64,000 bases of DNA from Mayamaea pseudoterrestris. Its lineage: Eukaryota. The stretch lies in contig BROI01000034.1 of NCBI GenBank assembly GCA_027923505.1, positions 1-64,000 on the forward strand, read 5' to 3'. The notes under the pieces are model-generated. The model made no database searches and was not told the origin of the DNA. It was given only the letters and a program-made list of their open reading frames with translations. A program made the translations under genes and the position numbers. Shown piece after piece: positions 1 to 64,000 of this stretch (the first letter of the stretch is position 1; every line of letters begins with the position of its first letter).

Positions 1-3000
1 AACTTCTGAGCGCCAGTTGAAGGGCCACTCATGCGGCGCCACTGGTGCACCATTGGAGCATCCAATGATCATCTGCTGGCAAACTTGTCCCATATGTTCA
101 TTTGGCGTGGTGAAACCCGCCATGGATCCAAAAAGAGTGACGGCGAGAAGGAAAATGAGGCAGTTGAAGGGCCATCTGCCAGAAGGGCCACTGGTGCATA
201 CGCAGCATCCAATGAGCACCTGCATGGAAATTTGTCATGTATGTTAATTTAGTGTGGTGAAACTGCCATGGCATCCAAGTAGTTCAGTGACGGTGAGAAG
301 GAAAACCTTCTGAGCGCTGTAGTTGAAGGGCCATCTGTAGAAGGCGCCACTGGTGCACCATATTGAGCATCCTATATTGGGCAAACATGTCTGTATGTTC
401 ATTTGGTGTGGTGAAACCCCGCCATGGATCCAAGTAGTCAGTGTTGGCGAGAAGGAAAACCTTCTGAGCGCCAGTTGAAGGGCCATTGCCAGAAGGGCCA
501 CTGGTGCACCACAATGAACATCCAATGAGCACCCTGGGCCAAAAACTTGTCCCATATGTTAATTTAGTGTGGTGAAACCCCGCCATGGCATCCAAGTAGC
601 TCAGTGTCGGCGAGAAGGAAAAACCTTCTGAGCACCAGTTGAAGGGCCATCTGCCTAGAAGGCGCCACTGGTGCACCATTGGAGCATCCAATGATCACCT
701 GCATGGCCAAACCCTTGTCCCATATGTTCATTTAGTGTGTTGAAACCCCGCCATGGCATCCAAGTAGCTCATTGACGGTGAGAAGGAAAACCCTTCTGAG
801 CGCCAGTTGAAGGGCCATCTGCCTAGAAGGCGCCACTGGTGCACCATTGGAGCATCCTATGAGCACCTGCATGGGCAAACCCTTGTCCTGTATGTTCATT
901 TGGGGTGGTGAAACCCCGCCATGGCATCCAAGTAGCTCACTGACGGCGAGAAGGAAAATCCTTCTGCGCACCAGTTGAAGGGCCATCTGCCTAGAAGGCG
1001 CCACTGGTGCACCATTTTAGCATCCAATGAGCACCTGCATGTGCAAACCCTTGTCCCATATGTTCATTTGGCGTGGTGAAACCCCGCCATGGCATCCAAG
1101 TAGCTCAGTGACGGCGAGAAGGAAAAACCTTCTGAGCGCCAGTTGAAGGGCCATCTGCCTAGAAGGCGCCACTGGTGCACCATTGGAGCATCCAAAGAGC
1201 ACCTGCTTGGCCAAAACCTTGTCCCGTATGTTAATTTAGTGTGGTGAGACCCCGTTATGGCATCCAAGTAGCTCAGTGACGGCGAGAAGGAAAAACCTTC
1301 TGAGCGCCAGTTGAAGGGCCATCTGCCTAGAAGGCGCCAATGGTGCACCAATGGAGCATCCAATGAGCACCTGCATGTGCAAACCCTTGTCCCATATGTT
1401 AATTGAGTGTGGTGAAACCCCGTCATGGCATCCAAGTAGCTCAGTGAAGTGGCACCTCTGCAGCGCCAGTTGAAGGGCCATCTGCCTAGAAGGCGCCACT
1501 GGTGCACCATTGGAGCATCCAATGATCACCTGCATGGCCAAACCGTTGTCCCATATGTTTATTTGGTGTGGTGAAACCCCGCCATGGCATCCAAGTAGCT
1601 CAGTGACGGCGAGAAGGAAATTCCTTCTGAGCGCCAGTTGAAGGGCCATCTGCCTAGAAGGCACCACTGGTGCACCATTGGAGCATCCAATGAGCACCTG
1701 CATGGCCAAACCCTTGTCCCATATGTTCATTTGGCGTGGTGAAACTCCGTTATGGCATCCAAGTAGCTCAGTGATGGCGAGAAGGAAAAACCTTCTGAGC
1801 GCCAGTTGAAGGGCCATCTGCCTAGAAGGCGCCAATGGTGCACCAATGGAGCATCCAATGAGCACCTGCATGGCCAAACCCTTGTCCCATATGTTAATTT
1901 AGTGTGGTGAAACCCCGCCATGGCATCCAAGTAGCTCAGTGACGGCGAGAAGGAAAAACCTTCTGAGCGCCAGTTGAAGGGCCATCTGCCTAGAAGGCGC
2001 CAATGGTGCACCAATGGAGCATCCAATGAGCACCTGCATGGCCAAACCCTTGTCCCATATGTTAATTTAGTGTGGTGAGACCCCGTTATGGCATCCAAGT
2101 AGCTCAGTGACGGCGAGAAGGAAAAACCTTCTGAGCGCCAGTTGAAGGGCCATCTGCCTAGAAGGCGCCACTGGTGCACCATTGGAGCATCCAATGATCA
2201 CCTGCATGGCCAAACCCTTGTCCCATATGTTCATTTAGTGTGGTGAAACCCCGCCATGGCATCCAAGTAGCTCAGTGACGGCGAGAAGGAAAAACCTTCT
2301 GAGCGCCAGTTGAAGGGCCATCTGCCTAGAAGGCGCCACTGGTGCACCATTGGAGCATCCAATGATCAGCTGCATGGCCAAACCCTTGTCCCATATGTTC
2401 ATTTAGTGTGGTGAAACCCCGCCATGGCATCCAAGTAGCTCATTGACGGCGAGAAGGAAAAACCTTCTGAGCGCCAGTTGAAGGGCCATCTGCCTAGAAG
2501 GTGCCAATGGTGCACCAATGGAGCATCCTATGAGCACCTGCATGGGCAAACCCTTGTCCTGTATGTTCATTTGGTGTGGTGAAACCCCGCCATGGCATCC
2601 AAGTAGCTCACTGACGGCGAGAAGGAAAATCCTTCTGAGCGCCAGTTGAAGGGCCATCTGCCTAGAAGGCGCCACTAGTGCACCATCGGAGCATCCCATG
2701 AGCACCTGCATGGCCAAACCCTTGATCAATATGTTCATTTGGCGTGGTGAAACCCCGCCATGGCATCCAAGTAGCTCAGTGACGGCGAGAAGGAAATTCC
2801 TTCTGAGCGCCAGTTGAAGGGCCATCTGCCTAGAAGGCGCCACTGGTGCACCATTGGAGCATCCAATGAGCACCTGCATGGCCAAACCCTTGTCCCATAT
2901 GTTAATTTAGTGTGGTGAGACCCCGTTATGGCATCCAAGTAGCTCAGTGACGGCGAGAAGGAAAAACCTTCTGAGCGCCAGTTGAAGAGCCATCTGCCTA

Positions 3001-6000
3001 GAAGGTGCCAATGGTGCACCAATGGAGCATCCTATGAGCACCTGCATGGGCAAACCCTTGTCCTGTATGTTCATTTGGCGTGGTGAAACCCCGCCATGGC
3101 ATCCAAGTAGCTCAGTGACGGCGAGAAGGAAAATCCTTCTGAGCGCCAGTTGAAGGGCCATCTGCCTAGAAGGCGCCACTGGTGCACCATTGGAGCATCC
3201 AATGAGCACCTGCATGGCCAAACCCTTGTCCCATATGTTCATTTGGCGTGGTGAAACCCCGCCATGGCATCCAAGTAGCTCAGTGACGGCGAGAAGGAAA
3301 AACCTTCTGAGCGCCAGTTGAAGGGCCATCTGCCTAGAAGGCGCCACTGGTGCACCAACGGAGCATCCAATGAGCACCTGCATGGCCAAACCCTTGTCCC
3401 ATATGTTCATTTGGTGTGGTGAAACCCCGCCATGGCATCCAAGTAGCTCAGTGACGGCGAGAAGGAAAAACCTTCTGAGCGCCAGTTGAAGGGCCATCTG
3501 CCTAGAAGGCGCCAATGGTGCACCAATGGAGCATCCAATGAGCACCTGCATGGCCAAACCCTTGTCCAATATGTTAAATTAGTGTGGTGAAACCCCGCCA
3601 TGGCATCCAATTAGCTCAGTGACGGCGAGAAGGAAAAACCTTCTGAGCGCCAGTTGAAGGGCCATCTGCCTAGAAGGCGCCAATGGTGCACCAATGGAGC
3701 ATCCAATGAGCACCTGCATGGCCAAACCCTTGTCCCATATGTTAATTTAGTGTGGTGAAACCCCGCCATGGCATCCAAGTAGCTCAGTGACGGCGAGAAG
3801 GAAAAACCTTCTGAGCGCCAGTTGAAGGGCCATCTGCCTAGAAGGCGCCACTGGTGCACCAATGGAGCATCCAATGAGCACCTGCATGGCCAAACCCTTG
3901 TCCCATATGTTCATTTGGCGTGGTGAAACCCCGCCATGGCATCCAAGTAGCTCATTGACGGTGAGAAGGAAAAACCTTCTGAGCGCCAGTTGAAGGGCCA
4001 TCTGCCTAGAAGGCGCCACTGGTGCACCATTGGAGCATCCAATGAGCACCTGCATGGCCAAACCCTTGTCCCATATGTTCATTTAGTGTGGTGAAACCCC
4101 GCCATGGCATCCAAGTAGCTCATTGACGGTGAGAAGGAAAAACCTTCTGAGCGCCAGTTGAAGGGCCATCTGCCTAGAAGGCGCCACTGGTGCACCATTG
4201 GAGCATCCAATGAGCACCTGCATGGCCAAACCCTTGTACCATATGTTCATTTGGTGTGGTGAAACCCCGCCATGGCATCCAAGTAGCTCAGTGACGGCGA
4301 GAAGGAAAAACCTTCTGAGCGCCAGTTGAAGGGCCATCTGCCTAGAAGGCGCCACTGGTGCACCATTGGAGCATCCAATGAGCACCTGCATGGCCAAACC
4401 CTTGTCCCATATGTTCATTTGGTGTGGTGAAACCCCGCCATGGCATCCAAGTAGCTCACTGACGGCGAGAAGGAAAATCCTTCTGAGCGCCAGTTGAAGG
4501 GCCATCTGCCTAGAAGGCGCCACTGGTGCACCAATGGAGCATCCAATGAGCACCTGCATGGCCAAACCCTTGTCCTGTATGTTCATTTGGCGTGGTGAAA
4601 CCCCGCCATGGCATCCAAGTAGCTCAGTGACGGTGAGAAGGAAAACCTTCTGAGCGCCAGTTGAAGGGCCATCTGCCTAGAAGGCGCCACTGGTGCACCA
4701 ATGGAGCATCCAATGAGCACCTGCATGGCCAAACCCTTGTCCCATATGTTCATTTGGCGTGGTGAAACCCCGCCATGGCATCCAAGTAGCTCAGTGACGG
4801 CGAGAAGGAAAAACCTTCTGAGCGCCAGTTGAAGGGCCATCTGCCTAGAAGGCGCCACTGGTGCACCATTGGAGCATCCAATGAGCACCTGCATGGCCAA
4901 ACCCTTGTCCCGTATGTTCATTTGGCGTGGTGAAACCCCGCCATGGCATCCAAGTAGCTCAGTGATGGCGAGAAGGAAAAACCTTCTGAGCGCCAGTTGA
5001 AGGGTCATCTGCCTAGAAGGCGCCACTGGTGCACCAATGGAGCATCCAATGAGCACCTGCATGGCCAAACCCTTGTCCCGTATGTTCATTTGGCGTGGTG
5101 AAACCCCGCCATGGCATCCAAGTAGCTCAGTGACGGCGAGAAGGAAAAACCTTCTGAGCGCCAGTTGAAGGGCCATCTGCCTAGAAGGCGCCACTGGTGC
5201 ACCAATGGAGCATCCAATGAGCACCTGCATGGCCAAACCCTTGTCCCATATGTTCATTTGGTGTGGTGAAACCCCGCCATGGCATCCAAGTAGCTCAGTG
5301 ACGGCGAGAAGGAAAATCCTTCTGAGCGCCAGTTGAAGGGCCATCTGCCTAGAAGGCGCCACTGGTGCACCAATGGAGCATCCAATGAGCACCTGCATGG
5401 CCAAACCCTTGTCCCATATGTTCATTTAGTGTGGTGAAACCCCGCCATGGCATCCAAGTAGCTCAGTGACAGTGAGAAGGAAAACCTTCTGAGCGCCAGT
5501 TGAAGGGCCATCTGCCTAGAAGGCGCCAATGGTGCACCAATGGAGCATCCAATGAGCACCTGCATGGCCAAACCCTTGTCCCATATGTTCATTTGGTGTG
5601 GTGAAACCCCGCCATGGCATCCAAGTAGCTCAGTGACGGCGAGAAGGAAAAACCTTCTGAGCGCCAGTTGAAGGGCCATCTGCCTAGAAGGCGCCACTGG
5701 TGCACCAATGGAGCATCCAATGAGCACCTGCATGGCCAAACCCTTGTCCTGTATGTTCATTTGGTGTGGTGAAACCCCGCCATGGCATCCAAGTAGCTCA
5801 GTGACGGCGAGAAGGAAAAACCTTCTGAGCGCCAGTTGAAGGGCCATCTGCCTAGAAGGCGCCACTGGTGCACCATTGGAGCATCCTATGAGCACCTGCA
5901 TGGGCAAACCCTTGTCCTGTATGTTCATTTGGCGTGGTGAAACCCCGCCATGGCATCCAAGTAGCTCAGTGACAGCGAGAAGGAAAAACCTTCTGAGCGC

Positions 6001-9000
6001 CAGTTGAAGGGCCATCTGCTTAGAAGGCGTCACTGGTGCACCATTGCAGCATCCAATGAGCACCTGCATGGCCAAACCCTTGTCCCATATGTTCATTTGG
6101 CGTGGTGAAACCCCGCCATGGCATCCAAGTAGCTCAGTGACGGCGAGAAGGAAATTCCTTCTGAGCGCCAGTTGAAGGGCCATCTGCCTAGAAGGCGCCA
6201 CTGGTGCACCATTGGAGCATCCAATGAGCACCTGCATGGCCAAACCCTTGTCCCATATGTTCATTTGGAGTGGTGAGACCCCGTTATGGCATCCAAGTAG
6301 CTCAGTGACGGCGAGAAGGAAAAACCTTCTGAGCGCCAGTTGAAGGGCCATCTGCCTAGAAGGCGCCAATGGTGCACCAATGGAGCATCCAATGAGCACC
6401 TGCATGGCCAAACCCTTGTCCCATATGTTAATTTAGTGTGGTGAAACCCCGCCATGGCATCCAAGTAGCTCAGTGACGGCGAGAAGGAAAAACCTTCTGA
6501 GCGCCAGTTGAAGGGCCATCTGCCTAGAAGGCGCCAATGGTGCACCAATGGAGCATCCAATGAGCACCTGCATGGCCAAACCCTTGTCCCATATGTTAAT
6601 TTAGTGTGGTGAAACCCCGCCATGGCATCCAAAAAGCTCAGTGTCAGTGAGAAGGAAAAACCTTCTGAGCGCCAGTTGAAGGGCCATCTGCCTAGAAGGC
6701 ACCACTGGTGCACCATTGGAGCATCCAATGAGCACCTGCATGGCCAAACCCTTGTCCCATATGTTCATTTGGTGTGGTGAAACCCCGCCATGGCATCCAA
6801 GTAGCTCAGTGACGGCGAGAAGGAAAAACCTTCTGAGCGCCAGTTGAAGGGCCATCTGCCTAGAAGGCGCCACTGGTGCACCAATGGAGCATCCAATGAG
6901 CACCTGCATGGCCAAACCCTTGTCCCATATGTTCATTTGGTGTGGTGAAACCCCGCCATGGCATCCAAGTAGCTCACTGACGGCGAGAAGGAAAATCCTT
7001 CTGAGCACCAGTTGAAGGGCCATCTGCATAGAAGGCACCACTGGTGCACCATTGGAGCATCCGATGAGCACCTGCATGGCTAAACCCTTGTGCCATTTGT
7101 TCATTTGGCGTGGTGAAACTCCGTTATGGCATCCAAGTAGCTCAGTGACGGCGAGAAGGAAAAACCTTCTGAGCGCCAGTTGAAGGGCCATCTGCCTAGA
7201 AGGCGCCAATGGTGCACCAATGGAGCATCCAATGAGCACCTGCATGGCCAAACCCTTGTCCCATATAGCGCCAACGTATGTTCATTTGGCGTGGTGAAAC
7301 CCCGCCATGGCATCCAAGTAGCTCAGTGACAGCGAGAAGGAAAAACCTTCTGAGCGCCAGTTGAAGGGCCATCTGCCTAGAAGGCGCCACTGGTGCACCA
7401 TTGGAGCATCCAATGAGCACCTGCATGGCCAAACCCTTGTCCCATATGTTCATTTGGCGTGGTGAAACCCCGCCATGGCATCCAAGTAGCTCAGTGGCGG
7501 CGAGAAGGAAAACCTTTTGGGTTCCTTGAAGGGACATCTGCCTAGAGAGTGCCACTGATGCACCAGTATATCATCCTATGAGCACCTGCATTGCCAATCC
7601 CTTGTCCCATATGTTCATTTGGCGTGGTGAAACCCCGCCATGGCATCCAAGTAGCTCAGTGACAGCGAGAAGAAAACCTTCTGAGCACCAGTTGAAGGGG
7701 CATCTGCCTAGAAGGCGCCACTGGTGCACCAATGGAGCATTTAATGAGCACCTGCATAGCCAAACCTTTGTTCCATATATTCATTTTGCGTGGCAAAAAC
7801 CGTTCTTGGCATCCAAGTAGCTCAGTGACGGCAAGAAGGAAAGCCTTTGGAGCGCGGCTTGAAGGGTCATCTGCCTAGAAGGTGCCCCTGATGCACCAGT
7901 GGAACATCCAAGAGCACCTGCATGGCCAAACCCTATTCCCATATGTTCAATTAGTGTGGCAAACTCCTCCATGGCATCCAAGTAGCTCACTGACGGCGAG
8001 AAGGAAAATCTTCTGAGCACCAGTTGAAGGGCCATCTGCCTAGAAGGCGCCACTGGTGCACCATTGGAGCATCCAATGAGCACCTGCATGGCCAAACCCT
8101 TGTCCCGTATGTTCATTTGGCGTGGTGAAACCCCGCCATGGCATCCAAGTAGCTCAGTGATGGCGAGAAGGAAAAACCTTCTGAGCGCCAGTTGAAGGGC
8201 CATCTGCCTAGAAGGCGCCACTGGTGCACCATTGGAGCATCCAATGAGCGTCTGCATGGCCAAACCCTTGTTCAATATGTTCATTTGGCGTGGTGAAACC
8301 CCGCCATGGCATCCAAGTAGCTCAGTGACGGCGAGAAGGAAATTCCTTCTGAGCGCCAGTTGAAGGGCCATCTGCCTAGAAGGCGCCACTGGTGCACCAA
8401 TGGAGCATCCAATGAGCACCTGCATGGCCAAACCCTTGTCCCGTATGTTCATTTGGCGTGGTGAAACCCCGCCATGGCATCCAAGTAGCTCACTGACGGC
8501 GAGAAGGAAAATCCTTCTGAGCGCCAGTTGAAGGGGCATCTGCCTAGAAGGCACCACTGGTGCACCAATGGAGCATCCAATGAGCACCTGCATGGCCAAA
8601 CCCTTGTGCCGTATGTTCATTTGGCGTGGTGAAATCCCGCCATGGCATCCAAGTAGCTCAGTGACGGCGAGAAGGAAAATCCTTCTGAGCGCCAGTTGAA
8701 GGGCCATCTGCCTAGAAGGCGCCACTGGTGCACCATTGGAGCATCCAATGAGCACCTGCATGGCCAAACCCTTGTCCTGTATGTTCATTTGGTGTGGTGA
8801 AATTCTGCCATGGCATCCAAGTAGCTAAGTGACAGCATGAAGGGAAATCCTTCTGAGCGCCAGTTGAAGGGTCATCTGCCTAGTAGGTGCCACTGGTGCA
8901 CCAATGGAGCATCCAATGAGCAACTGCATGGCCAAACCCTTGTCCCGTATGTTCATTTGGCGTGGTGAAACCCCTCCATGGCATCCAAGTAGCTCAGTGA

Positions 9001-12000
9001 CGGTGAGAAGGAAAATCCTTCTGAGCGCCAGTTGAAGGGCCATCTGCCTAGAAGGCACCACTGGTGCACCAATGGAGCATCCAATGAGCACCTGCATGGC
9101 CAAACCCTGGTCCCGTATGTTCATTTGGAGTGGTGAAACCCCACCATGGCATCCAAGTAGCTCAGTGTTGGCGAGAAGGAAAAACCTTCTGAGCGCCAGT
9201 TGAAGGACCATCTGCCTAGAAGGCGCCACTGGTGCACCATTGGAGCATCCAATGAGCACCTGCATGGCCAAACCCTTGTCCCATATGTTCATTTGGTGTG
9301 GTGAAACCCCGCCATGGCATCCAAGTAGCTCACTGACGGCAAGAAGGAAAATCCTTTTGAGCGCCAGTTGAAGGGCCATCTGCCTAGAAGGCGCCACTGG
9401 TGCACCAATGGAGCATCCAATGAGCACTTGCATGGCCAAACCCTTGTTCAATATGTTCATTTGTCGTGGTGAAACCCCGCCATGGCATCCAAGTAGCTCA
9501 CTGACGGCGAGAAGGAAAATCCTTTTGAGCGCCAGTTGAAGGGCCATCTGCCTAGAAGGCGCCACTGGTGCACCAATGGAGCATCCAATGAGCACCTGCA
9601 TGGCCAAACCCTTGTCCCGTATGTTCATTTGGCGTGGTGAAACCCCGCCATGGCATCCAAGTAGCTCAGTGACAGCGAGAAGGAAAAACCTTTTGAGCGC
9701 CAGTTGAAGGGCATCTGCCTAGAAGGCGCCACTGGTGCACCAATGGAGCATCAATGAGCACCTGCATGGCCAAACCCTTGTGCCGTATGTTCATTTGGCG
9801 TGGTGAAATCCCGCCATGGCATCAAGTAGCTCAGTGACTGAAAAACTTCTGAGCGCCACTTGAAGGGGCATCTGCCTAGAAGGCGCCACTGGTGCACCAA
9901 TGGAGCATCCTATGAGCTCCTGCATGGCCAAACTCTTGTCCCATATGTTCATTTGGCGTGATGAAACCCCTCCATACTCCTCCATTGCATCCAAATAGCT
10001 CAGTGACGGCGAGAAGGAAAAATTCTTCTGAGCACCACTTGTAGGGGCATCTGCATAGAAGACGCCACTGGTGCACCAATGGAGCATCCTATGTGCACTT
10101 GCATGGCCAAACCCTTGTCCCGTATGTTCATTTGGCGTGGTGAAACCCCGCCATGGCATCCAAGTAGCTCAGTGATGGCGAGAAGGAAAAACCTTCTGAG
10201 CGCCAGTTGAAGGGGCATCTGCCTAGAAGGCGCCACTGGTGCACCAATGGAGCATCCAATGAGCACCTGCATGTCCAAACCCTTGTCCCGTATGTTCATT
10301 TGGCGTGGTGAAACCCCTCCATGGCATCCAAGTAGCTCAGTGACGGCGAGAAGGAAAATCCTTCTGAGCGCCAGTTGAAGGGTCATCTGCCTAGAAGGCG
10401 CCACTGGTGCACCAATGGAGCATCCAATGAGCACCTGCATGGCCAAACCCTTGTCCCGTATGTTCATTTGGCGTGGTGAAACCCCTCCATGGCATCCAAG
10501 TAGCTCAGTGACGGCGAGAAGGAAAAACCTTCTGAGCGCCAGTTGAAGGGCCATCTGCCTAGAAGGCGCCACTGGTGCACCAATGGAGCATCCTATGAGC
10601 ACCTGCATGGCCAAACCCTTGTCCGGTATGTTCATTTGGCGTGGTGAATGCCCGCCATGGCATCCAAGTAGCTCAATTACACCGAGAAGGAAAATCCTTC
10701 TGAGCGCCGCTTCAAGGGTCATCTGCCTAGAAGGTGCCACTGGTGCAGCAACGGAGCATCCAATGAGCACCTGCATGGCCAAACCCTTGTCCCATATGTT
10801 CATTTGGTGTGGTGAAACCCCTCCATGGCATCCAAGTAGCTCAGTGACGGCGAGAAGGAAAATCCTTCTGAGCGCCAGTTGAAGGGGCATCTGCCTAGAA
10901 GGCGCCACTGGTGCACCAATGGAGCATCCAATGAGCACCTGCATGGCCAAACCCTTGTCCCATATGTTCATTTGGCGTGGTGAAACCCCGCCATGGCATC
11001 CAAGTAGCTCAGTGACGGCGAGAAGGAAAAACCTTCTGAGCGCCAGTTGAAGGGCCATCTGCCTAGAAGGCGCCACTGGTGCACCAATGGAGCATCCAAT
11101 GAGCACCTGCATGGCCAAACCCTTGTCCCATATGTTCATTTAGTGTGGTGAAACCCCGCCATGGCATCCAAGTAGCTCATTGATGGTGAGAAGGAAAAAC
11201 CTTCTGAGCGCCAGTTGAAGAACCATCTGCCTAGAAGGCGCCACTGGTACACCATTGGAGCATCCTATGAGCATCTGCATGGGCAAACCCTTGTCCCATA
11301 TGGTCATTTGGTGTGGTGAAACCCCGCCATGGCATCCAAGTAGCTCACTGACGGCAAGAAGGAAAATCCTTTTGAGCGCCAGTTGAAGGGCCATCTGCCT
11401 AGAAGGCGCCACTGGTGCACCAATGGAGCATCCAATGAGCACCTGCATGGCCAAACCCTTGTCCCGTATGTTCATTTGGCGTGGTGAAACCCCTCCATGG
11501 CATCCAAGTAGCTCAGTGACGGCGAGAAGGAAAAACCTTCTGAGCACCAGTTGAAGGGGCATCTGCCTAGAAGGCGCCACTGGTGCACCAATGGAGCATC
11601 CAATGAGCATCTGCATGGCCAAACCCTTGTCCCGTATGTTCATTTGGCGTGGTGAAACCCCTCCATGGCATCCAAGTAGCTCAGTGACGGCGAGAAGGAA
11701 AAACCTTCTGAGCGCCAGTTGAAGGGGCATCTGCCTAGAAGGCGCCACTGGTGCACCAATGGAGCATCCAATGAGCACCTGCATGGCCAAACCCTTGTCC
11801 CGTATGTTCATTTGGCGTGGTGAAACCCCTCCATGGCATCCAAGTAGCTCAGTGACGGCGAGAAGGAACAACCTTCTGATCGCCAGTTGAAGGGCCATCT
11901 GCCTAGAAGGCGCCACTGGTGCACCAATGGAGCATCCAATGAGCACCTGCATGGCCAAACCCTTGTCCCGTATGTTCATTTGGCGTGGTGAAACCCCGCC

Positions 12001-14440
12001 ATGGCATCCAAGTAGCTCAGTGACAGCGAGAAGGAAAAACCTTCTGAGCGCCAGTTGAAGGGCCATCTGCCTAGAAGGCGCCACTGGTGCACCAATGGAG
12101 CATCCAATGAGCACCTGCATGGCCAAACCCTTGTCCCATATGTTCATTTGGTGTGGTGAAACCCCTCCATGGCATCCAAGTAGCTCAGTGACGGCGAGAA
12201 GGAAAATCCTTCTGAGCGCCAGTTGAAGGGCCATCTGCCTAGAAGGCGCCACTGGTGCACCAATGGAGCATCCAATGAGCACCTGCATGGCCAAACCCTT
12301 GTCCCATATGTTCATTTGGCGTGGTGAAACCCCTCCATGGCATCCAAGTAGCTCAGTGACGGCGAGAAGGAAAATCCTTCTGAGCGCCAGTTGAAGGGTC
12401 ATCTGCCTAGAAGGCGCCACTGGTGCACCAATGGAGCATCCAATGAGCATCTGCATGGCCAAACCCTTGTCCCATATGTTCATTTGGCGTGGTGAAACCC
12501 CTCCATGGCATCCAAGTAGCTCAGTGACGGCGAGAAGGAAAAACCTTCTGAGCGCCAGTTGAAGGGGCATCTGCCTAGAAGGCGCCACTGATGCACCAGT
12601 GGAACATCCAAGAGCACCTGCATGGCCAAACCCTATTCCCATATGTTCAATTAGTGTGGCAAACTCCTCCATGGCATCCAAGTAGCTCAGTATACGCGAG
12701 AAGAAAAAACCTTCTGAGCGCCAGTTGAAGGGCCATCTGCCTAGAAGGCGCCACTGGTGCACCAATGGAGCATCCAATGAGCACCTGCATGGCCAAACCC
12801 TTGTCCCGTATGTTCATTTGGCGTGGTGAAACCCCTCCATGGCATCCAAGTAGCTCAGTGATGGCGAGAAGGAAAATCCTTCTGAGCGCCAGTTGAAGGG
12901 GCATCTGCCTAGAAGGCGCCACTGGTGCACCAATGGAGCATCCTATGAGCACCTGCATGGCCAAACCCTTGTCCCGTATGTTCATTTGGCGTGGTGAAAC
13001 CCCTCCATGGCATCCAAGTAGCTCAGTGACGGCGAGAAGGAAAAACCTTCTGAGCGCCAGTTGAAGGGGCATCTGCCTAGAAGGCGCCACTGGTGCACCA
13101 ATGGAGCATCCAATGAGCACCTGCATGTCCAAACCCTTGTCCCGTATGTTCATTTGGCGTGGTGAAACCCCTCCATGGCAACCAAGGAGCTCAGGGAAGG
13201 CGAGAAAGAAAAATACTTCTGAGCGCCAGTTGAAGGGGCATCTGCCTAGAAGGCGCCACTGGTGCACCAATGGAGCATCCAATGAGCATCTGCATGGCCA
13301 AACCCTTGTCCCGTATGTTCATTTGGCGTGGTGAAACCCCTCCATGGCATCCAAGTAGCTCAGTGACGGCGAGAAGGAAAAACCTTCTGAGCGCCAGTTG
13401 AAGGGGCATCTGCCTAGAAGGCGCCACTGGTGCACCAATGGAGCATCCAATGAGCACCTGCATGTCCAAACCCTTGTCCCGTATGTTCATTTGGCGTGGT
13501 GAAACCCCTCCATGGCATCCAAGTAGCTCAGTGACGGCGAGAAGGAAAATCCTTCTGAGCGCCAGTTGAAGGGGCATCTGCCTAGAAGGCGCCACTGGTG
13601 CACCAATGGAGCATCAAATGAGCACCTGCATGTCCAAACCCTTGTTGTTGTGTATAATCATTTGGCGTGGTGAAACCCCTCCATGGCATCCAAGTAGCTC
13701 AGTGACGGCGAGAAGGAAAATCCTTCTGAGCGCCACTTGTAGGGGCATCTGCCTAGAAGGCGCCACTGGTGCACCAATGGAGCATCCAATGAGCACCTGC
13801 ATGGCCAAACCCTTGTCCCGTATGTTCATTTGGCGTGGTGAAACCCCTCCATGGCATCCAAGTAGCTCAGTGACGGCGAGAAGGAAAATCCTTCTGAGCG
13901 CCAGTTGAAGGGGCATCTGCCTAGAAGGCGCCACTGGTGCACCAATGGAGCATCCAATGAGCACCTGCATGGCCAAACCCTTGTCCCGTATGTTCATTTG
14001 GCGTGGTGAAACCCCTCCATGGCATCCAAGTAGCTCAGTGACGGCGAGAAGGAAAATCCTTCTGAGCGCCAGTTGAAGGGGCATCTGCCTAGAAGGCGCC
14101 ACTGGTGCACCAATGGAGCATCCAATGAGCACCTGCATGTCCAAACCCTTGTCCCGTATGTTCATTTGGCGTGGTGAAACCCCTCCATGGCATCCAAGTA
14201 GCTCAGTGACGGCGAGAAGGAAAATCCTTCTGAGCGCCAGTTGAAGGGGCATCTGCCTAGAAGGCGCCACTGGTGCACCAATGAATCCATGGACTGCATC
14301 CAATGAGCACCTCCATGGCCAAACCCTTGCCCACCTGCATGGCCAAACACTTGTCCCGTATGTTCACTTGGCATGGTGAAACCCCTTCATGGCATCCAAG
14401 TAGCTCATTGATGGCAAGAAGGAAAATCCTTCTGAGCGCT
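1..14440. repeat. 168-bp tandem satellite, ~86 copies, running off the left edge
   Basis: Monomer ATGTTCATTTGGCGTGGTGAAACCCCGCCATGGCATCCAAGTAGCTCAGTGACGGCGAGAAGGAAAAACCTTCTGAGCGCCAGTTGAAGGG... recurs every 168 bp. Lines 2061 and 2901 are nearly identical and 840 bp (5x168) apart. Confidence 0.98.
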
Positions 14441-14452
14441 TCTTCCATCTAG

Positions 14453-14945
14453 CTGGTTACTGTGTGGCAGTTTGCCCTCCCCGACAACTGATGCTACATG
14501 TGAGCTTAAAATGATTGTTATGCACCAATATCACCGCATATGTGTGCCCAGGGATAGCCAGAACAGAATTCATGGAACAAGACTATTGGGGATAGTCATT
14601 ATAGGCCACACACTGTTGCACCATGTTGCTGGTTACTGTTGAATCATTGCCCTCCCAAACAACTGATTTACATGTGAGCAGGGAATGATTCTTATGCACC
14701 AATTTCACGCATATGTGTCCCCATGGACAGCCAGAATAGAATTCATGGAACAAGACTATTGGGGGTAGTCATTGAAGGCCTTACACCGTAGCACGGTGTA
14801 GCCGGTGACTGTGTGGATCTTTGCCCTGCCAAACAACTGATGTTACACATGAGCTGGGAATGATTATTATGCACTAATCTCACCGCATATGTGTCCATAA
14901 GGATAGCCAGAACAGAATTCATGAAACAAGACTATTGGGAATAGT
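14453..14945. repeat. Degenerate ~175-bp tandem repeat, ~3 copies
   Basis: GCTGGTTACTGT...CAACTGAT...CATGTGAGC...AGAATTCATGGAACAAGACTATTGGG recurs at ~14453, ~14628 and ~14800. Confidence 0.85.
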
Positions 14946-14986
14946 GGAGCTGGTTTCTCTGAGAGCATACTCCTAAAGTAAAGCAA

Positions 14987-15395
14987 TGTGTTTGGGACAG
15001 CTAACACAGTCATAGTCTTTTCAATTAATGTCGTGAAGCATGTCCAGATAATCACATTCGCGGGGTGGGGAGGTGGTACAAGCTTGTAGGATCAATGGCT
15101 TCACAAAGCCAGCATTGACTTTTCACGCTCCGCATGCACAAACAAACACTGCCAAGAAATAGACAGTTAAATTGACACTGGCCTTCAAAGCAACCATTTG
15201 ATAGGTTATGCCAACAACAACTCTTAACTACTGATATATGGAACAAACAGAGAGGCTAGAGATTGCAATTTTCAAGTGGTAATCAATGACTCTTTGAAAG
15301 CATACTCCTACTGTAAAACAATGTGCTTTGGGATAGCTAGCATGGTCATTGTGAGCAGTGTTCCAATTAAGGACATGAAGCATGTCCGGATATAT
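14987..15395. repeat. Degenerate direct duplication, ~335 bp spacing
   Basis: Segments like AATGTG(C)TTTGGGA(C/T)AGCTA...CAATTAA...TGAAGCATGTCC(A/G)GATA occur at ~14987 and ~15322. Confidence 0.6.
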
Positions 15396-15537
15396 CCTAC
15401 CATAATTATATAAATCTTGTAGTAGTTTGAGCAATAATGATCAGCTTATGAACCGTGATATTTAGTGTTTGGCGATGATGTTATGATTTTGCCACAACTG
15501 GCCAGCCATAGGTAGTTGAATGTAGAATGCATAACTT

Positions 15538-15710
15538 GGGGTGTTGGCCACACCCATCCTGCAGACCATTCCATGGTGTAGGCTTCCAGGCAGTCCTTTT
15601 GGCACCATTTGAGACCATGCTCATGTCAATGGCGCCCCCTGGACATGTTTTGCCTGACTCATTGAGTCATTGAGTGGCCAGGTCATGGGGCATCCTAGTG
15701 GTATATTTCC
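15538..15710. repeat. Isolated ~175-180-bp repeat unit, inverted homologue of 58254-58441
   Basis: GGGGTGTTGGCCACACCCA.CCTGCAGAC.ATTCCATGGTGT and CCAGGCAGTCCTTTT...CCCTGGACATGTTTTGC.TGACTCATTG match the reverse complement of 58254-58441. Confidence 0.85.
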
Positions 15711-16327
15711 ACCTGATCTTCTCCCAAATGGTTGTTGAGCCTCAAAAATTGACCAAGTAGCTACTTGGCTTAATGTTTTGCTTCCAGATTGTAATAATTC
15801 TGACATGCAAACATAGTTTGTGGTATGCTCTCGAGATTTGATGCGGTGCAACGCCTTCAGTAAAGGAAGTCAGCCATTCTTGCCACTGCGGCTATTATAA
15901 AATAAATAAGGTATTGTTTGTTTTAGAGGCAGCACACATTCTAATACTGTAAAGTTTGGTGACATGCAGATCCATCTCGTCAATGACCAATGACGAGCAC
16001 TACCAGAAATCATTTATCATTGCAGCTCAATACTTAAGTTTAATTGTACATATCGGTAAGCAAAGAAGTGGCCATGCCATATTATGTGTGATGACTGTAT
16101 TGCATTGCAACAATAAATGATGGCAAGGTATAGGTGTCCAGGGACCGGGATACCAACAATAGGTAATAGGTACTGACAGTGGAGCAAGGATCGACGAGTC
16201 CGCATGAGGGCGAGTCGTGCCAAGACACAGATCATTACCGCTCCGACAGAATGTCATTCATCTCGTTGAACGTCAGATGCAACTTTGCGTCCAACTCGGA
16301 ATCACTTTTCCTTGCTTCTTCATCAAT

Positions 16328-17377
16328 ATGATCAACTTCCGCCTTGCGTTGCTTCTGACCCTGTTCTTGAAATGCACGGGACTCGCAAACAATAAACCAC
16401 TACTAGAAATCTTCTTCAAAGCTCGAGCAAACAGCAATATTGGATCGTCGCAGCTTCCGACGAAAGCAGATGGCGATCGATTGCTGCAGTCGCTCAACCT
16501 TGAAGCTTCGACGGAACCAAAGTTAGCATACGCCAAACTACAAGACATTCCCAATCTGCTGACAGCGAGTATAACTCCTGTTCTGCGAGCGGCGAGTGGA
16601 GTGTTTGCGCAGGACTACAAGCTTGATTTGATCGCGCCAGATGCGACCAAATACTCGTACCTTCCACCCATTCAAGGACGACAACTACTAGAATCTGGAG
16701 TCTATAAACCACCCAAGGAGCCAATCATTTTGTACGAACTAGAATCGTGTCCATTTTGTCGCAAGGTTCGGGAGGCTTGCAGCATGCTCTCCCTGTCAGT
16801 CACCATGAAACCAACCCCCAAAAACGGACGCATATTTCGACAGGAACTGCAAAACAAACTTGGCACAACTAACAAAAAAATCACCTTTCCTTATTTGATC
16901 GATCCAAACACTGGAGTGAACATGTTCGAGTCGAGCGACATAATCTCCTACTTGTTCAAAATGTATGGAAATGGGAGCGTCCCTTGGACCTTGGCCGACA
17001 CGCAACAGTCAAGCGACGCAGTGCTATCCACAGTCACGGCTGGACTTGGCGTCGGCTTGACTCGCATCAATGCTGGTGGCAACTACGAAACGTCCCAGCC
17101 GCCAAGTTTACCGCTGCAGCTGTGGGCCTATGAGGGATCGCCCTTTTGCAAGATTGTTCGAGAGCGATTGAGCAGTTTGGAGATTTCACACACTGTCGTG
17201 TTTACACCACGCGGCAGCATGAATCGACAGCTACTTTGGGAACGGACGGGTGGTCGCTTCCAAGTGCCGTTTCTCGTGGATCCAAACACTGGCGTGGAAC
17301 TCTTCGAGTCGCAAGCCATGTGCGAGTATTTGCAGCGCATGTATGCGGTTGCCGATTCACCCGTAGAGTTCTTGTAG
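16328..17377 (+). CDS. Tandem glutaredoxin/GST N-terminal domain protein with signal peptide
   Basis: Two thioredoxin-fold repeats: LYELESCPFCRKVRE...FPYLIDPNTGVNMFES and LWAYEGSPFCKIVRE...VPFLVDPNTGVELFES. Hydrophobic N-terminus follows the ATG at 16328. Confidence 0.88.
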   Translation: MINFRLALLLTLFLKCTGLANNKPLLEIFFKARANSNIGSSQLPTKADGDRLLQSLNLEASTEPKLAYAKLQDIPNLLTASITPVLRAASGVFAQDYKLDLIAPDATKYSYLPPIQGRQLLESGVYKPPKEPIILYELESCPFCRKVREACSMLSLSVTMKPTPKNGRIFRQELQNKLGTTNKKITFPYLIDPNTGVNMFESSDIISYLFKMYGNGSVPWTLADTQQSSDAVLSTVTAGLGVGLTRINAGGNYETSQPPSLPLQLWAYEGSPFCKIVRERLSSLEISHTVVFTPRGSMNRQLLWERTGGRFQVPFLVDPNTGVELFESQAMCEYLQRMYAVADSPVEFL

Positions 17378-17746
17378 TGAGGAGGGCTGATGGATACTGC
17401 AAGTACCATGATGCTGATAAATTTATTAGCATGATCACGCCGTTAAAGGATTTAAAAGCCGACGAAAGTTGATATTGTCGTCAAATAATATAATAGTCAA
17501 CTATGTTAAATGTTAACGTACTGGATAGACACCAGTGATCGACACAATCCTGACAGGTTTCGGCTGCATAAACATCGCAAAAACCAATTGTGGATTCAAA
17601 GTGTGATAGCATGAGAAATCTTCTTATTTGGTCGAATCTCAATCCCAAAGTGCCATGCTTGGCACATAGCGGAAGCGGCGCAGAACGTTTCCCTTTCCAT
17701 CGTTCGTCGCTGAAGGATCACGTCCATCACGCTGCAATATGTAGCT

Positions 17747-19156
17747 TTATACATCAAACTTTTCCAAATCGCCCTTCCACCCAAACGTATTATAGGTTCC
17801 ATAGTCTGATGACTCGCCGACAACGGTATGCGCGTCATCATATGCAGCGTCATCCTCGAGCGACTCATTTTCAATGCAAACCTGCAACCAATTGGACCTT
17901 GATCGGAGACGGCGAGCCGAAACGGCTCCCACCAACAGGGCCATGATTCCAACCGTGGATACCAAAATGGATTGGTCATAGCCGTCTTGCGGTTTTGTAA
18001 ATGAGGCATTGGAAGCAGCGGATAATTGTGGAGGAGTTTCAACTTGAGCAATAACCTCGTCGGCTGCTGCAAGTACCGGCGGCGACGCAACATTAGCAGC
18101 TAATAGTTGCAACGGCGTTTCCATGGCTCGCGTAGACGATCGAACAATGCGCTTGCCCTTCTTTTGCTGCAGTGCCGGTGGCTCAATGTAAACCTTGCGC
18201 GACGCTTGCTGCACCAGAGCAGTCGTTGAAATGACTCGTCCTTCATTGTCGTACAACTCATCTGGCAAGACGACCTGGCCCTGTGAATTGGTATGTAGCT
18301 GTCGGGGATCATAGTAAAGGTAGGTGACCTTGTCTGGTTGTGACCTTGCAAGTGCCGGAGTATCTGCCTCGGCAGCAGCAGATGCAACAAGCAACCCTGG
18401 CTGCTCTGCACCCATGGCAGCCGCTGGCTGCTGCATCAGTGGTTCTTCTCCTTCAGCACGAGCTAATATTGGCTCTTCTGCTTGTAGCGACTGCGCGCTC
18501 TGGGACGGTAACGCAATGGAAGCTTCCGATTGTTGAACGGCAACAGCTGCTTGCTGCAAGGGCTCCTCCAACGCGACATAATTCGGCTGAACGATCAAAC
18601 CAGCTCCAGCAGCTCCTCTTGCTGGTTCCATCCGTATCGGAGAAGCTGCATTTTCAGTCGCTTGCAGCGCATTCGCCACCAAATAGACTGGTTCCTCCTC
18701 GCCGAGCGCCTCTCCCAAAACTTCCACCACATTCAGCAAGTGCTCCTGGGCGCCATGCTCCAGTCGCTTGAGTCTGTTATTATTATTATTATTTGCATGC
18801 TGCTGCGAATGTATTCGATGATTGTTGTTGCGAATCTTGCTAGTGCTACTTGCAGCGTGACTCCTAGTCGCCGTGGAAGTCGCAACCGGTGCAGTCTGCG
18901 ACTGTTGGCTCTTGCTGGATATTAACACGCTCCAAATTGCCAAGACTACCAGCGGCGAGAGTAGGACTACCCGCATAGCTTGCTTCATGAAGGAATTACC
19001 GAGCAGGCGATGCCTCTTGCCTCGAAATGGATCGTGATTACCTTGACTTTTACTTGATCCGGAGTAAAAGGAGGCTCCCGATTGCTGCGTCCGTTGGCGT
19101 GTTGTTGCAGTGGCTGCTGGAGTCGCAAAGGGATGTGCAAAGAGACTACTATTCAT
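17747..19156 (-). CDS. Hypothetical membrane protein with two hydrophobic segments and a Q/A-rich linker
   Basis: 469-aa ATG-started ORF. TM-like segments VVLLSPLVVLAIWSVLI and ILVSTVGIMALLVGAV, followed by an acidic C-tail. Confidence 0.8.
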   Translation of the reverse strand: MNSSLFAHPFATPAATATTRQRTQQSGASFYSGSSKSQGNHDPFRGKRHRLLGNSFMKQAMRVVLLSPLVVLAIWSVLISSKSQQSQTAPVATSTATRSHAASSTSKIRNNNHRIHSQQHANNNNNNRLKRLEHGAQEHLLNVVEVLGEALGEEEPVYLVANALQATENAASPIRMEPARGAAGAGLIVQPNYVALEEPLQQAAVAVQQSEASIALPSQSAQSLQAEEPILARAEGEEPLMQQPAAAMGAEQPGLLVASAAAEADTPALARSQPDKVTYLYYDPRQLHTNSQGQVVLPDELYDNEGRVISTTALVQQASRKVYIEPPALQQKKGKRIVRSSTRAMETPLQLLAANVASPPVLAAADEVIAQVETPPQLSAASNASFTKPQDGYDQSILVSTVGIMALLVGAVSARRLRSRSNWLQVCIENESLEDDAAYDDAHTVVGESSDYGTYNTFGWKGDLEKFDV

Positions 19157-19698
19157 GTTGATTGTATATAGAGATCGATAGATGTTACTGCACTGCTATT
19201 GTCCCTTTGTAGGAACAAACACGACGTCAAATTGCTGTTTCAATGGTCCACTTCCGTCGGTCGTTGGGGTTTTCGCAACGCAGGCGTGTCTCCGCTCTGC
19301 TGCCACGCTGGCGTGAGCGAAGCGAATAAATTAGCTGTGATTGGACAAGTGTCATTGGCTCTCGGAACGAGCGAGGCGAGCCGTTTCGGCGAACGTCACA
19401 AATCCTTTCGTCGACGCCATTCACCGCGGCCTTGATACGACTAACACCAAATTGGACTAGACGTGAAAGAACAATTGCAGGGGCCACTCAACCAGTAGTT
19501 AAGCGCTATAGAAATTCGTTGAACTCCATTAGCGAATTTAGGATAAAATAGGAGAATGCTCATAGAACTGTCTCAACTTTCACGCTGTCGTTTCGGGACT
19601 CGTATGCTTGTGCCGCTACGACATCACATTTCCATCAGCTTCATCAACCGCGACGGCGATCTTAATCAACGCAATTCTTCGGCAGCCGCTCATCGAAT

Positions 19699-21168
19699 GT
19701 GAGTAGCTCGTTGAACGAAAAGTCTGATTCTATTCTCACAATTCCGAGACATTGTATTCCCAGTCTCTTTGTAGCAGCAGCCTTGTTGCTTCTGCTAATG
19801 GCGGATGGATTTCTTCCCGTCAGTCGAAAGCAACGTCGCCAGATAAAAGCACCTTCTTTGTCGTCCATTGGCAGTTTGGATGTTAGCAGCTTGTCGTTGT
19901 CAAATGGAGACGAAACGTTGAGTCATCTTCCGGAGAATGCACTAGTGATTACTATTGGACCTCCTGCCTGCGGCAAGACTACGTGGCTGAAACGCAGAGG
20001 TATTTCTGATGTCACACTCGACGATCAACCAGGGGTGCATGTTGCGATTGATCGAATAGAATACTTGCTGGCGTCTCGGTATACGAAAGGCAAACGATTA
20101 GCGCTGGAAGAGCGAGAAATTATCAACCGGTTAAACAGAACCATGTTCCACGAGAAGTCAGTCTTAGAGCGCTTGGCGACGCCCAAGGAAGTCGAGTTGA
20201 CGGCAATCATAATGCGATTGCAGAACAAGATTACGGCAAGCCGCTTGAAGTCGCTCCTTCCTCCGACGCCAGTCAGCAATCTACTTTGTGCAGCAGTTGA
20301 AGATTACATACAATCTCATGCAAGTAGTACTCCCATTCGACTCTGTCGAACATTAGACCTGTTTGTCGTGGAAAGCTTGTTTCGCGGCGGCATGCTTGAT
20401 CGCGCTACGCAAGCGCTCCACAATCACACCGAGTCGTCGCGAGTCGCGTGGGGAAATACCAATACACTTCCTCGCGACTACGCTTGTGCATTGGAAATGG
20501 CTAGTCAGCAGCAACGACCAGTCTTTTTCTGTATCTGCGAGCCGTTTGATGCAAGTTATACTGAGAAAACGAGCAACACCACTCCGGGCGACTCCAACGG
20601 CAACAAGTCCGTCTATGATTTGCGTGTCGAATCTTTCAAAGTTTTATTGACTCGCAGCATCGACCGGCTAGTGCGCACGGGTCGCTACGTTCCAGCGCAA
20701 GTAATATATGACATGAATGAGCGTTGGAAGGGGACGCTGCTACAAGTCAAAGCTGCGTTGCAGCTTGAAGTCGAGCTTGAGGAAGCGGAAGCTGGAGATG
20801 TGATTGATGTAGCGCTCGAACCCAACGATGCCATCATGAACAAGCCGTTTGTACAGCTGGGAAGAGTCTCACAGTTTGATCTGCACCGACATTTAGCGCA
20901 GCTTGCTGGCTATGATATGGATAGGCATCGACGTGTCAAGGCAATCAATAAAGCGGGCATTAATGGAGAGCAATCAACGCACCGGACAGCGTCAGGTCGG
21001 AAATTCGATCAGCTCAAGGCCAAAAGTGCTTCGGCACGGTCTGTGACGCCACGAAAAGTAAACGGCGTTAATGTTGTTGACAGCCATGCTACGACTCGTA
21101 AAGGTCCACCGCAAGTGAGCATACTTCAGAATACGTCTCGCATAAAGCTTGCTCCCAACAAAAAATAG
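19699..21168 (+). CDS. P-loop NTPase, AAA_33/polynucleotide-kinase-like; start codon uncertain
   Basis: Walker A ITIGPPACGKTT, VAWGNTN (cf. DNTN), and lid-like R..TGRYVPAQVIYDM. Confidence 0.72.
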   Translation: MSSSLNEKSDSILTIPRHCIPSLFVAAALLLLLMADGFLPVSRKQRRQIKAPSLSSIGSLDVSSLSLSNGDETLSHLPENALVITIGPPACGKTTWLKRRGISDVTLDDQPGVHVAIDRIEYLLASRYTKGKRLALEEREIINRLNRTMFHEKSVLERLATPKEVELTAIIMRLQNKITASRLKSLLPPTPVSNLLCAAVEDYIQSHASSTPIRLCRTLDLFVVESLFRGGMLDRATQALHNHTESSRVAWGNTNTLPRDYACALEMASQQQRPVFFCICEPFDASYTEKTSNTTPGDSNGNKSVYDLRVESFKVLLTRSIDRLVRTGRYVPAQVIYDMNERWKGTLLQVKAALQLEVELEEAEAGDVIDVALEPNDAIMNKPFVQLGRVSQFDLHRHLAQLAGYDMDRHRRVKAINKAGINGEQSTHRTASGRKFDQLKAKSASARSVTPRKVNGVNVVDSHATTRKGPPQVSILQNTSRIKLAPNKK

Positions 21169-21904
21169 TTGGTTGCTCGATTGAACTTCGCCCTGCTAGC
21201 GACCACTGCCGGACGAGCAAGTGTTGCAGTGACAGCCCAACCAGCAGTTGACAAACATTACGATCTCAAGCCCTTCATAGTCACAGGCTCTGGACATGAT
21301 CCAATGGCTTATTAAGGACCTCCCTAGTGTATTGACTTTGCGCATGAGTCTCCTGCTTGCCTCCGCCTCTAGTTCGACACCTTTGACCGGCAAGTGCAGA
21401 GTGAAGCCCGATCCAACAGTTATAACTACGGCATTCAAGGTTTGCGTCCTGCTTTTAATAATACTATGGGCAATATGAGCTATCTGCTGCATGTCACGCT
21501 TTGTACGGCATTTTTCCTATGCTGGCAAGGTGGAGCTGGCAGCATAATTTATTTACATTAGCTTCGCCGTAGCTGAAGGATCACTAACTGGTAGCAAGGC
21601 ATCAGTTCGACTACGTAGTGCTGAAAAAATACGGTCTCGCATGCATAAGAAAGCTAGCGCGTGGCAGACAGTGTGGCTGTCGCCCTTCAATTGGTCCCGC
21701 TGGAGCAAATTGGAAACGGTCATTGTCCGGCCACGAGAATGACCGTGCGTCGGAAGCACGATCGACCCAGGCCAAAATCGTCGACCGCGACTGACCACAA
21801 CGGAGCCTTGCGAAATCACCTCGAGCGCGTACCATTCGCTCGCCAAGAGCATATAATATAAGCACAGCCAAAGGTTTCAGCGGCACTTACTGCTGTCTCC
21901 CAAT

Positions 21905-22504
21905 ATGAGGCTCCTTAGCTTGCTAGCCTTCTTTGCCTCGACATTCACTACGACAGATGCCAGCCTCGTTGACTTTGAACGCCGCACAAGAGATGGCAGT
22001 GGCTTTCAAGGGCAGCTTTTAGCAGAGCATAGCCGCGGACAACGAAAGAGCCAGAATTTCGTTCATCGGGCATTGAAAGGAAGCAAAGGCTACAGTAGCG
22101 GCAATCGCCGCGCCAAGGGGGGCAGCAAAGGTAGTCAAGGCAAACCTTTGAAGACGAAGAAAATGACGTTCTTCGTCAAGAAGAGCGAAATTCGAAGCAA
22201 CGTTATTCAAAATGCCGACGGCTACACTGCGATGTTCCCTCTATATCAACAAGGGAGGCAAGTCGGCCTTTGGTACGAGTCTGTAGTCTACACGCTTGCT
22301 AATGATCGCGACGGCTTCGGATCTGTCGCCATTACATTCAACAAGAATTCAATACTTTCGCTGTCTACCGTGTCAACAAATAACGTTTATCCAGTCACTG
22401 GAGGATCAGGGTCGTTTAAGAAGTGCGTGAGCGGCGCGGCTCAGGTAACGGATGACAAGCCATCGATCATAACCTTTGAGATCAACCTGATTCAAGCCTG
22501 TTGA
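21905..22504 (+). CDS. Secreted protein with RXL + K-rich linker and a dirigent/AOC-like beta-barrel C-domain (paralog A)
   Basis: Signal peptide MRLLSLLAFF, HRALKGSK...KGGSK linker, YPVTGGSGSF motif. The C-domain aligns with 22976-23587. Confidence 0.8.
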   Translation: MRLLSLLAFFASTFTTTDASLVDFERRTRDGSGFQGQLLAEHSRGQRKSQNFVHRALKGSKGYSSGNRRAKGGSKGSQGKPLKTKKMTFFVKKSEIRSNVIQNADGYTAMFPLYQQGRQVGLWYESVVYTLANDRDGFGSVAITFNKNSILSLSTVSTNNVYPVTGGSGSFKKCVSGAAQVTDDKPSIITFEINLIQAC

Positions 22505-22975
22505 AATCGCTCGGGTCGAGTCAAAATAACTGTCAAATATGCATGTTGTCTGTATTACGTTCTTTATATCTTTAAACGCCTTTGTCTATGTTTTTCGGTG
22601 CCTTATATGCTGGAGACGCTGCATCCATAGGTGTAGCCTGGGCCTGATAGAAGAGGCGCGCCATAGATATTGGATCGTGCAAGGACAGAAGTGCGAGCCG
22701 GTCAAGTCACAACGGAGATGTTTCATATAGCCCTATCATCTTATTGGACAGAAATTGTAGTTTTCAATATGGCTTGTTCGTCGAAGACGATTTGAAAAGC
22801 CATAAATGAAGTCGCCTCAACATCATCATTAGTCGCGCGGTCATCGAAGACCGCATCGGTCCTGCCTTGCAAATTTACTCTCCCCGCCCAGCAAAGGTAT
22901 TCTTGCATCCAATCGTTTACTTAGCAACCGATATCGAGGGGACAAGTTTTATTTGGGAGTAGCTGACAGGAAACA

Positions 22976-23587
22976 ATGAAGCTTCTTCAGCGTATTCTTC
23001 CGACCGCCTTGCTGCTCGCATGTTCTTTGGCTCAGCAATCGTTCCTTGAAGACGTCACAGAAGTCCATCAGTCGAGGCAATTCGACTCCTCTCTCAGTAC
23101 TGAGCTATGGCTTGGCGGCGTGCTGGACCAGAAAGCAGGCGAGTCATATACTGACGAAGGAATGATGCAACATAACGACGAGGACGAAGAACAACACAGG
23201 CATTTGAGTCGCGGTCGATACAATCAATGCAACGTTCTCAGGGTGTTCATTCGCAAGTCCGACATTCAGAGAGCTGCACTGACTTCAGAGAATGGCTACA
23301 GCTTTCAAATTCCCTTTTACGATAGAAGCACGAACCGCCGGAGGGGCATTTGGTACGAGCAGCTCACCTACGCCAACCGACAGCAAAACATGGGCGCCGG
23401 CATGGTGACACTCAAGTTTAACGTCAATACCTCTCTGTCTATGAGTGTCGTTGCTGGTCAAAAGCAATTGGCCATTCTTGGTGGTTCTGGCACGATCGGC
23501 GCTTGTCCAGGAGGTTACGGCTTGGTGACTGGCGATACTGGAGATGTCGTCCAGTTTCAATTTACAATCTGCGATGCCTGTTCATAA
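22976..23587 (+). CDS. Secreted protein with RXL and a dirigent/AOC-like beta-barrel C-domain (paralog B)
   Basis: Signal peptide, acidic pro-region ending HRHL, then GIWYE, LAILGGSG and terminal AC, all matching paralog A. Confidence 0.8.
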   Translation: MKLLQRILPTALLLACSLAQQSFLEDVTEVHQSRQFDSSLSTELWLGGVLDQKAGESYTDEGMMQHNDEDEEQHRHLSRGRYNQCNVLRVFIRKSDIQRAALTSENGYSFQIPFYDRSTNRRRGIWYEQLTYANRQQNMGAGMVTLKFNVNTSLSMSVVAGQKQLAILGGSGTIGACPGGYGLVTGDTGDVVQFQFTICDACS

Positions 23588-23828
23588 AAACTAAAGCAAA
23601 GTAATGCTATTGTGTCAATTAGTAGCAAGTTACAGTTTGCATGTCATCTCTAGCGCCTAGCAGTACATTGCTTCGATCGATCGAACGAAAGAACAACTGA
23701 ATTTACACGTTAACATGCCAATTACTAACACAAAAACAGTTACACCAAGCGACACAATCATCAAGCGTATTAACATGTGCTGTTGCATCGATGTCCGCAT
23801 CCAGATGCCATTCCTCGTCGTATATACG

Positions 23829-24849
23829 TTACACAGTCTTTTTCGCCGACGTGGGCGGCTGCACGTAGCGCCCGACAAAGAACTGCATGAACAAGAACAA
23901 GTAGCTTCCGTACATGCAAAAGGCTGCCGCGTTATTCTCCGCCGTTACCGTGCAGTTTGGTTCCGTCTTGTAGTAGTAAAAGGCCGCCAAGGTGACCACG
24001 ACACCAACCACCATTTGCGAAATTTGCGCAGCTGTAATAATCATGGGGTGCAGCCATTTTGGTTTGCATCGCATGGCCATGAGAAAGTAATAAAAGTACA
24101 TAATGCCATGCACCGAGTAGTTCATGACGACAAAGAATATTCCAGGCGGAGAAATGGTCACATAGGAATGCCAGCAGAAGAGGAGCACCGTAATGTGATG
24201 GTACCAGTGCAAAAAGATGAGGGGTTTCTTGTGAATAACAATAAAGAAGGTATCAAAGAGCTCGGGAAACTTGGACAGTATAAACAGCTGCACCCATAAG
24301 CCAGTTGATCCGCTTCCATAGGTTGCTCTCGGGTCTTGACACAGATTGTCCTTGAAACTCATGCTGGTCAAATTGTACACCAAGTGCGGCAGCGTCCGAA
24401 GCATTCCAAAAATGGAGAAGAGACTTAGTGACAGGTTCCAGGCCGCCAATGTGTAGCGCCAGTTGAACCGAGGGTGACTCGCCATCAAGGCTCGTCCAGC
24501 GACAATGCAGAGACCGTACATGACGCAGGCCATGAGCGGCACCATGGGGTGCGCCTGCATCCAATGCAGAATGGGAACTGGGTCATACTTCTTTTCGAAA
24601 CTGCAGAGAGCGATGAGTGAAAGTAAGCGACAAGAATACAGATGCAGCTTACAGATGCATGCTTCGAACAACTCGGAATGTGCTTTGAAGATGCGGAGTT
24701 TCTTGTGCAATCACTTACGCGAAATAAAACGGATCGAGGCTCGAAATCTGACAGGAGAATTCATTGTATTCAACTCCTTCTCCATTCACCGCAGAGCATG
24801 GATTGTTACTTGACGCAGTTTGGAAAAAGCCCATCATCATGCCAATCAT
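23829..24849 (-). CDS. ELO/GNS1-SUR4 fatty-acid elongase; 2 exons (intron 24601-24718)
   Basis: KFPELFDT, FLHWYHH, NYSVHGIMYFYY and TAAQISQM motifs. The GTAAGT...CTGCAG intron joins ...DPFYFA/FEKKY in frame. Start ATG at 24849 or 24840. C-terminus ends in a dilysine-like KKTV. Confidence 0.95.
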
Positions 24850-25243
24850 GCAGTCAAGTGGCCTCTACTCGTAGTTCGCTGGTTGTCTCGAGCCTCGGCA
24901 CTCGTCGGCTCGTTGTCATTGTCGCGCATCGATTGCGGGCCGGCGTGGTTGCCGCCAAAAGCGGACGACTGCAAGACGGACGACGTCACCTGCAAGGCAA
25001 GGAACTTCCACGAAACCCAAGCTAACCTTCGCTTGCCAATGGTAGGCGGCACCTACTGCCGAAGTCACTGCACCAATGTTTTTGTTAAAGTTCCAAAAGG
25101 TAAACAAGAAGTAGAGTCATGAAAGGCTAGGAAGGTATCGACAGAACGCTCGTCGACAAGATACTGAAGCCGGGCACAACCTGCGACCATCTACCGTACC
25201 TTCGTAGCTCGCTTACAGTATATAGTAGCGCTTTATTAGCTTA

Positions 25244-25999
25244 TTACTTTGCGTAGTCTACAATAAATGCTGCCAAATCCTTGACAGTAGCTTCATAGGC
25301 TGCCATTGCCTTTCTTACATCCTTTCGTTCAATGGCGGCAGAAATTGCGTACAAATCCTTCTTGACCACTTGGACTTGCTTCTCACAAGCAGCAGTCTTT
25401 TCAGTGCCAACCAGTTTCTGCACCTGATTCATGGTCCGTACAAGTTCGCCGAGTGGGCCTGTCAAGACACCAGTCACTTGTGTCCATTTTTTCGTTTCGA
25501 TCAGTTTCGGCAATTGGTCCTTCAAGACTCCATACATGCTTTCAATACGCTTGATCAGCAGCTGATAGTCGGCACCCTTGTACAGTAATGATTCCTGATC
25601 TGCCATGTACACTAAACATTCTCGATTCCCGAGTGACTCGACCAAACATTGCTTGCTGTTTCGATCATTCAAACCTTGCAAGGGATCCGGAAAGGCAAGG
25701 CGGGCTTCATCTCCCGTGGCAGCATGCGCCGCGTATGGAGTCGTTGTGGATGCCCATATTGCTCCAAGCATGGCAAAGGCCGCTTCTCGGCGATCCAATA
25801 TTATATTCAATGGGTTGTTTTCGTCTTCGATCGTCTGACATGGATCACAGGTTCGTCGTTTTCGGCTCCGACTGTTTGGAACTCTTAACGCATGCCTCTC
25901 TGATACTCGAAGGCCATGTCTCCTTGGATTTTGTGTCTTTGAATTGAACGCCAACGCAATGGACAAGCCGTACAGCAAGAGACAAAGGACGGCCCTCAT
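25244..25999 (-). CDS. Plastid thylakoid-lumen-type protein (bipartite + twin-arginine presequence, helical PsbQ-like C-domain)
   Basis: Signal peptide ending ALA-F, basic transit region, RREAAFAMLG...AHA Tat-like motif, and amphipathic helices. Confidence 0.7.
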   Translation of the reverse strand: MRAVLCLLLYGLSIALAFNSKTQNPRRHGLRVSERHALRVPNSRSRKRRTCDPCQTIEDENNPLNIILDRREAAFAMLGAIWASTTTPYAAHAATGDEARLAFPDPLQGLNDRNSKQCLVESLGNRECLVYMADQESLLYKGADYQLLIKRIESMYGVLKDQLPKLIETKKWTQVTGVLTGPLGELVRTMNQVQKLVGTEKTAACEKQVQVVKKDLYAISAAIERKDVRKAMAAYEATVKDLAAFIVDYAK

Positions 26000-26184
26000 C
26001 GTTCATGGTCGTTTCGCAAGAGGATTGCCGAAACTGGTTAGTACCGGTATGACGCAAGTGTGACGCAAGCAGGATCTGCCGCCATCCACACGACGGAACG
26101 AAATTCCATGTCACAACTTCGGCACCTCTTTCTTGATCGCCGCTTGCTACTTCAAATTTTTTGGCTTGCTTTATACATTTGAAT

Positions 26185-26985
26185 ATGCGTCGCTCAAGGT
26201 GTTCCAAATCTATTCATCTCGTGGCGGGACTACTTTATCTATTCGGATGGACACAGACGGCATGCGCATTTTCACTCGTTCCACTGCGGCAAATATTCAC
26301 ATCATCTCGACTGTTTGCCATTGCAAACTCGCCTCAAGAATTCAACGAATTCTCTCGCAAAATATCTACCGAAAAGATATTAGGAGGTAAACAGAACCGA
26401 CGAACCAGCGTTCGAGACTTTCACGTAGACTTGGAAGCATCGGCCGACGAGTGCGAGGCACTGGCCAAGCGTTTCCAGCTCCAGGCGGTGGCAACGCTCG
26501 CCGCTTCATTGTCCCTCCGACCCGCCTTTACGGGCGACCAAGACATTCACGTGGAAGGATCCATGCAAGCGTCCGTGACACAAACTTGTGTTCGAACGAA
26601 TGATTCCTTTCAAGTCAATGTGGAGTTTCCGATCGACATGACGGTTCGACCTGTGCTTCCAGAGCAAACCCTGTTTCCGGAAGTGGAGAAAGTGCCGTCA
26701 AAGAACACAAGCAAGTCGCCAAAGATGAAACGAAACAAGAAGCAGTCGCAGCGGACCGCTAGCAGTAGCAAGGGCATCAACGACATTGACTTGTTTGAGC
26801 TGCAGCGACTCGTAAACTCGGATATCATGCAGAATGATGACCATGTCATGGAGGACGAAGCTATACTTACTGTCGGAGGCATGCTGGACGTAGGCGAACT
26901 AGTCTCGCAACTGTTTTGGTTATCGCTTGACCCATATCCGAGAAAGCCAGGGAGTGAATGGACGCAAACAAGTATAACTGGATGA
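26185..26985 (+). CDS. YceD/DUF177 family protein, probably plastid-targeted
   Basis: ECEALAKRF, VTQTCVRT and LDVGELVSQLFWLSLDPYPRKPG motifs. Presequence contains ACA-F. Confidence 0.85.
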   Translation: MRRSRCSKSIHLVAGLLYLFGWTQTACAFSLVPLRQIFTSSRLFAIANSPQEFNEFSRKISTEKILGGKQNRRTSVRDFHVDLEASADECEALAKRFQLQAVATLAASLSLRPAFTGDQDIHVEGSMQASVTQTCVRTNDSFQVNVEFPIDMTVRPVLPEQTLFPEVEKVPSKNTSKSPKMKRNKKQSQRTASSSKGINDIDLFELQRLVNSDIMQNDDHVMEDEAILTVGGMLDVGELVSQLFWLSLDPYPRKPGSEWTQTSITG

Positions 26986-27516
26986 TGTGATTAAGGTGAT
27001 GGTAGTAGCGCGGCGTGAGGCACAACGATGCCGAAGACTCATGCCAATCCAGTACGTGCGTGAGCAAGTTTGTTGGATGCCAACGACGTCAAGTTTTTAT
27101 TTGCTTACCGTAAATTTTTTTACCTTAATATAATTCTTCTTTAAACGCAGCTCTACTCGTTCGTCGTCGCGGATGCTGCAACGAATGCATTCACAACCAG
27201 CTTCACCGATCAAGATCAATTATCGACTTCAAATAAATAAAACAGTCCATGCATCCGCATCGGCGCGCAAGAGTCAGTTTTGTGGCTGCGCGCGCTTTAT
27301 AGCGCATCCTAAGCGGTCATCAGCTCTCCACAAGAGGTGCGCTACTTAAAGCAAACAAAGGACTGCGAGCGTGGACCGACACTGGACCAACGGAGAACTC
27401 ACGCTGCATTGAGCGTCGTCAACACCATCATCGGGCAGGCGCGAACGCTTGAGCAACAATGGCGAGTTAAACAGAAGATCAAGCAAAGCTTTGCACGAAG
27501 GATGGCCATCGCCGTC

Positions 27517-30500
27517 ATGCAGGAGAAAACGTCTCGCATGCATGCCGTAATTGCAGCGTTGATCATACTCTTGGCACTCGGCACGATCGCTCATGCATGG
27601 AGCGGCAATGGAAATCGACTTCATTTGCGCCAACGTTCACTTGCGCAACAACATTTGGATGATTCAACTCCAGCAATTAAAGTCGATAACGTCGAGTCTT
27701 ATCGTCGCAACCTGCAGACGGATGATGTCCCAATGAATGTCTCGATCTATCTGGGGCTCTATTACCTTAATGAGACGATTGCCGATATGCTAGATCCTCA
27801 ATATGAGCCGCTGAATGATGTCGCTGCCCATTTTTGTTGGGCGGTCAGTCAACAGGTACGACGATAGAAGCTGTGGCTTGGGATCTTCTCGTCAATTTAT
27901 GCTCGCTTTCTTACCTTGCGAGATCTTTTCTTGTCAATCTCAGGCAAACGGATCTCAGGTGCAGTCGGCTCTCTCCGGGACGGGCACGACCATCAAAACG
28001 CAGATTGCAAACAACAGTCTTGGGTGTAGTATTCTTGAGACGACACAGGTCATTGACAGCGCAGGCGAGACGTTATTTGGAACTGGTTACTTTCTCGTTC
28101 TCCAGCTGCAAGTGCAGCAACTTGTTTATCTTTCAAATGGGTCATTCCTGAGCCAAACTGAAGTGGAACAGATCGTCCTTTTAGGATTCATGCGCGGGAC
28201 AGGTGGACGAATGGCTTTTCGATCATTGCTCCGCGAGAACCCAAGCTTCTCCTCCATTGTCAATGTCGAAGCGTTCCCCGTCACCCCAACAGCAACTCCT
28301 AGTCCTCAACCGTCGAGTACCCAATCGGACAGGCCATCCATAGTGCCATCGCTATCACCGCCGATACGTTGGCCCAGCAAATCACCAACAGTCGGGTCAT
28401 CACTTGGAGCCACCCTTGCACCAACTACTGATAATAAAAATATCACAGGTTCAAGTTCTGAATCGGTCATATATGGATCGGTGCTTGGAAGTCTGGGCAT
28501 CCTATTGCTTCTCAGCCTGTGTCTCCTCTGCACGTGGTTTCCTATTTGTTCATGCTCCAGTTCCAGCGCAATTGACAATCTCATTACCAACGCCAGCTCA
28601 AGCAGTGTTCAAATCTTTAGCATGGAGGATGACGCCAGCGAAGGAGTAGTTGCTGCCCACCTTTCTGGTGTAAGCCATTCCAGATCGAGCCCTGCACCTA
28701 TCCAGCAGAATAGGGGACAGTCTGATGGAAGAATAGTGGATATCGGTGTCGCAAGTAGCTTTGACGAAATATCTGTGTATACTGCGGAAACTGATTCGGA
28801 TGCTACGGGAACTAAGCTGCAAGGTGCACACCTCTCGGGTGCAGCGGCGATGCATAGTGCGGTGGCGACTGAACCAATTGCAAATCCTGGCGAAAATATT
28901 GACGTGGGTGATCAAGCTCATAGTAACCTGCAAATTGGCAACAACGAGGCTGATCTAACTGAGAATAATGGCAGTGCGTTTGTTACCGCGGGAGCGTGTG
29001 TCAGTGTCGCTATCCATTCCTCGCCAAGTGCCGCTAATTCGAAGGAGTTTGATCCTTTTCTCGATGATGAAGCTTTCCCCGAATCGGCTGCCTCCTCCTA
29101 TGTCAAATTTGGGGCTCCTACATTTAGCTTTGATGACGATCTTGATGAAATAGAACCTCGGTCTGGAACGCATCTGTCCGAGGAGCGATCACAACCTTCA
29201 GCATCATCCAGCCAAACGCCAAGAATTCATAATACGGCGGCGGCCCGGCGGCACGACACCCTTTTGCACGAAGAAAAGCATGACAACGACGACGAAGAGT
29301 CCGAACAACACAGTGATGACGACCCATTCGCACCTTGGAATACTGAAGTTAGCTCTGTAGATGGAGCAACAACAACTTTTAGCACCATGTCTGACAACAG
29401 CTTGCTTCGTTCGATCTTGAAAGATGCTGAACGACTTGGTCAACACACAAATGCTTCTAGTACTAGCCCGCAAGGCAGTTGGAAGGCTTTGGTGAATGAA
29501 AAGCAAATGCGCGACAGTCTGGAATTCGGAGAAAGTAAGACACAGTCAGTATCGAGTTTCAACATCGAGTTTCTCCCTGCAGAAGAACATCCGTCAGTTG
29601 AACGTGCGTCCTACGAGCATTCTCGTCATGTGAAAGCAGGCGCATCGATGGTCATATCAGCTCTATCAAATGACCGACTGGACTCCGAGAAACTTGACGT
29701 AATCACATCTGTTCATAAGTTGCCAAAAGACGTATTCACGACATCAGATCGGTTGTTCTCTGAGAAGAAAGTTGATACAAGCGTCGGAATGGGACGAGAA
29801 TATGATCATACCAGCATCATTGGAGAAGGGCGGCACAGTAGCTTAACCAACTTCGTTGTCAGAGTAGAAAAGTCAGCCCCATCTGAGTCTGCGACGTCGT
29901 CTCCGTTCGTTTTGGGCATTCGAGCTCGAAAGGGATTAGTTGAACCTTCGGATGACTCATCTGTAACATCACAAGACACCGGAAATCCTTGGTTGTTTGA
30001 CACCATTGAACAAACGCTTGGTCCTCGTTCCTTGACAGCGGACCTGGAGTCTATCAGTGGTCGATCTTCACGGTCTGGCAGATCACATAGTTCTCGCCAG
30101 TTGGTGTTAAATGTATCTGAATCGTCATCAAACCGGGCAACGATTGGAGAATCAGCTACATCTGGCGAGAGCCAAGCTGTCGTTGACGATCATTACGTGC
30201 CTCGCATCTTGGATTGTGATCTCAAGCGACTTGATGAAGACGGGAACGGAAACTACCAGTATCCAGATCCGGAGCAGTCCTCGTCCATCACCGTGTCTAG
30301 CACCAGTGCAAGTCAGCCACCTCCCGTTCCCCCGATTCACTTGCTACCTCGAACTTCTCATTCTCGTTTTAAAGAATTGATTGCGCCTCCTGGCAAGCTG
30401 GGAGTAGTTCTTGCCGACCATCGTGACGGGAAAGGTGCAGTTGTTGCTGAAGTTCGACGTCAGAGTGCATTGTCGGGCAAACTGCGACGCGGAGATCAAA

Positions 30501-30735
30501 TCAGTGAGTTTGCATGTTGATGGTGCAATGCGCTGATGCCAGAAAATTTGACTTACTCATTATATGCTGCTTCCTTACAGTCGAGATTGACGGACGCAAC
30601 GTGGCAAAGCTGACGGTTCGCCAGATAACCGAGCTCATGGCTTCTCGGGTAAGCTATACGCGCCGCCTCATCATCACATCGTCCATGTCGCTCCCACCAA
30701 ATGTCGAGGAGGAGGAAACATTTGAATATGATTGA
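27517..30735 (+). CDS. Type I membrane protein with C-terminal PDZ domain; 3 exons (introns 27856-27943, 30504-30580)
   Basis: Signal peptide plus RXL motifs, P/S/T stalk, TM VIYGSVLGSLGILLLLSLCLLC, long S/D-rich tail, and PDZ APPGKLGVV...GDQI/IEIDG. Both GT-AG introns preserve frame. Start could be 27502, 27517 or 27538. Confidence 0.85.
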
Positions 30736-30962
30736 CATGGATAAGTTGCCATAGTGTATTAACAACGTATAAAAGCTTGTTTGCGAAAGCAACTACAGAA
30801 AAACACTCTAATGTACTACGTGAATTACACCAAGCCAGCGATCATGTACTATGTAAGCGTATGTTTAGCAATCCCAGTAGACTACAATTAATTCCATATC
30901 GACTGGCAAAGTGCGCCGTGGATAGCAACAAGTCAGCCTTCCACCAACCGTTTCAAGCTTCA

Positions 30963-32453
30963 TCATCGTCCACCTCGACCAGACCGTCCGCCACCGCCAC
31001 GATGCTGACGTCCACCTGGGCCACCACCACCACCTCGACCTCCTGGACCAAATTTACGAACACGCTCACTTGATTTTTGGAAAATGTCGAGAGTCTTTCC
31101 ATGCAACTTGAACGCCTCCTGCTTGTGCTGCTCCACAATCGCCACGACTGGAGCCGCCGCATTGAAATCCAAGAATGCGATACCCTTGTTCGCCGCAACA
31201 GTGATACTGACAATCGCAGTGTCTGTATCTTTGGCGAATGTTTCGAACATGTTGACAACGTCTGGTTCGTTCGTCTTGGAAGCAATGTTCTTGACAACAA
31301 GCGTAAAGTCGGGGTCCCGCTTACTAATGGGCGTATGCACCGGCTTGACCGAAGCAGGCGTCTTCCCCTTTGACGCAATCGGAGATGGTGCTGTGCTTGC
31401 TGCGGTGGCCGTTGACGCAGGCATCTGTTCGGAATTACTTGCCTTGTTGTTCGCGGCAGGAGACGCTGAGGATGCCGCGGGAACCTTGCGCGATGGTGTC
31501 GACGGAGCAGGCGGTTTTGCCGCCAAACTTGCCCACGAACTCAGCTTTGACGTCGACTTACTGATTTCTGCAGCGTCATCGGTAGCTGCTGCGCCAAAAT
31601 TTTCCTCCTTTGCCTGCTCGGTACCCACCATTTCCTGCACCTCGGTCTCCTCCGTTTCAGCGGGAAGCGTCTCATTTTCCTCTAAATCAGCCACGGGCGA
31701 CACTTCGCCGTCGTCCTCATCCAAAACAATCTCCTTCGTCTCCTCGACGCCTCCCCCGGGAGAAACGTCTCCTTCCGCAGCGCTAATAGTCGTTCCGTTG
31801 CTAACATCCTTCTCGGCAGCGTCAACTTCATCAACATGGTTGTCCTCCATCGACTCATGATGTGAAATAGTACTCGTCGTCGTTAGTTTCTCGTCCAAGA
31901 ACCTTAAAATGTCATTTTGCACGTAGAAGCTTCGTTTTCCTTGACTGGTGGAAATGGGATTGAGAACAAAGGTGTGACAAAAGGCTTGACACCGTTCCAC
32001 CTCGTCGTCGTCATCGTCATTTCCGTGTTCATCCTCTTCACTAGTTTTGGTAGTGTAAATCACTTGTCCAGTGACAACTACAAGAATCCCGCTATTACCC
32101 GTCACTTGCGCATCAATCGCGCCATGGCAGAACTCGAATCGCCGCAGTCCAACGCTCGCCGGAAATCGGTCCGCCGCCGCCTCGGCCGTCTTGGCGCCGC
32201 TCGCTTCCGATGGATTGCTCGACGTTCCAGTCGACTGCAAGCTGGATGGCTGGTAAAACTTGACAATTTGCTCGGGTGTGTCGCTCGTCAAAACTTGGTA
32301 GTACTGCTTGACAAAGCGAGTGCCAATTACCAATGGGGATGGACCGCCGTCACTGCTAGATGATGCCGAGGGAGGAGGAGGAGTTTCGCCGCTAGCTTCG
32401 CGAGGACTCGAATTGGAGGACCGAGGAGCGCTGTAGCTGCTGCTGGCAGACAT
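30963..32453 (-). CDS. G3BP/Rasputin-like protein (NTF2 + acidic region + RRM + RGG tail)
   Basis: IGTRFVKQYY...FYVQNDILRF NTF2 domain, SWASLA motif, RRM (LVVKNI...KGIAFLDF), and an RGG-rich end. Confidence 0.92.
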   Translation of the reverse strand: MSASSSYSAPRSSNSSPREASGETPPPPSASSSSDGGPSPLVIGTRFVKQYYQVLTSDTPEQIVKFYQPSSLQSTGTSSNPSEASGAKTAEAAADRFPASVGLRRFEFCHGAIDAQVTGNSGILVVVTGQVIYTTKTSEEDEHGNDDDDDEVERCQAFCHTFVLNPISTSQGKRSFYVQNDILRFLDEKLTTTSTISHHESMEDNHVDEVDAAEKDVSNGTTISAAEGDVSPGGGVEETKEIVLDEDDGEVSPVADLEENETLPAETEETEVQEMVGTEQAKEENFGAAATDDAAEISKSTSKLSSWASLAAKPPAPSTPSRKVPAASSASPAANNKASNSEQMPASTATAASTAPSPIASKGKTPASVKPVHTPISKRDPDFTLVVKNIASKTNEPDVVNMFETFAKDTDTAIVSITVAANKGIAFLDFNAAAPVVAIVEQHKQEAFKLHGKTLDIFQKSSERVRKFGPGGRGGGGGPGGRQHRGGGGRSGRGGR

Positions 32454-33161
32454 GACTTTCGTAATCGTATGCTGTTACTGTATTACTGACTGCAGGTATA
32501 TTGGATAGTAGCACTAACAGAGGCGCGCGTCCGTACGTGTACTCGGCGTGCGCTGCTGTCAATCCAATCAGATGATTGCTGCAAAAAGTCCAATACCCAA
32601 GTCCTTGCTTTTGTAATAACAAAATACTCGATAGGTCCAGCCTCCAGACGCCTCGTAGCTTGGATCCTATTGTATCAAACGAGGGCGACCTTGGGCGCTG
32701 CAACCTCTCGCTGCACCCATGGACCGTGCTTCGTCGTGTCATGTGGACCACAGAAAAGAATTCACGGAATCTGGAATCAGGCATTGATCTAAAATGCAAC
32801 TTGATGTCGCAGCATGATCTAAGATACTCTGACACAATTGACAGCCACTTGTTGCGAGACCTGCTCATCGGAGAATCTTTGCGTTTCCTTGATTCACACA
32901 TGCATCAGTGCGGCGAAACTGTGATTGGCCGAATGCGTACTTGTGCGATACGAATCCCCGAAGCCCGATGTCACGCGCGTGCCGCATCGAATTTCGCAGC
33001 CGGGAAGGGGTCGCGAATCTCTCGTTCCGCATTCGAGCCTCCACGAAAGAGTGCCAAGCAAGAGCCAGCCATCAATCAATAGTCATCACATCATACAACT
33101 TTGCCATCCCCTCACAATTTTCACTTCTCGCCATCAAACTGTCATCAACCATCTCATCAGT

Positions 33162-33734
33162 ATGAATCTACAAACAGCATTGTGCGAACAAGACTTGGTG
33201 GCCGTCGGCGCCGACGCAACCATGCGTCTCGGTTCACTTGCCTCGCTCATGTCGGTACACATGGCCCGCATGGAGCGGCGTGAAATCAAGCCATCAACGA
33301 CATACTCGCCTTGCGCTGAGTCAAAGAATGTTTCGTCATCAAAGACCAATATAACGTTGAATAACTCGGTCATTCGACCTTCCAGAGAGATTCGCCGATT
33401 TGTCAACGGCAATGACTCGTCATCATTACCACTCGATCCTCCCGCCGACACGTCAAGATCATGCAGTTACATGCTTGCTGCTTCCATTCTTCCGACGCTG
33501 CCTCATCCGGCATCGCCCGCGTCGGCGGCCAAGCACCTTAGCTACGAGCAGGAGACCTGGCGCTTGTACCATCGCATTCAAACGGCTCGCCGGGAATGGT
33601 CGTCGCATCATACTCATGATGATGGTGTAACGCAAAAGAGTCCAGCGCAAGACGATCTTGGCTGCAGCTCTAGTCATACGAGTCGGTTTGAGGACGACTT
33701 TGGTCAACCAATCATTTTTGATTTGGAGCTGTGA
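33162..33734 (+). CDS. Hypothetical small protein
   Basis: ATG-started 190-aa ORF with YEQETWRLYHRI and C-terminal IFDLEL, resembling a small diatom protein type as recalled, not verified. Confidence 0.65.
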   Translation: MNLQTALCEQDLVAVGADATMRLGSLASLMSVHMARMERREIKPSTTYSPCAESKNVSSSKTNITLNNSVIRPSREIRRFVNGNDSSSLPLDPPADTSRSCSYMLAASILPTLPHPASPASAAKHLSYEQETWRLYHRIQTARREWSSHHTHDDGVTQKSPAQDDLGCSSSHTSRFEDDFGQPIIFDLEL

Positions 33735-34317
33735 GGAGAATGCAACTGTTTGGGAATGGCGCATATTGCTGCCAGATGTCGGTACATCGAGTTTGATATG
33801 GCTTGGATGTCTCATAAAATATTATAGAAGCTATTAAATAAAGTTTAACTTGCAAATACATTGATGAATGTAAACTTAACTTGTGCTGGCATCGTACAAT
33901 ACCTTGAGTAATGCGGCTCAACTTGTACGAATGGTTGAAGCTGCGACTCTTCTCTCGCCTCAATATAAGCATACTTGTATAGCCTCATTTGATAAGGCTT
34001 GTTTGTTTGGTTGGAACATTGCTTTATATAGCAGGTCGTGATAGATGCGCCGCGTATGATACGACGTAGTTAGCAAGGAGATAACCGGTACGATGCGATA
34101 ACCGGTACGACGTCTGATTTCTCACGCCCGCGCATGGCCATGAGGATTCGTCTCGACAAACGCGGCCACTATACGCCCGTTTCTGGTTGCTCAACGGTCT
34201 CAATGTTCTCCCTTTCCTATTTGAATCCAACAAAAAAACAATATTGACGCGGAAAGAAGCAGTAGATCGGGAGTCTTCCACTTTTAACGCTTCCAGCGCC
34301 ACCCGCACACACCCATT

Positions 34318-34866
34318 ATGCCACCATCCGCTGCAGCTAAGAATGCCGCCCCGAAACGACCAATCGCTCCAGGAGATGTCAAATTGCAAGAGGCACTACA
34401 TTTATTACTGAACCGACTCGCTAAAACGATTGACCAAGTCAAGAATTGGCCAGAAGCGACGGGCGACGATGCCAGCATTCACGTAGAAACAACGTCAAAG
34501 CTCATTACAAGTATTCGCGAAATCATTTCGCAAATACAACAAGTCGAAGGCATTGTTCAAGCTGACATGACTGTCCGAAAGTCATTGAACGAATGTCTTG
34601 TACCTTTGGATTTGCTAGACTTGCTCGACACGAGTCTCAACCCTGAATGTTTTTCACGAGGCTTGCTACGCGAGGCGCTTGGACAACTGGCAGGATTGAA
34701 GCGACGGAAACTTGCACTGGCGCTACTTGGAGCAGCAGTCCAATCGGGATTGAACAAGAGACTGCAGGAAGTAGATACGGAGTCGAAGAAACGCAGCAGA
34801 AGCGAGGACGACGATGGGACAGCACTTGAGCCACCAAAAAATGTCAAGCAACGGACAGAGTTGTAG
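34318..34866 (+). CDS. MED10: Mediator subunit Med10/Nut2-like protein
   Basis: VPLDLLDLLD..LNPECFSRGLL resembles Med10 IPxEVxxYIDxGRNPDxYT. Size fits and there is a basic NLS-like tail. Confidence 0.7.
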   Translation: MPPSAAAKNAAPKRPIAPGDVKLQEALHLLLNRLAKTIDQVKNWPEATGDDASIHVETTSKLITSIREIISQIQQVEGIVQADMTVRKSLNECLVPLDLLDLLDTSLNPECFSRGLLREALGQLAGLKRRKLALALLGAAVQSGLNKRLQEVDTESKKRSRSEDDDGTALEPPKNVKQRTEL

Positions 34867-35198
34867 CTTTGATAGCGACAAACTAGATATAAAGGACCAA
34901 TACGGATGTCGTAACATGGCAATGTTATGGGCAACTGGAAAGCTGACGAATGAGCGCTTGTCCGAGTGTTTGGCATATATTATCGATCAAATGATTCGGG
35001 CATCCTCTGCCTCGACGGGCTCTACTTGATCCCAATTGTACTACTAGCTCTATACAAGTAGTATAATGTATGTGAACCTCTTACTAATTGTTACGAAGAT
35101 ACACGAAGATTCCGCTGTCAAAACAATGCCTTCCGCCAACTAGCGAGGCTGATTTAGAGACGTGTCATTCCGATTTCATTTCAATTGAGCAAAAAAGG

Positions 35199-36351
35199 CT
35201 AACGACGACCATTCGAAGAGGACGACTCCGTGCGAAGATCGTCCAAGCGAGCCTGGCTCATGTCGCGTTCCAACTGTCGCTGCATCGTATTGATCTGGCG
35301 ATTTTTCTCGTCAATTACCGCGTGCGATCGCTTGTATACCGTGTAAAAACTTATGTATGAGACCACAATTTATCCTCCACATTTTGCCCAGGCATCCTAT
35401 AAACATACCTGAAGTTGACCAGAGAGCTCGTTGACTTGATGCTTGTAGTATTCCCAGTCTGTCGCCGACGAATTGTCGAAATGCTTCGACAGCGACATGG
35501 ACATGCGCTGGTCGCGCTCCAACTTGATCTTTTCCTGAACGACGCGCGAAAGCTTGGTCTTGATATGAAGATTCTCCTCCTCCAGCAAGATATTCTTGCG
35601 CTTGATCTCTTCCGTTTGATGCAAGGCTTCGTCGAGCTTGCTCGAAATAGTGTTCAGTTCCGCGCGAAGCGAAGCCGCCATGAGAGCGCCGCGGGAGACG
35701 TCTCGAGCTTCCGTTTTGACTACCTCGGCAGCTTGCAACAAATTCTGCGAAAGATGATGTGTAAGTATTTGTCAGCGGACGATTGCCTTGGAACGAGACG
35801 AATTGATATTGCACTGTACGTGAACTACAACGACGAATGCCTCCTTGCACATAGGTTCACGCAATCCAAATGACCGTGCGACTCACCTGCATCGAAGTAC
35901 GGTTGCTCTCTTCGATAGCACGAAGGCGATCAATCTCTAGATTCTTTGCGGCAATCTCTTCCTTCAGAATCTTGCATTCGCGATTCGCATTTTCCCAACG
36001 CTGATACGCATCGAGGCCAGCCTTTATGAGCGACTCGACCTGTCCAGAAAAGACTTCCACCGTCTCGGCCACCGCCTTGCTTTCTGAATTGTCATCCATG
36101 ACATTGGCCCAGATAGCTGCCAGCTTCTCCTTTAAAATGTGATCGGAATCCATCGTACTGTTGTTGCTGGACTTGCGACGCTTTGCTGCAGCAGACCCGT
36201 CATTGGCATTGGTCAATTCGTTTTGATCCGCTGTCAACGGCTTGTCATTGTTCATCTTTGATCCCTCCATAGTAGACGTATATGATGACTCAGGACGAGT
36301 CGTAGTGAAGTGCTCCATTGCAGAGACCGCCGTGGGTGCGTCTTTCGCCAT
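35199..36351 (-). CDS. Coiled-coil protein; 3 exons (introns 35745-35886, 35331-35408)
   Basis: Donors CAG|GTGAGT and CAG|GTATGT, acceptors GCAG and CAAG. Spliced frames read ...TSMQ/NLLQAA...GQLQ/RSHAVIDEKNRQ...GRR*. Confidence 0.75.
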
Positions 36352-36648
36352 TGTGGCAAGGTCGTCCGCGCAAAACGGAATGAAGATCCAAGGCTCGTGT
36401 TAAAAGCGATGCGACACGAGCTACAAACATTGCTTGGGGAGTTAGCGACTACTGTTATGATGCACGTACTTGTTATTGACAAGAGTTAGATACAAAGTGT
36501 GATCAAAAAGACAACGTCACTTGGTATAAACGTTCTGATGTTATGATGCTTACGTGTTTGAAGCGAAGGCTAAGAACAGGTAGTTTCCATTGGGCCATGC
36601 GTGTCGAGCAACAGCAGAGTAAGATCAGCGAACCATCACGAGCCATGT

Positions 36649-38241
36649 TCACTCATTCTCTAAACCGTACGGGTCAAAGCTGTCAAGATTCTCGTCTTCA
36701 AACGTCAACGTCGACCGCTCATTCACAGTGAATGATTCCTCGTCGCCGTATAAGAGGTCAAACAAGTCTCGTCGATCCTCCTTCAATTGACCAACGTCTC
36801 CGTCCGCCTTTTTTCGACCGCGCGGTTTTGAAGCTTGCGCCTCCTCCTCTGTTATATCAGCCTGTATGCTTTTAGCGATTACTCCTAGTGATGTTGGTGC
36901 TTTCATGGGCTTCTTGGCCACTGCGCTGCGCTTTACTGCAACAGGTTTAACTTCCGCCTTGGTAACCGGAGTCACGCTTGTCGGAAGCTTTCTTGTTATT
37001 GTCGTTGATGTTGACGCATTCGTCGCCTTTTGTGATTCCGCCTTTCGTGGTTTTCGGAGCGGTTCAAGTCGCCGCACAATGACAGCTGCTTCCTTGACTG
37101 CAGCCGATCGTTTCTTCCGCGGCGTCGCCGCGCGGGGAGGCCGCGGCGGTCGAGACGACGACACAGCTCCCTTGCGCGCCGCAATCGACTCGAGCGTCTT
37201 TGCCCGATACACTTCATCCTGCCACTTGGCCTTCATGGCTTCACTAATCTTTCGTCGATGCGTTTCGTCCAACGAAATGCCAATGTTTCGCTTGCGATTG
37301 GCCATTTTCGCCACCATGATTGCTCGAAACTCTGGATCCTGCCACTTGGCGCGTAGCGTTTCGCTGATGCGTCTGCGCGTGTCAGTGGCGTTGCTGCTGC
37401 CTGTTTTGGCCTTTTTGACCATGTTTTCGCGATAGGACTGGTCCGTGTTCCATCGCTTGCGGAGCGATTCTGATATTTTGCGTCTCGTTTCCTCCGTGTG
37501 AGTGAATCCTCTGCGTACATGTGTCACGTTGCGTGGTCGAATTTCGTTCTTGGCGTACTTTTCCTTGAGTATACGACTAATCTTTTGCTTGGTTTCCTTG
37601 GTGGGAATGTAGCCACCATTTTTGGTTCGTCGCGCCAAAGAAGCTTGCTTCTTGCGTTCCTCCTCCTGCTGTTGCTGCAGCTCATACTCCTTCTCCGTCA
37701 AGCCCAGCGCTTGCAGTTTCGCCAGGAATCGTTGTCGATTGCGTGCCTGCACGCCCGCGGCAATCTTGGCGCGCGTCTCCGGTGAGCGCTCCTTGCCCTT
37801 GTTCCATGGCACCTTGCCGCGGTTGGCGGCCGATATTTTGGCGCGACTGGCAGTCGTATGTGTAAAGCCTCCGTTGGGTGTTGGTCTAGCAATGTCATTG
37901 TCTGGTAGTTGCAGCGTGTGTGAAATGAATGAATGATGAAGGTGGTGCTGATTGTGATCAGAATGTCCGTTATGGAGAGTTGTCGTTCCATTGACATGAT
38001 GGCCATTCGAGTAGCTAATTGTAGTAAAGTCAATTGAGAATTCTGCCGTCTCGGTTCTAACTTTAGAGCTGTCGAGTTTGAATATGTCTTTTCGACGAAA
38101 CTGAGGATTGGTTGATGATGTCATCGGCTTTTTGCCGCCATCGCCGTGCCTTGGAAGGAACGCGGGGAACGTAAAAGCTTGGGCACCATGGAGCCTGAAT
38201 TCTATTTGATACAAAGTCAGCAGCAATATTACGAGTTTCAT
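36649..38241 (-). CDS. NUMOD3/IENR2-repeat DNA-binding protein, likely plastid-targeted
   Basis: Repeated motifs HTTASRAKISAA.GKVPWNKG, SPETRAKIAAG, TKETKQKIS, HTEETRRKISESL, DTRRRISETL, ETHRRKISEAM. Presequence MKLVILLL...AQA-F. The ORF is open up to 38364. Confidence 0.85.
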   Translation of the reverse strand: MKLVILLLTLYQIEFRLHGAQAFTFPAFLPRHGDGGKKPMTSSTNPQFRRKDIFKLDSSKVRTETAEFSIDFTTISYSNGHHVNGTTTLHNGHSDHNQHHLHHSFISHTLQLPDNDIARPTPNGGFTHTTASRAKISAANRGKVPWNKGKERSPETRAKIAAGVQARNRQRFLAKLQALGLTEKEYELQQQQEEERKKQASLARRTKNGGYIPTKETKQKISRILKEKYAKNEIRPRNVTHVRRGFTHTEETRRKISESLRKRWNTDQSYRENMVKKAKTGSSNATDTRRRISETLRAKWQDPEFRAIMVAKMANRKRNIGISLDETHRRKISEAMKAKWQDEVYRAKTLESIAARKGAVSSSRPPRPPRAATPRKKRSAAVKEAAVIVRRLEPLRKPRKAESQKATNASTSTTITRKLPTSVTPVTKAEVKPVAVKRSAVAKKPMKAPTSLGVIAKSIQADITEEEAQASKPRGRKKADGDVGQLKEDRRDLFDLLYGDEESFTVNERSTLTFEDENLDSFDPYGLENE

Positions 38242-38728
38242 GGATTGGTGGGTGCAGTGGTGTCTTGGTTTGGACGGTCGAAGTGGAGCGATGGGTGCTT
38301 CAACATGCATTTCTTGATCGCTTTTAGCGTTTGCGTCCGATCTTGATCGCTTTAAAGGGTTCATTTGGCGTCTATTGAGCGTTTTAACAGTTCAATCGTC
38401 AGTGCTTTATTACACGCAGCTCTTTTGGTCGAGCTGCTGCAGAAAAGGAGTAACGTTGTTGGGATGATTGCAAATGCGATGCTTGGTTGTCGCTCACCAA
38501 CCACGCCGTCGCGGCGAAGCCAGCAGTTTCGTCCGTCCGTCGGTCCTGCGACTCACACCGGTTTTCGTTGTGACTCAATTGATTTTTCGCTCATCACCAT
38601 GGTGGAAATGAGCCGAAGGTTTCCTCGTCGCGCGTTGCTCAAAGTGAGAATCTAGCAATAGATAATAAGGAAAAAAGGGAAAGGATCTACTGAGTTTTCA
38701 ACCTAAGGCCGGAGTGAGAACTCGTCTC

Positions 38729-39805
38729 ATGACAAGCGTGTGGCCAATGCACCAGCCTCATCGATTCGTCATGCAACAGCGTGCGAGGATAAGAAGGAGG
38801 ACATTTTCCAGCAGCAGCAAGCTTGATCCAATCCGCGTATCGCAACATACACGACAATCTTTACAAAATTCATCAACTAATGTTAATCCGAGTCAAGGGG
38901 AAGTCACTCGTCTAGTCGACGATCTTCTCAAATACACTCGCAATCTTATGGATCAGCATCAACAAACAACAACCAATACTACTGACAGAAAGGAATTATC
39001 TCGTTCTAATCACATTATTGCATTTAGTGGAGGCGTCGACTCGAGCTTGGTCGCCCAATTGCTGCACAAGGTACGCCTGCCGAACGAACAAGTCACGGCC
39101 GTCTTGGGCTTGTCGCCGGCCGTTCCAAAACATCAAGTTGAGCTGGCCGAGCGAATTGCCAGTCACATTGGAGTCGACATGAGCACTGTCAAGACTACAG
39201 AAGGAAGCGATGAGACGTATATACGAAACGCAGGACAAGCTTGCTACGCCTGCAAGACTCACTTGTACAGCACGCTGGCAGCGATTCATGCCTCGTCGCA
39301 TCACTCACACAACGCCACCAGCGAACACACCACTCGCACCTTGTTTTACAATGGCACCAACGCCGACGACTTGCACGATCCGACGCGACTCGGACTCGTC
39401 GCCGCCAAGGAGTTTTCCATCAAGAGTCCACTGCAGCATACGCCAAAGGTAATGGTGCGGCTGGCGGCCAAACATTTAAACTTGCCCAACTGGGACTACG
39501 CGGCCAGTCCCTGTCTGCGGTCACGCTTAGCCATTGGCGTCTTGGCGACGAATGATCACTTGCAGCGAATCGAATTGGCGGAAACATTGGTGAAGCGTGC
39601 GTTACAAGTTGATGCGACTGTCAACATGCGCGTACGACTGTTGAGTGGAAATCAAGCGTGCCTTGAAATTGACGAGCAATGGTTGAAGGATGCTTGTCAA
39701 ATTGACTTGAACAAACAATTGATGCAGTCTGGAAAGGAAGAATGGCTTTTTGATGCAGTTACCGTTCGCGTGTTCAAAAGTGGGTCTGTATCGAGGAGAA
39801 CTTGA
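38729..39805 (+). CDS. LarE-like PP-loop ATP-dependent sulfur transferase
   Basis: IAFSGGVDSS PP-loop, then ACYACK, NGTNADD..D.TRLG..AA, SPL, K..VR..A..L.LPNW...ASPCLRSR and R+E.AE in the LarE motif order. Confidence 0.88.
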   Translation: MTSVWPMHQPHRFVMQQRARIRRRTFSSSSKLDPIRVSQHTRQSLQNSSTNVNPSQGEVTRLVDDLLKYTRNLMDQHQQTTTNTTDRKELSRSNHIIAFSGGVDSSLVAQLLHKVRLPNEQVTAVLGLSPAVPKHQVELAERIASHIGVDMSTVKTTEGSDETYIRNAGQACYACKTHLYSTLAAIHASSHHSHNATSEHTTRTLFYNGTNADDLHDPTRLGLVAAKEFSIKSPLQHTPKVMVRLAAKHLNLPNWDYAASPCLRSRLAIGVLATNDHLQRIELAETLVKRALQVDATVNMRVRLLSGNQACLEIDEQWLKDACQIDLNKQLMQSGKEEWLFDAVTVRVFKSGSVSRRT

Positions 39806-40120
39806 TTGAGACTATGTGGTGCTAGCGTATTTGAATCAACAGTAAGCTGCGCGGACGTTACAGCAGCAACATATTGAGGCCTCACCACCGGCGATGACTC
39901 ATATGTGATGTCAATAATGTTTTCTGCGAGTAAAACTTGTGTACTACTTTCCTTGGCAGGTACGAATTATCTGCTTCGCTTGGCACTGTAGCGGTATGTT
40001 AATGTTCAGATAGGAAAGAAATTAAAAATATGTAAGACTGTTAAAGGTAGCTAAAATATATTGTTGACTAATAAGTTTAGAGCTTCTGTCGTCTTGAACG
40101 AAAGGTGGGTAATCATTGCT

Positions 40121-41395
40121 TTACCACGCATATCCCTGGTTCGTATCGCTGATGCCCATGCAAAGTGAATCCGAACCAAAACGAGGGACTTGTTTGTCGA
40201 GCGAACTCCACAACGAGCTACCATCGTAACTGTACTTGGTGGTAAGACCGTGTGCGGCAACGTCGAAGGGGTCGGGATGCCCGAAGGTGGCGCAGTTGTT
40301 GGTGAAGGACGAATGATAAGCATTGTCCATAGTTTCGATACTGTTTCCACGATGCCCAATCAACGGCGAAAAAACGCAGAGCGTCGAATAATCATTTAGC
40401 TTGTGGACCGATTCGTCTTGGTATAACATACTTCTGCTCCTTGCCTCTGACAGAGGCTTGACTGACTTCTCAGGAGAAAGCAGGCCAAGAAATCTAACTA
40501 TGTCATCAGGGCTGCGAATAGAAGCATTGTCTTCGTAGCCAACGAGAGCATCATCTACATCTTGCGACATGCCGTCTAGCGGGTTTCCTTGGAGGCAGTC
40601 ATAGTGTACCTGACCAGTCTGGCAGTAGAAGCATGAGTTGATGCTGTCGCCTTTCGCAGAGTCAAAAGAGCCGATATTATATTCGTCGACATTGCCAGTA
40701 GGGGCTGCCCAGCTCTCCACTTCATTGGCCAGCATTCTATGCTTCTTTCCAAGCAGATGTTTATTCATGTACTCATGAGAAAGGGTTTTGGTATCGCAGA
40801 TGGTACATCGCCAGGCCGTCATCACGATGTCGTTCTTGACAATACATTGCTGCTGAATGAATGCTCTTTCGCTTGCCTCCGTAAACCGGAGCGTCTGGAG
40901 CAGGCTATACGCCGTACGGTGGGCTCGCCCTCGGCAGTGGCGGAACTCGCTTCCGGCCTGGACCGAGACGCCTCGACACAGTAAGCAAATGGATCGTTTG
41001 TCGCCACAATCAGAGGGCTGAAAGTACTCGCTTGACAAACGAATGGGCTGGCAGAGCAGTGTAGTGTTCCAGTCGTCGAAAGGTGTCATGTCAATGCCCA
41101 TACCCTCGGTATAGCATGGGTGGCAGCCTGATGATGTAGGAAATTCGAAGGCCTCAGCTTGCTCTGGAACAACAGTGCTTACAAGAAATGGTGCTTTGGA
41201 GTAGCTTGCGAATGATGGAGGACTGCCTCCATCTGTCGGGAATGAAGCATCACTGTTTAGACATGCTTGTGGTGCGTCAAGCTTGCGCGGACTGTCATGC
41301 TTGACGGTGGAAACATCTCGCTTCTGCTCTTTACCAGTAGACGCACTGGAAGCAGTAGCAAGGTTGCATTGAGCGGTGATGTCTTGGAGCGGCAT
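40121..41395 (-). CDS. Protein with two U1/matrin-type C2H2 zinc fingers
   Basis: CLLC...HCRGRAH and CTIC...HLLGKKH. The ORF is open from 41527, with ATG at 41527 or 41395. Confidence 0.72.
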   Translation of the reverse strand: MPLQDITAQCNLATASSASTGKEQKRDVSTVKHDSPRKLDAPQACLNSDASFPTDGGSPPSFASYSKAPFLVSTVVPEQAEAFEFPTSSGCHPCYTEGMGIDMTPFDDWNTTLLCQPIRLSSEYFQPSDCGDKRSICLLCRGVSVQAGSEFRHCRGRAHRTAYSLLQTLRFTEASERAFIQQQCIVKNDIVMTAWRCTICDTKTLSHEYMNKHLLGKKHRMLANEVESWAAPTGNVDEYNIGSFDSAKGDSINSCFYCQTGQVHYDCLQGNPLDGMSQDVDDALVGYEDNASIRSPDDIVRFLGLLSPEKSVKPLSEARSRSMLYQDESVHKLNDYSTLCVFSPLIGHRGNSIETMDNAYHSSFTNNCATFGHPDPFDVAAHGLTTKYSYDGSSLWSSLDKQVPRFGSDSLCMGISDTNQGYAW

Positions 41396-41788
41396 ACTTT
41401 CTTCGATTGCTTTAGTATGAAATTTCAAATTAGTGGAATGGCATGACACTTGACTTGACCCTTGACGATCTTGGAGGGTGGAGGCAAAATCTTTCGTCGC
41501 CAAAATCAAATTCAAAATTTTTAGCATCGGACCGGTACTAAATATTTAGCTTTCTGAATAGGGCCTGGAAGGCGTACAAAAACGAATACAACGACAGTAG
41601 TAAATCATATGATCATGTAACCTTACTTGATGATATCAAGTTTGTAAAGCTACCAGACAAAGAACTGGTGAATTGAGTTCATACAGACAACTTAATACGA
41701 CTCATACGTCCAACACTGCGCGTTCCGCATGCATTTACTAATCTGTTCACAAAAAAGTCGTAACGATTAGGGAACATTGAGACTAGCG

Positions 41789-43477
41789 TTATTTAAATTC
41801 GCTGTCATGCAGATTTTCAAACAAAGCACTTGACATGTCAATGTCAACGTTCGATGCATAGGGTGCTTTGAAACTAAGAGATGACGCTCCGAGATCAGTT
41901 AAGTCCAAATCTCTAGAGGGAGCGTCAACTAAGCCGGCTGGCTTTGGCATATCAATTGTACTCTGTCCGTCATCAGCAGCATTGTCGATACCTTGCGACG
42001 GTTGATGGTATATGTACTCGGCACTCTCCAAAATATCATGGTGCTCATTTGCATTCATATCAATTGACGTCCGCCTACCTCGCCTTCGGACGCCTCCTTC
42101 TGGTCGTATAAGATTTGGAGGAGTTGGCAGAGCACCAAGGTTGCCAGACATGGCTGAATATGCATTGCGATCAAGGACGGGATTCTTCTTGTAAACATTG
42201 GTGGGAATCGTTGTCGGAGAAGTTTGCTGCGGCTGCTTTTCATTGGAACTGCCACTTTGACTTGAAATAGACTCGGGAGGTTTGAATGCAGTTGAAGAAA
42301 ACGTTGAAGTGTCGACTGTCGCAAAGCTCATATCTGCCATGCTCGTATTCGCTCCATAATCATCAATCGTTCCCATGGTGTCCGACGAAGTATGCATTAA
42401 TTGCTGCTGCCGCCGCCGAGTTTGCAGCTGCTGATCTGCTTCGGATGTATGGACGCTCATTTTCGAAATGGAATCCATTATATCGCTCATATTCGTGTCG
42501 CCGGACATGTTCATGTTTGAATAGCGACGGCGATTCACATGAGCGTGCGCAAGGTCGCTCATGGTCATGCTTCCGCGGCGATCAACGAAAGCGGTCGGCG
42601 CTGCATTGTTGTTGAAGCAGTTGTTGTAATTAGGAGCTGCTGCCAAATCTTGTTGTGGTGCGGCCTCGGGCAAACAACTGCCACCATTATTACATTCGGA
42701 ATAAGCACTGATAACCGTAGGAGGTCGCAAGTAGGCCAGCATGCTGTCTGGGTCTTCCTCCTGGGATGCGACAATGTGCGTAGGTTGCTGGTGGTTGACA
42801 AAATGTTGTTCACTTGTTCCGTTAGAAACTCGCTGTTGATATTGCTGCGCTTTTTCGCCAAACCACGACTGCCGATCTATCGGAACGTGATCAGTTGTAT
42901 TGTTATCTGATACTCGCCGAATCGGATTAAATTGCGAAAACGGTGGTTCTGCGTTATATGCCATTTGCGGTTGGCTCTGCGCCATGCGATAGACGGCACT
43001 TGGCGCCTGCATGGGCAGTGTCGGCGAAGCAGGTACTCCAAAAGGAAGAGGTTCCATATCAATCGTTCGACCCGATTTTAGGTTGTCTATTTGAACGTTA
43101 GTGTTGTTGCTCGGTACTGGACTGACTTGTCCTCCCTTATTCTTCTGCGTATTTTGACGCAAGGCTTGCTTTGCCTTTTCCATAATCGTTTCTTCATCGA
43201 CAGCAAGCCACGCGTCAATACCTTCTGGAACGCCATATTCAAGCGCATCCTGTCCGTCCAATTTACGTAAAAATCTTCCATTCCTTGCAAAGACTTGATC
43301 GACAATTTCTTGAGCGATTCTGCCCTTGGTGACTCGATGGTTCGTTGCCAAATATTCGTCCTTGCGTTCCTGCACTAGCAGACGAAATCGAATGTTTCCT
43401 TCATGATCATTCGGGCCTGATCCCCGTCCCAAAAGCACGTCCGCGGCACGCAATTCAGTAATGAACGACTTGGACAT
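41789..43477 (-). CDS. DUF6824-domain protein (diatom-expanded family)
   Basis: N-terminal DVLLGRG...HEGNIRFR...GRFL...EKAKQALR, followed by a long low-complexity tail. Confidence 0.88.
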   Translation of the reverse strand: MSKSFITELRAADVLLGRGSGPNDHEGNIRFRLLVQERKDEYLATNHRVTKGRIAQEIVDQVFARNGRFLRKLDGQDALEYGVPEGIDAWLAVDEETIMEKAKQALRQNTQKNKGGQVSPVPSNNTNVQIDNLKSGRTIDMEPLPFGVPASPTLPMQAPSAVYRMAQSQPQMAYNAEPPFSQFNPIRRVSDNNTTDHVPIDRQSWFGEKAQQYQQRVSNGTSEQHFVNHQQPTHIVASQEEDPDSMLAYLRPPTVISAYSECNNGGSCLPEAAPQQDLAAAPNYNNCFNNNAAPTAFVDRRGSMTMSDLAHAHVNRRRYSNMNMSGDTNMSDIMDSISKMSVHTSEADQQLQTRRRQQQLMHTSSDTMGTIDDYGANTSMADMSFATVDTSTFSSTAFKPPESISSQSGSSNEKQPQQTSPTTIPTNVYKKNPVLDRNAYSAMSGNLGALPTPPNLIRPEGGVRRRGRRTSIDMNANEHHDILESAEYIYHQPSQGIDNAADDGQSTIDMPKPAGLVDAPSRDLDLTDLGASSLSFKAPYASNVDIDMSSALFENLHDSEFK

Positions 43478-43813
43478 GCTGTGTTGATTGATTTATTATA
43501 TGTAGCTGAATGGCAATGCTTTCCAAGTTCAAGTGCAGCCAGCAGTGAGCAGTGCCAGTCGTGACTCAATGAGTGACGAGAAAATCGATCCTTGACTGAC
43601 GTTTAGCCTTTCTCTACTTTCTCAGCAGTTAGTACAAAATAGAGAGAAGGAGCTTAATGTATTCAGCTTCCAAATGTATCAAGTCTTATGGTTGCTTTGC
43701 CGTGGTCGAGAAGGTGCGGTTCACTTTGTCGCGCGCTGACCGTATGCTTCGTTGACGTGGACCACGACGAAGAGTTATACTCAAAATCGCACACTCTCAA
43801 ACCAAAAAGTTCG

Positions 43814-44040
43814 TAAGGCAATAGTACGAAACAAGTGCCAGTGTCAATTACGTCATCAGGCTTTAGTATCAAACAAGTGCCAGTGTCAATTACGTCCTAA
43901 GGCAATATTACGAACCAAGTGCCAGTGTCAATTACGTCCTAAGGCAATATTACGAACCAAGTGCCAGTGTCATTTACGTCACAAGGCAATAGTACAAAAC
44001 GAGTGCCAGTGTCAATTACGTCACTAGACGAGTGCCATTG
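43814..44040. repeat. 42-bp minisatellite, 5 copies plus a partial, in a divergent intergenic region
   Basis: Unit TAAGGCAATA(G/T)TACGAA(A/C)CAAGTGCCAGTGTCAATTACGTC(A/C) starts at 43814, 43856, 43898, 43940 and 43982. Confidence 0.95.
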
Positions 44041-44245
44041 TCATCCGTCGCAGAGTGACCGCATTCGATCGTCTTCTCATTGCGTCTTTCGGCCATCCGC
44101 TGCTCACCTCTCCTTCCGACTTGCTCAACTTCATACTCCTTCTCTGGTCCAATTTTGAATGAGAAGAGCAGCTTTGCGCTACAGAATGAGCATTAAAGGT
44201 GTCAATAACTTCCAGCGGCCACAACTTCACGAAACTGGCTCCAAA

Positions 44246-45478
44246 ATGTCCTTGACAACAGTCGTCGCTCGGTCGTCCTCCACGACTTCGCTTTCCGATA
44301 AGCAACAACATCAAGTCACTCTCGCCAAATGGCCCATTTATCGCAATAACGCATCTTTAGTGCTTCCAGTCACCATAGACGGCTCCTCGACTCACTGCAA
44401 GGATCAGATTCAGCAAGTGATTTCAACCTTTTGTGACATTGACGTCACGTCATCCAGGGCTGACACCAGCAGCGACTTCACCGTCGAACCTCTTTCGGGC
44501 GGTCTTTCCAACGAACTATTCGTGGCGACGCACATGAACGATTGCTATCTAGTGCGAATCCATCCAGACAATTCATCGTCAAGGAGTCTGAATGTTTCGA
44601 GCTGTCCAAGCCTTGTTGATCGAGAGCAGGAGACGAAGTTGCTTGCTTGGTTGGCGGAACAGTCGTTAGCACCGACGCTGCATGGTCGGTTTGAGAATGG
44701 CCGCGTCGAAGAATTTTATCCAATCCACGAGCCATTGACGATTGCCGACATGACTACATATGCTCCAGATATTGCGGCGCTCATGGGGCGAATGCATGCG
44801 CAAATAGTTCCCGAAAATATTCTTCCAGCCTGTCACTGTTTGCAGGGAGATGCCTTTGGTCGCATTGATAGATGGTTTGACATGGCGCGAGGATTCGGCA
44901 AGCATGGAGAGTTTTTGGATGAACTTGAAGCGGAGTGGGTCTGGCTGCAGCAAGCGTTGCGGAACGAATTTTGGAACGACGAAGCAGCATCCGACAATGC
45001 CGTTCGGTTTGGTCGCGAGATTGTTCTTTGCCACATGGATGCTCAGTCACTCAACTTTTTAATGTCCTCCGACTCAGAATCATCACTAAAAATGATTGAC
45101 TATGAATACTCTAGTCGCAATGCTCGCGTCTATGACATTGCAAACACCTTTTGCGAGTTCGGCGACATGAACCACATGGCAGCAGATTTTAGCAGGGACT
45201 ATCCGAGTCGCGAGACACAAGACGTCTTTCTGCAGAGCTATCTGAATAGTTGTGGCCATTCTAATCCGTTGTTGGAATTCGATGCTCGCCAGCAGGACGA
45301 GTATTTGGCGACGCTCCGATGCATGATTGCCAAGTCAACGCTGATATCACACTTGGGCTGGAGCGTATGGAGCGTTGTCCAAGATTCAATGGCGCACATA
45401 TCGTTTGATTACATGCAATATGCTCAACATCGCTTGGATGGTTATTGCTACAACAAGGAGACATTTTGGGAATGCTAA
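44246..45478 (+). CDS. Choline/ethanolamine kinase
   Basis: LSGGLSNELF, GRFENGRVEEF, Brenner-type motif CHMDAQSLN, IDYEYS...YDIANTFCE. Confidence 0.92.
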   Translation: MSLTTVVARSSSTTSLSDKQQHQVTLAKWPIYRNNASLVLPVTIDGSSTHCKDQIQQVISTFCDIDVTSSRADTSSDFTVEPLSGGLSNELFVATHMNDCYLVRIHPDNSSSRSLNVSSCPSLVDREQETKLLAWLAEQSLAPTLHGRFENGRVEEFYPIHEPLTIADMTTYAPDIAALMGRMHAQIVPENILPACHCLQGDAFGRIDRWFDMARGFGKHGEFLDELEAEWVWLQQALRNEFWNDEAASDNAVRFGREIVLCHMDAQSLNFLMSSDSESSLKMIDYEYSSRNARVYDIANTFCEFGDMNHMAADFSRDYPSRETQDVFLQSYLNSCGHSNPLLEFDARQQDEYLATLRCMIAKSTLISHLGWSVWSVVQDSMAHISFDYMQYAQHRLDGYCYNKETFWEC

Positions 45479-46040
45479 CAGCAGCTTAAACTAAAATTGA
45501 TGCATGAAACACTATATTATCTAGTCGTATGGTCATTCCGCACAATGATTGCATGGCTGGTGCAAATCATGTTAGTTAATGTTCCAAATAAGCAGATTCG
45601 TCTTCGTCCAATCGAGAGTGCCGATATCTGCCGCCATGTGTTATTATAATACACGGGTACACATTTCTAGATAAGACACCACGTCCGTAGCCGTCACTCA
45701 GTAACACAACCATGCCTAACTGGCCACGACTTAGAATGACTTCAACCACGGCATCAATACTGGCTGACAGTGAATGCCAATCCCGCGGGCATGCCAACAG
45801 CCAAAGTATTGAGTTTAAAGAGGTAGCTAACTGATCAACACGCGGGCCATGCAATCCAACGGATGAATTGACACCGATGCGACACCAGAATCGGAACCAT
45901 TCATCTTGCCGGATCATCGAAAATATATCGCTGACCCGCCAACCTCAAATCGATCGGCTCTCTTGTCCCTCGACCTTCGCACAATCAACTCACTGTCACA
46001 AAATCAACCGTTACTTCATCTCGCTAGCATACTATCAAGC

Positions 46041-47204
46041 ATGACGTTCTTTCCTCGCTCTACTTTCGCGGCAGTCCTCGTTGCCGCCGCTTGCGTCTCG
46101 TTCGCACCGTCCACGCTCGCCCAAGACACCTGCCAACTTTGCCCTTCCGGATCGACCATGAACAATGTCGACAAGCCCTTTTACGGAACTGGCGACAACG
46201 CGCCTGCAACCTGCGGAGGTTTCGATGAGTTGCTGGCGCTCATTCCGGCTGATTCCTGCGAGGCGACGCTCGAATCGCAGGGCGTGCTGAGTCCAGTGAA
46301 CTTGAGAGTCTACTGCGAGTGCTCGGGCGTGGACGCTCCCAATGTTTGCGACTTGTGCAATGGCGGCGATCTCATTGCTGGTTCCGATGAGCCGTCGCAG
46401 ATCTTGGCGGGCTACACTTGCAATCAAATCAATGACTTGTTTGCGAGTTCGACCGAGGCGGACAACTGCGGTGAAAACGACTTGTCGGCTGCTGCGGCAT
46501 TGTGCTGCGAGGGAGGCACTGGACTAAATATTACCTTTTCGGATGATGATGCCGTTACAGGAGGAAACATGACAGCCATGCCTGACTCCAACAGTACCAT
46601 GGCTCCGACATCGAACGGTGGCGACGAAAACGCGACTGCCATTTGCCAGATTTGTGCCGACGGAAGCGACCCTACCAACGACGCCACTATTCCTCTATTG
46701 GAAATGTCTTGCTCCGTCTTTCAAGCCTTTCCAATCCCTGTAGCAGTGTGCAGTGAACTCAAGTCGCAGATTGCGATTGGAGCGCTCTGTGGATGCGCCG
46801 GCGAGGAACCTCCCAATGCGTGCCCCTTGTGCGGCGACGGACAAGTCTCCAACTCGTCAGACCTCGTCAATGTACCAAACGGGGGCTCATTGACCTGCCA
46901 AGATGCTTTGATGTTGTCCATGTTTGCGGGTGAGAGCCTTTGCAACTCGAGTGTCCAGGAGTTGGAGGCTGTTTGCTGCGTGGATGCTTCCGCAGCGACA
47001 GCGGCACCAACACCGGCCGAAGCTGATTCCCCAGTGGCTGCGCCAACGGCGGGAAGCGGCAGCGATACGTCGGAACCGACTGCTGCGCCAAATGGAGCAA
47101 CCAATGAGCAAGATTCTAGTACAAGTATGGCTGTCCAGCCGAATCACGGCTTGACGTCAATGGTCGGTGGATTTTTGGTGGCTGTTGTAGCTGCAATGAT
47201 GTAA
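46041..47204 (+). CDS. Cys-rich cell-surface protein, probably GPI-anchored
   Basis: Signal peptide, repeated CxxC...C...C modules (CQLC, CDLC, CQIC, CPLC), APT-rich stalk, hydrophobic C-terminus. Confidence 0.85.
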   Translation: MTFFPRSTFAAVLVAAACVSFAPSTLAQDTCQLCPSGSTMNNVDKPFYGTGDNAPATCGGFDELLALIPADSCEATLESQGVLSPVNLRVYCECSGVDAPNVCDLCNGGDLIAGSDEPSQILAGYTCNQINDLFASSTEADNCGENDLSAAAALCCEGGTGLNITFSDDDAVTGGNMTAMPDSNSTMAPTSNGGDENATAICQICADGSDPTNDATIPLLEMSCSVFQAFPIPVAVCSELKSQIAIGALCGCAGEEPPNACPLCGDGQVSNSSDLVNVPNGGSLTCQDALMLSMFAGESLCNSSVQELEAVCCVDASAATAAPTPAEADSPVAAPTAGSGSDTSEPTAAPNGATNEQDSSTSMAVQPNHGLTSMVGGFLVAVVAAMM

Positions 47205-47566
47205 ATGGTGTTTCCGGCGAGTGAAGTATAAATTCGTGGATGTTTGTGCGGAGGACGGTATGCGAGATTGGTATTGAGCGGTAGCAGCGGAGAACTATAT
47301 ATGGTTAATAGTCACTTAGATTCTCTGTTGTGCTGAGTTGATTGTACTGTATCAATCCTATCCACACGTAGAACTTGTAGCAGCAAGCACATAATAATGA
47401 TGCAGATATCAATATGAAGCCCGCGTTTGAAAGTCATTTACAATCTATCTACATTTACACCTACAGCGTTTCGCGCGTATACGTGCACAAGGGCGGGTGT
47501 CTGTTCATGCTATTCCGATCCCCTGTTCTTTTGTGTGTGCTCGTATAACTGATCTTTGTATATTTC

Positions 47567-49315
47567 TTAATCAAACGACTTGCAGCTATGATTCGACCGT
47601 CCCAAACTCTGCTGCGAGTCATGTCGATTTATGCCGCGCATGGGATGCTGCAAATGGTACTTGGCCGCGCTTGACGACCGTCTAACTGGAACAGCCCGAC
47701 CATTCGACGACTCGTTGTCCATCAAACTTCTCGAAGAGTTTTGACTATGCATCGAGTTGGTCCGACCAACGCCGCTGCGAGCGGCTGATTGACCCGTTGA
47801 CAAGCTCCGATTGGAAAGTTGCTTGACAAAGTTGCGGCTCATGGCGGACCGACGCATGCTATCGCATAGTTGCGACATGGCTTCGTTTAATTGAGGGGCA
47901 CCGCCACCAGCCGGAACAGCTCCCGCGGATAAGACTGGCATGACAAGGTTGCCCGACGGCATGGCATGAAACGAGGTGCCGCGTCGTTGCATACTTGCAG
48001 GGTCGTGCAAGGACTGACTCAGCGATTGGTTCATCGCGGAACGCGATTGGAACGTTTGACGTTGGATGTGATGATGATAGGTGTCCCCATGAAGTGAATG
48101 CGAAAGAGAACTATTGTTCGCTGCACGCATCATGATGGGAGCATCTTGGTCGAGCCCTTGCGAAAATGGTGGAGCTTGTTGGTTTTGCATGAGAACAGTC
48201 CTCATTTGCGATAATTGACTCATGCTGGCTGAGCTTTGAGGAACGTACGCTCTTCCTCCAGGAGAGATTCGGACGGATCCAGGAATTGCTTGATTGTATA
48301 CGATTGGAGCAGGAGCAAGAGCATATGCTTGCTGCTGCATGGGCTGCTGCTGCTGCTGCTGCTGCTGCACAAACGGTTGCTGGGGCTCCAAGGATGTCGA
48401 CGCAATATACTGCTGCTGCATCGAGTTGCCATATTGATTTGTCTGGCCTCCTTGATTCATGGTCGCTTGTTGCTGCTGTTGCTGCTGCATTTGCATCAAC
48501 TGCAAGGTCTGCATGTCGTTGAACTGCTGCGACGTTGGCATTTGAGGAGGCATGCCAATGGGAGCTGGTTCAATCTGCCGATGCATCTGAGATGTTTGCT
48601 GCATGTAACTGGCCGGCTGCTGCTGATGCGTTTGCTGATGATGCTGGCCAAGTAAGCTATCATTTGCCATGAACGCCTGCATCGTCGGCTGCGGCGCCTG
48701 ATTTGAATTGTAGCCGTTGTATCCATTCATATTTTGATGATCACTAGACACCATCATGGGAGAAGCCTTCGCCATTCTTCCAGTCGGAATGTTCAGTTGC
48801 GATACCGGAGGTCCTAGAAATTGAAAGTCCTCCGTGGAAGGCTCCGGTGTCGCACCATCGTTTGCGAAGGAATCCACCGTTTCCGGACTGCTGTTCGTGT
48901 TAATGCTCGTATTCATGGCACTTGAAGCAGCCATTGGAGTCTTCATGACATTACTGTCCCCGATAGAATTGTATGGGCTATAGCGCTGATAATTACTGCT
49001 CGACCTTGGAGAGAAGTCTTCATTCGTATCGCGACACGAGGGGAGCGAGTCGTCCTGGAACGTTCCAAACGAGAGTTCGTTCGCGAAACTCTCCTGATAC
49101 TTGTCATACAACGGCAAATTAAGCAGCGCAATAGGATCGAAATCGTCATTCATGCTGCCACCAAGAGCTTCTTCCATCGCGGAGCTCTTCAAGCCTCGCT
49201 CCACGGCAGCGGCCGCTTCTGCCGACAATTCTTTCTCATCCTTCATCGAGTTGCTTGTAGATTCTTCCTCAACTGATGTATGGAGAGAAGCCTCGAGGCC
49301 AACCATGGTGTTCAT
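47567..49315 (-). CDS. Q/S/M-rich intrinsically disordered protein
   Basis: ~580-aa open frame with polyQ tracts and LNEAMSQLCDSMRRSAMSR segment. Exact ends uncertain. Confidence 0.75.
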   Translation of the reverse strand: MNTMVGLEASLHTSVEEESTSNSMKDEKELSAEAAAAVERGLKSSAMEEALGGSMNDDFDPIALLNLPLYDKYQESFANELSFGTFQDDSLPSCRDTNEDFSPRSSSNYQRYSPYNSIGDSNVMKTPMAASSAMNTSINTNSSPETVDSFANDGATPEPSTEDFQFLGPPVSQLNIPTGRMAKASPMMVSSDHQNMNGYNGYNSNQAPQPTMQAFMANDSLLGQHHQQTHQQQPASYMQQTSQMHRQIEPAPIGMPPQMPTSQQFNDMQTLQLMQMQQQQQQQATMNQGGQTNQYGNSMQQQYIASTSLEPQQPFVQQQQQQQQPMQQQAYALAPAPIVYNQAIPGSVRISPGGRAYVPQSSASMSQLSQMRTVLMQNQQAPPFSQGLDQDAPIMMRAANNSSLSHSLHGDTYHHHIQRQTFQSRSAMNQSLSQSLHDPASMQRRGTSFHAMPSGNLVMPVLSAGAVPAGGGAPQLNEAMSQLCDSMRRSAMSRNFVKQLSNRSLSTGQSAARSGVGRTNSMHSQNSSRSLMDNESSNGRAVPVRRSSSAAKYHLQHPMRGINRHDSQQSLGRSNHSCKSFD

Positions 49316-49934
49316 ATTGCCGAAGCCCAAGGAACGTATCCAAAAGTCGAATGAAGGGAAGGAAAATGGCCGAGTCGTTTGCTCTCACCTCTCCGGCTGT
49401 CGGAGATCAGAGTGAGGCAGCCTCAAGACGTTCCGCCGCGCTCACGTAGGTTCAGTACCGTTTGCTACATGCCAAGACCTGCACGCGCAGCTAACATGTG
49501 CCTACTCGTAGAATGCGGAACGACAACGCCCAACAAAGTCGTACACCATAAATTGGAGGCAGTCAGTCATGCTTCAACGTCATTGCCCCCAAACAGCTGA
49601 CTTGTGCGTCAACAATCTTAGCTATGTACTGCACAATGGTGAACAATAACAGCAGGTTGCAAAAAAACAACTGTAGCGGTACCTTTACTTGTCATAGTGT
49701 GTGGTGCCTTGTATGCAGGAAATAGTAAACATGCAGACAAGAAAGCAGCGTGATTAGAGTGATATAGCCGGTTATCCTCGGTTTGATTCGGGAGCATGCT
49801 ACTTTTTAGGGGATAGTGTGACTACATTCCATCTCATACCTGTTAATAATGACGTCAATGCTATACTGTCCTCTACCCATCTATTCTATTGACAACTTAC
49901 TTTGATTTCAACTTAAGATTTATACAAACATTGT

Positions 49935-50310
49935 ATGTGGGTTGCAATGGCATGCTCAAAACCATGCTGGCAAGGTTGAACCATCATACAAATCCCAACT
50001 GAAAATGAGCTGCATTTGGCCACTTGGAGGAACCTACTTGTCTCCATCTACCATGGCCGCTAACTGAATGGCTGCTGTTTTCAATATCAGTGAGGGTTGT
50101 AGAGATTAGGTCCGGATATGATGGCAAGGTAGGATCAGTTCACAAATCCCATCTGATAGTTTGGAGTGTTTGACCTTTGGGAGGAAAACTTACTTACCAT
50201 AATCATATTTACTGACTGATTTTCAAACATCTTATCATTAGAGCTATACATACACCTTATGAGAAATGCAATGGCATGCTCAGAATCATGTTGGTAAGAT
50301 TGAACAAAGT
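49935..50310. repeat. Old degenerate copy of the ~370-bp satellite
   Basis: TTGCAATGGCATGCTCA...CAAGGTTG, CCACTTGGAGGAACCTACTTG and AAATCCCATCTGA are shared with 52676-53920. Confidence 0.75.
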
Positions 50311-50359
50311 TCAGGCGGTCCTAGTGGCAGAGTTGGGTTGAGATACTGAATGGGCTTAA

Positions 50360-50640
50360 AATGAAAGCATTGCACTTTCTACATCATGATACACTGCCTA
50401 TCAACTGCCAGCCATCAATGTATATGACATTGGCATTTTGAGTGGGTCATGGTAGCCTGCTACTATGGACAAGCCAGATGGTCCTACTGGCATGACTTAG
50501 AAACAAGGTAGGCTAGAGATGAATGCATTGCACTTTCTACATCATGAAACAATGCCTGTCAGCTGCCAGCCATCAATGTATACAACATTGGCCGTTGGAG
50601 GGGGTCATGGCAGCCTGCTATTATGGACAAGTTTGGGGCC
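50360..50640. repeat. ~158-bp direct duplication
   Basis: GCATTGCACTTTCTACATCATGA...CTGCCAGCCATCAATGTATA...ATGGACAAG occurs at ~50367 and ~50525. Confidence 0.8.
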
Positions 50641-50689
50641 ACAAAATTCAGCCAGTCCTAATGGCAGAACATCCATAGCTGACTACTAG

Positions 50690-51575
50690 CAGCCTCTGTA
50701 TGGGAGGGCACTTCAGACATCCACACAGGAACCAGCCTGTTACACCATTGCTTTGCTCCATCAATCCTGTTTGGCTATGCTTGGGGACATGCCTGCGGTG
50801 GATTGGTGAAAAAAACAGCGGATTCTAGCAGCTACGTATGGCTCACATTACACACCACAATGGCGCTAACCTTACCCCAATTGTAGTCTTGCTCCATCAA
50901 TTCCATTTGGCTATGCTTGATAACATGCTTGCAGTGAGATTGGTAAAAATCATCCATAGCTGTTTCCAAGCAGCAATGGTATGGGGGGGCAGTTCAGACA
51001 TTTACACAGGAGCCAGCACCATGGTGCTACAGTGCATGGCATTCAAACCTTACCCCAATTGTAGTCTTGCTCCATCAAATCCATTTGGCTATGCTTGATA
51101 ACATGCTTGCAGTGAGATTGGTAAAAAAACATCCATAGCTGTTTCCAAGCAGCTATGGTATGGGAGGGCAGTTCAGACATTTACACAAGAACCAGCACCA
51201 TGGCGCTACAGTGCATGGCATTCAAACCTTATCCCAATTGTAGTCTTGCTCCATCAATTCCATTTGGCTATGCTTGATATCATGCTTGCAGTGAGATTGG
51301 TAAAAAACATCCATAGCTGTTCCAAGCAGCTATGGTATGGGTGGACAATTCAGACATCCACACATGAACCAGCTCCAAGTGCATGGCCTAATTGTAGTAT
51401 TGCTCATCAATCCTGTATTGCTATGCTTGGGGACATGCTTGCGGTGAGATTGGTGCAAAAAATTCATCCATAGTGAATTTCTAGCAGCTATGGTATGGGA
51501 GGGCAATCCAGACATCCACACAGGTACTGCAATATGGTGCTACAGTGCATGGCCTTCCAAACCTACCCCCAATTG
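50690..51575. repeat. ~179-bp tandem satellite, ~5 copies
   Basis: TTGTAGTCTTGCTCCATCAA...GCTATGCTTGATA at 50881, 51059 and 51238, with more degenerate flanking copies. Confidence 0.9.
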
Positions 51576-51589
51576 TCATGTATACATTG

Positions 51590-52580
51590 TGTAAAGGTGG
51601 CAATGGCTGAAAAGGCAATAAGGGCCATAGTTTGACTGGTTCGGATTCATAGACTGCGCTTATGTTCTATCTGGCCCATTTACTCCCACAGCCTTTCCAA
51701 AACTTGAGCTTGCCAGATTCATTTGTGTTTGTTGGCCTCATTGATATCTTGGTCCATGGTGGCAATGTTTGTAATTGATGGGGATGCCCAGTGGACCTGG
51801 TGGTACGGGGTGGAACGTACGTGATACTTAGCTATGTGGAAGCTAGCATGTCTATACCCAAAACTTGAAGGATTTGCATGACCACCACTGTTGTAGTGGA
51901 TGATTGACCTTACCAAAAGCTTGGTGAAAGGTGGGAAGGCTTCAAATGATGGGGATGGCCAAAGTTTTGCGGGTGCTGCCACTGCTGCTGCGTGACATAC
52001 AGTCACACGGAATACAGCGTATCTACTCCTGTTTCTGCATGAGTTGTCAAACTTTGTATATGTCATAGTACCTCACATATACCTCATCTAAAGGTGGCAA
52101 TGGCTGAAAAGGCAATCAGGGCCATAGTTTGACTGGTTCGGATTCATTGACTGCAAAGTTCTGTGGGTGCTGCTGCTGCTTTTGTGTGACGTACATTCGC
52201 ACAGAATACAGCGTATCTACTTCTGTTTTACCAGGAAAACATGAGATGTCAAACTTTGTATGTGTCATATTACCTCACGTATACCTTGTCTAAAGGTGGT
52301 AATGGCTAAAAAGACAATCAGGGCCATAGTTTGACTGGTTCGGATTCATAGACTGCGCTTTGTTCTATTTGGCCCGTCTACTCCCACAGCTTTCCCAAAA
52401 CTTGAGCTTGCCAGGTTTGTTTGGTTTTGATGGCCTCAATGATAGTTTGGCCCATGGTGGCAATGTTGGTAGTTGATGGGGATGCCCAGCGGACCTGGTG
52501 GCGTGGTGTGGTGTGGCGACGTACGGGATACTTAGCTATGTGGAAGCTAGCATGTCTGTACCCAAAACTTGAGAGATTTG
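51590..52580. repeat. ~500-bp repeat family (full, internally deleted and partial copies; a further copy at ~53920-54318)
   Basis: AAAGGTGG(C/T)AATGGCT at 51593, 52090 and 52292. AAAACTTGAGCTTGCCAG at ~51699, ~52397 and ~53943. Confidence 0.85.
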
Positions 52581-52675
52581 CCAAGATCCTTATTTCAGGT
52601 GCATAGCAAGATGGATTGCAAGATGGATTGCCTGGCTGGTCCCTTTGTAAACTGCAATGTGACTGGTGAGATCAA

Positions 52676-53920
52676 CTGAAAGTTTGATGTGGTTGACCAC
52701 TTGGAGGAACCTACTTGCTACAAACACGCACATCCACTGACTGATGTGCTTCCTTTTTGGACCATCTCAGCTTTTGACTTTGTCAAACAACTTATGCTGA
52801 TTGCAATGGCATGCTCAGAATAATGCTAGCAAGGTTGGATGTCACACTAAACCCAAATGGAAGTTTGCTGTGTTTGCCACATGGTAAAGCCTACTTGTCT
52901 CAGTCTCAGTTCCACCACAGCCACTGACTGAACTGCTGCCGTTTTCAAAGATATAAGCCTTGAACATTGTGAAGCACCGTCTGCAGATTGCAGTTGCAGG
53001 TTCGGATTCATGGTGACGAGGTTGGATCATTTCATAAATCCCATCTGAAAGTTTGATGTGGTTGACCACTTTGGAGGAACCTACTTGCTACAATCACGCA
53101 TATCCACTGACTGATGTGCTTCCATTTTGGACCATCTCAGCCTTTGACTTTGTCAAACAACTTATGCTGATTGCAATGGCATGCTCAGAATAATGCTAGC
53201 AAGGTTGGATTATCACACTAAACGCAACTGAAAGTTTGCTGTGTGTGCCACATGGTAAAGCCTACTTGTCTCAGTCTCGGTTGCACCGCAGCCACTGACT
53301 GAACTGCTGCCATTTTCAAAGATCCAAGCCTTGGACCTAGTCAAGTACCATCTGCAGATTGCAGTTGCAGGTTCGGATTCATGATGACAAGGTTGGATCA
53401 TTAAATAAATCCCATCTGAAAGTTTGATGTGGTTGACCACTTGGAGAAACCTACTTGCTACAATCACACACATCCACTGACTGATGTGCTTCCTTTTTGG
53501 ACCATACCAGCCTTTGACTTTGTCAAACAACTTATGCTGATTGCAATGGCATGCTCAGAATAATGCTAACAAGGTTGGATTATCACACTAAACCCAACTG
53601 AAAGTTTGCTGTGTTTGCCACATGGTATAGTCTACTTGTCTCCTTCTCAGTTGCACCGCAGCCACTGACTGATCTGCTGCTGTTTTCAAAGATATAAGCC
53701 TTGAACATTGTGAAGCACCGTCTGCAGATTGCAGTTGCAGGTTCGGATTCATGGTGACGAGGTTGGATCATTTCATAAATCCCATCTGAAAGTTTGATGT
53801 GGTTGACCACTTGGAGGAACCTACTTGCTACAATCACGCACATCCACTGACTGATGTGCTATCTTTTTGAACCATCTCAGCCTTTGACTTTGTCAAACAA
53901 CTTCTGCTGATTGCAATGGC
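52676..53920. repeat. ~370-bp satellite (dimer of two diverged ~185-bp subunits), ~3.4 copies; another copy at ~58465-58833
   Basis: CTGAAAGTTTGATGTGGTTGACCAC at 52676, 53045, 53416, 53786 and 58486. Related CTGAAAGTTTGCTGTG lies about halfway between. Confidence 0.92.
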
Positions 53921-54582
53921 CCATCTACTCCACAGCTTTGCCAAAACTTGAGCTTGCCAGGTTTGTTTGGTTTTGTTGGCTTCATTGATCATTTTGCCCA
54001 TGGTGGCAATGTTAGTTATTGATGGGGATGCCCAGCGGACCTGGTGGCATGGTGTGGCGACGTACGGGATACTTAGCTATGTGGAAGCTAGCATGTCTAC
54101 TCCCAAAACTTGAAGGATTTGCATGACTGCCAAGGTTGTAGAGGATGATTGACCTTACCAAAATTTTCTTGAAAGGTGGGAATGCTTCACATGATGGGGA
54201 TGGCCAAAGTTTTGCGGGTGCTGCCACTGCTGCTGCTGCCACTGCTGCTGCGTGACATACAGTCACATGGAATACAGCGTATCTACTCCTGTTTTGCCAG
54301 GAACACATGAGTTGTCCAACAGACATCAGCCAAGCCTACCATCATGTAGCGCAGCCTGAATAATGATGTTAGCACCATTCTGGTGTATTTTGGGCACCTA
54401 CAGGGCTTGCTGTAGGAACGTTTGAATGTCATGGCTTCGCGGGCTGAGACTGGTGACAAGTTGTCACCAAATACATTGCCATCCCCTGAGACACCAGCCA
54501 AGCCTACCATTTTGTAGCGCAGCCGGAATAATGATGTGGTCACCATTCTGGTGTATTTTGGGCACCTACAGGGCTTGTTGGA

Positions 54583-55863
54583 TGACACGATAATATCAGA
54601 CGAACCTTTATTCCAGCGACTACAATGGACTAGGAGCGATCAACCTCTTCGTCCAGCGTAAAGCAAACAAACAAACTCAATTGCTAGAATAGTGCGTGTT
54701 ACTCGCTACTCTACTCGTGCGCTTCTTTCTCATTCTCACTGGGTTCACGGTCGAGGTTCACGCCTCGATCGTCAGCGATTTCACTCATGTATGTGAGGAT
54801 TCGGTCACAATTGTGACTCAACCCTGCACAGGATTAAATGCATACAAAACACAGGTAGCTAACCGTCTTGTCATGAGACGCAGGTCAACTCAACTCAATA
54901 ATATTGTGTCATCCCCCTTGATCTAGGCTTGTGACAACGATTGACACGATAATATCAGACGAACCTTTATTCCAGCGACTACAATGGACTAGGAGCGATC
55001 AACCTCTTCGTCCAGCGTAAAGCAAACAAACAAACTCAATTGCTAGAATAGTGCGTGTTACTCGCTACTCTACTCGTGCGCTTCTTTCTCATTCTCACTG
55101 GGTTCACGGTCAGGTTTAACGCCTCGATCGTCAGCATTCACTCATGTATGTGAGGATTCGGTCACAATTGTGACTCAACCCTGCACAGGATTAAATGCAT
55201 ACAAAACACAGGTAGCTAACCGTCTTGTCATGAGACGCAGGTCAACTCAACTCAATAATATTGTGTCATCCCCCTTGATCTAGGCTTGTGACAACGATTG
55301 TTTTCCTCACTGTAACGCAACCATGATAGTGAATACCTCGCTTCGCAAGTCCTTTCTACACAACAACCGCTCTCAATGCGGCCGAGCCTTATACGATCCT
55401 GTTCCTGCGCTCGTGCCAAGTATTCGGATTGACGCCGCCTGGAATCTGCTCTTTCTCTCTCAATTTCTCGATTCTTTCACTCTCTCTTTCGCACAGCTCT
55501 CTCAGGTCAAGACAAGCTAGCAAGACTGTTAATCTGACACGATAATATCAGACGAACCTTTATTCCAGCGACTACAATGGACTAGGAGCGATCAACCTCT
55601 TCGTCCAGCGTAAAGCAAACAAACAAACTCAATTGCTAGAATAGTGCGTGTTACTCGCTACTCTACTCGTGCGCTTCTTTCTCATTCTCACTGGGTTCAC
55701 GGTCGAGGTTCACGCCTCGATCGTCAGCGATTTCACTCATGTATGTGAGGATTCGGTCACAATTGTGACTCAACCCTGCACAGGATTAAATGCATACAAA
55801 ACACAGGTAGCTAACCGTCTTGTCATGAGACGCAGGTCAACTCAACTCAATAATATTGTGTCA
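54583..55863 (-). mobile_element. Non-autonomous miniature LTR retrotransposon (TRIM-like) with three LTRs (54583-54911, 54942-55268, 55535-55863)
   Basis: TGACAC...GTGTCA LTRs of 329/327/329 bp. TSD TTGGA at 54578-54582 and 55864-55868 restores the satellite sequence. PPT AAGGGGGA on the minus strand. Internal region is 266 bp and non-coding. Confidence 0.93.
55520..55534 (-). promoter_or_regulatory. Putative primer-binding site complementary to a tRNA-Asn(GTT) anticodon arm
   Basis: The minus strand directly after the 5' LTR reads GATTAACAGTCTTGC. Its complement GCAAGA-CT-GTT-AA-TC has anticodon-arm geometry. Confidence 0.7.
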
Positions 55864-58833
55864 TTGGAGGGGTGTTTGAATGTCACAGCATTTGCAGGCT
55901 GTGACTGGTGACAAGTTGTCACCAAATACATTGCCATCCCCTAAGACACCAGCCAAGCCTACCATCTTGTAGCGCAGCCTGAATAATGATGTTGGCACCA
56001 TTCTGGTGTATTTTGGGCACCTACAAGGCTTGCTGTAGGAGCGTTTGAATGTCATTGCATCCGCAGGCTGAGACTGGTGACAAGTTGTCACCAAATACAT
56101 TGCCATCACCTGAGACACCAGCTAAGCCTACCATCTTGTAGCACAGCCTGAATAATAATGATGTAATAATGATGGTAGCACCATTCTGGTGTATTTTGGG
56201 CACCTACAGGGCTTGCTGTAGGAACATTTGAATTTCACGGCAATTGCGGGCTGAGACTGGTGACAAGTTGTCACCAAATACATTGCCATCCCCTGAGACA
56301 CCAGCCAAGCCTACCATCTTGTAGAGCAGCCTGCATAATGATGTTGGCACCATTCTAGTGTATTTTGGGCACCTACAGGGCTTGTTGGAGGGGTGTTTGA
56401 ATGTCACAGCATTTGCGGGCTGTGACTGGTGACAAATTGTCACCAAATACATTGCCATCCCCTGAGACACCAGCCAAGCCTACCATCTTGTAGCAAAGCC
56501 TGAATAATGATGTTGGCAACATTCTGGTGTATTTTGGGCACCTACAGGGCTTGCTGTAGGGGCGTTTGAATGTCATGGCATCTGCGGGCTGAGACTGGTG
56601 ACAAGTTGTCACCAAATACATTGCCATCCCTTGAGACACCAGCCAAGCCTACCATCTTGTAGCGCAGCCTGAATAATGATGTTGGCACCATTCTGGTGTA
56701 TTTTGGGCACCTACAGGGCTTGCTGTAGGGGCGTTTGAATGTCACGGCATCCGCAGGCTGAGACTGGTGACAAGTTGTCACCAAATACATTGCCATCCCC
56801 TGAGACACCAGCCAAGCCTACCATCTTGTAGCGCAGCCTGAATAATGATGTTGGCACCATTCTGGTGTATTTTGGGCACCTACAGGGCTTGCTGTAGGGG
56901 CGTTTGAATGTCACAGCAATTGCGGGCTGAGACTGGTGACAAGTTGTCACCAAATACATTGCCATCCCCTGAGACACCAGCCAAGCCTACCATTTTGTAG
57001 AGCAGCCTGAATAATGATGTTGGCACCATTCTAGTGTATTTTGGGCACCTACAGGGCTTGTTGGAGGGGTGTTTAAATGTCCCAGCATTTGCGGGCTGTG
57101 ACTGGTGACAAATTGTCACCAAATACATTGCCATCCCCTGAGACACCAGCCAAGCCTACCATCTTGTAGCGTAGCCTGAATAATGATGTTGGCACCATTC
57201 TGGTGTATTTTGGGCACCTACAGGGCTTGCTGTAGGGGCGTTTGAATGTCATGGCATCTGCGGGCTGAGACTGGTGACAAGTTGTCACCAAATACATTGC
57301 CATCCCCTGAGACACCAGCCAAGCCTACCATCTTGTAGCGCAGCCTGTATAATGATGGTGGAACCATTCTGGTGTATTTTGGGCACCTACAGGGCATGCT
57401 GTAGGGGCGTTTGAATGTCACAGCATCCGCGGGCTGAGACTGGTGACAAGTTTTCACCAAATACATTGCCATCCCCTGAGACACCAGCCAAGCCTGCCAT
57501 CTTGTAGCGTAGCCTGAATAATGATGTTGGCACCATTCTGGTGTATTTTGGGCACCTACAGGGCTTGCTGTAGGGGCGTTTGAATGTCATGGCATCTGCG
57601 GGCTGAGACTGGTGACAAGTTGTCACCAAATACATTGCCATCCCTTGAGACACCAGCCAAGCCTACCATCATGTAGCGCAGCCTGAATAATGATGTTGGC
57701 ACCATTCTGGTGTATTTTGGACACCTACAGGGCTTGCTGTAGGGGCGTTTGAATGTCACAGCAATTGTGGGCTGAGACTGGTGACAAGTTGTCACCAAAT
57801 ACATTGCCATCCCCTGGGACACCAGCTAAGCCTACCATGTTGTAGCGCAGCCTGCACAATGATGTTGGCACCATTCTGGTGTATTTTGGGTAACTACAGG
57901 GCTTGCTATAGGGGCGTTTGAATGTCATGGCATCCGCGGGCTGAGACTGGTGACAAATTGTCACCAGATACATTGCCATCCCTGAGACACCAGCCAAGCC
58001 TACCATCTTGTAGAGCAGCCTGAATAATGAGGTTGGCATCATTCTGGTGTATTTTGGGCACCTGCAGGGCTTGCTGTAGGGGCATTTGAATGTCACAGCA
58101 TTTGTGGGCTGAGACTGGTGACAAATTGCCACCAAATACATTGCCATCCCCTGAGACACCAGCCAAGCCTACCATCTTGTAGCGCAGCCTGAATAATGAT
58201 GTTGGCTCCATTCTGGTGTATTTTGGGCACCTACAAGGCTTGCTGTAGGGGTAACACCATGGAATAGTCTGCAGGCTGGGTGTGGCCAACACCCCACATT
58301 ATGGAGTCATACCACTACAGTGCCCCGTAACCTGGCCACCCAAATACCCAATGAGTCAAGCAAAACATGTCCAGGGTATGCCATTGACAGGTGCAGAGTC
58401 TCAGATGGTGCAAAAAGGACTGCCTGGAGACTGACACCATGGGTACGGCCTCCACTGTGGGTGTTGGATCATTTCAAAATCCCATCTGAAAGTTTGATGT
58501 GGTTGACCACTTGGAGGAACCTACTTGCTACAATCATGCACATCCACTGACTGATGTGCTTCCTTTTTGGACCATCTCGGCCTTTGACTTTGTCAAACAA
58601 CTTACGCTGATTGCAATGGCATGCTCAGAATAATGCTAGCAAGGTTGGATTGTCACACTAAACCCAAATGAAAGTTTGCTGTGTTTGCCACATGGTAAAG
58701 CCTACTTGTCTCAGTCTCAGTTGCACGGCAGCCACTGACTGAACTGCTGCCGCTTTCAAAGATCCAAGCCTTGGACCTTGTCAAATACCATCTGCAGATT
58801 GCAGTTGCAGGTTCGGATTCATGGTGACAAGGT

Positions 58834-61740
58834 TGACACGATAATATCAGACGAACCTTTATTCCAGCGACTACAATGGACTAGGAGCGATCAACCTCTT
58901 CGTCCAGCGTAAAGCAAACAAACAAACTCAATTGCTAGAATAGTGCGTGTTACTCGCTACTCTACTCGTGCGCTTCTTTCTCATTCTCACTGGGTTCACG
59001 GTCGAGGTTCACGCCTCGATCGTCAGCGATTTCACTCATGTATGTGAGTATTCGGTCACAATTGTGACTCAACCCTGCACAGGATTAAATGCATACAAAA
59101 CACAGGTAGCTAACCGTCTTGTCATGAGACGCAGGTCAACTCAACTCAATAATATTGTGTCATCCCCCTTGATCTAGGCTTGTGACAACGATCGGTTTGC
59201 CGTATCACCCTTCCAGAAAAGAATCGGAATGATCAGGGGTCGGAACGTGGCATGTGGCAAGAACTTGGTAAGAACGTCGGCGACGTTCTGCTTGCCCAAG
59301 ATGTGCTCAAAGTACAGAACATTGCTTGCAATGGCCTCACGAACTCGGTGGTAGGCGAGCGCATTGTGTCGCTTAGAAAGTGTGGAGTGCGGGATCGTTG
59401 ACGACTTCTTGACACTTTCGTTGTCGCCGAACATCCAGGCTGGTCCACTCAAAGGAACTCCCAACATGCGTAGGGAGTATCGGAAATCCACTAGTCTGTT
59501 CGCCGGGTCTTGGCTGAACTCGGATCCGTACGTTGCAGTCTCAACAGTATTCTGACGCTTGCAGAACCATTCGACAGGCGTCTGGTTCAGGAAATGCAGG
59601 ACTCCCATTGCGGAACGTCCAGTAGTGTAATCATGGTACAGGTTCGCGTCCATAAAGGTAGTTAGTTGCACAGGCTTGCCCTTCGGGATCGGCATGTTCC
59701 ACGGAAGCTCTTCGCTTGAGTTGCCGTAGACCGATTGCAACCAATCATACTTGGTAGGTTCCCCGTGATCGACGATCTTCGTCCGGAAACGAATCGCCGC
59801 ATCAGGGTACTCAGCTAGGTAACCGCAGACTCGCTTGGCTCGGTCCAGGTGTCCGCGGCGCGGGGCGCAGCGGAATCGTCCAAGTGTCATAACGGCACAA
59901 TGAATGTCAAGTCGACATAGGGTCACTGCCCACTGGAGGGCACCGATAAGAGACTGGTACTGTTGAATGCCACGGGCATCCAGCTCTTCGGTAAGGTCAA
60001 GTTCGGGGTGGTCCCCGTCGTCAAGCGGTGACTTGCGCTTGCGTGGTTTCTCGCCAAACATGGTTTCGTAGTTCTTGAGCATGCGACCGACGTAGGTCTT
60101 TGCGCTCATGCAGAGGGTTCCATCGGGATCACGATAGAAGTCGGCTCCAAGGTGGTACTTGATGTCGCCGACGCCCTTTAGCTTGTACTTGTACTTCTCC
60201 TTGAGGAGGTCTGTGAAGGCTTGTGGATCCTTCATGGCCATAGCCAGATCGTCGACGAACACGCCGACGTACTCGTAGTGAGTGCCACAGTCTTTCATCC
60301 AGACGTCAGGATCCGCGTAGCTTGGATAGAATCCAATGTCGCGGAGTGTGTCGGCAAAGTGCTCATGCCAACGCGCGCCAGAAGTGCGCAATCCGTATAG
60401 TGCCTTGTAGATGACCAAGGTATGGCCTTCCAATGGTCCAAACTCGGGACCGGCAACAATGTAGACCTTTTCCTTGGTCTTGGCCTCGAGGTAGGCGTTA
60501 CCGACATCGGCAGCCCAAAACTTGAGGTCGTTCAGTTCAGCTAACAGTGCTATGGTTCGAATGCTTCGCATAGAGACAACGCCGGAGTAGGCGGAGTCTT
60601 TGGGCGGAGCTGTCAAATGTCCCCCAGCGACGAGTCGGGCCTTACGTCGTAGATCGTTCTTGCAGTCGACAACAAGATGCGCGTTGATGCGCTTCCAATC
60701 ACTTTCCATGAAGGCACCGATGCCCTTGTCGATGAAAGTGTCGTACTCGTGTAGCTGCTCCATCTCAGTCTTGACGGCGTCAGCCCACAGGGTGTTTCCA
60801 TTAGCAGCGTCGAGGCGGTTCGCTTCCTTCCAGGTATTAGGAACTTGAACGCCAAATTTGAAACGCGCTTCTTGGACACGGTTCTTCTTTGCAGCCTTGC
60901 ACATGCGGTTAAACAGTTTAGTGCGTCCTGCCATGCGCCTCAAGCGCTTCCATCCATCCTTGTCCAACATACCCTTGCGCTTGCCGTATTCGGCAACGGT
61001 AACAGGGTCGGACTTGATAATCAATGCGAGTGGCTCCCAGGTCTTCTCGCCATTTGCCCATTGGATGAGCAAGTTGTAGGATGAGCCGCGATACGTAGCG
61101 TCGGCTTGTGTCAGTGAACCCTCATGTCCGTCAATGAAATCAAACTTGTAGTACTGATCATCGTCGTCATCGTCCCCCAGTCGTAAAGAATCTTGCCGCT
61201 CGCACAGGTCGGCTAGTTCGTTGTAGGTAATAAGCTCGTCGACGTCGCCGTCGCCGAGACTCAATCGGAACTTGATAATCTTGTGGTTGGCTTCGTCGCG
61301 ATCGTTCAGTTGCTCGATAACCTTGTAACGTCGCGTGGAGCCATCTTCCTCGTCAAGAAGGACAGTGCGTCCCATCAGTTCAGCCGGAGTAAAGGACGGC
61401 ATGGGTCCATCAGGATCCAAACCGGCTAACTCAGCAGCGCTTTCCAACGTGAATGCGTCTTCATCCACGGTTCCCCCAGAATCAGGCGCTGGGGTCGGTG
61501 TAAGGTCGTGTTCAAACACCAGACCAACTAGGTCATAATCAACGTCAAACTCGTCGACAGTTTCGACTTGGACTCGTTCACGCACGGGGCGCGCGTCGAA
61601 TACAGGTTCCGCGAAAAGTGATGCTCGGACTCGGGTTCAGAGCGTGCCGCCAGCCATAGGTTACGCTTCTTCGGAGAAGGGACGAACGTTGGATCGGACG
61701 ACAACCATTCCAGTCCGATCGGATCGAACTGTGGCTGCGA
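58834..61740 (-). mobile_element. 5'-truncated Ty1/Copia (CoDi-like) LTR retrotransposon; 3' LTR 58834-59162, PPT 59163-59170
   Basis: Same 329-bp LTR (one G>T difference noticed), PPT, and pol with RT and RNase H. No gag, protease, integrase core or 5' LTR; the element abuts a satellite at ~61730-61750. Confidence 0.95.
59174..61585 (-). pseudogene. pol: Copia pol fragment: chromodomain-like segment, reverse transcriptase, RNase H
   Basis: RKARLVAGG, ADVGNAYL, KALYGLRTSG, FVDD catalytic motif, YQSLIGAL, FMDAN, TATYGSE, GDN, NVADVLTK. Truncated upstream. Confidence 0.93.
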
Positions 61741-61749
61741 GGGAGCATC

Positions 61750-64000
61750 CGCATTGCCTGCTGAGCCCTCCCATATATTGGAAATAGGCATGTTGTCATG
61801 ATGGGCCATATGTTGGTCAGTTGCATCTCAGTAACCATCACAATGTATGCCATGGTGAGACTCCGCCAACCCTACAACTTGTTGGATCTGCTAGTGGTGC
61901 ACCTCAAGTGGCAAGCAAGACTTCTAAAATGGCCTGCAAACCCCATAATACAACAAACATGGACTTGAGCAGTGAATGGGACTCATAGACTTCTCCATTG
62001 AGGTGTAGAAGCTATTACTATGCCCTGAGACTCCGCACATTTAACAACTGGTTGAATGTGCCAGCCCTGCTCCCTTTTTGGTTGCAGGGATCACCAGCAT
62101 TGCCTGCTGAGCCCTCCAATATCTTTCATTTTATGTTTGTTGTCATGATGGGCCAATAAGTTGGTCAGTTGCACCTCAGTATCCATCACCATGGTACGCC
62201 ACTGTTACACTGAGCCTACCAACAACTTGTTGGATCTGCCAGAGCTGCCAGCAGTGCTCCTCAAGTGGCAAGTGAGACTTCCAAAATGGCCTCCAGACCC
62301 CAAAACACATCAAACATGGACTGTAACAGTGAATGGGACTCATAGACTTGTCCAGTTGGGGTGGAAGCCATCACTATGCCCTGACACTCGGCACATTCAA
62401 CAACTGGTAGAATGTGCCAGCCCGGCTCCCTTTTTGGCTGCAGGGATCATCAGCAGTGCCTGCTGATCCCTCCAATTTATTTCAAATTGGTTTGTTGTCA
62501 TGATGGGCCATAAGTTGGTCAGTTGCACCTCAGTATCCATAACCGTGTATGCCATGGTGAGACTCAGCTGATCCTACAACTTGTTGGATCTGCCAGCAGT
62601 GCACCTCAAGTGGCAAGTGAGACTTTTATAATGGCCTGCAAACCCCATAATACAATGCACATGGACTGTTACAGTGAATGGGACTCAAAGACTTGTCCAT
62701 TGGGGTGTGGAAGCCATCACTATGCCCTGAGACTCCGCACATTCAACAACTGGTTGAATGTGCCAGTCCTGCTCCCTTTGTGGCTACAGGGATCTTCAGC
62801 ATTCCCTGCTTAACCCTCCAATATGTTTCAAATAGGTTTGTTGTCATTATGGGCCATAAGTTGATCAATTGCACCTCAGTATCCATCGCCATGTATGCAA
62901 TGATGATTCTGAGCAGATAACAACTTGTTGGATCTGCCAGCAGTGTACCTCAAGTGGCAAGTGAGACTTCCAAAATGGCCTCCAGACCCCATAATACAAC
63001 GTACATGGACTGTAACAGTGAATGGGACTCAAAGACATGACCAATTGGGTGTGAAAGCCATCACTATGCCCTGAGACTCTGCACATTCAACAACTGGTTA
63101 AATGTGCCAGCCCTGCTCCTTTTGTGGCTGCAAGGATCATCAGCATTGCTCGCTGAGCCCTCCAATATAATTCAAATAGGTTTGTTGTCATGATGGGCCA
63201 TAAGTTGGTCAATTGCACCTCAGTATCCATAACCGTGTATGCCATGGTGAGACTCAGCCGATCCTACAACTTGTTGGATCTGCCAGCAGTGCACCTCAAG
63301 TGGCAAGTGAGACTTTTATAATGGCCTGCAAACCCCATAATACAATGCACATGGACTGTTACAGTGAATGGGACTCAAAGACTTGTCCATTGGGGTGTGG
63401 AAGCCATCACTATGCCCTGAGACTCCGCACATTCAACAACTGGTTGAATGTGCCAGCCATGCTCCCTTTTGGCTGCAGGGATCATCAGCATTGCCTGCTG
63501 AGCCCTCCCAATCCTTTTCATATCATGTTTGTTGTCATGGTGGGCCATAAGTTGGTCAGTTGCACCTCCGTATCCTTCACCATGTATGGTGAGACTGAGC
63601 AAATCCAACAACTTGTTGGATCTGCCAGTGGTGCACTTCAAATGGCAAGTGAGACTTCCAAAATGGCCTGGAGACCCCATAATACAACTCACTTGGACTG
63701 TAACAGTGAATGGGACTCAAAGACATGACCAATTGGGTGCGAAAGCCATCACTATACCCTGAGACTCAACACATTCAACAACTGGTTGAATGTGCCAGCC
63801 CTGCTCCTTTTGTGGCTGCAGGGATCATCAGCATTGCTCGCTGAGCCCTCCAATATAATGCAAATAGGTTTGTTGTCATGATGGGCCATAAGTTGGTCAA
63901 TTGCACCTCAGTATCCATAACCGTGTATGCCATGGTGAGACTCAGCTGATCCTACAACTTGTTGGATCTGCCAGCAGTGCACCTCAAGTGGCAAGTGAGA
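61750..64000. repeat. ~345-bp tandem satellite with ~690-bp higher-order dimer, running off the right edge
   Basis: GCATTGCCTGCTGAGCCCTCC-like at 61751, 62098, 62453, 62799, 63143, 63488 and 63831. Near-identical segments start at 62523, 63213 and 63901. Confidence 0.93.

Follow-up and report, generated by a model that had tools for sequence, protein, structure and literature searches.

Results

Genes and repeats of the window

The window, by which we mean the whole stretch of 64,000 nt that was analysed, contains neighbouring genes with Pfam matches to PsbQ, fatty-acid elongase, choline kinase and DUF6824. Judging from these neighbours, the window is nuclear DNA from a photosynthetic, stramenopile-like eukaryote, with DUF6824 being a family that we take to be associated with diatoms. 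Short matches to Pfam PRTase_2, limited to its first ~40 positions, were obtained for each of six consecutive frames of 267–545 aa on the minus strand (4583–12777), several of which also match DUF2537 weakly; the region has the look of a gene that is repeated or was duplicated in tandem. Another minus-strand frame of 571 aa (36649–38364) contains a NUMOD3 motif (E 1e-20). Homing endonucleases commonly have this DNA-binding motif, which one would not expect among nuclear genes.

Repeats with various periods make up nearly all of the final 14 kb of the window. A tandem array of ~178 bp is present in five copies at 50668–51531. A tandem repeat with a period of 370 bp and an internal period of ~185 bp occupies 52667–53950 and 58477–58882 and thereby flanks a block of satellite and LTR sequences, as if a larger segment had been duplicated ~5.07 kb apart. 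The satellite of this block has a repeat unit of 169 bp (54271–54582 and 55814–58323) and at least 14 copies, mostly 90–97% alike, and its array is interrupted by a retroelement. Finally, a tandem repeat of 344–346 bp (61656–64000) abuts a 5'-truncated Copia pol frame and reaches the end of the window.

A triple-LTR element of 1.3 kb and its truncated autonomous relative

The retroelement inserted in the 169-bp satellite runs on the minus strand from 55863 to 54583 in the order LTR, primer-binding site (PBS), 266-nt internal region, LTR, 30-nt spacer and LTR. The 5' LTR (55535–55863) has a length of 329 bp, from TGACAC to GTGTCA, and is identical at 329 of 329 positions to the 3' LTR, which also spans 329 bp (54583–54911). 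Downstream of the PBS, the remainder of the 266-nt internal region (55269–55519) consists of a leader and the last 30 nt that are common to an autonomous copy, and it closes with the polypurine tract AAGGGGGA (55276–55269); the coding sequence has been wholly deleted. The middle LTR of 327 bp (54942–55268) shows a 2-nt deletion and ~5 substitutions clustered at LTR positions 133–159. It is followed by the 30-nt spacer (54912–54941), which repeats the last 30 nt of the internal region exactly, including the polypurine tract, and the unit of 30 nt plus LTR hence occurs twice with a period of 359. A target-site duplication, TCCAA, was found on the same strand both upstream (55864–55868) and downstream (54578–54582) of the element. 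The TG...CA termini of the LTRs, the target duplication of 5 bp and the presence of AAGGGGGA ahead of each downstream LTR are as in Ty1/copia elements.

Because the outer LTRs are identical over their entire length and the element is bounded by the TCCAA duplication, the 1.3-kb copy was mobilised recently. It is a non-autonomous, internally deleted derivative that kept the LTRs, the PBS, the leader and the polypurine tract, which provides some evidence that the PBS is among the sequences needed in cis. The middle LTR has its cluster of changes, whereas the outer pair is free of differences and lies between the TCCAA repeats, and this extra LTR may therefore have belonged to the reverse-transcribed template.

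The window also contains part of an autonomous copy from this family, namely a 5'-truncated pol frame (P0001, 59174–61636, minus strand) and the 3' LTR (58834–59162, minus strand). This LTR shows a single difference when compared with the other full-length LTRs and comes after the same polypurine tract. This copy is without integrase, gag, 5' LTR and PBS, and the 346-bp unit of the tandem repeat mentioned above abuts its truncated upstream end. P0001 matches PF07727, the Ty1/copia-type reverse transcriptase (RVT_2), with an E-value of 4.4e-25 and 89 bits (cut-off 31.6). The autonomous copy in the window is truncated ahead of the integrase. Precomputed matches to PF00665, given ahead of PF07727, are present in P0032 and P0046, two of the 120 relatives listed. 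Altogether, 1046 relatives of P0001 were found at E ≤ 1e-20, the best with 61% identity; they are metagenome proteins that are either unnamed or carry generic names. Scanning a viral contig collection with P0001 gave 13 pattern matches, none of which encodes a relative.

The probable primer-binding site at the LTR junction

A preceding sequence-only reading of the window had claimed that the 15-mer GATTAACAGTCTTGC directly follows the 5' LTR and that the junction has no TGG for pairing with the CCA end of a tRNA. Both claims were reproduced. On the minus strand, the LTR ends at 55535 with ...ATTATCGTGTCA, the 15-mer occupies 55534–55520 and adjoins the terminal CA of the LTR, and no TGG occurs in the first 30 nt past the LTR. 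The boundary of the LTR is well established: all four copies of the 329-bp LTR in the window, which start with TGACAC and end with GTGTCA, share their last base, and the sequence beyond it is different in each. The site is complementary to positions 26–40 of tRNA-Asn(GUU). The length of the match is 15 nt for a tRNA with G26 and 14 nt (positions 27–40) for one without it. Whereas the exact 15-mer has a single occurrence in the whole 64,000-nt window, matches with up to two mismatches were also obtained in 12 of 100 shuffles, and its mere presence is therefore without significance. What makes the 15-mer significant is where it lies, together with the match to the tRNA.

The window contains only one LTR–PBS junction, which lies in a defective copy. 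The order of this locus, with LTR, 266 nt, LTR, 30 nt and LTR inside satellite DNA, is odd and could raise the suspicion that the junction is an artefact of a rearranged triple-LTR locus instead of a true LTR/PBS boundary. We consider such an artefact extremely improbable, given the common GTGTCA end of the four LTR copies, the identity of the outer pair with TCCAA on both sides, and the recurrence of the same junction in independent relatives, as described below. We thus treat the junction as a true boundary between the LTR and the PBS.

A matching tRNA-Asn arm in metagenomes and sequencing runs

The complement of the site had been read as positions 27–40 of a tRNA with the anticodon GTT, and this assignment held when it was compared with real tRNA-Asn genes. 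For a metagenome scan, we used a 17-mer pattern composed of the complement of 14 window bases and three additional bases demanded by stem pairing, which matched at least 120 stretches. Among the matches listed, 61 of 120 are tRNA genes having the 17-mer in the anticodon arm according to ARAGORN. Fifty-nine of these 61 listed genes were called as Asn(gtt), and the other two are truncated genes miscalled as Ala. The other 59 of the 120 listed stretches received no tRNA call and resemble coding sequences or chance matches. The 14-mer corresponding to positions 27–40 matches every one of the 61 tRNA-Asn genes among the matches listed, and 38 of the 61 have G at position 26, giving complementarity of the full 15-mer to positions 26–40. 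The CCA end is encoded in 18 of these 61 listed genes, and a T-run stands after several others, as it does in eukaryotic nuclear tRNA genes. The predicted complement of the PBS is a real and common tRNA-Asn arm.

ARAGORN detected no tRNA gene in the window. The arm expected for a matching host tRNA-Asn(GTT) is GCAAGACTGTTAATC (positions 26–40), and the presence of such a gene in the host had been named as a check of the first reading. We used two sequencing runs from two studies, X1 and X2, which contain 0.79 and 0.77, respectively, of the sampled words from a 9.9-kb unique part of the window, as well as two weaker runs, X3 and X4. Contigs of these runs were aligned to a metagenome tRNA-Asn(GTT) gene (L001:95-200). 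X1 and X2 each have a 418-nt contig that is identical at 57 of 58 positions over tRNA positions 7–64, including the whole anticodon arm, and no contigs matching L001:95-200 were found in X3 and X4. The tRNA-Asn-like gene in the 418-nt contig is completed at its ends by an acceptor stem with 7 of 7 positions paired (GCACCAT / ATGGTGC) and by G73, followed by CACCCTTTT with a T-run; no CCA is encoded. G73 is an identity element of tRNA-Asn. The single difference could fall in the 15 nt, but is more likely at position 49 because the host has T at the partner position 65, where L001 has C. The 418-nt contigs come from sequencing runs as opposed to a curated assembly of the host and could in principle stem from a contaminant.

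X1 and X2 also contain a second contig of 86 nt, which matches L001:136-176 at 36 of 41 positions, from the D-arm to the variable loop. Its ends pair as an acceptor stem, and it represents another host tRNA with a similar body.

Conservation of the site in distant Copia relatives

We searched a prokaryote genome collection with a profile derived from an alignment of 20 P0001 relatives and obtained 36 contigs encoding relatives (L121–L156). The contigs are filed under bacterial or archaeal MAGs, yet the Copia polyprotein that they encode is eukaryotic, and 13 of the contigs share one bin labelled as Sphingobacteriaceae, a sign that those MAG bins are contaminated with eukaryotic sequences. The sequence-only reading had also named as a check whether the 15-mer is conserved next to the 5' LTR in full-length copies and related families. 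The outcome was favourable for its core: the same core stands at the expected place in relatives, as the exact CA|GATTAACAGTC was found in pol orientation in eight of these contigs (L129, L133, L134, L136, L139, L140, L142 and L147), a count without a clean denominator since the eight positives were located via the motif itself. For copies of the window's own family, the comparison is confined to the single junction in the window. The chance expectation of CA|GATTAACAGTC, a 13-mer, in 158,535 nt is ~0.002, and the pol sequences of the eight site-bearing relatives are 47–56% identical to that of the window. A generic filter for anticodon-arm-like sequences after CA turned out to be too permissive, with hundreds of hits, and only the exact-motif matches were used.

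The positions of the motif agree with a PBS. In L133, L134 and L136, in which a long frame can be read, the site lies ~50–70 nt ahead of its first ATG. In L129, L139, L142 and L147, it was found 420–600 nt past the pol stop, the order of the contig being pol, LTR and PBS. The site in L140 comes directly after a 280-nt repeat, of which the second copy ends at the same TATCA and is then followed by unrelated sequence. L128 carries the 15-mer of the window with one extra base. The junction between the 5' LTR and the internal region was sought in the remaining 27 of the 36 contigs and was not located.

Including that of the window, the nine elements share 47–65% mutual pol identity, except for one cluster of 77–80%. 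The invariant core of 11 nt lies opposite tRNA positions 30–40, and the loop bases of the anticodon GTT are constant in nine of nine elements. The four bases after the core are variable: TTGC in the window, TTGG in L134, L136 and L142, TCAG in L133, GCAG in L139 and L140, GCAT in L147, and GTAG in L129. These four bases lie opposite tRNA positions 27–29 and 26, and anticodon stems differ at positions 27–29 between organisms.

We also searched five MAG bins for the host tRNA-Asn of the relatives and found no eukaryote-type gene in them. The 11-mer occurs at 16 places in these bins, comprising six known sites, two tRNA-Asn genes, four PBS-like places and four unrelated ones. The two tRNA-Asn genes were rejected as host genes of the relatives, having different anticodon stems and looking bacterial. 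The four PBS-like places are in short contigs of the same bins, where GATTAACAGTCTTG was observed after a possible LTR end in L167, L171 and L172 (both G001) and L169 (G002), with CA in two of them and AA in the other two. L155 is a distant element with 26% identity and has a pair of LTRs that are 98% identical (2611–2923 and 9341–9648). The sequence after its 5' LTR, TTATTATTTAAAAGTC, includes a Lys(UUU)-like loop complement, and it was discarded as a candidate because it gives no clean fit to a tRNA arm.

In three of the site-bearing relatives, the last bases of the site can pair with a segment further downstream to form a hairpin (L133:1270-1297, L134:135-160 and L136:155-177). The downstream segment repeats the tRNA stem (CCAAGA; CTGAGA in L133), and the two sides of the hairpin covary between L133 and L134/L136. 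The window and the more distant relatives are without it. In the fungal GalEa elements of the Copia type, a conserved hairpin takes the place of a PBS (PMC5445492). These hairpins would fit an explanation in which the likeness to tRNA-Asn is a relic or a coincidence and in which priming is by a hairpin or by self-priming of the Tf1 type instead. However, the hairpin is absent from the window, and the consensus fold of seven sequences gives only a mimic of the anticodon stem. A hairpin also does not require the GTT anticodon loop bases, which are constant in the nine elements. Self-priming of the Tf1 type needs a complement of ~11 nt to the transcript start, whereas no stretch of the LTR is complementary to the site over more than 7 nt, a length at chance level, as 7 nt or more were reached in 108 of 500 shuffles. 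A relic or a coincidence, moreover, is at odds with the match between the site and a tRNA gene in the host runs. We therefore regard hairpin priming or self-priming as very unlikely and favour pairing with tRNA-Asn. The probable tRNA-Asn-using Copia clade, with stramenopile-like hosts, is widespread in environmental DNA.

Proposed priming by a tRNA-Asn half

Taking these observations together, we propose that GATTAACAGTCTTGC is quite likely the minus-strand PBS of a Ty1/copia element with half-tRNA priming as in Hemivirus, in which tRNA-Asn(GUU) replaces the initiator tRNA-Met. The register is the same as that of copia and Ty5, as had been claimed from the sequence: the first base of the PBS pairs with C40 of the tRNA. 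Half-tRNA elements start their cDNA from the 3'-OH of nucleotide 40 (PMC1181622). The earlier idea of a half-tRNA mechanism with a tRNA-Asn primer ending at nucleotide 40 is likewise supported by the sequence comparisons.

In the proposed mechanism, the host tRNA-Asn would be cleaved behind nucleotide 40, which lies in the 3' strand of the anticodon stem. The resulting 5' fragment would then pair, through positions 26/27–40, with the site in the element RNA, and the reverse transcriptase would extend the 3'-OH of C40 into U5. Such a course of events would account for the LTR ending exactly where the complementarity starts, because extension from C40 runs into U5. Both the use of a cleaved tRNA fragment as the physical primer and the place of the cut are inferred from the analogous copia and Ty5 elements; the cleavage itself, a presumed enzyme and the 5' end of the primer belong to the same model. 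The relatives L139, L140 and L147 bear on the position of the cut. Their sites imply C at tRNA position 29 and hence G at position 41, and the LTR still ends in A, which argues against a cut one base further on. The other end of the complementarity may have its own explanation. G26 is modified in tRNA, and plus-strand synthesis would copy the primer only up to the modified G26, where the complementarity stops (26/27). We suggest that the modified G26 may set the end of the PBS in this way.

The complementarity spans positions 26/27–40 only, with nothing on the 5' side, and the sequence does not tell the 5' end of the primer. One could therefore imagine that the site does pair with tRNA-Asn, but that the primer is a short internal fragment, from the D loop to the anticodon stem, or a nicked whole tRNA. 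Diatom tRNA fragments of ~19 nt from the D loop and anticodon region, which fit no standard class (PMC4247016), would be compatible with a short primer. On the other hand, copia, as the only physically characterised case, used a 5' fragment (PMC1181622, PMC6317226). The main text of the diatom study does not contain 'Asn', and its diatom need not be the organism of the window (PMC4247016). We judge an internal fragment or a nicked tRNA to be unlikely and retain the 5' half of tRNA-Asn, ending at nucleotide 40, as the preferred primer.

Discussion

Half-tRNA priming is a long-known variant of the initiation of reverse transcription. To our knowledge, neither the enzyme that makes the half-tRNA primer nor the rule by which a tRNA is chosen is known. 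The element described here would add a tRNA-Asn-using clade from photosynthetic, stramenopile-like hosts to this kind of priming. The core opposite positions 30–40 is invariant across pol sequences of ~50% identity and positions 27–29 are variable, which is the pattern expected of co-evolution with host tRNAs. The observation also has practical consequences. Annotation tools that seek only the 3' ends of tRNAs will label such elements as PBS-less, and the finding of a eukaryotic retroelement in 36 bacterial-MAG contigs can serve as a flag for contamination. The 1.3-kb copy is a natural non-autonomous element, and it shows how small the requirements in cis are.

Small-RNA libraries of a diatom contain unexplained 'D-loop/anticodon' tRNA fragments of ~19 nt (PMC4247016). 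A speculative reading, to which we give rather little credence, is that these fragments are processed primers of the present Copia clade, whose PBS would track the host tRNA-Asn stem, or guides against its PBS. If this were true, the elements would offer a way to find the nuclease responsible for cutting tRNAs behind nucleotide 40.

The closest known systems include Drosophila copia and yeast Ty5 (Hemivirus), in which the PBS also adjoins the CA of the LTR, TGG is absent and the pairing ends at nucleotide 40 (PMC1181622). The reverse transcriptase of the window family is of the same Ty1/copia type. Unlike copia and Ty5, which use a 3'-truncated initiator tRNA-Met, the window element would use tRNA-Asn(GUU) in a photosynthetic, stramenopile-like host, and its priming is predicted from the sequence.

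Primers other than tRNA-Met have been reported for fungi. Helenus and Copia families of rust fungi have PBSs for the anticodon loop, with 3'-truncated tRNA-Tyr, tRNA-Ile and tRNA-Asp as primers, and tRNA-Asn-GTT was adopted once in the evolution of Helenus, in one lineage (PMC10886601). The window element resembles fungal Helenus in having a non-Met, 3'-truncated tRNA as the likely primer and in being a non-autonomous derivative mobilised by Copia (PMC10886601). The LTRs of Helenus, in fungal hosts, contain tRNA-derived sequence (PMC10886601), whereas those of the window do not. A search of 54400–56000 against Rfam gave no matches at E ≤ 1, and together with the absence of ARAGORN genes this leaves no tRNA-like or 5S-like sequence in the LTRs. 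An element of the Helenus or Cassandra type was therefore ruled out, because the LTRs hold nothing tRNA-like or 5S-like. The fungal FunCo1 Copia elements have the PBS ATTAAGAGTCT, which is the complement of an internal region of tRNA-Lys (PMC5445492). It is one base apart from the corresponding 11 nt here, ATTAACAGTCT, the difference being opposite the first anticodon position (PMC5445492). FunCo1 thus pairs with tRNA-Lys in a fungal clade, in contrast to the predicted pairing of the window element with tRNA-Asn.

Plant Copia elements include 1/2 tRNA-Met in Osser, Bryco and Gymco-II and 1/2 tRNA-Ile in Bianca (PMC6317226). As in these plant lineages, half-tRNA primers appear limited to certain Ty1/copia lineages, and the type of primer is characteristic of the lineage (PMC6317226). 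The primer types given in the text of this plant survey do not include 1/2 tRNA-Asn, and tRNA-Asn is given only among the 3'-end primers, in 2% of the elements (PMC6317226). The CoDi lineages of diatom Copia elements probably share the host group and the superfamily with the window element (PMC2806351). The main text of that paper mentions neither tRNA nor a primer-binding site, 'PBS' being used only for a buffer (PMC2806351).

Full-text searches of the literature, covering the main texts of articles, gave no account of this site for diatoms or any other stramenopile. The view of the first reading that such priming was not known as described stands for stramenopiles within these texts, but not for the kind of mechanism, since half-tRNA priming is in print for Met, Ile, Lys, Tyr and Asp and, in Helenus, for Asn-GTT (PMC6317226, PMC5445492, PMC10886601). 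The mechanism is not new in kind; what is new is the tRNA-Asn half-primed Copia clade predicted in stramenopile-like hosts.
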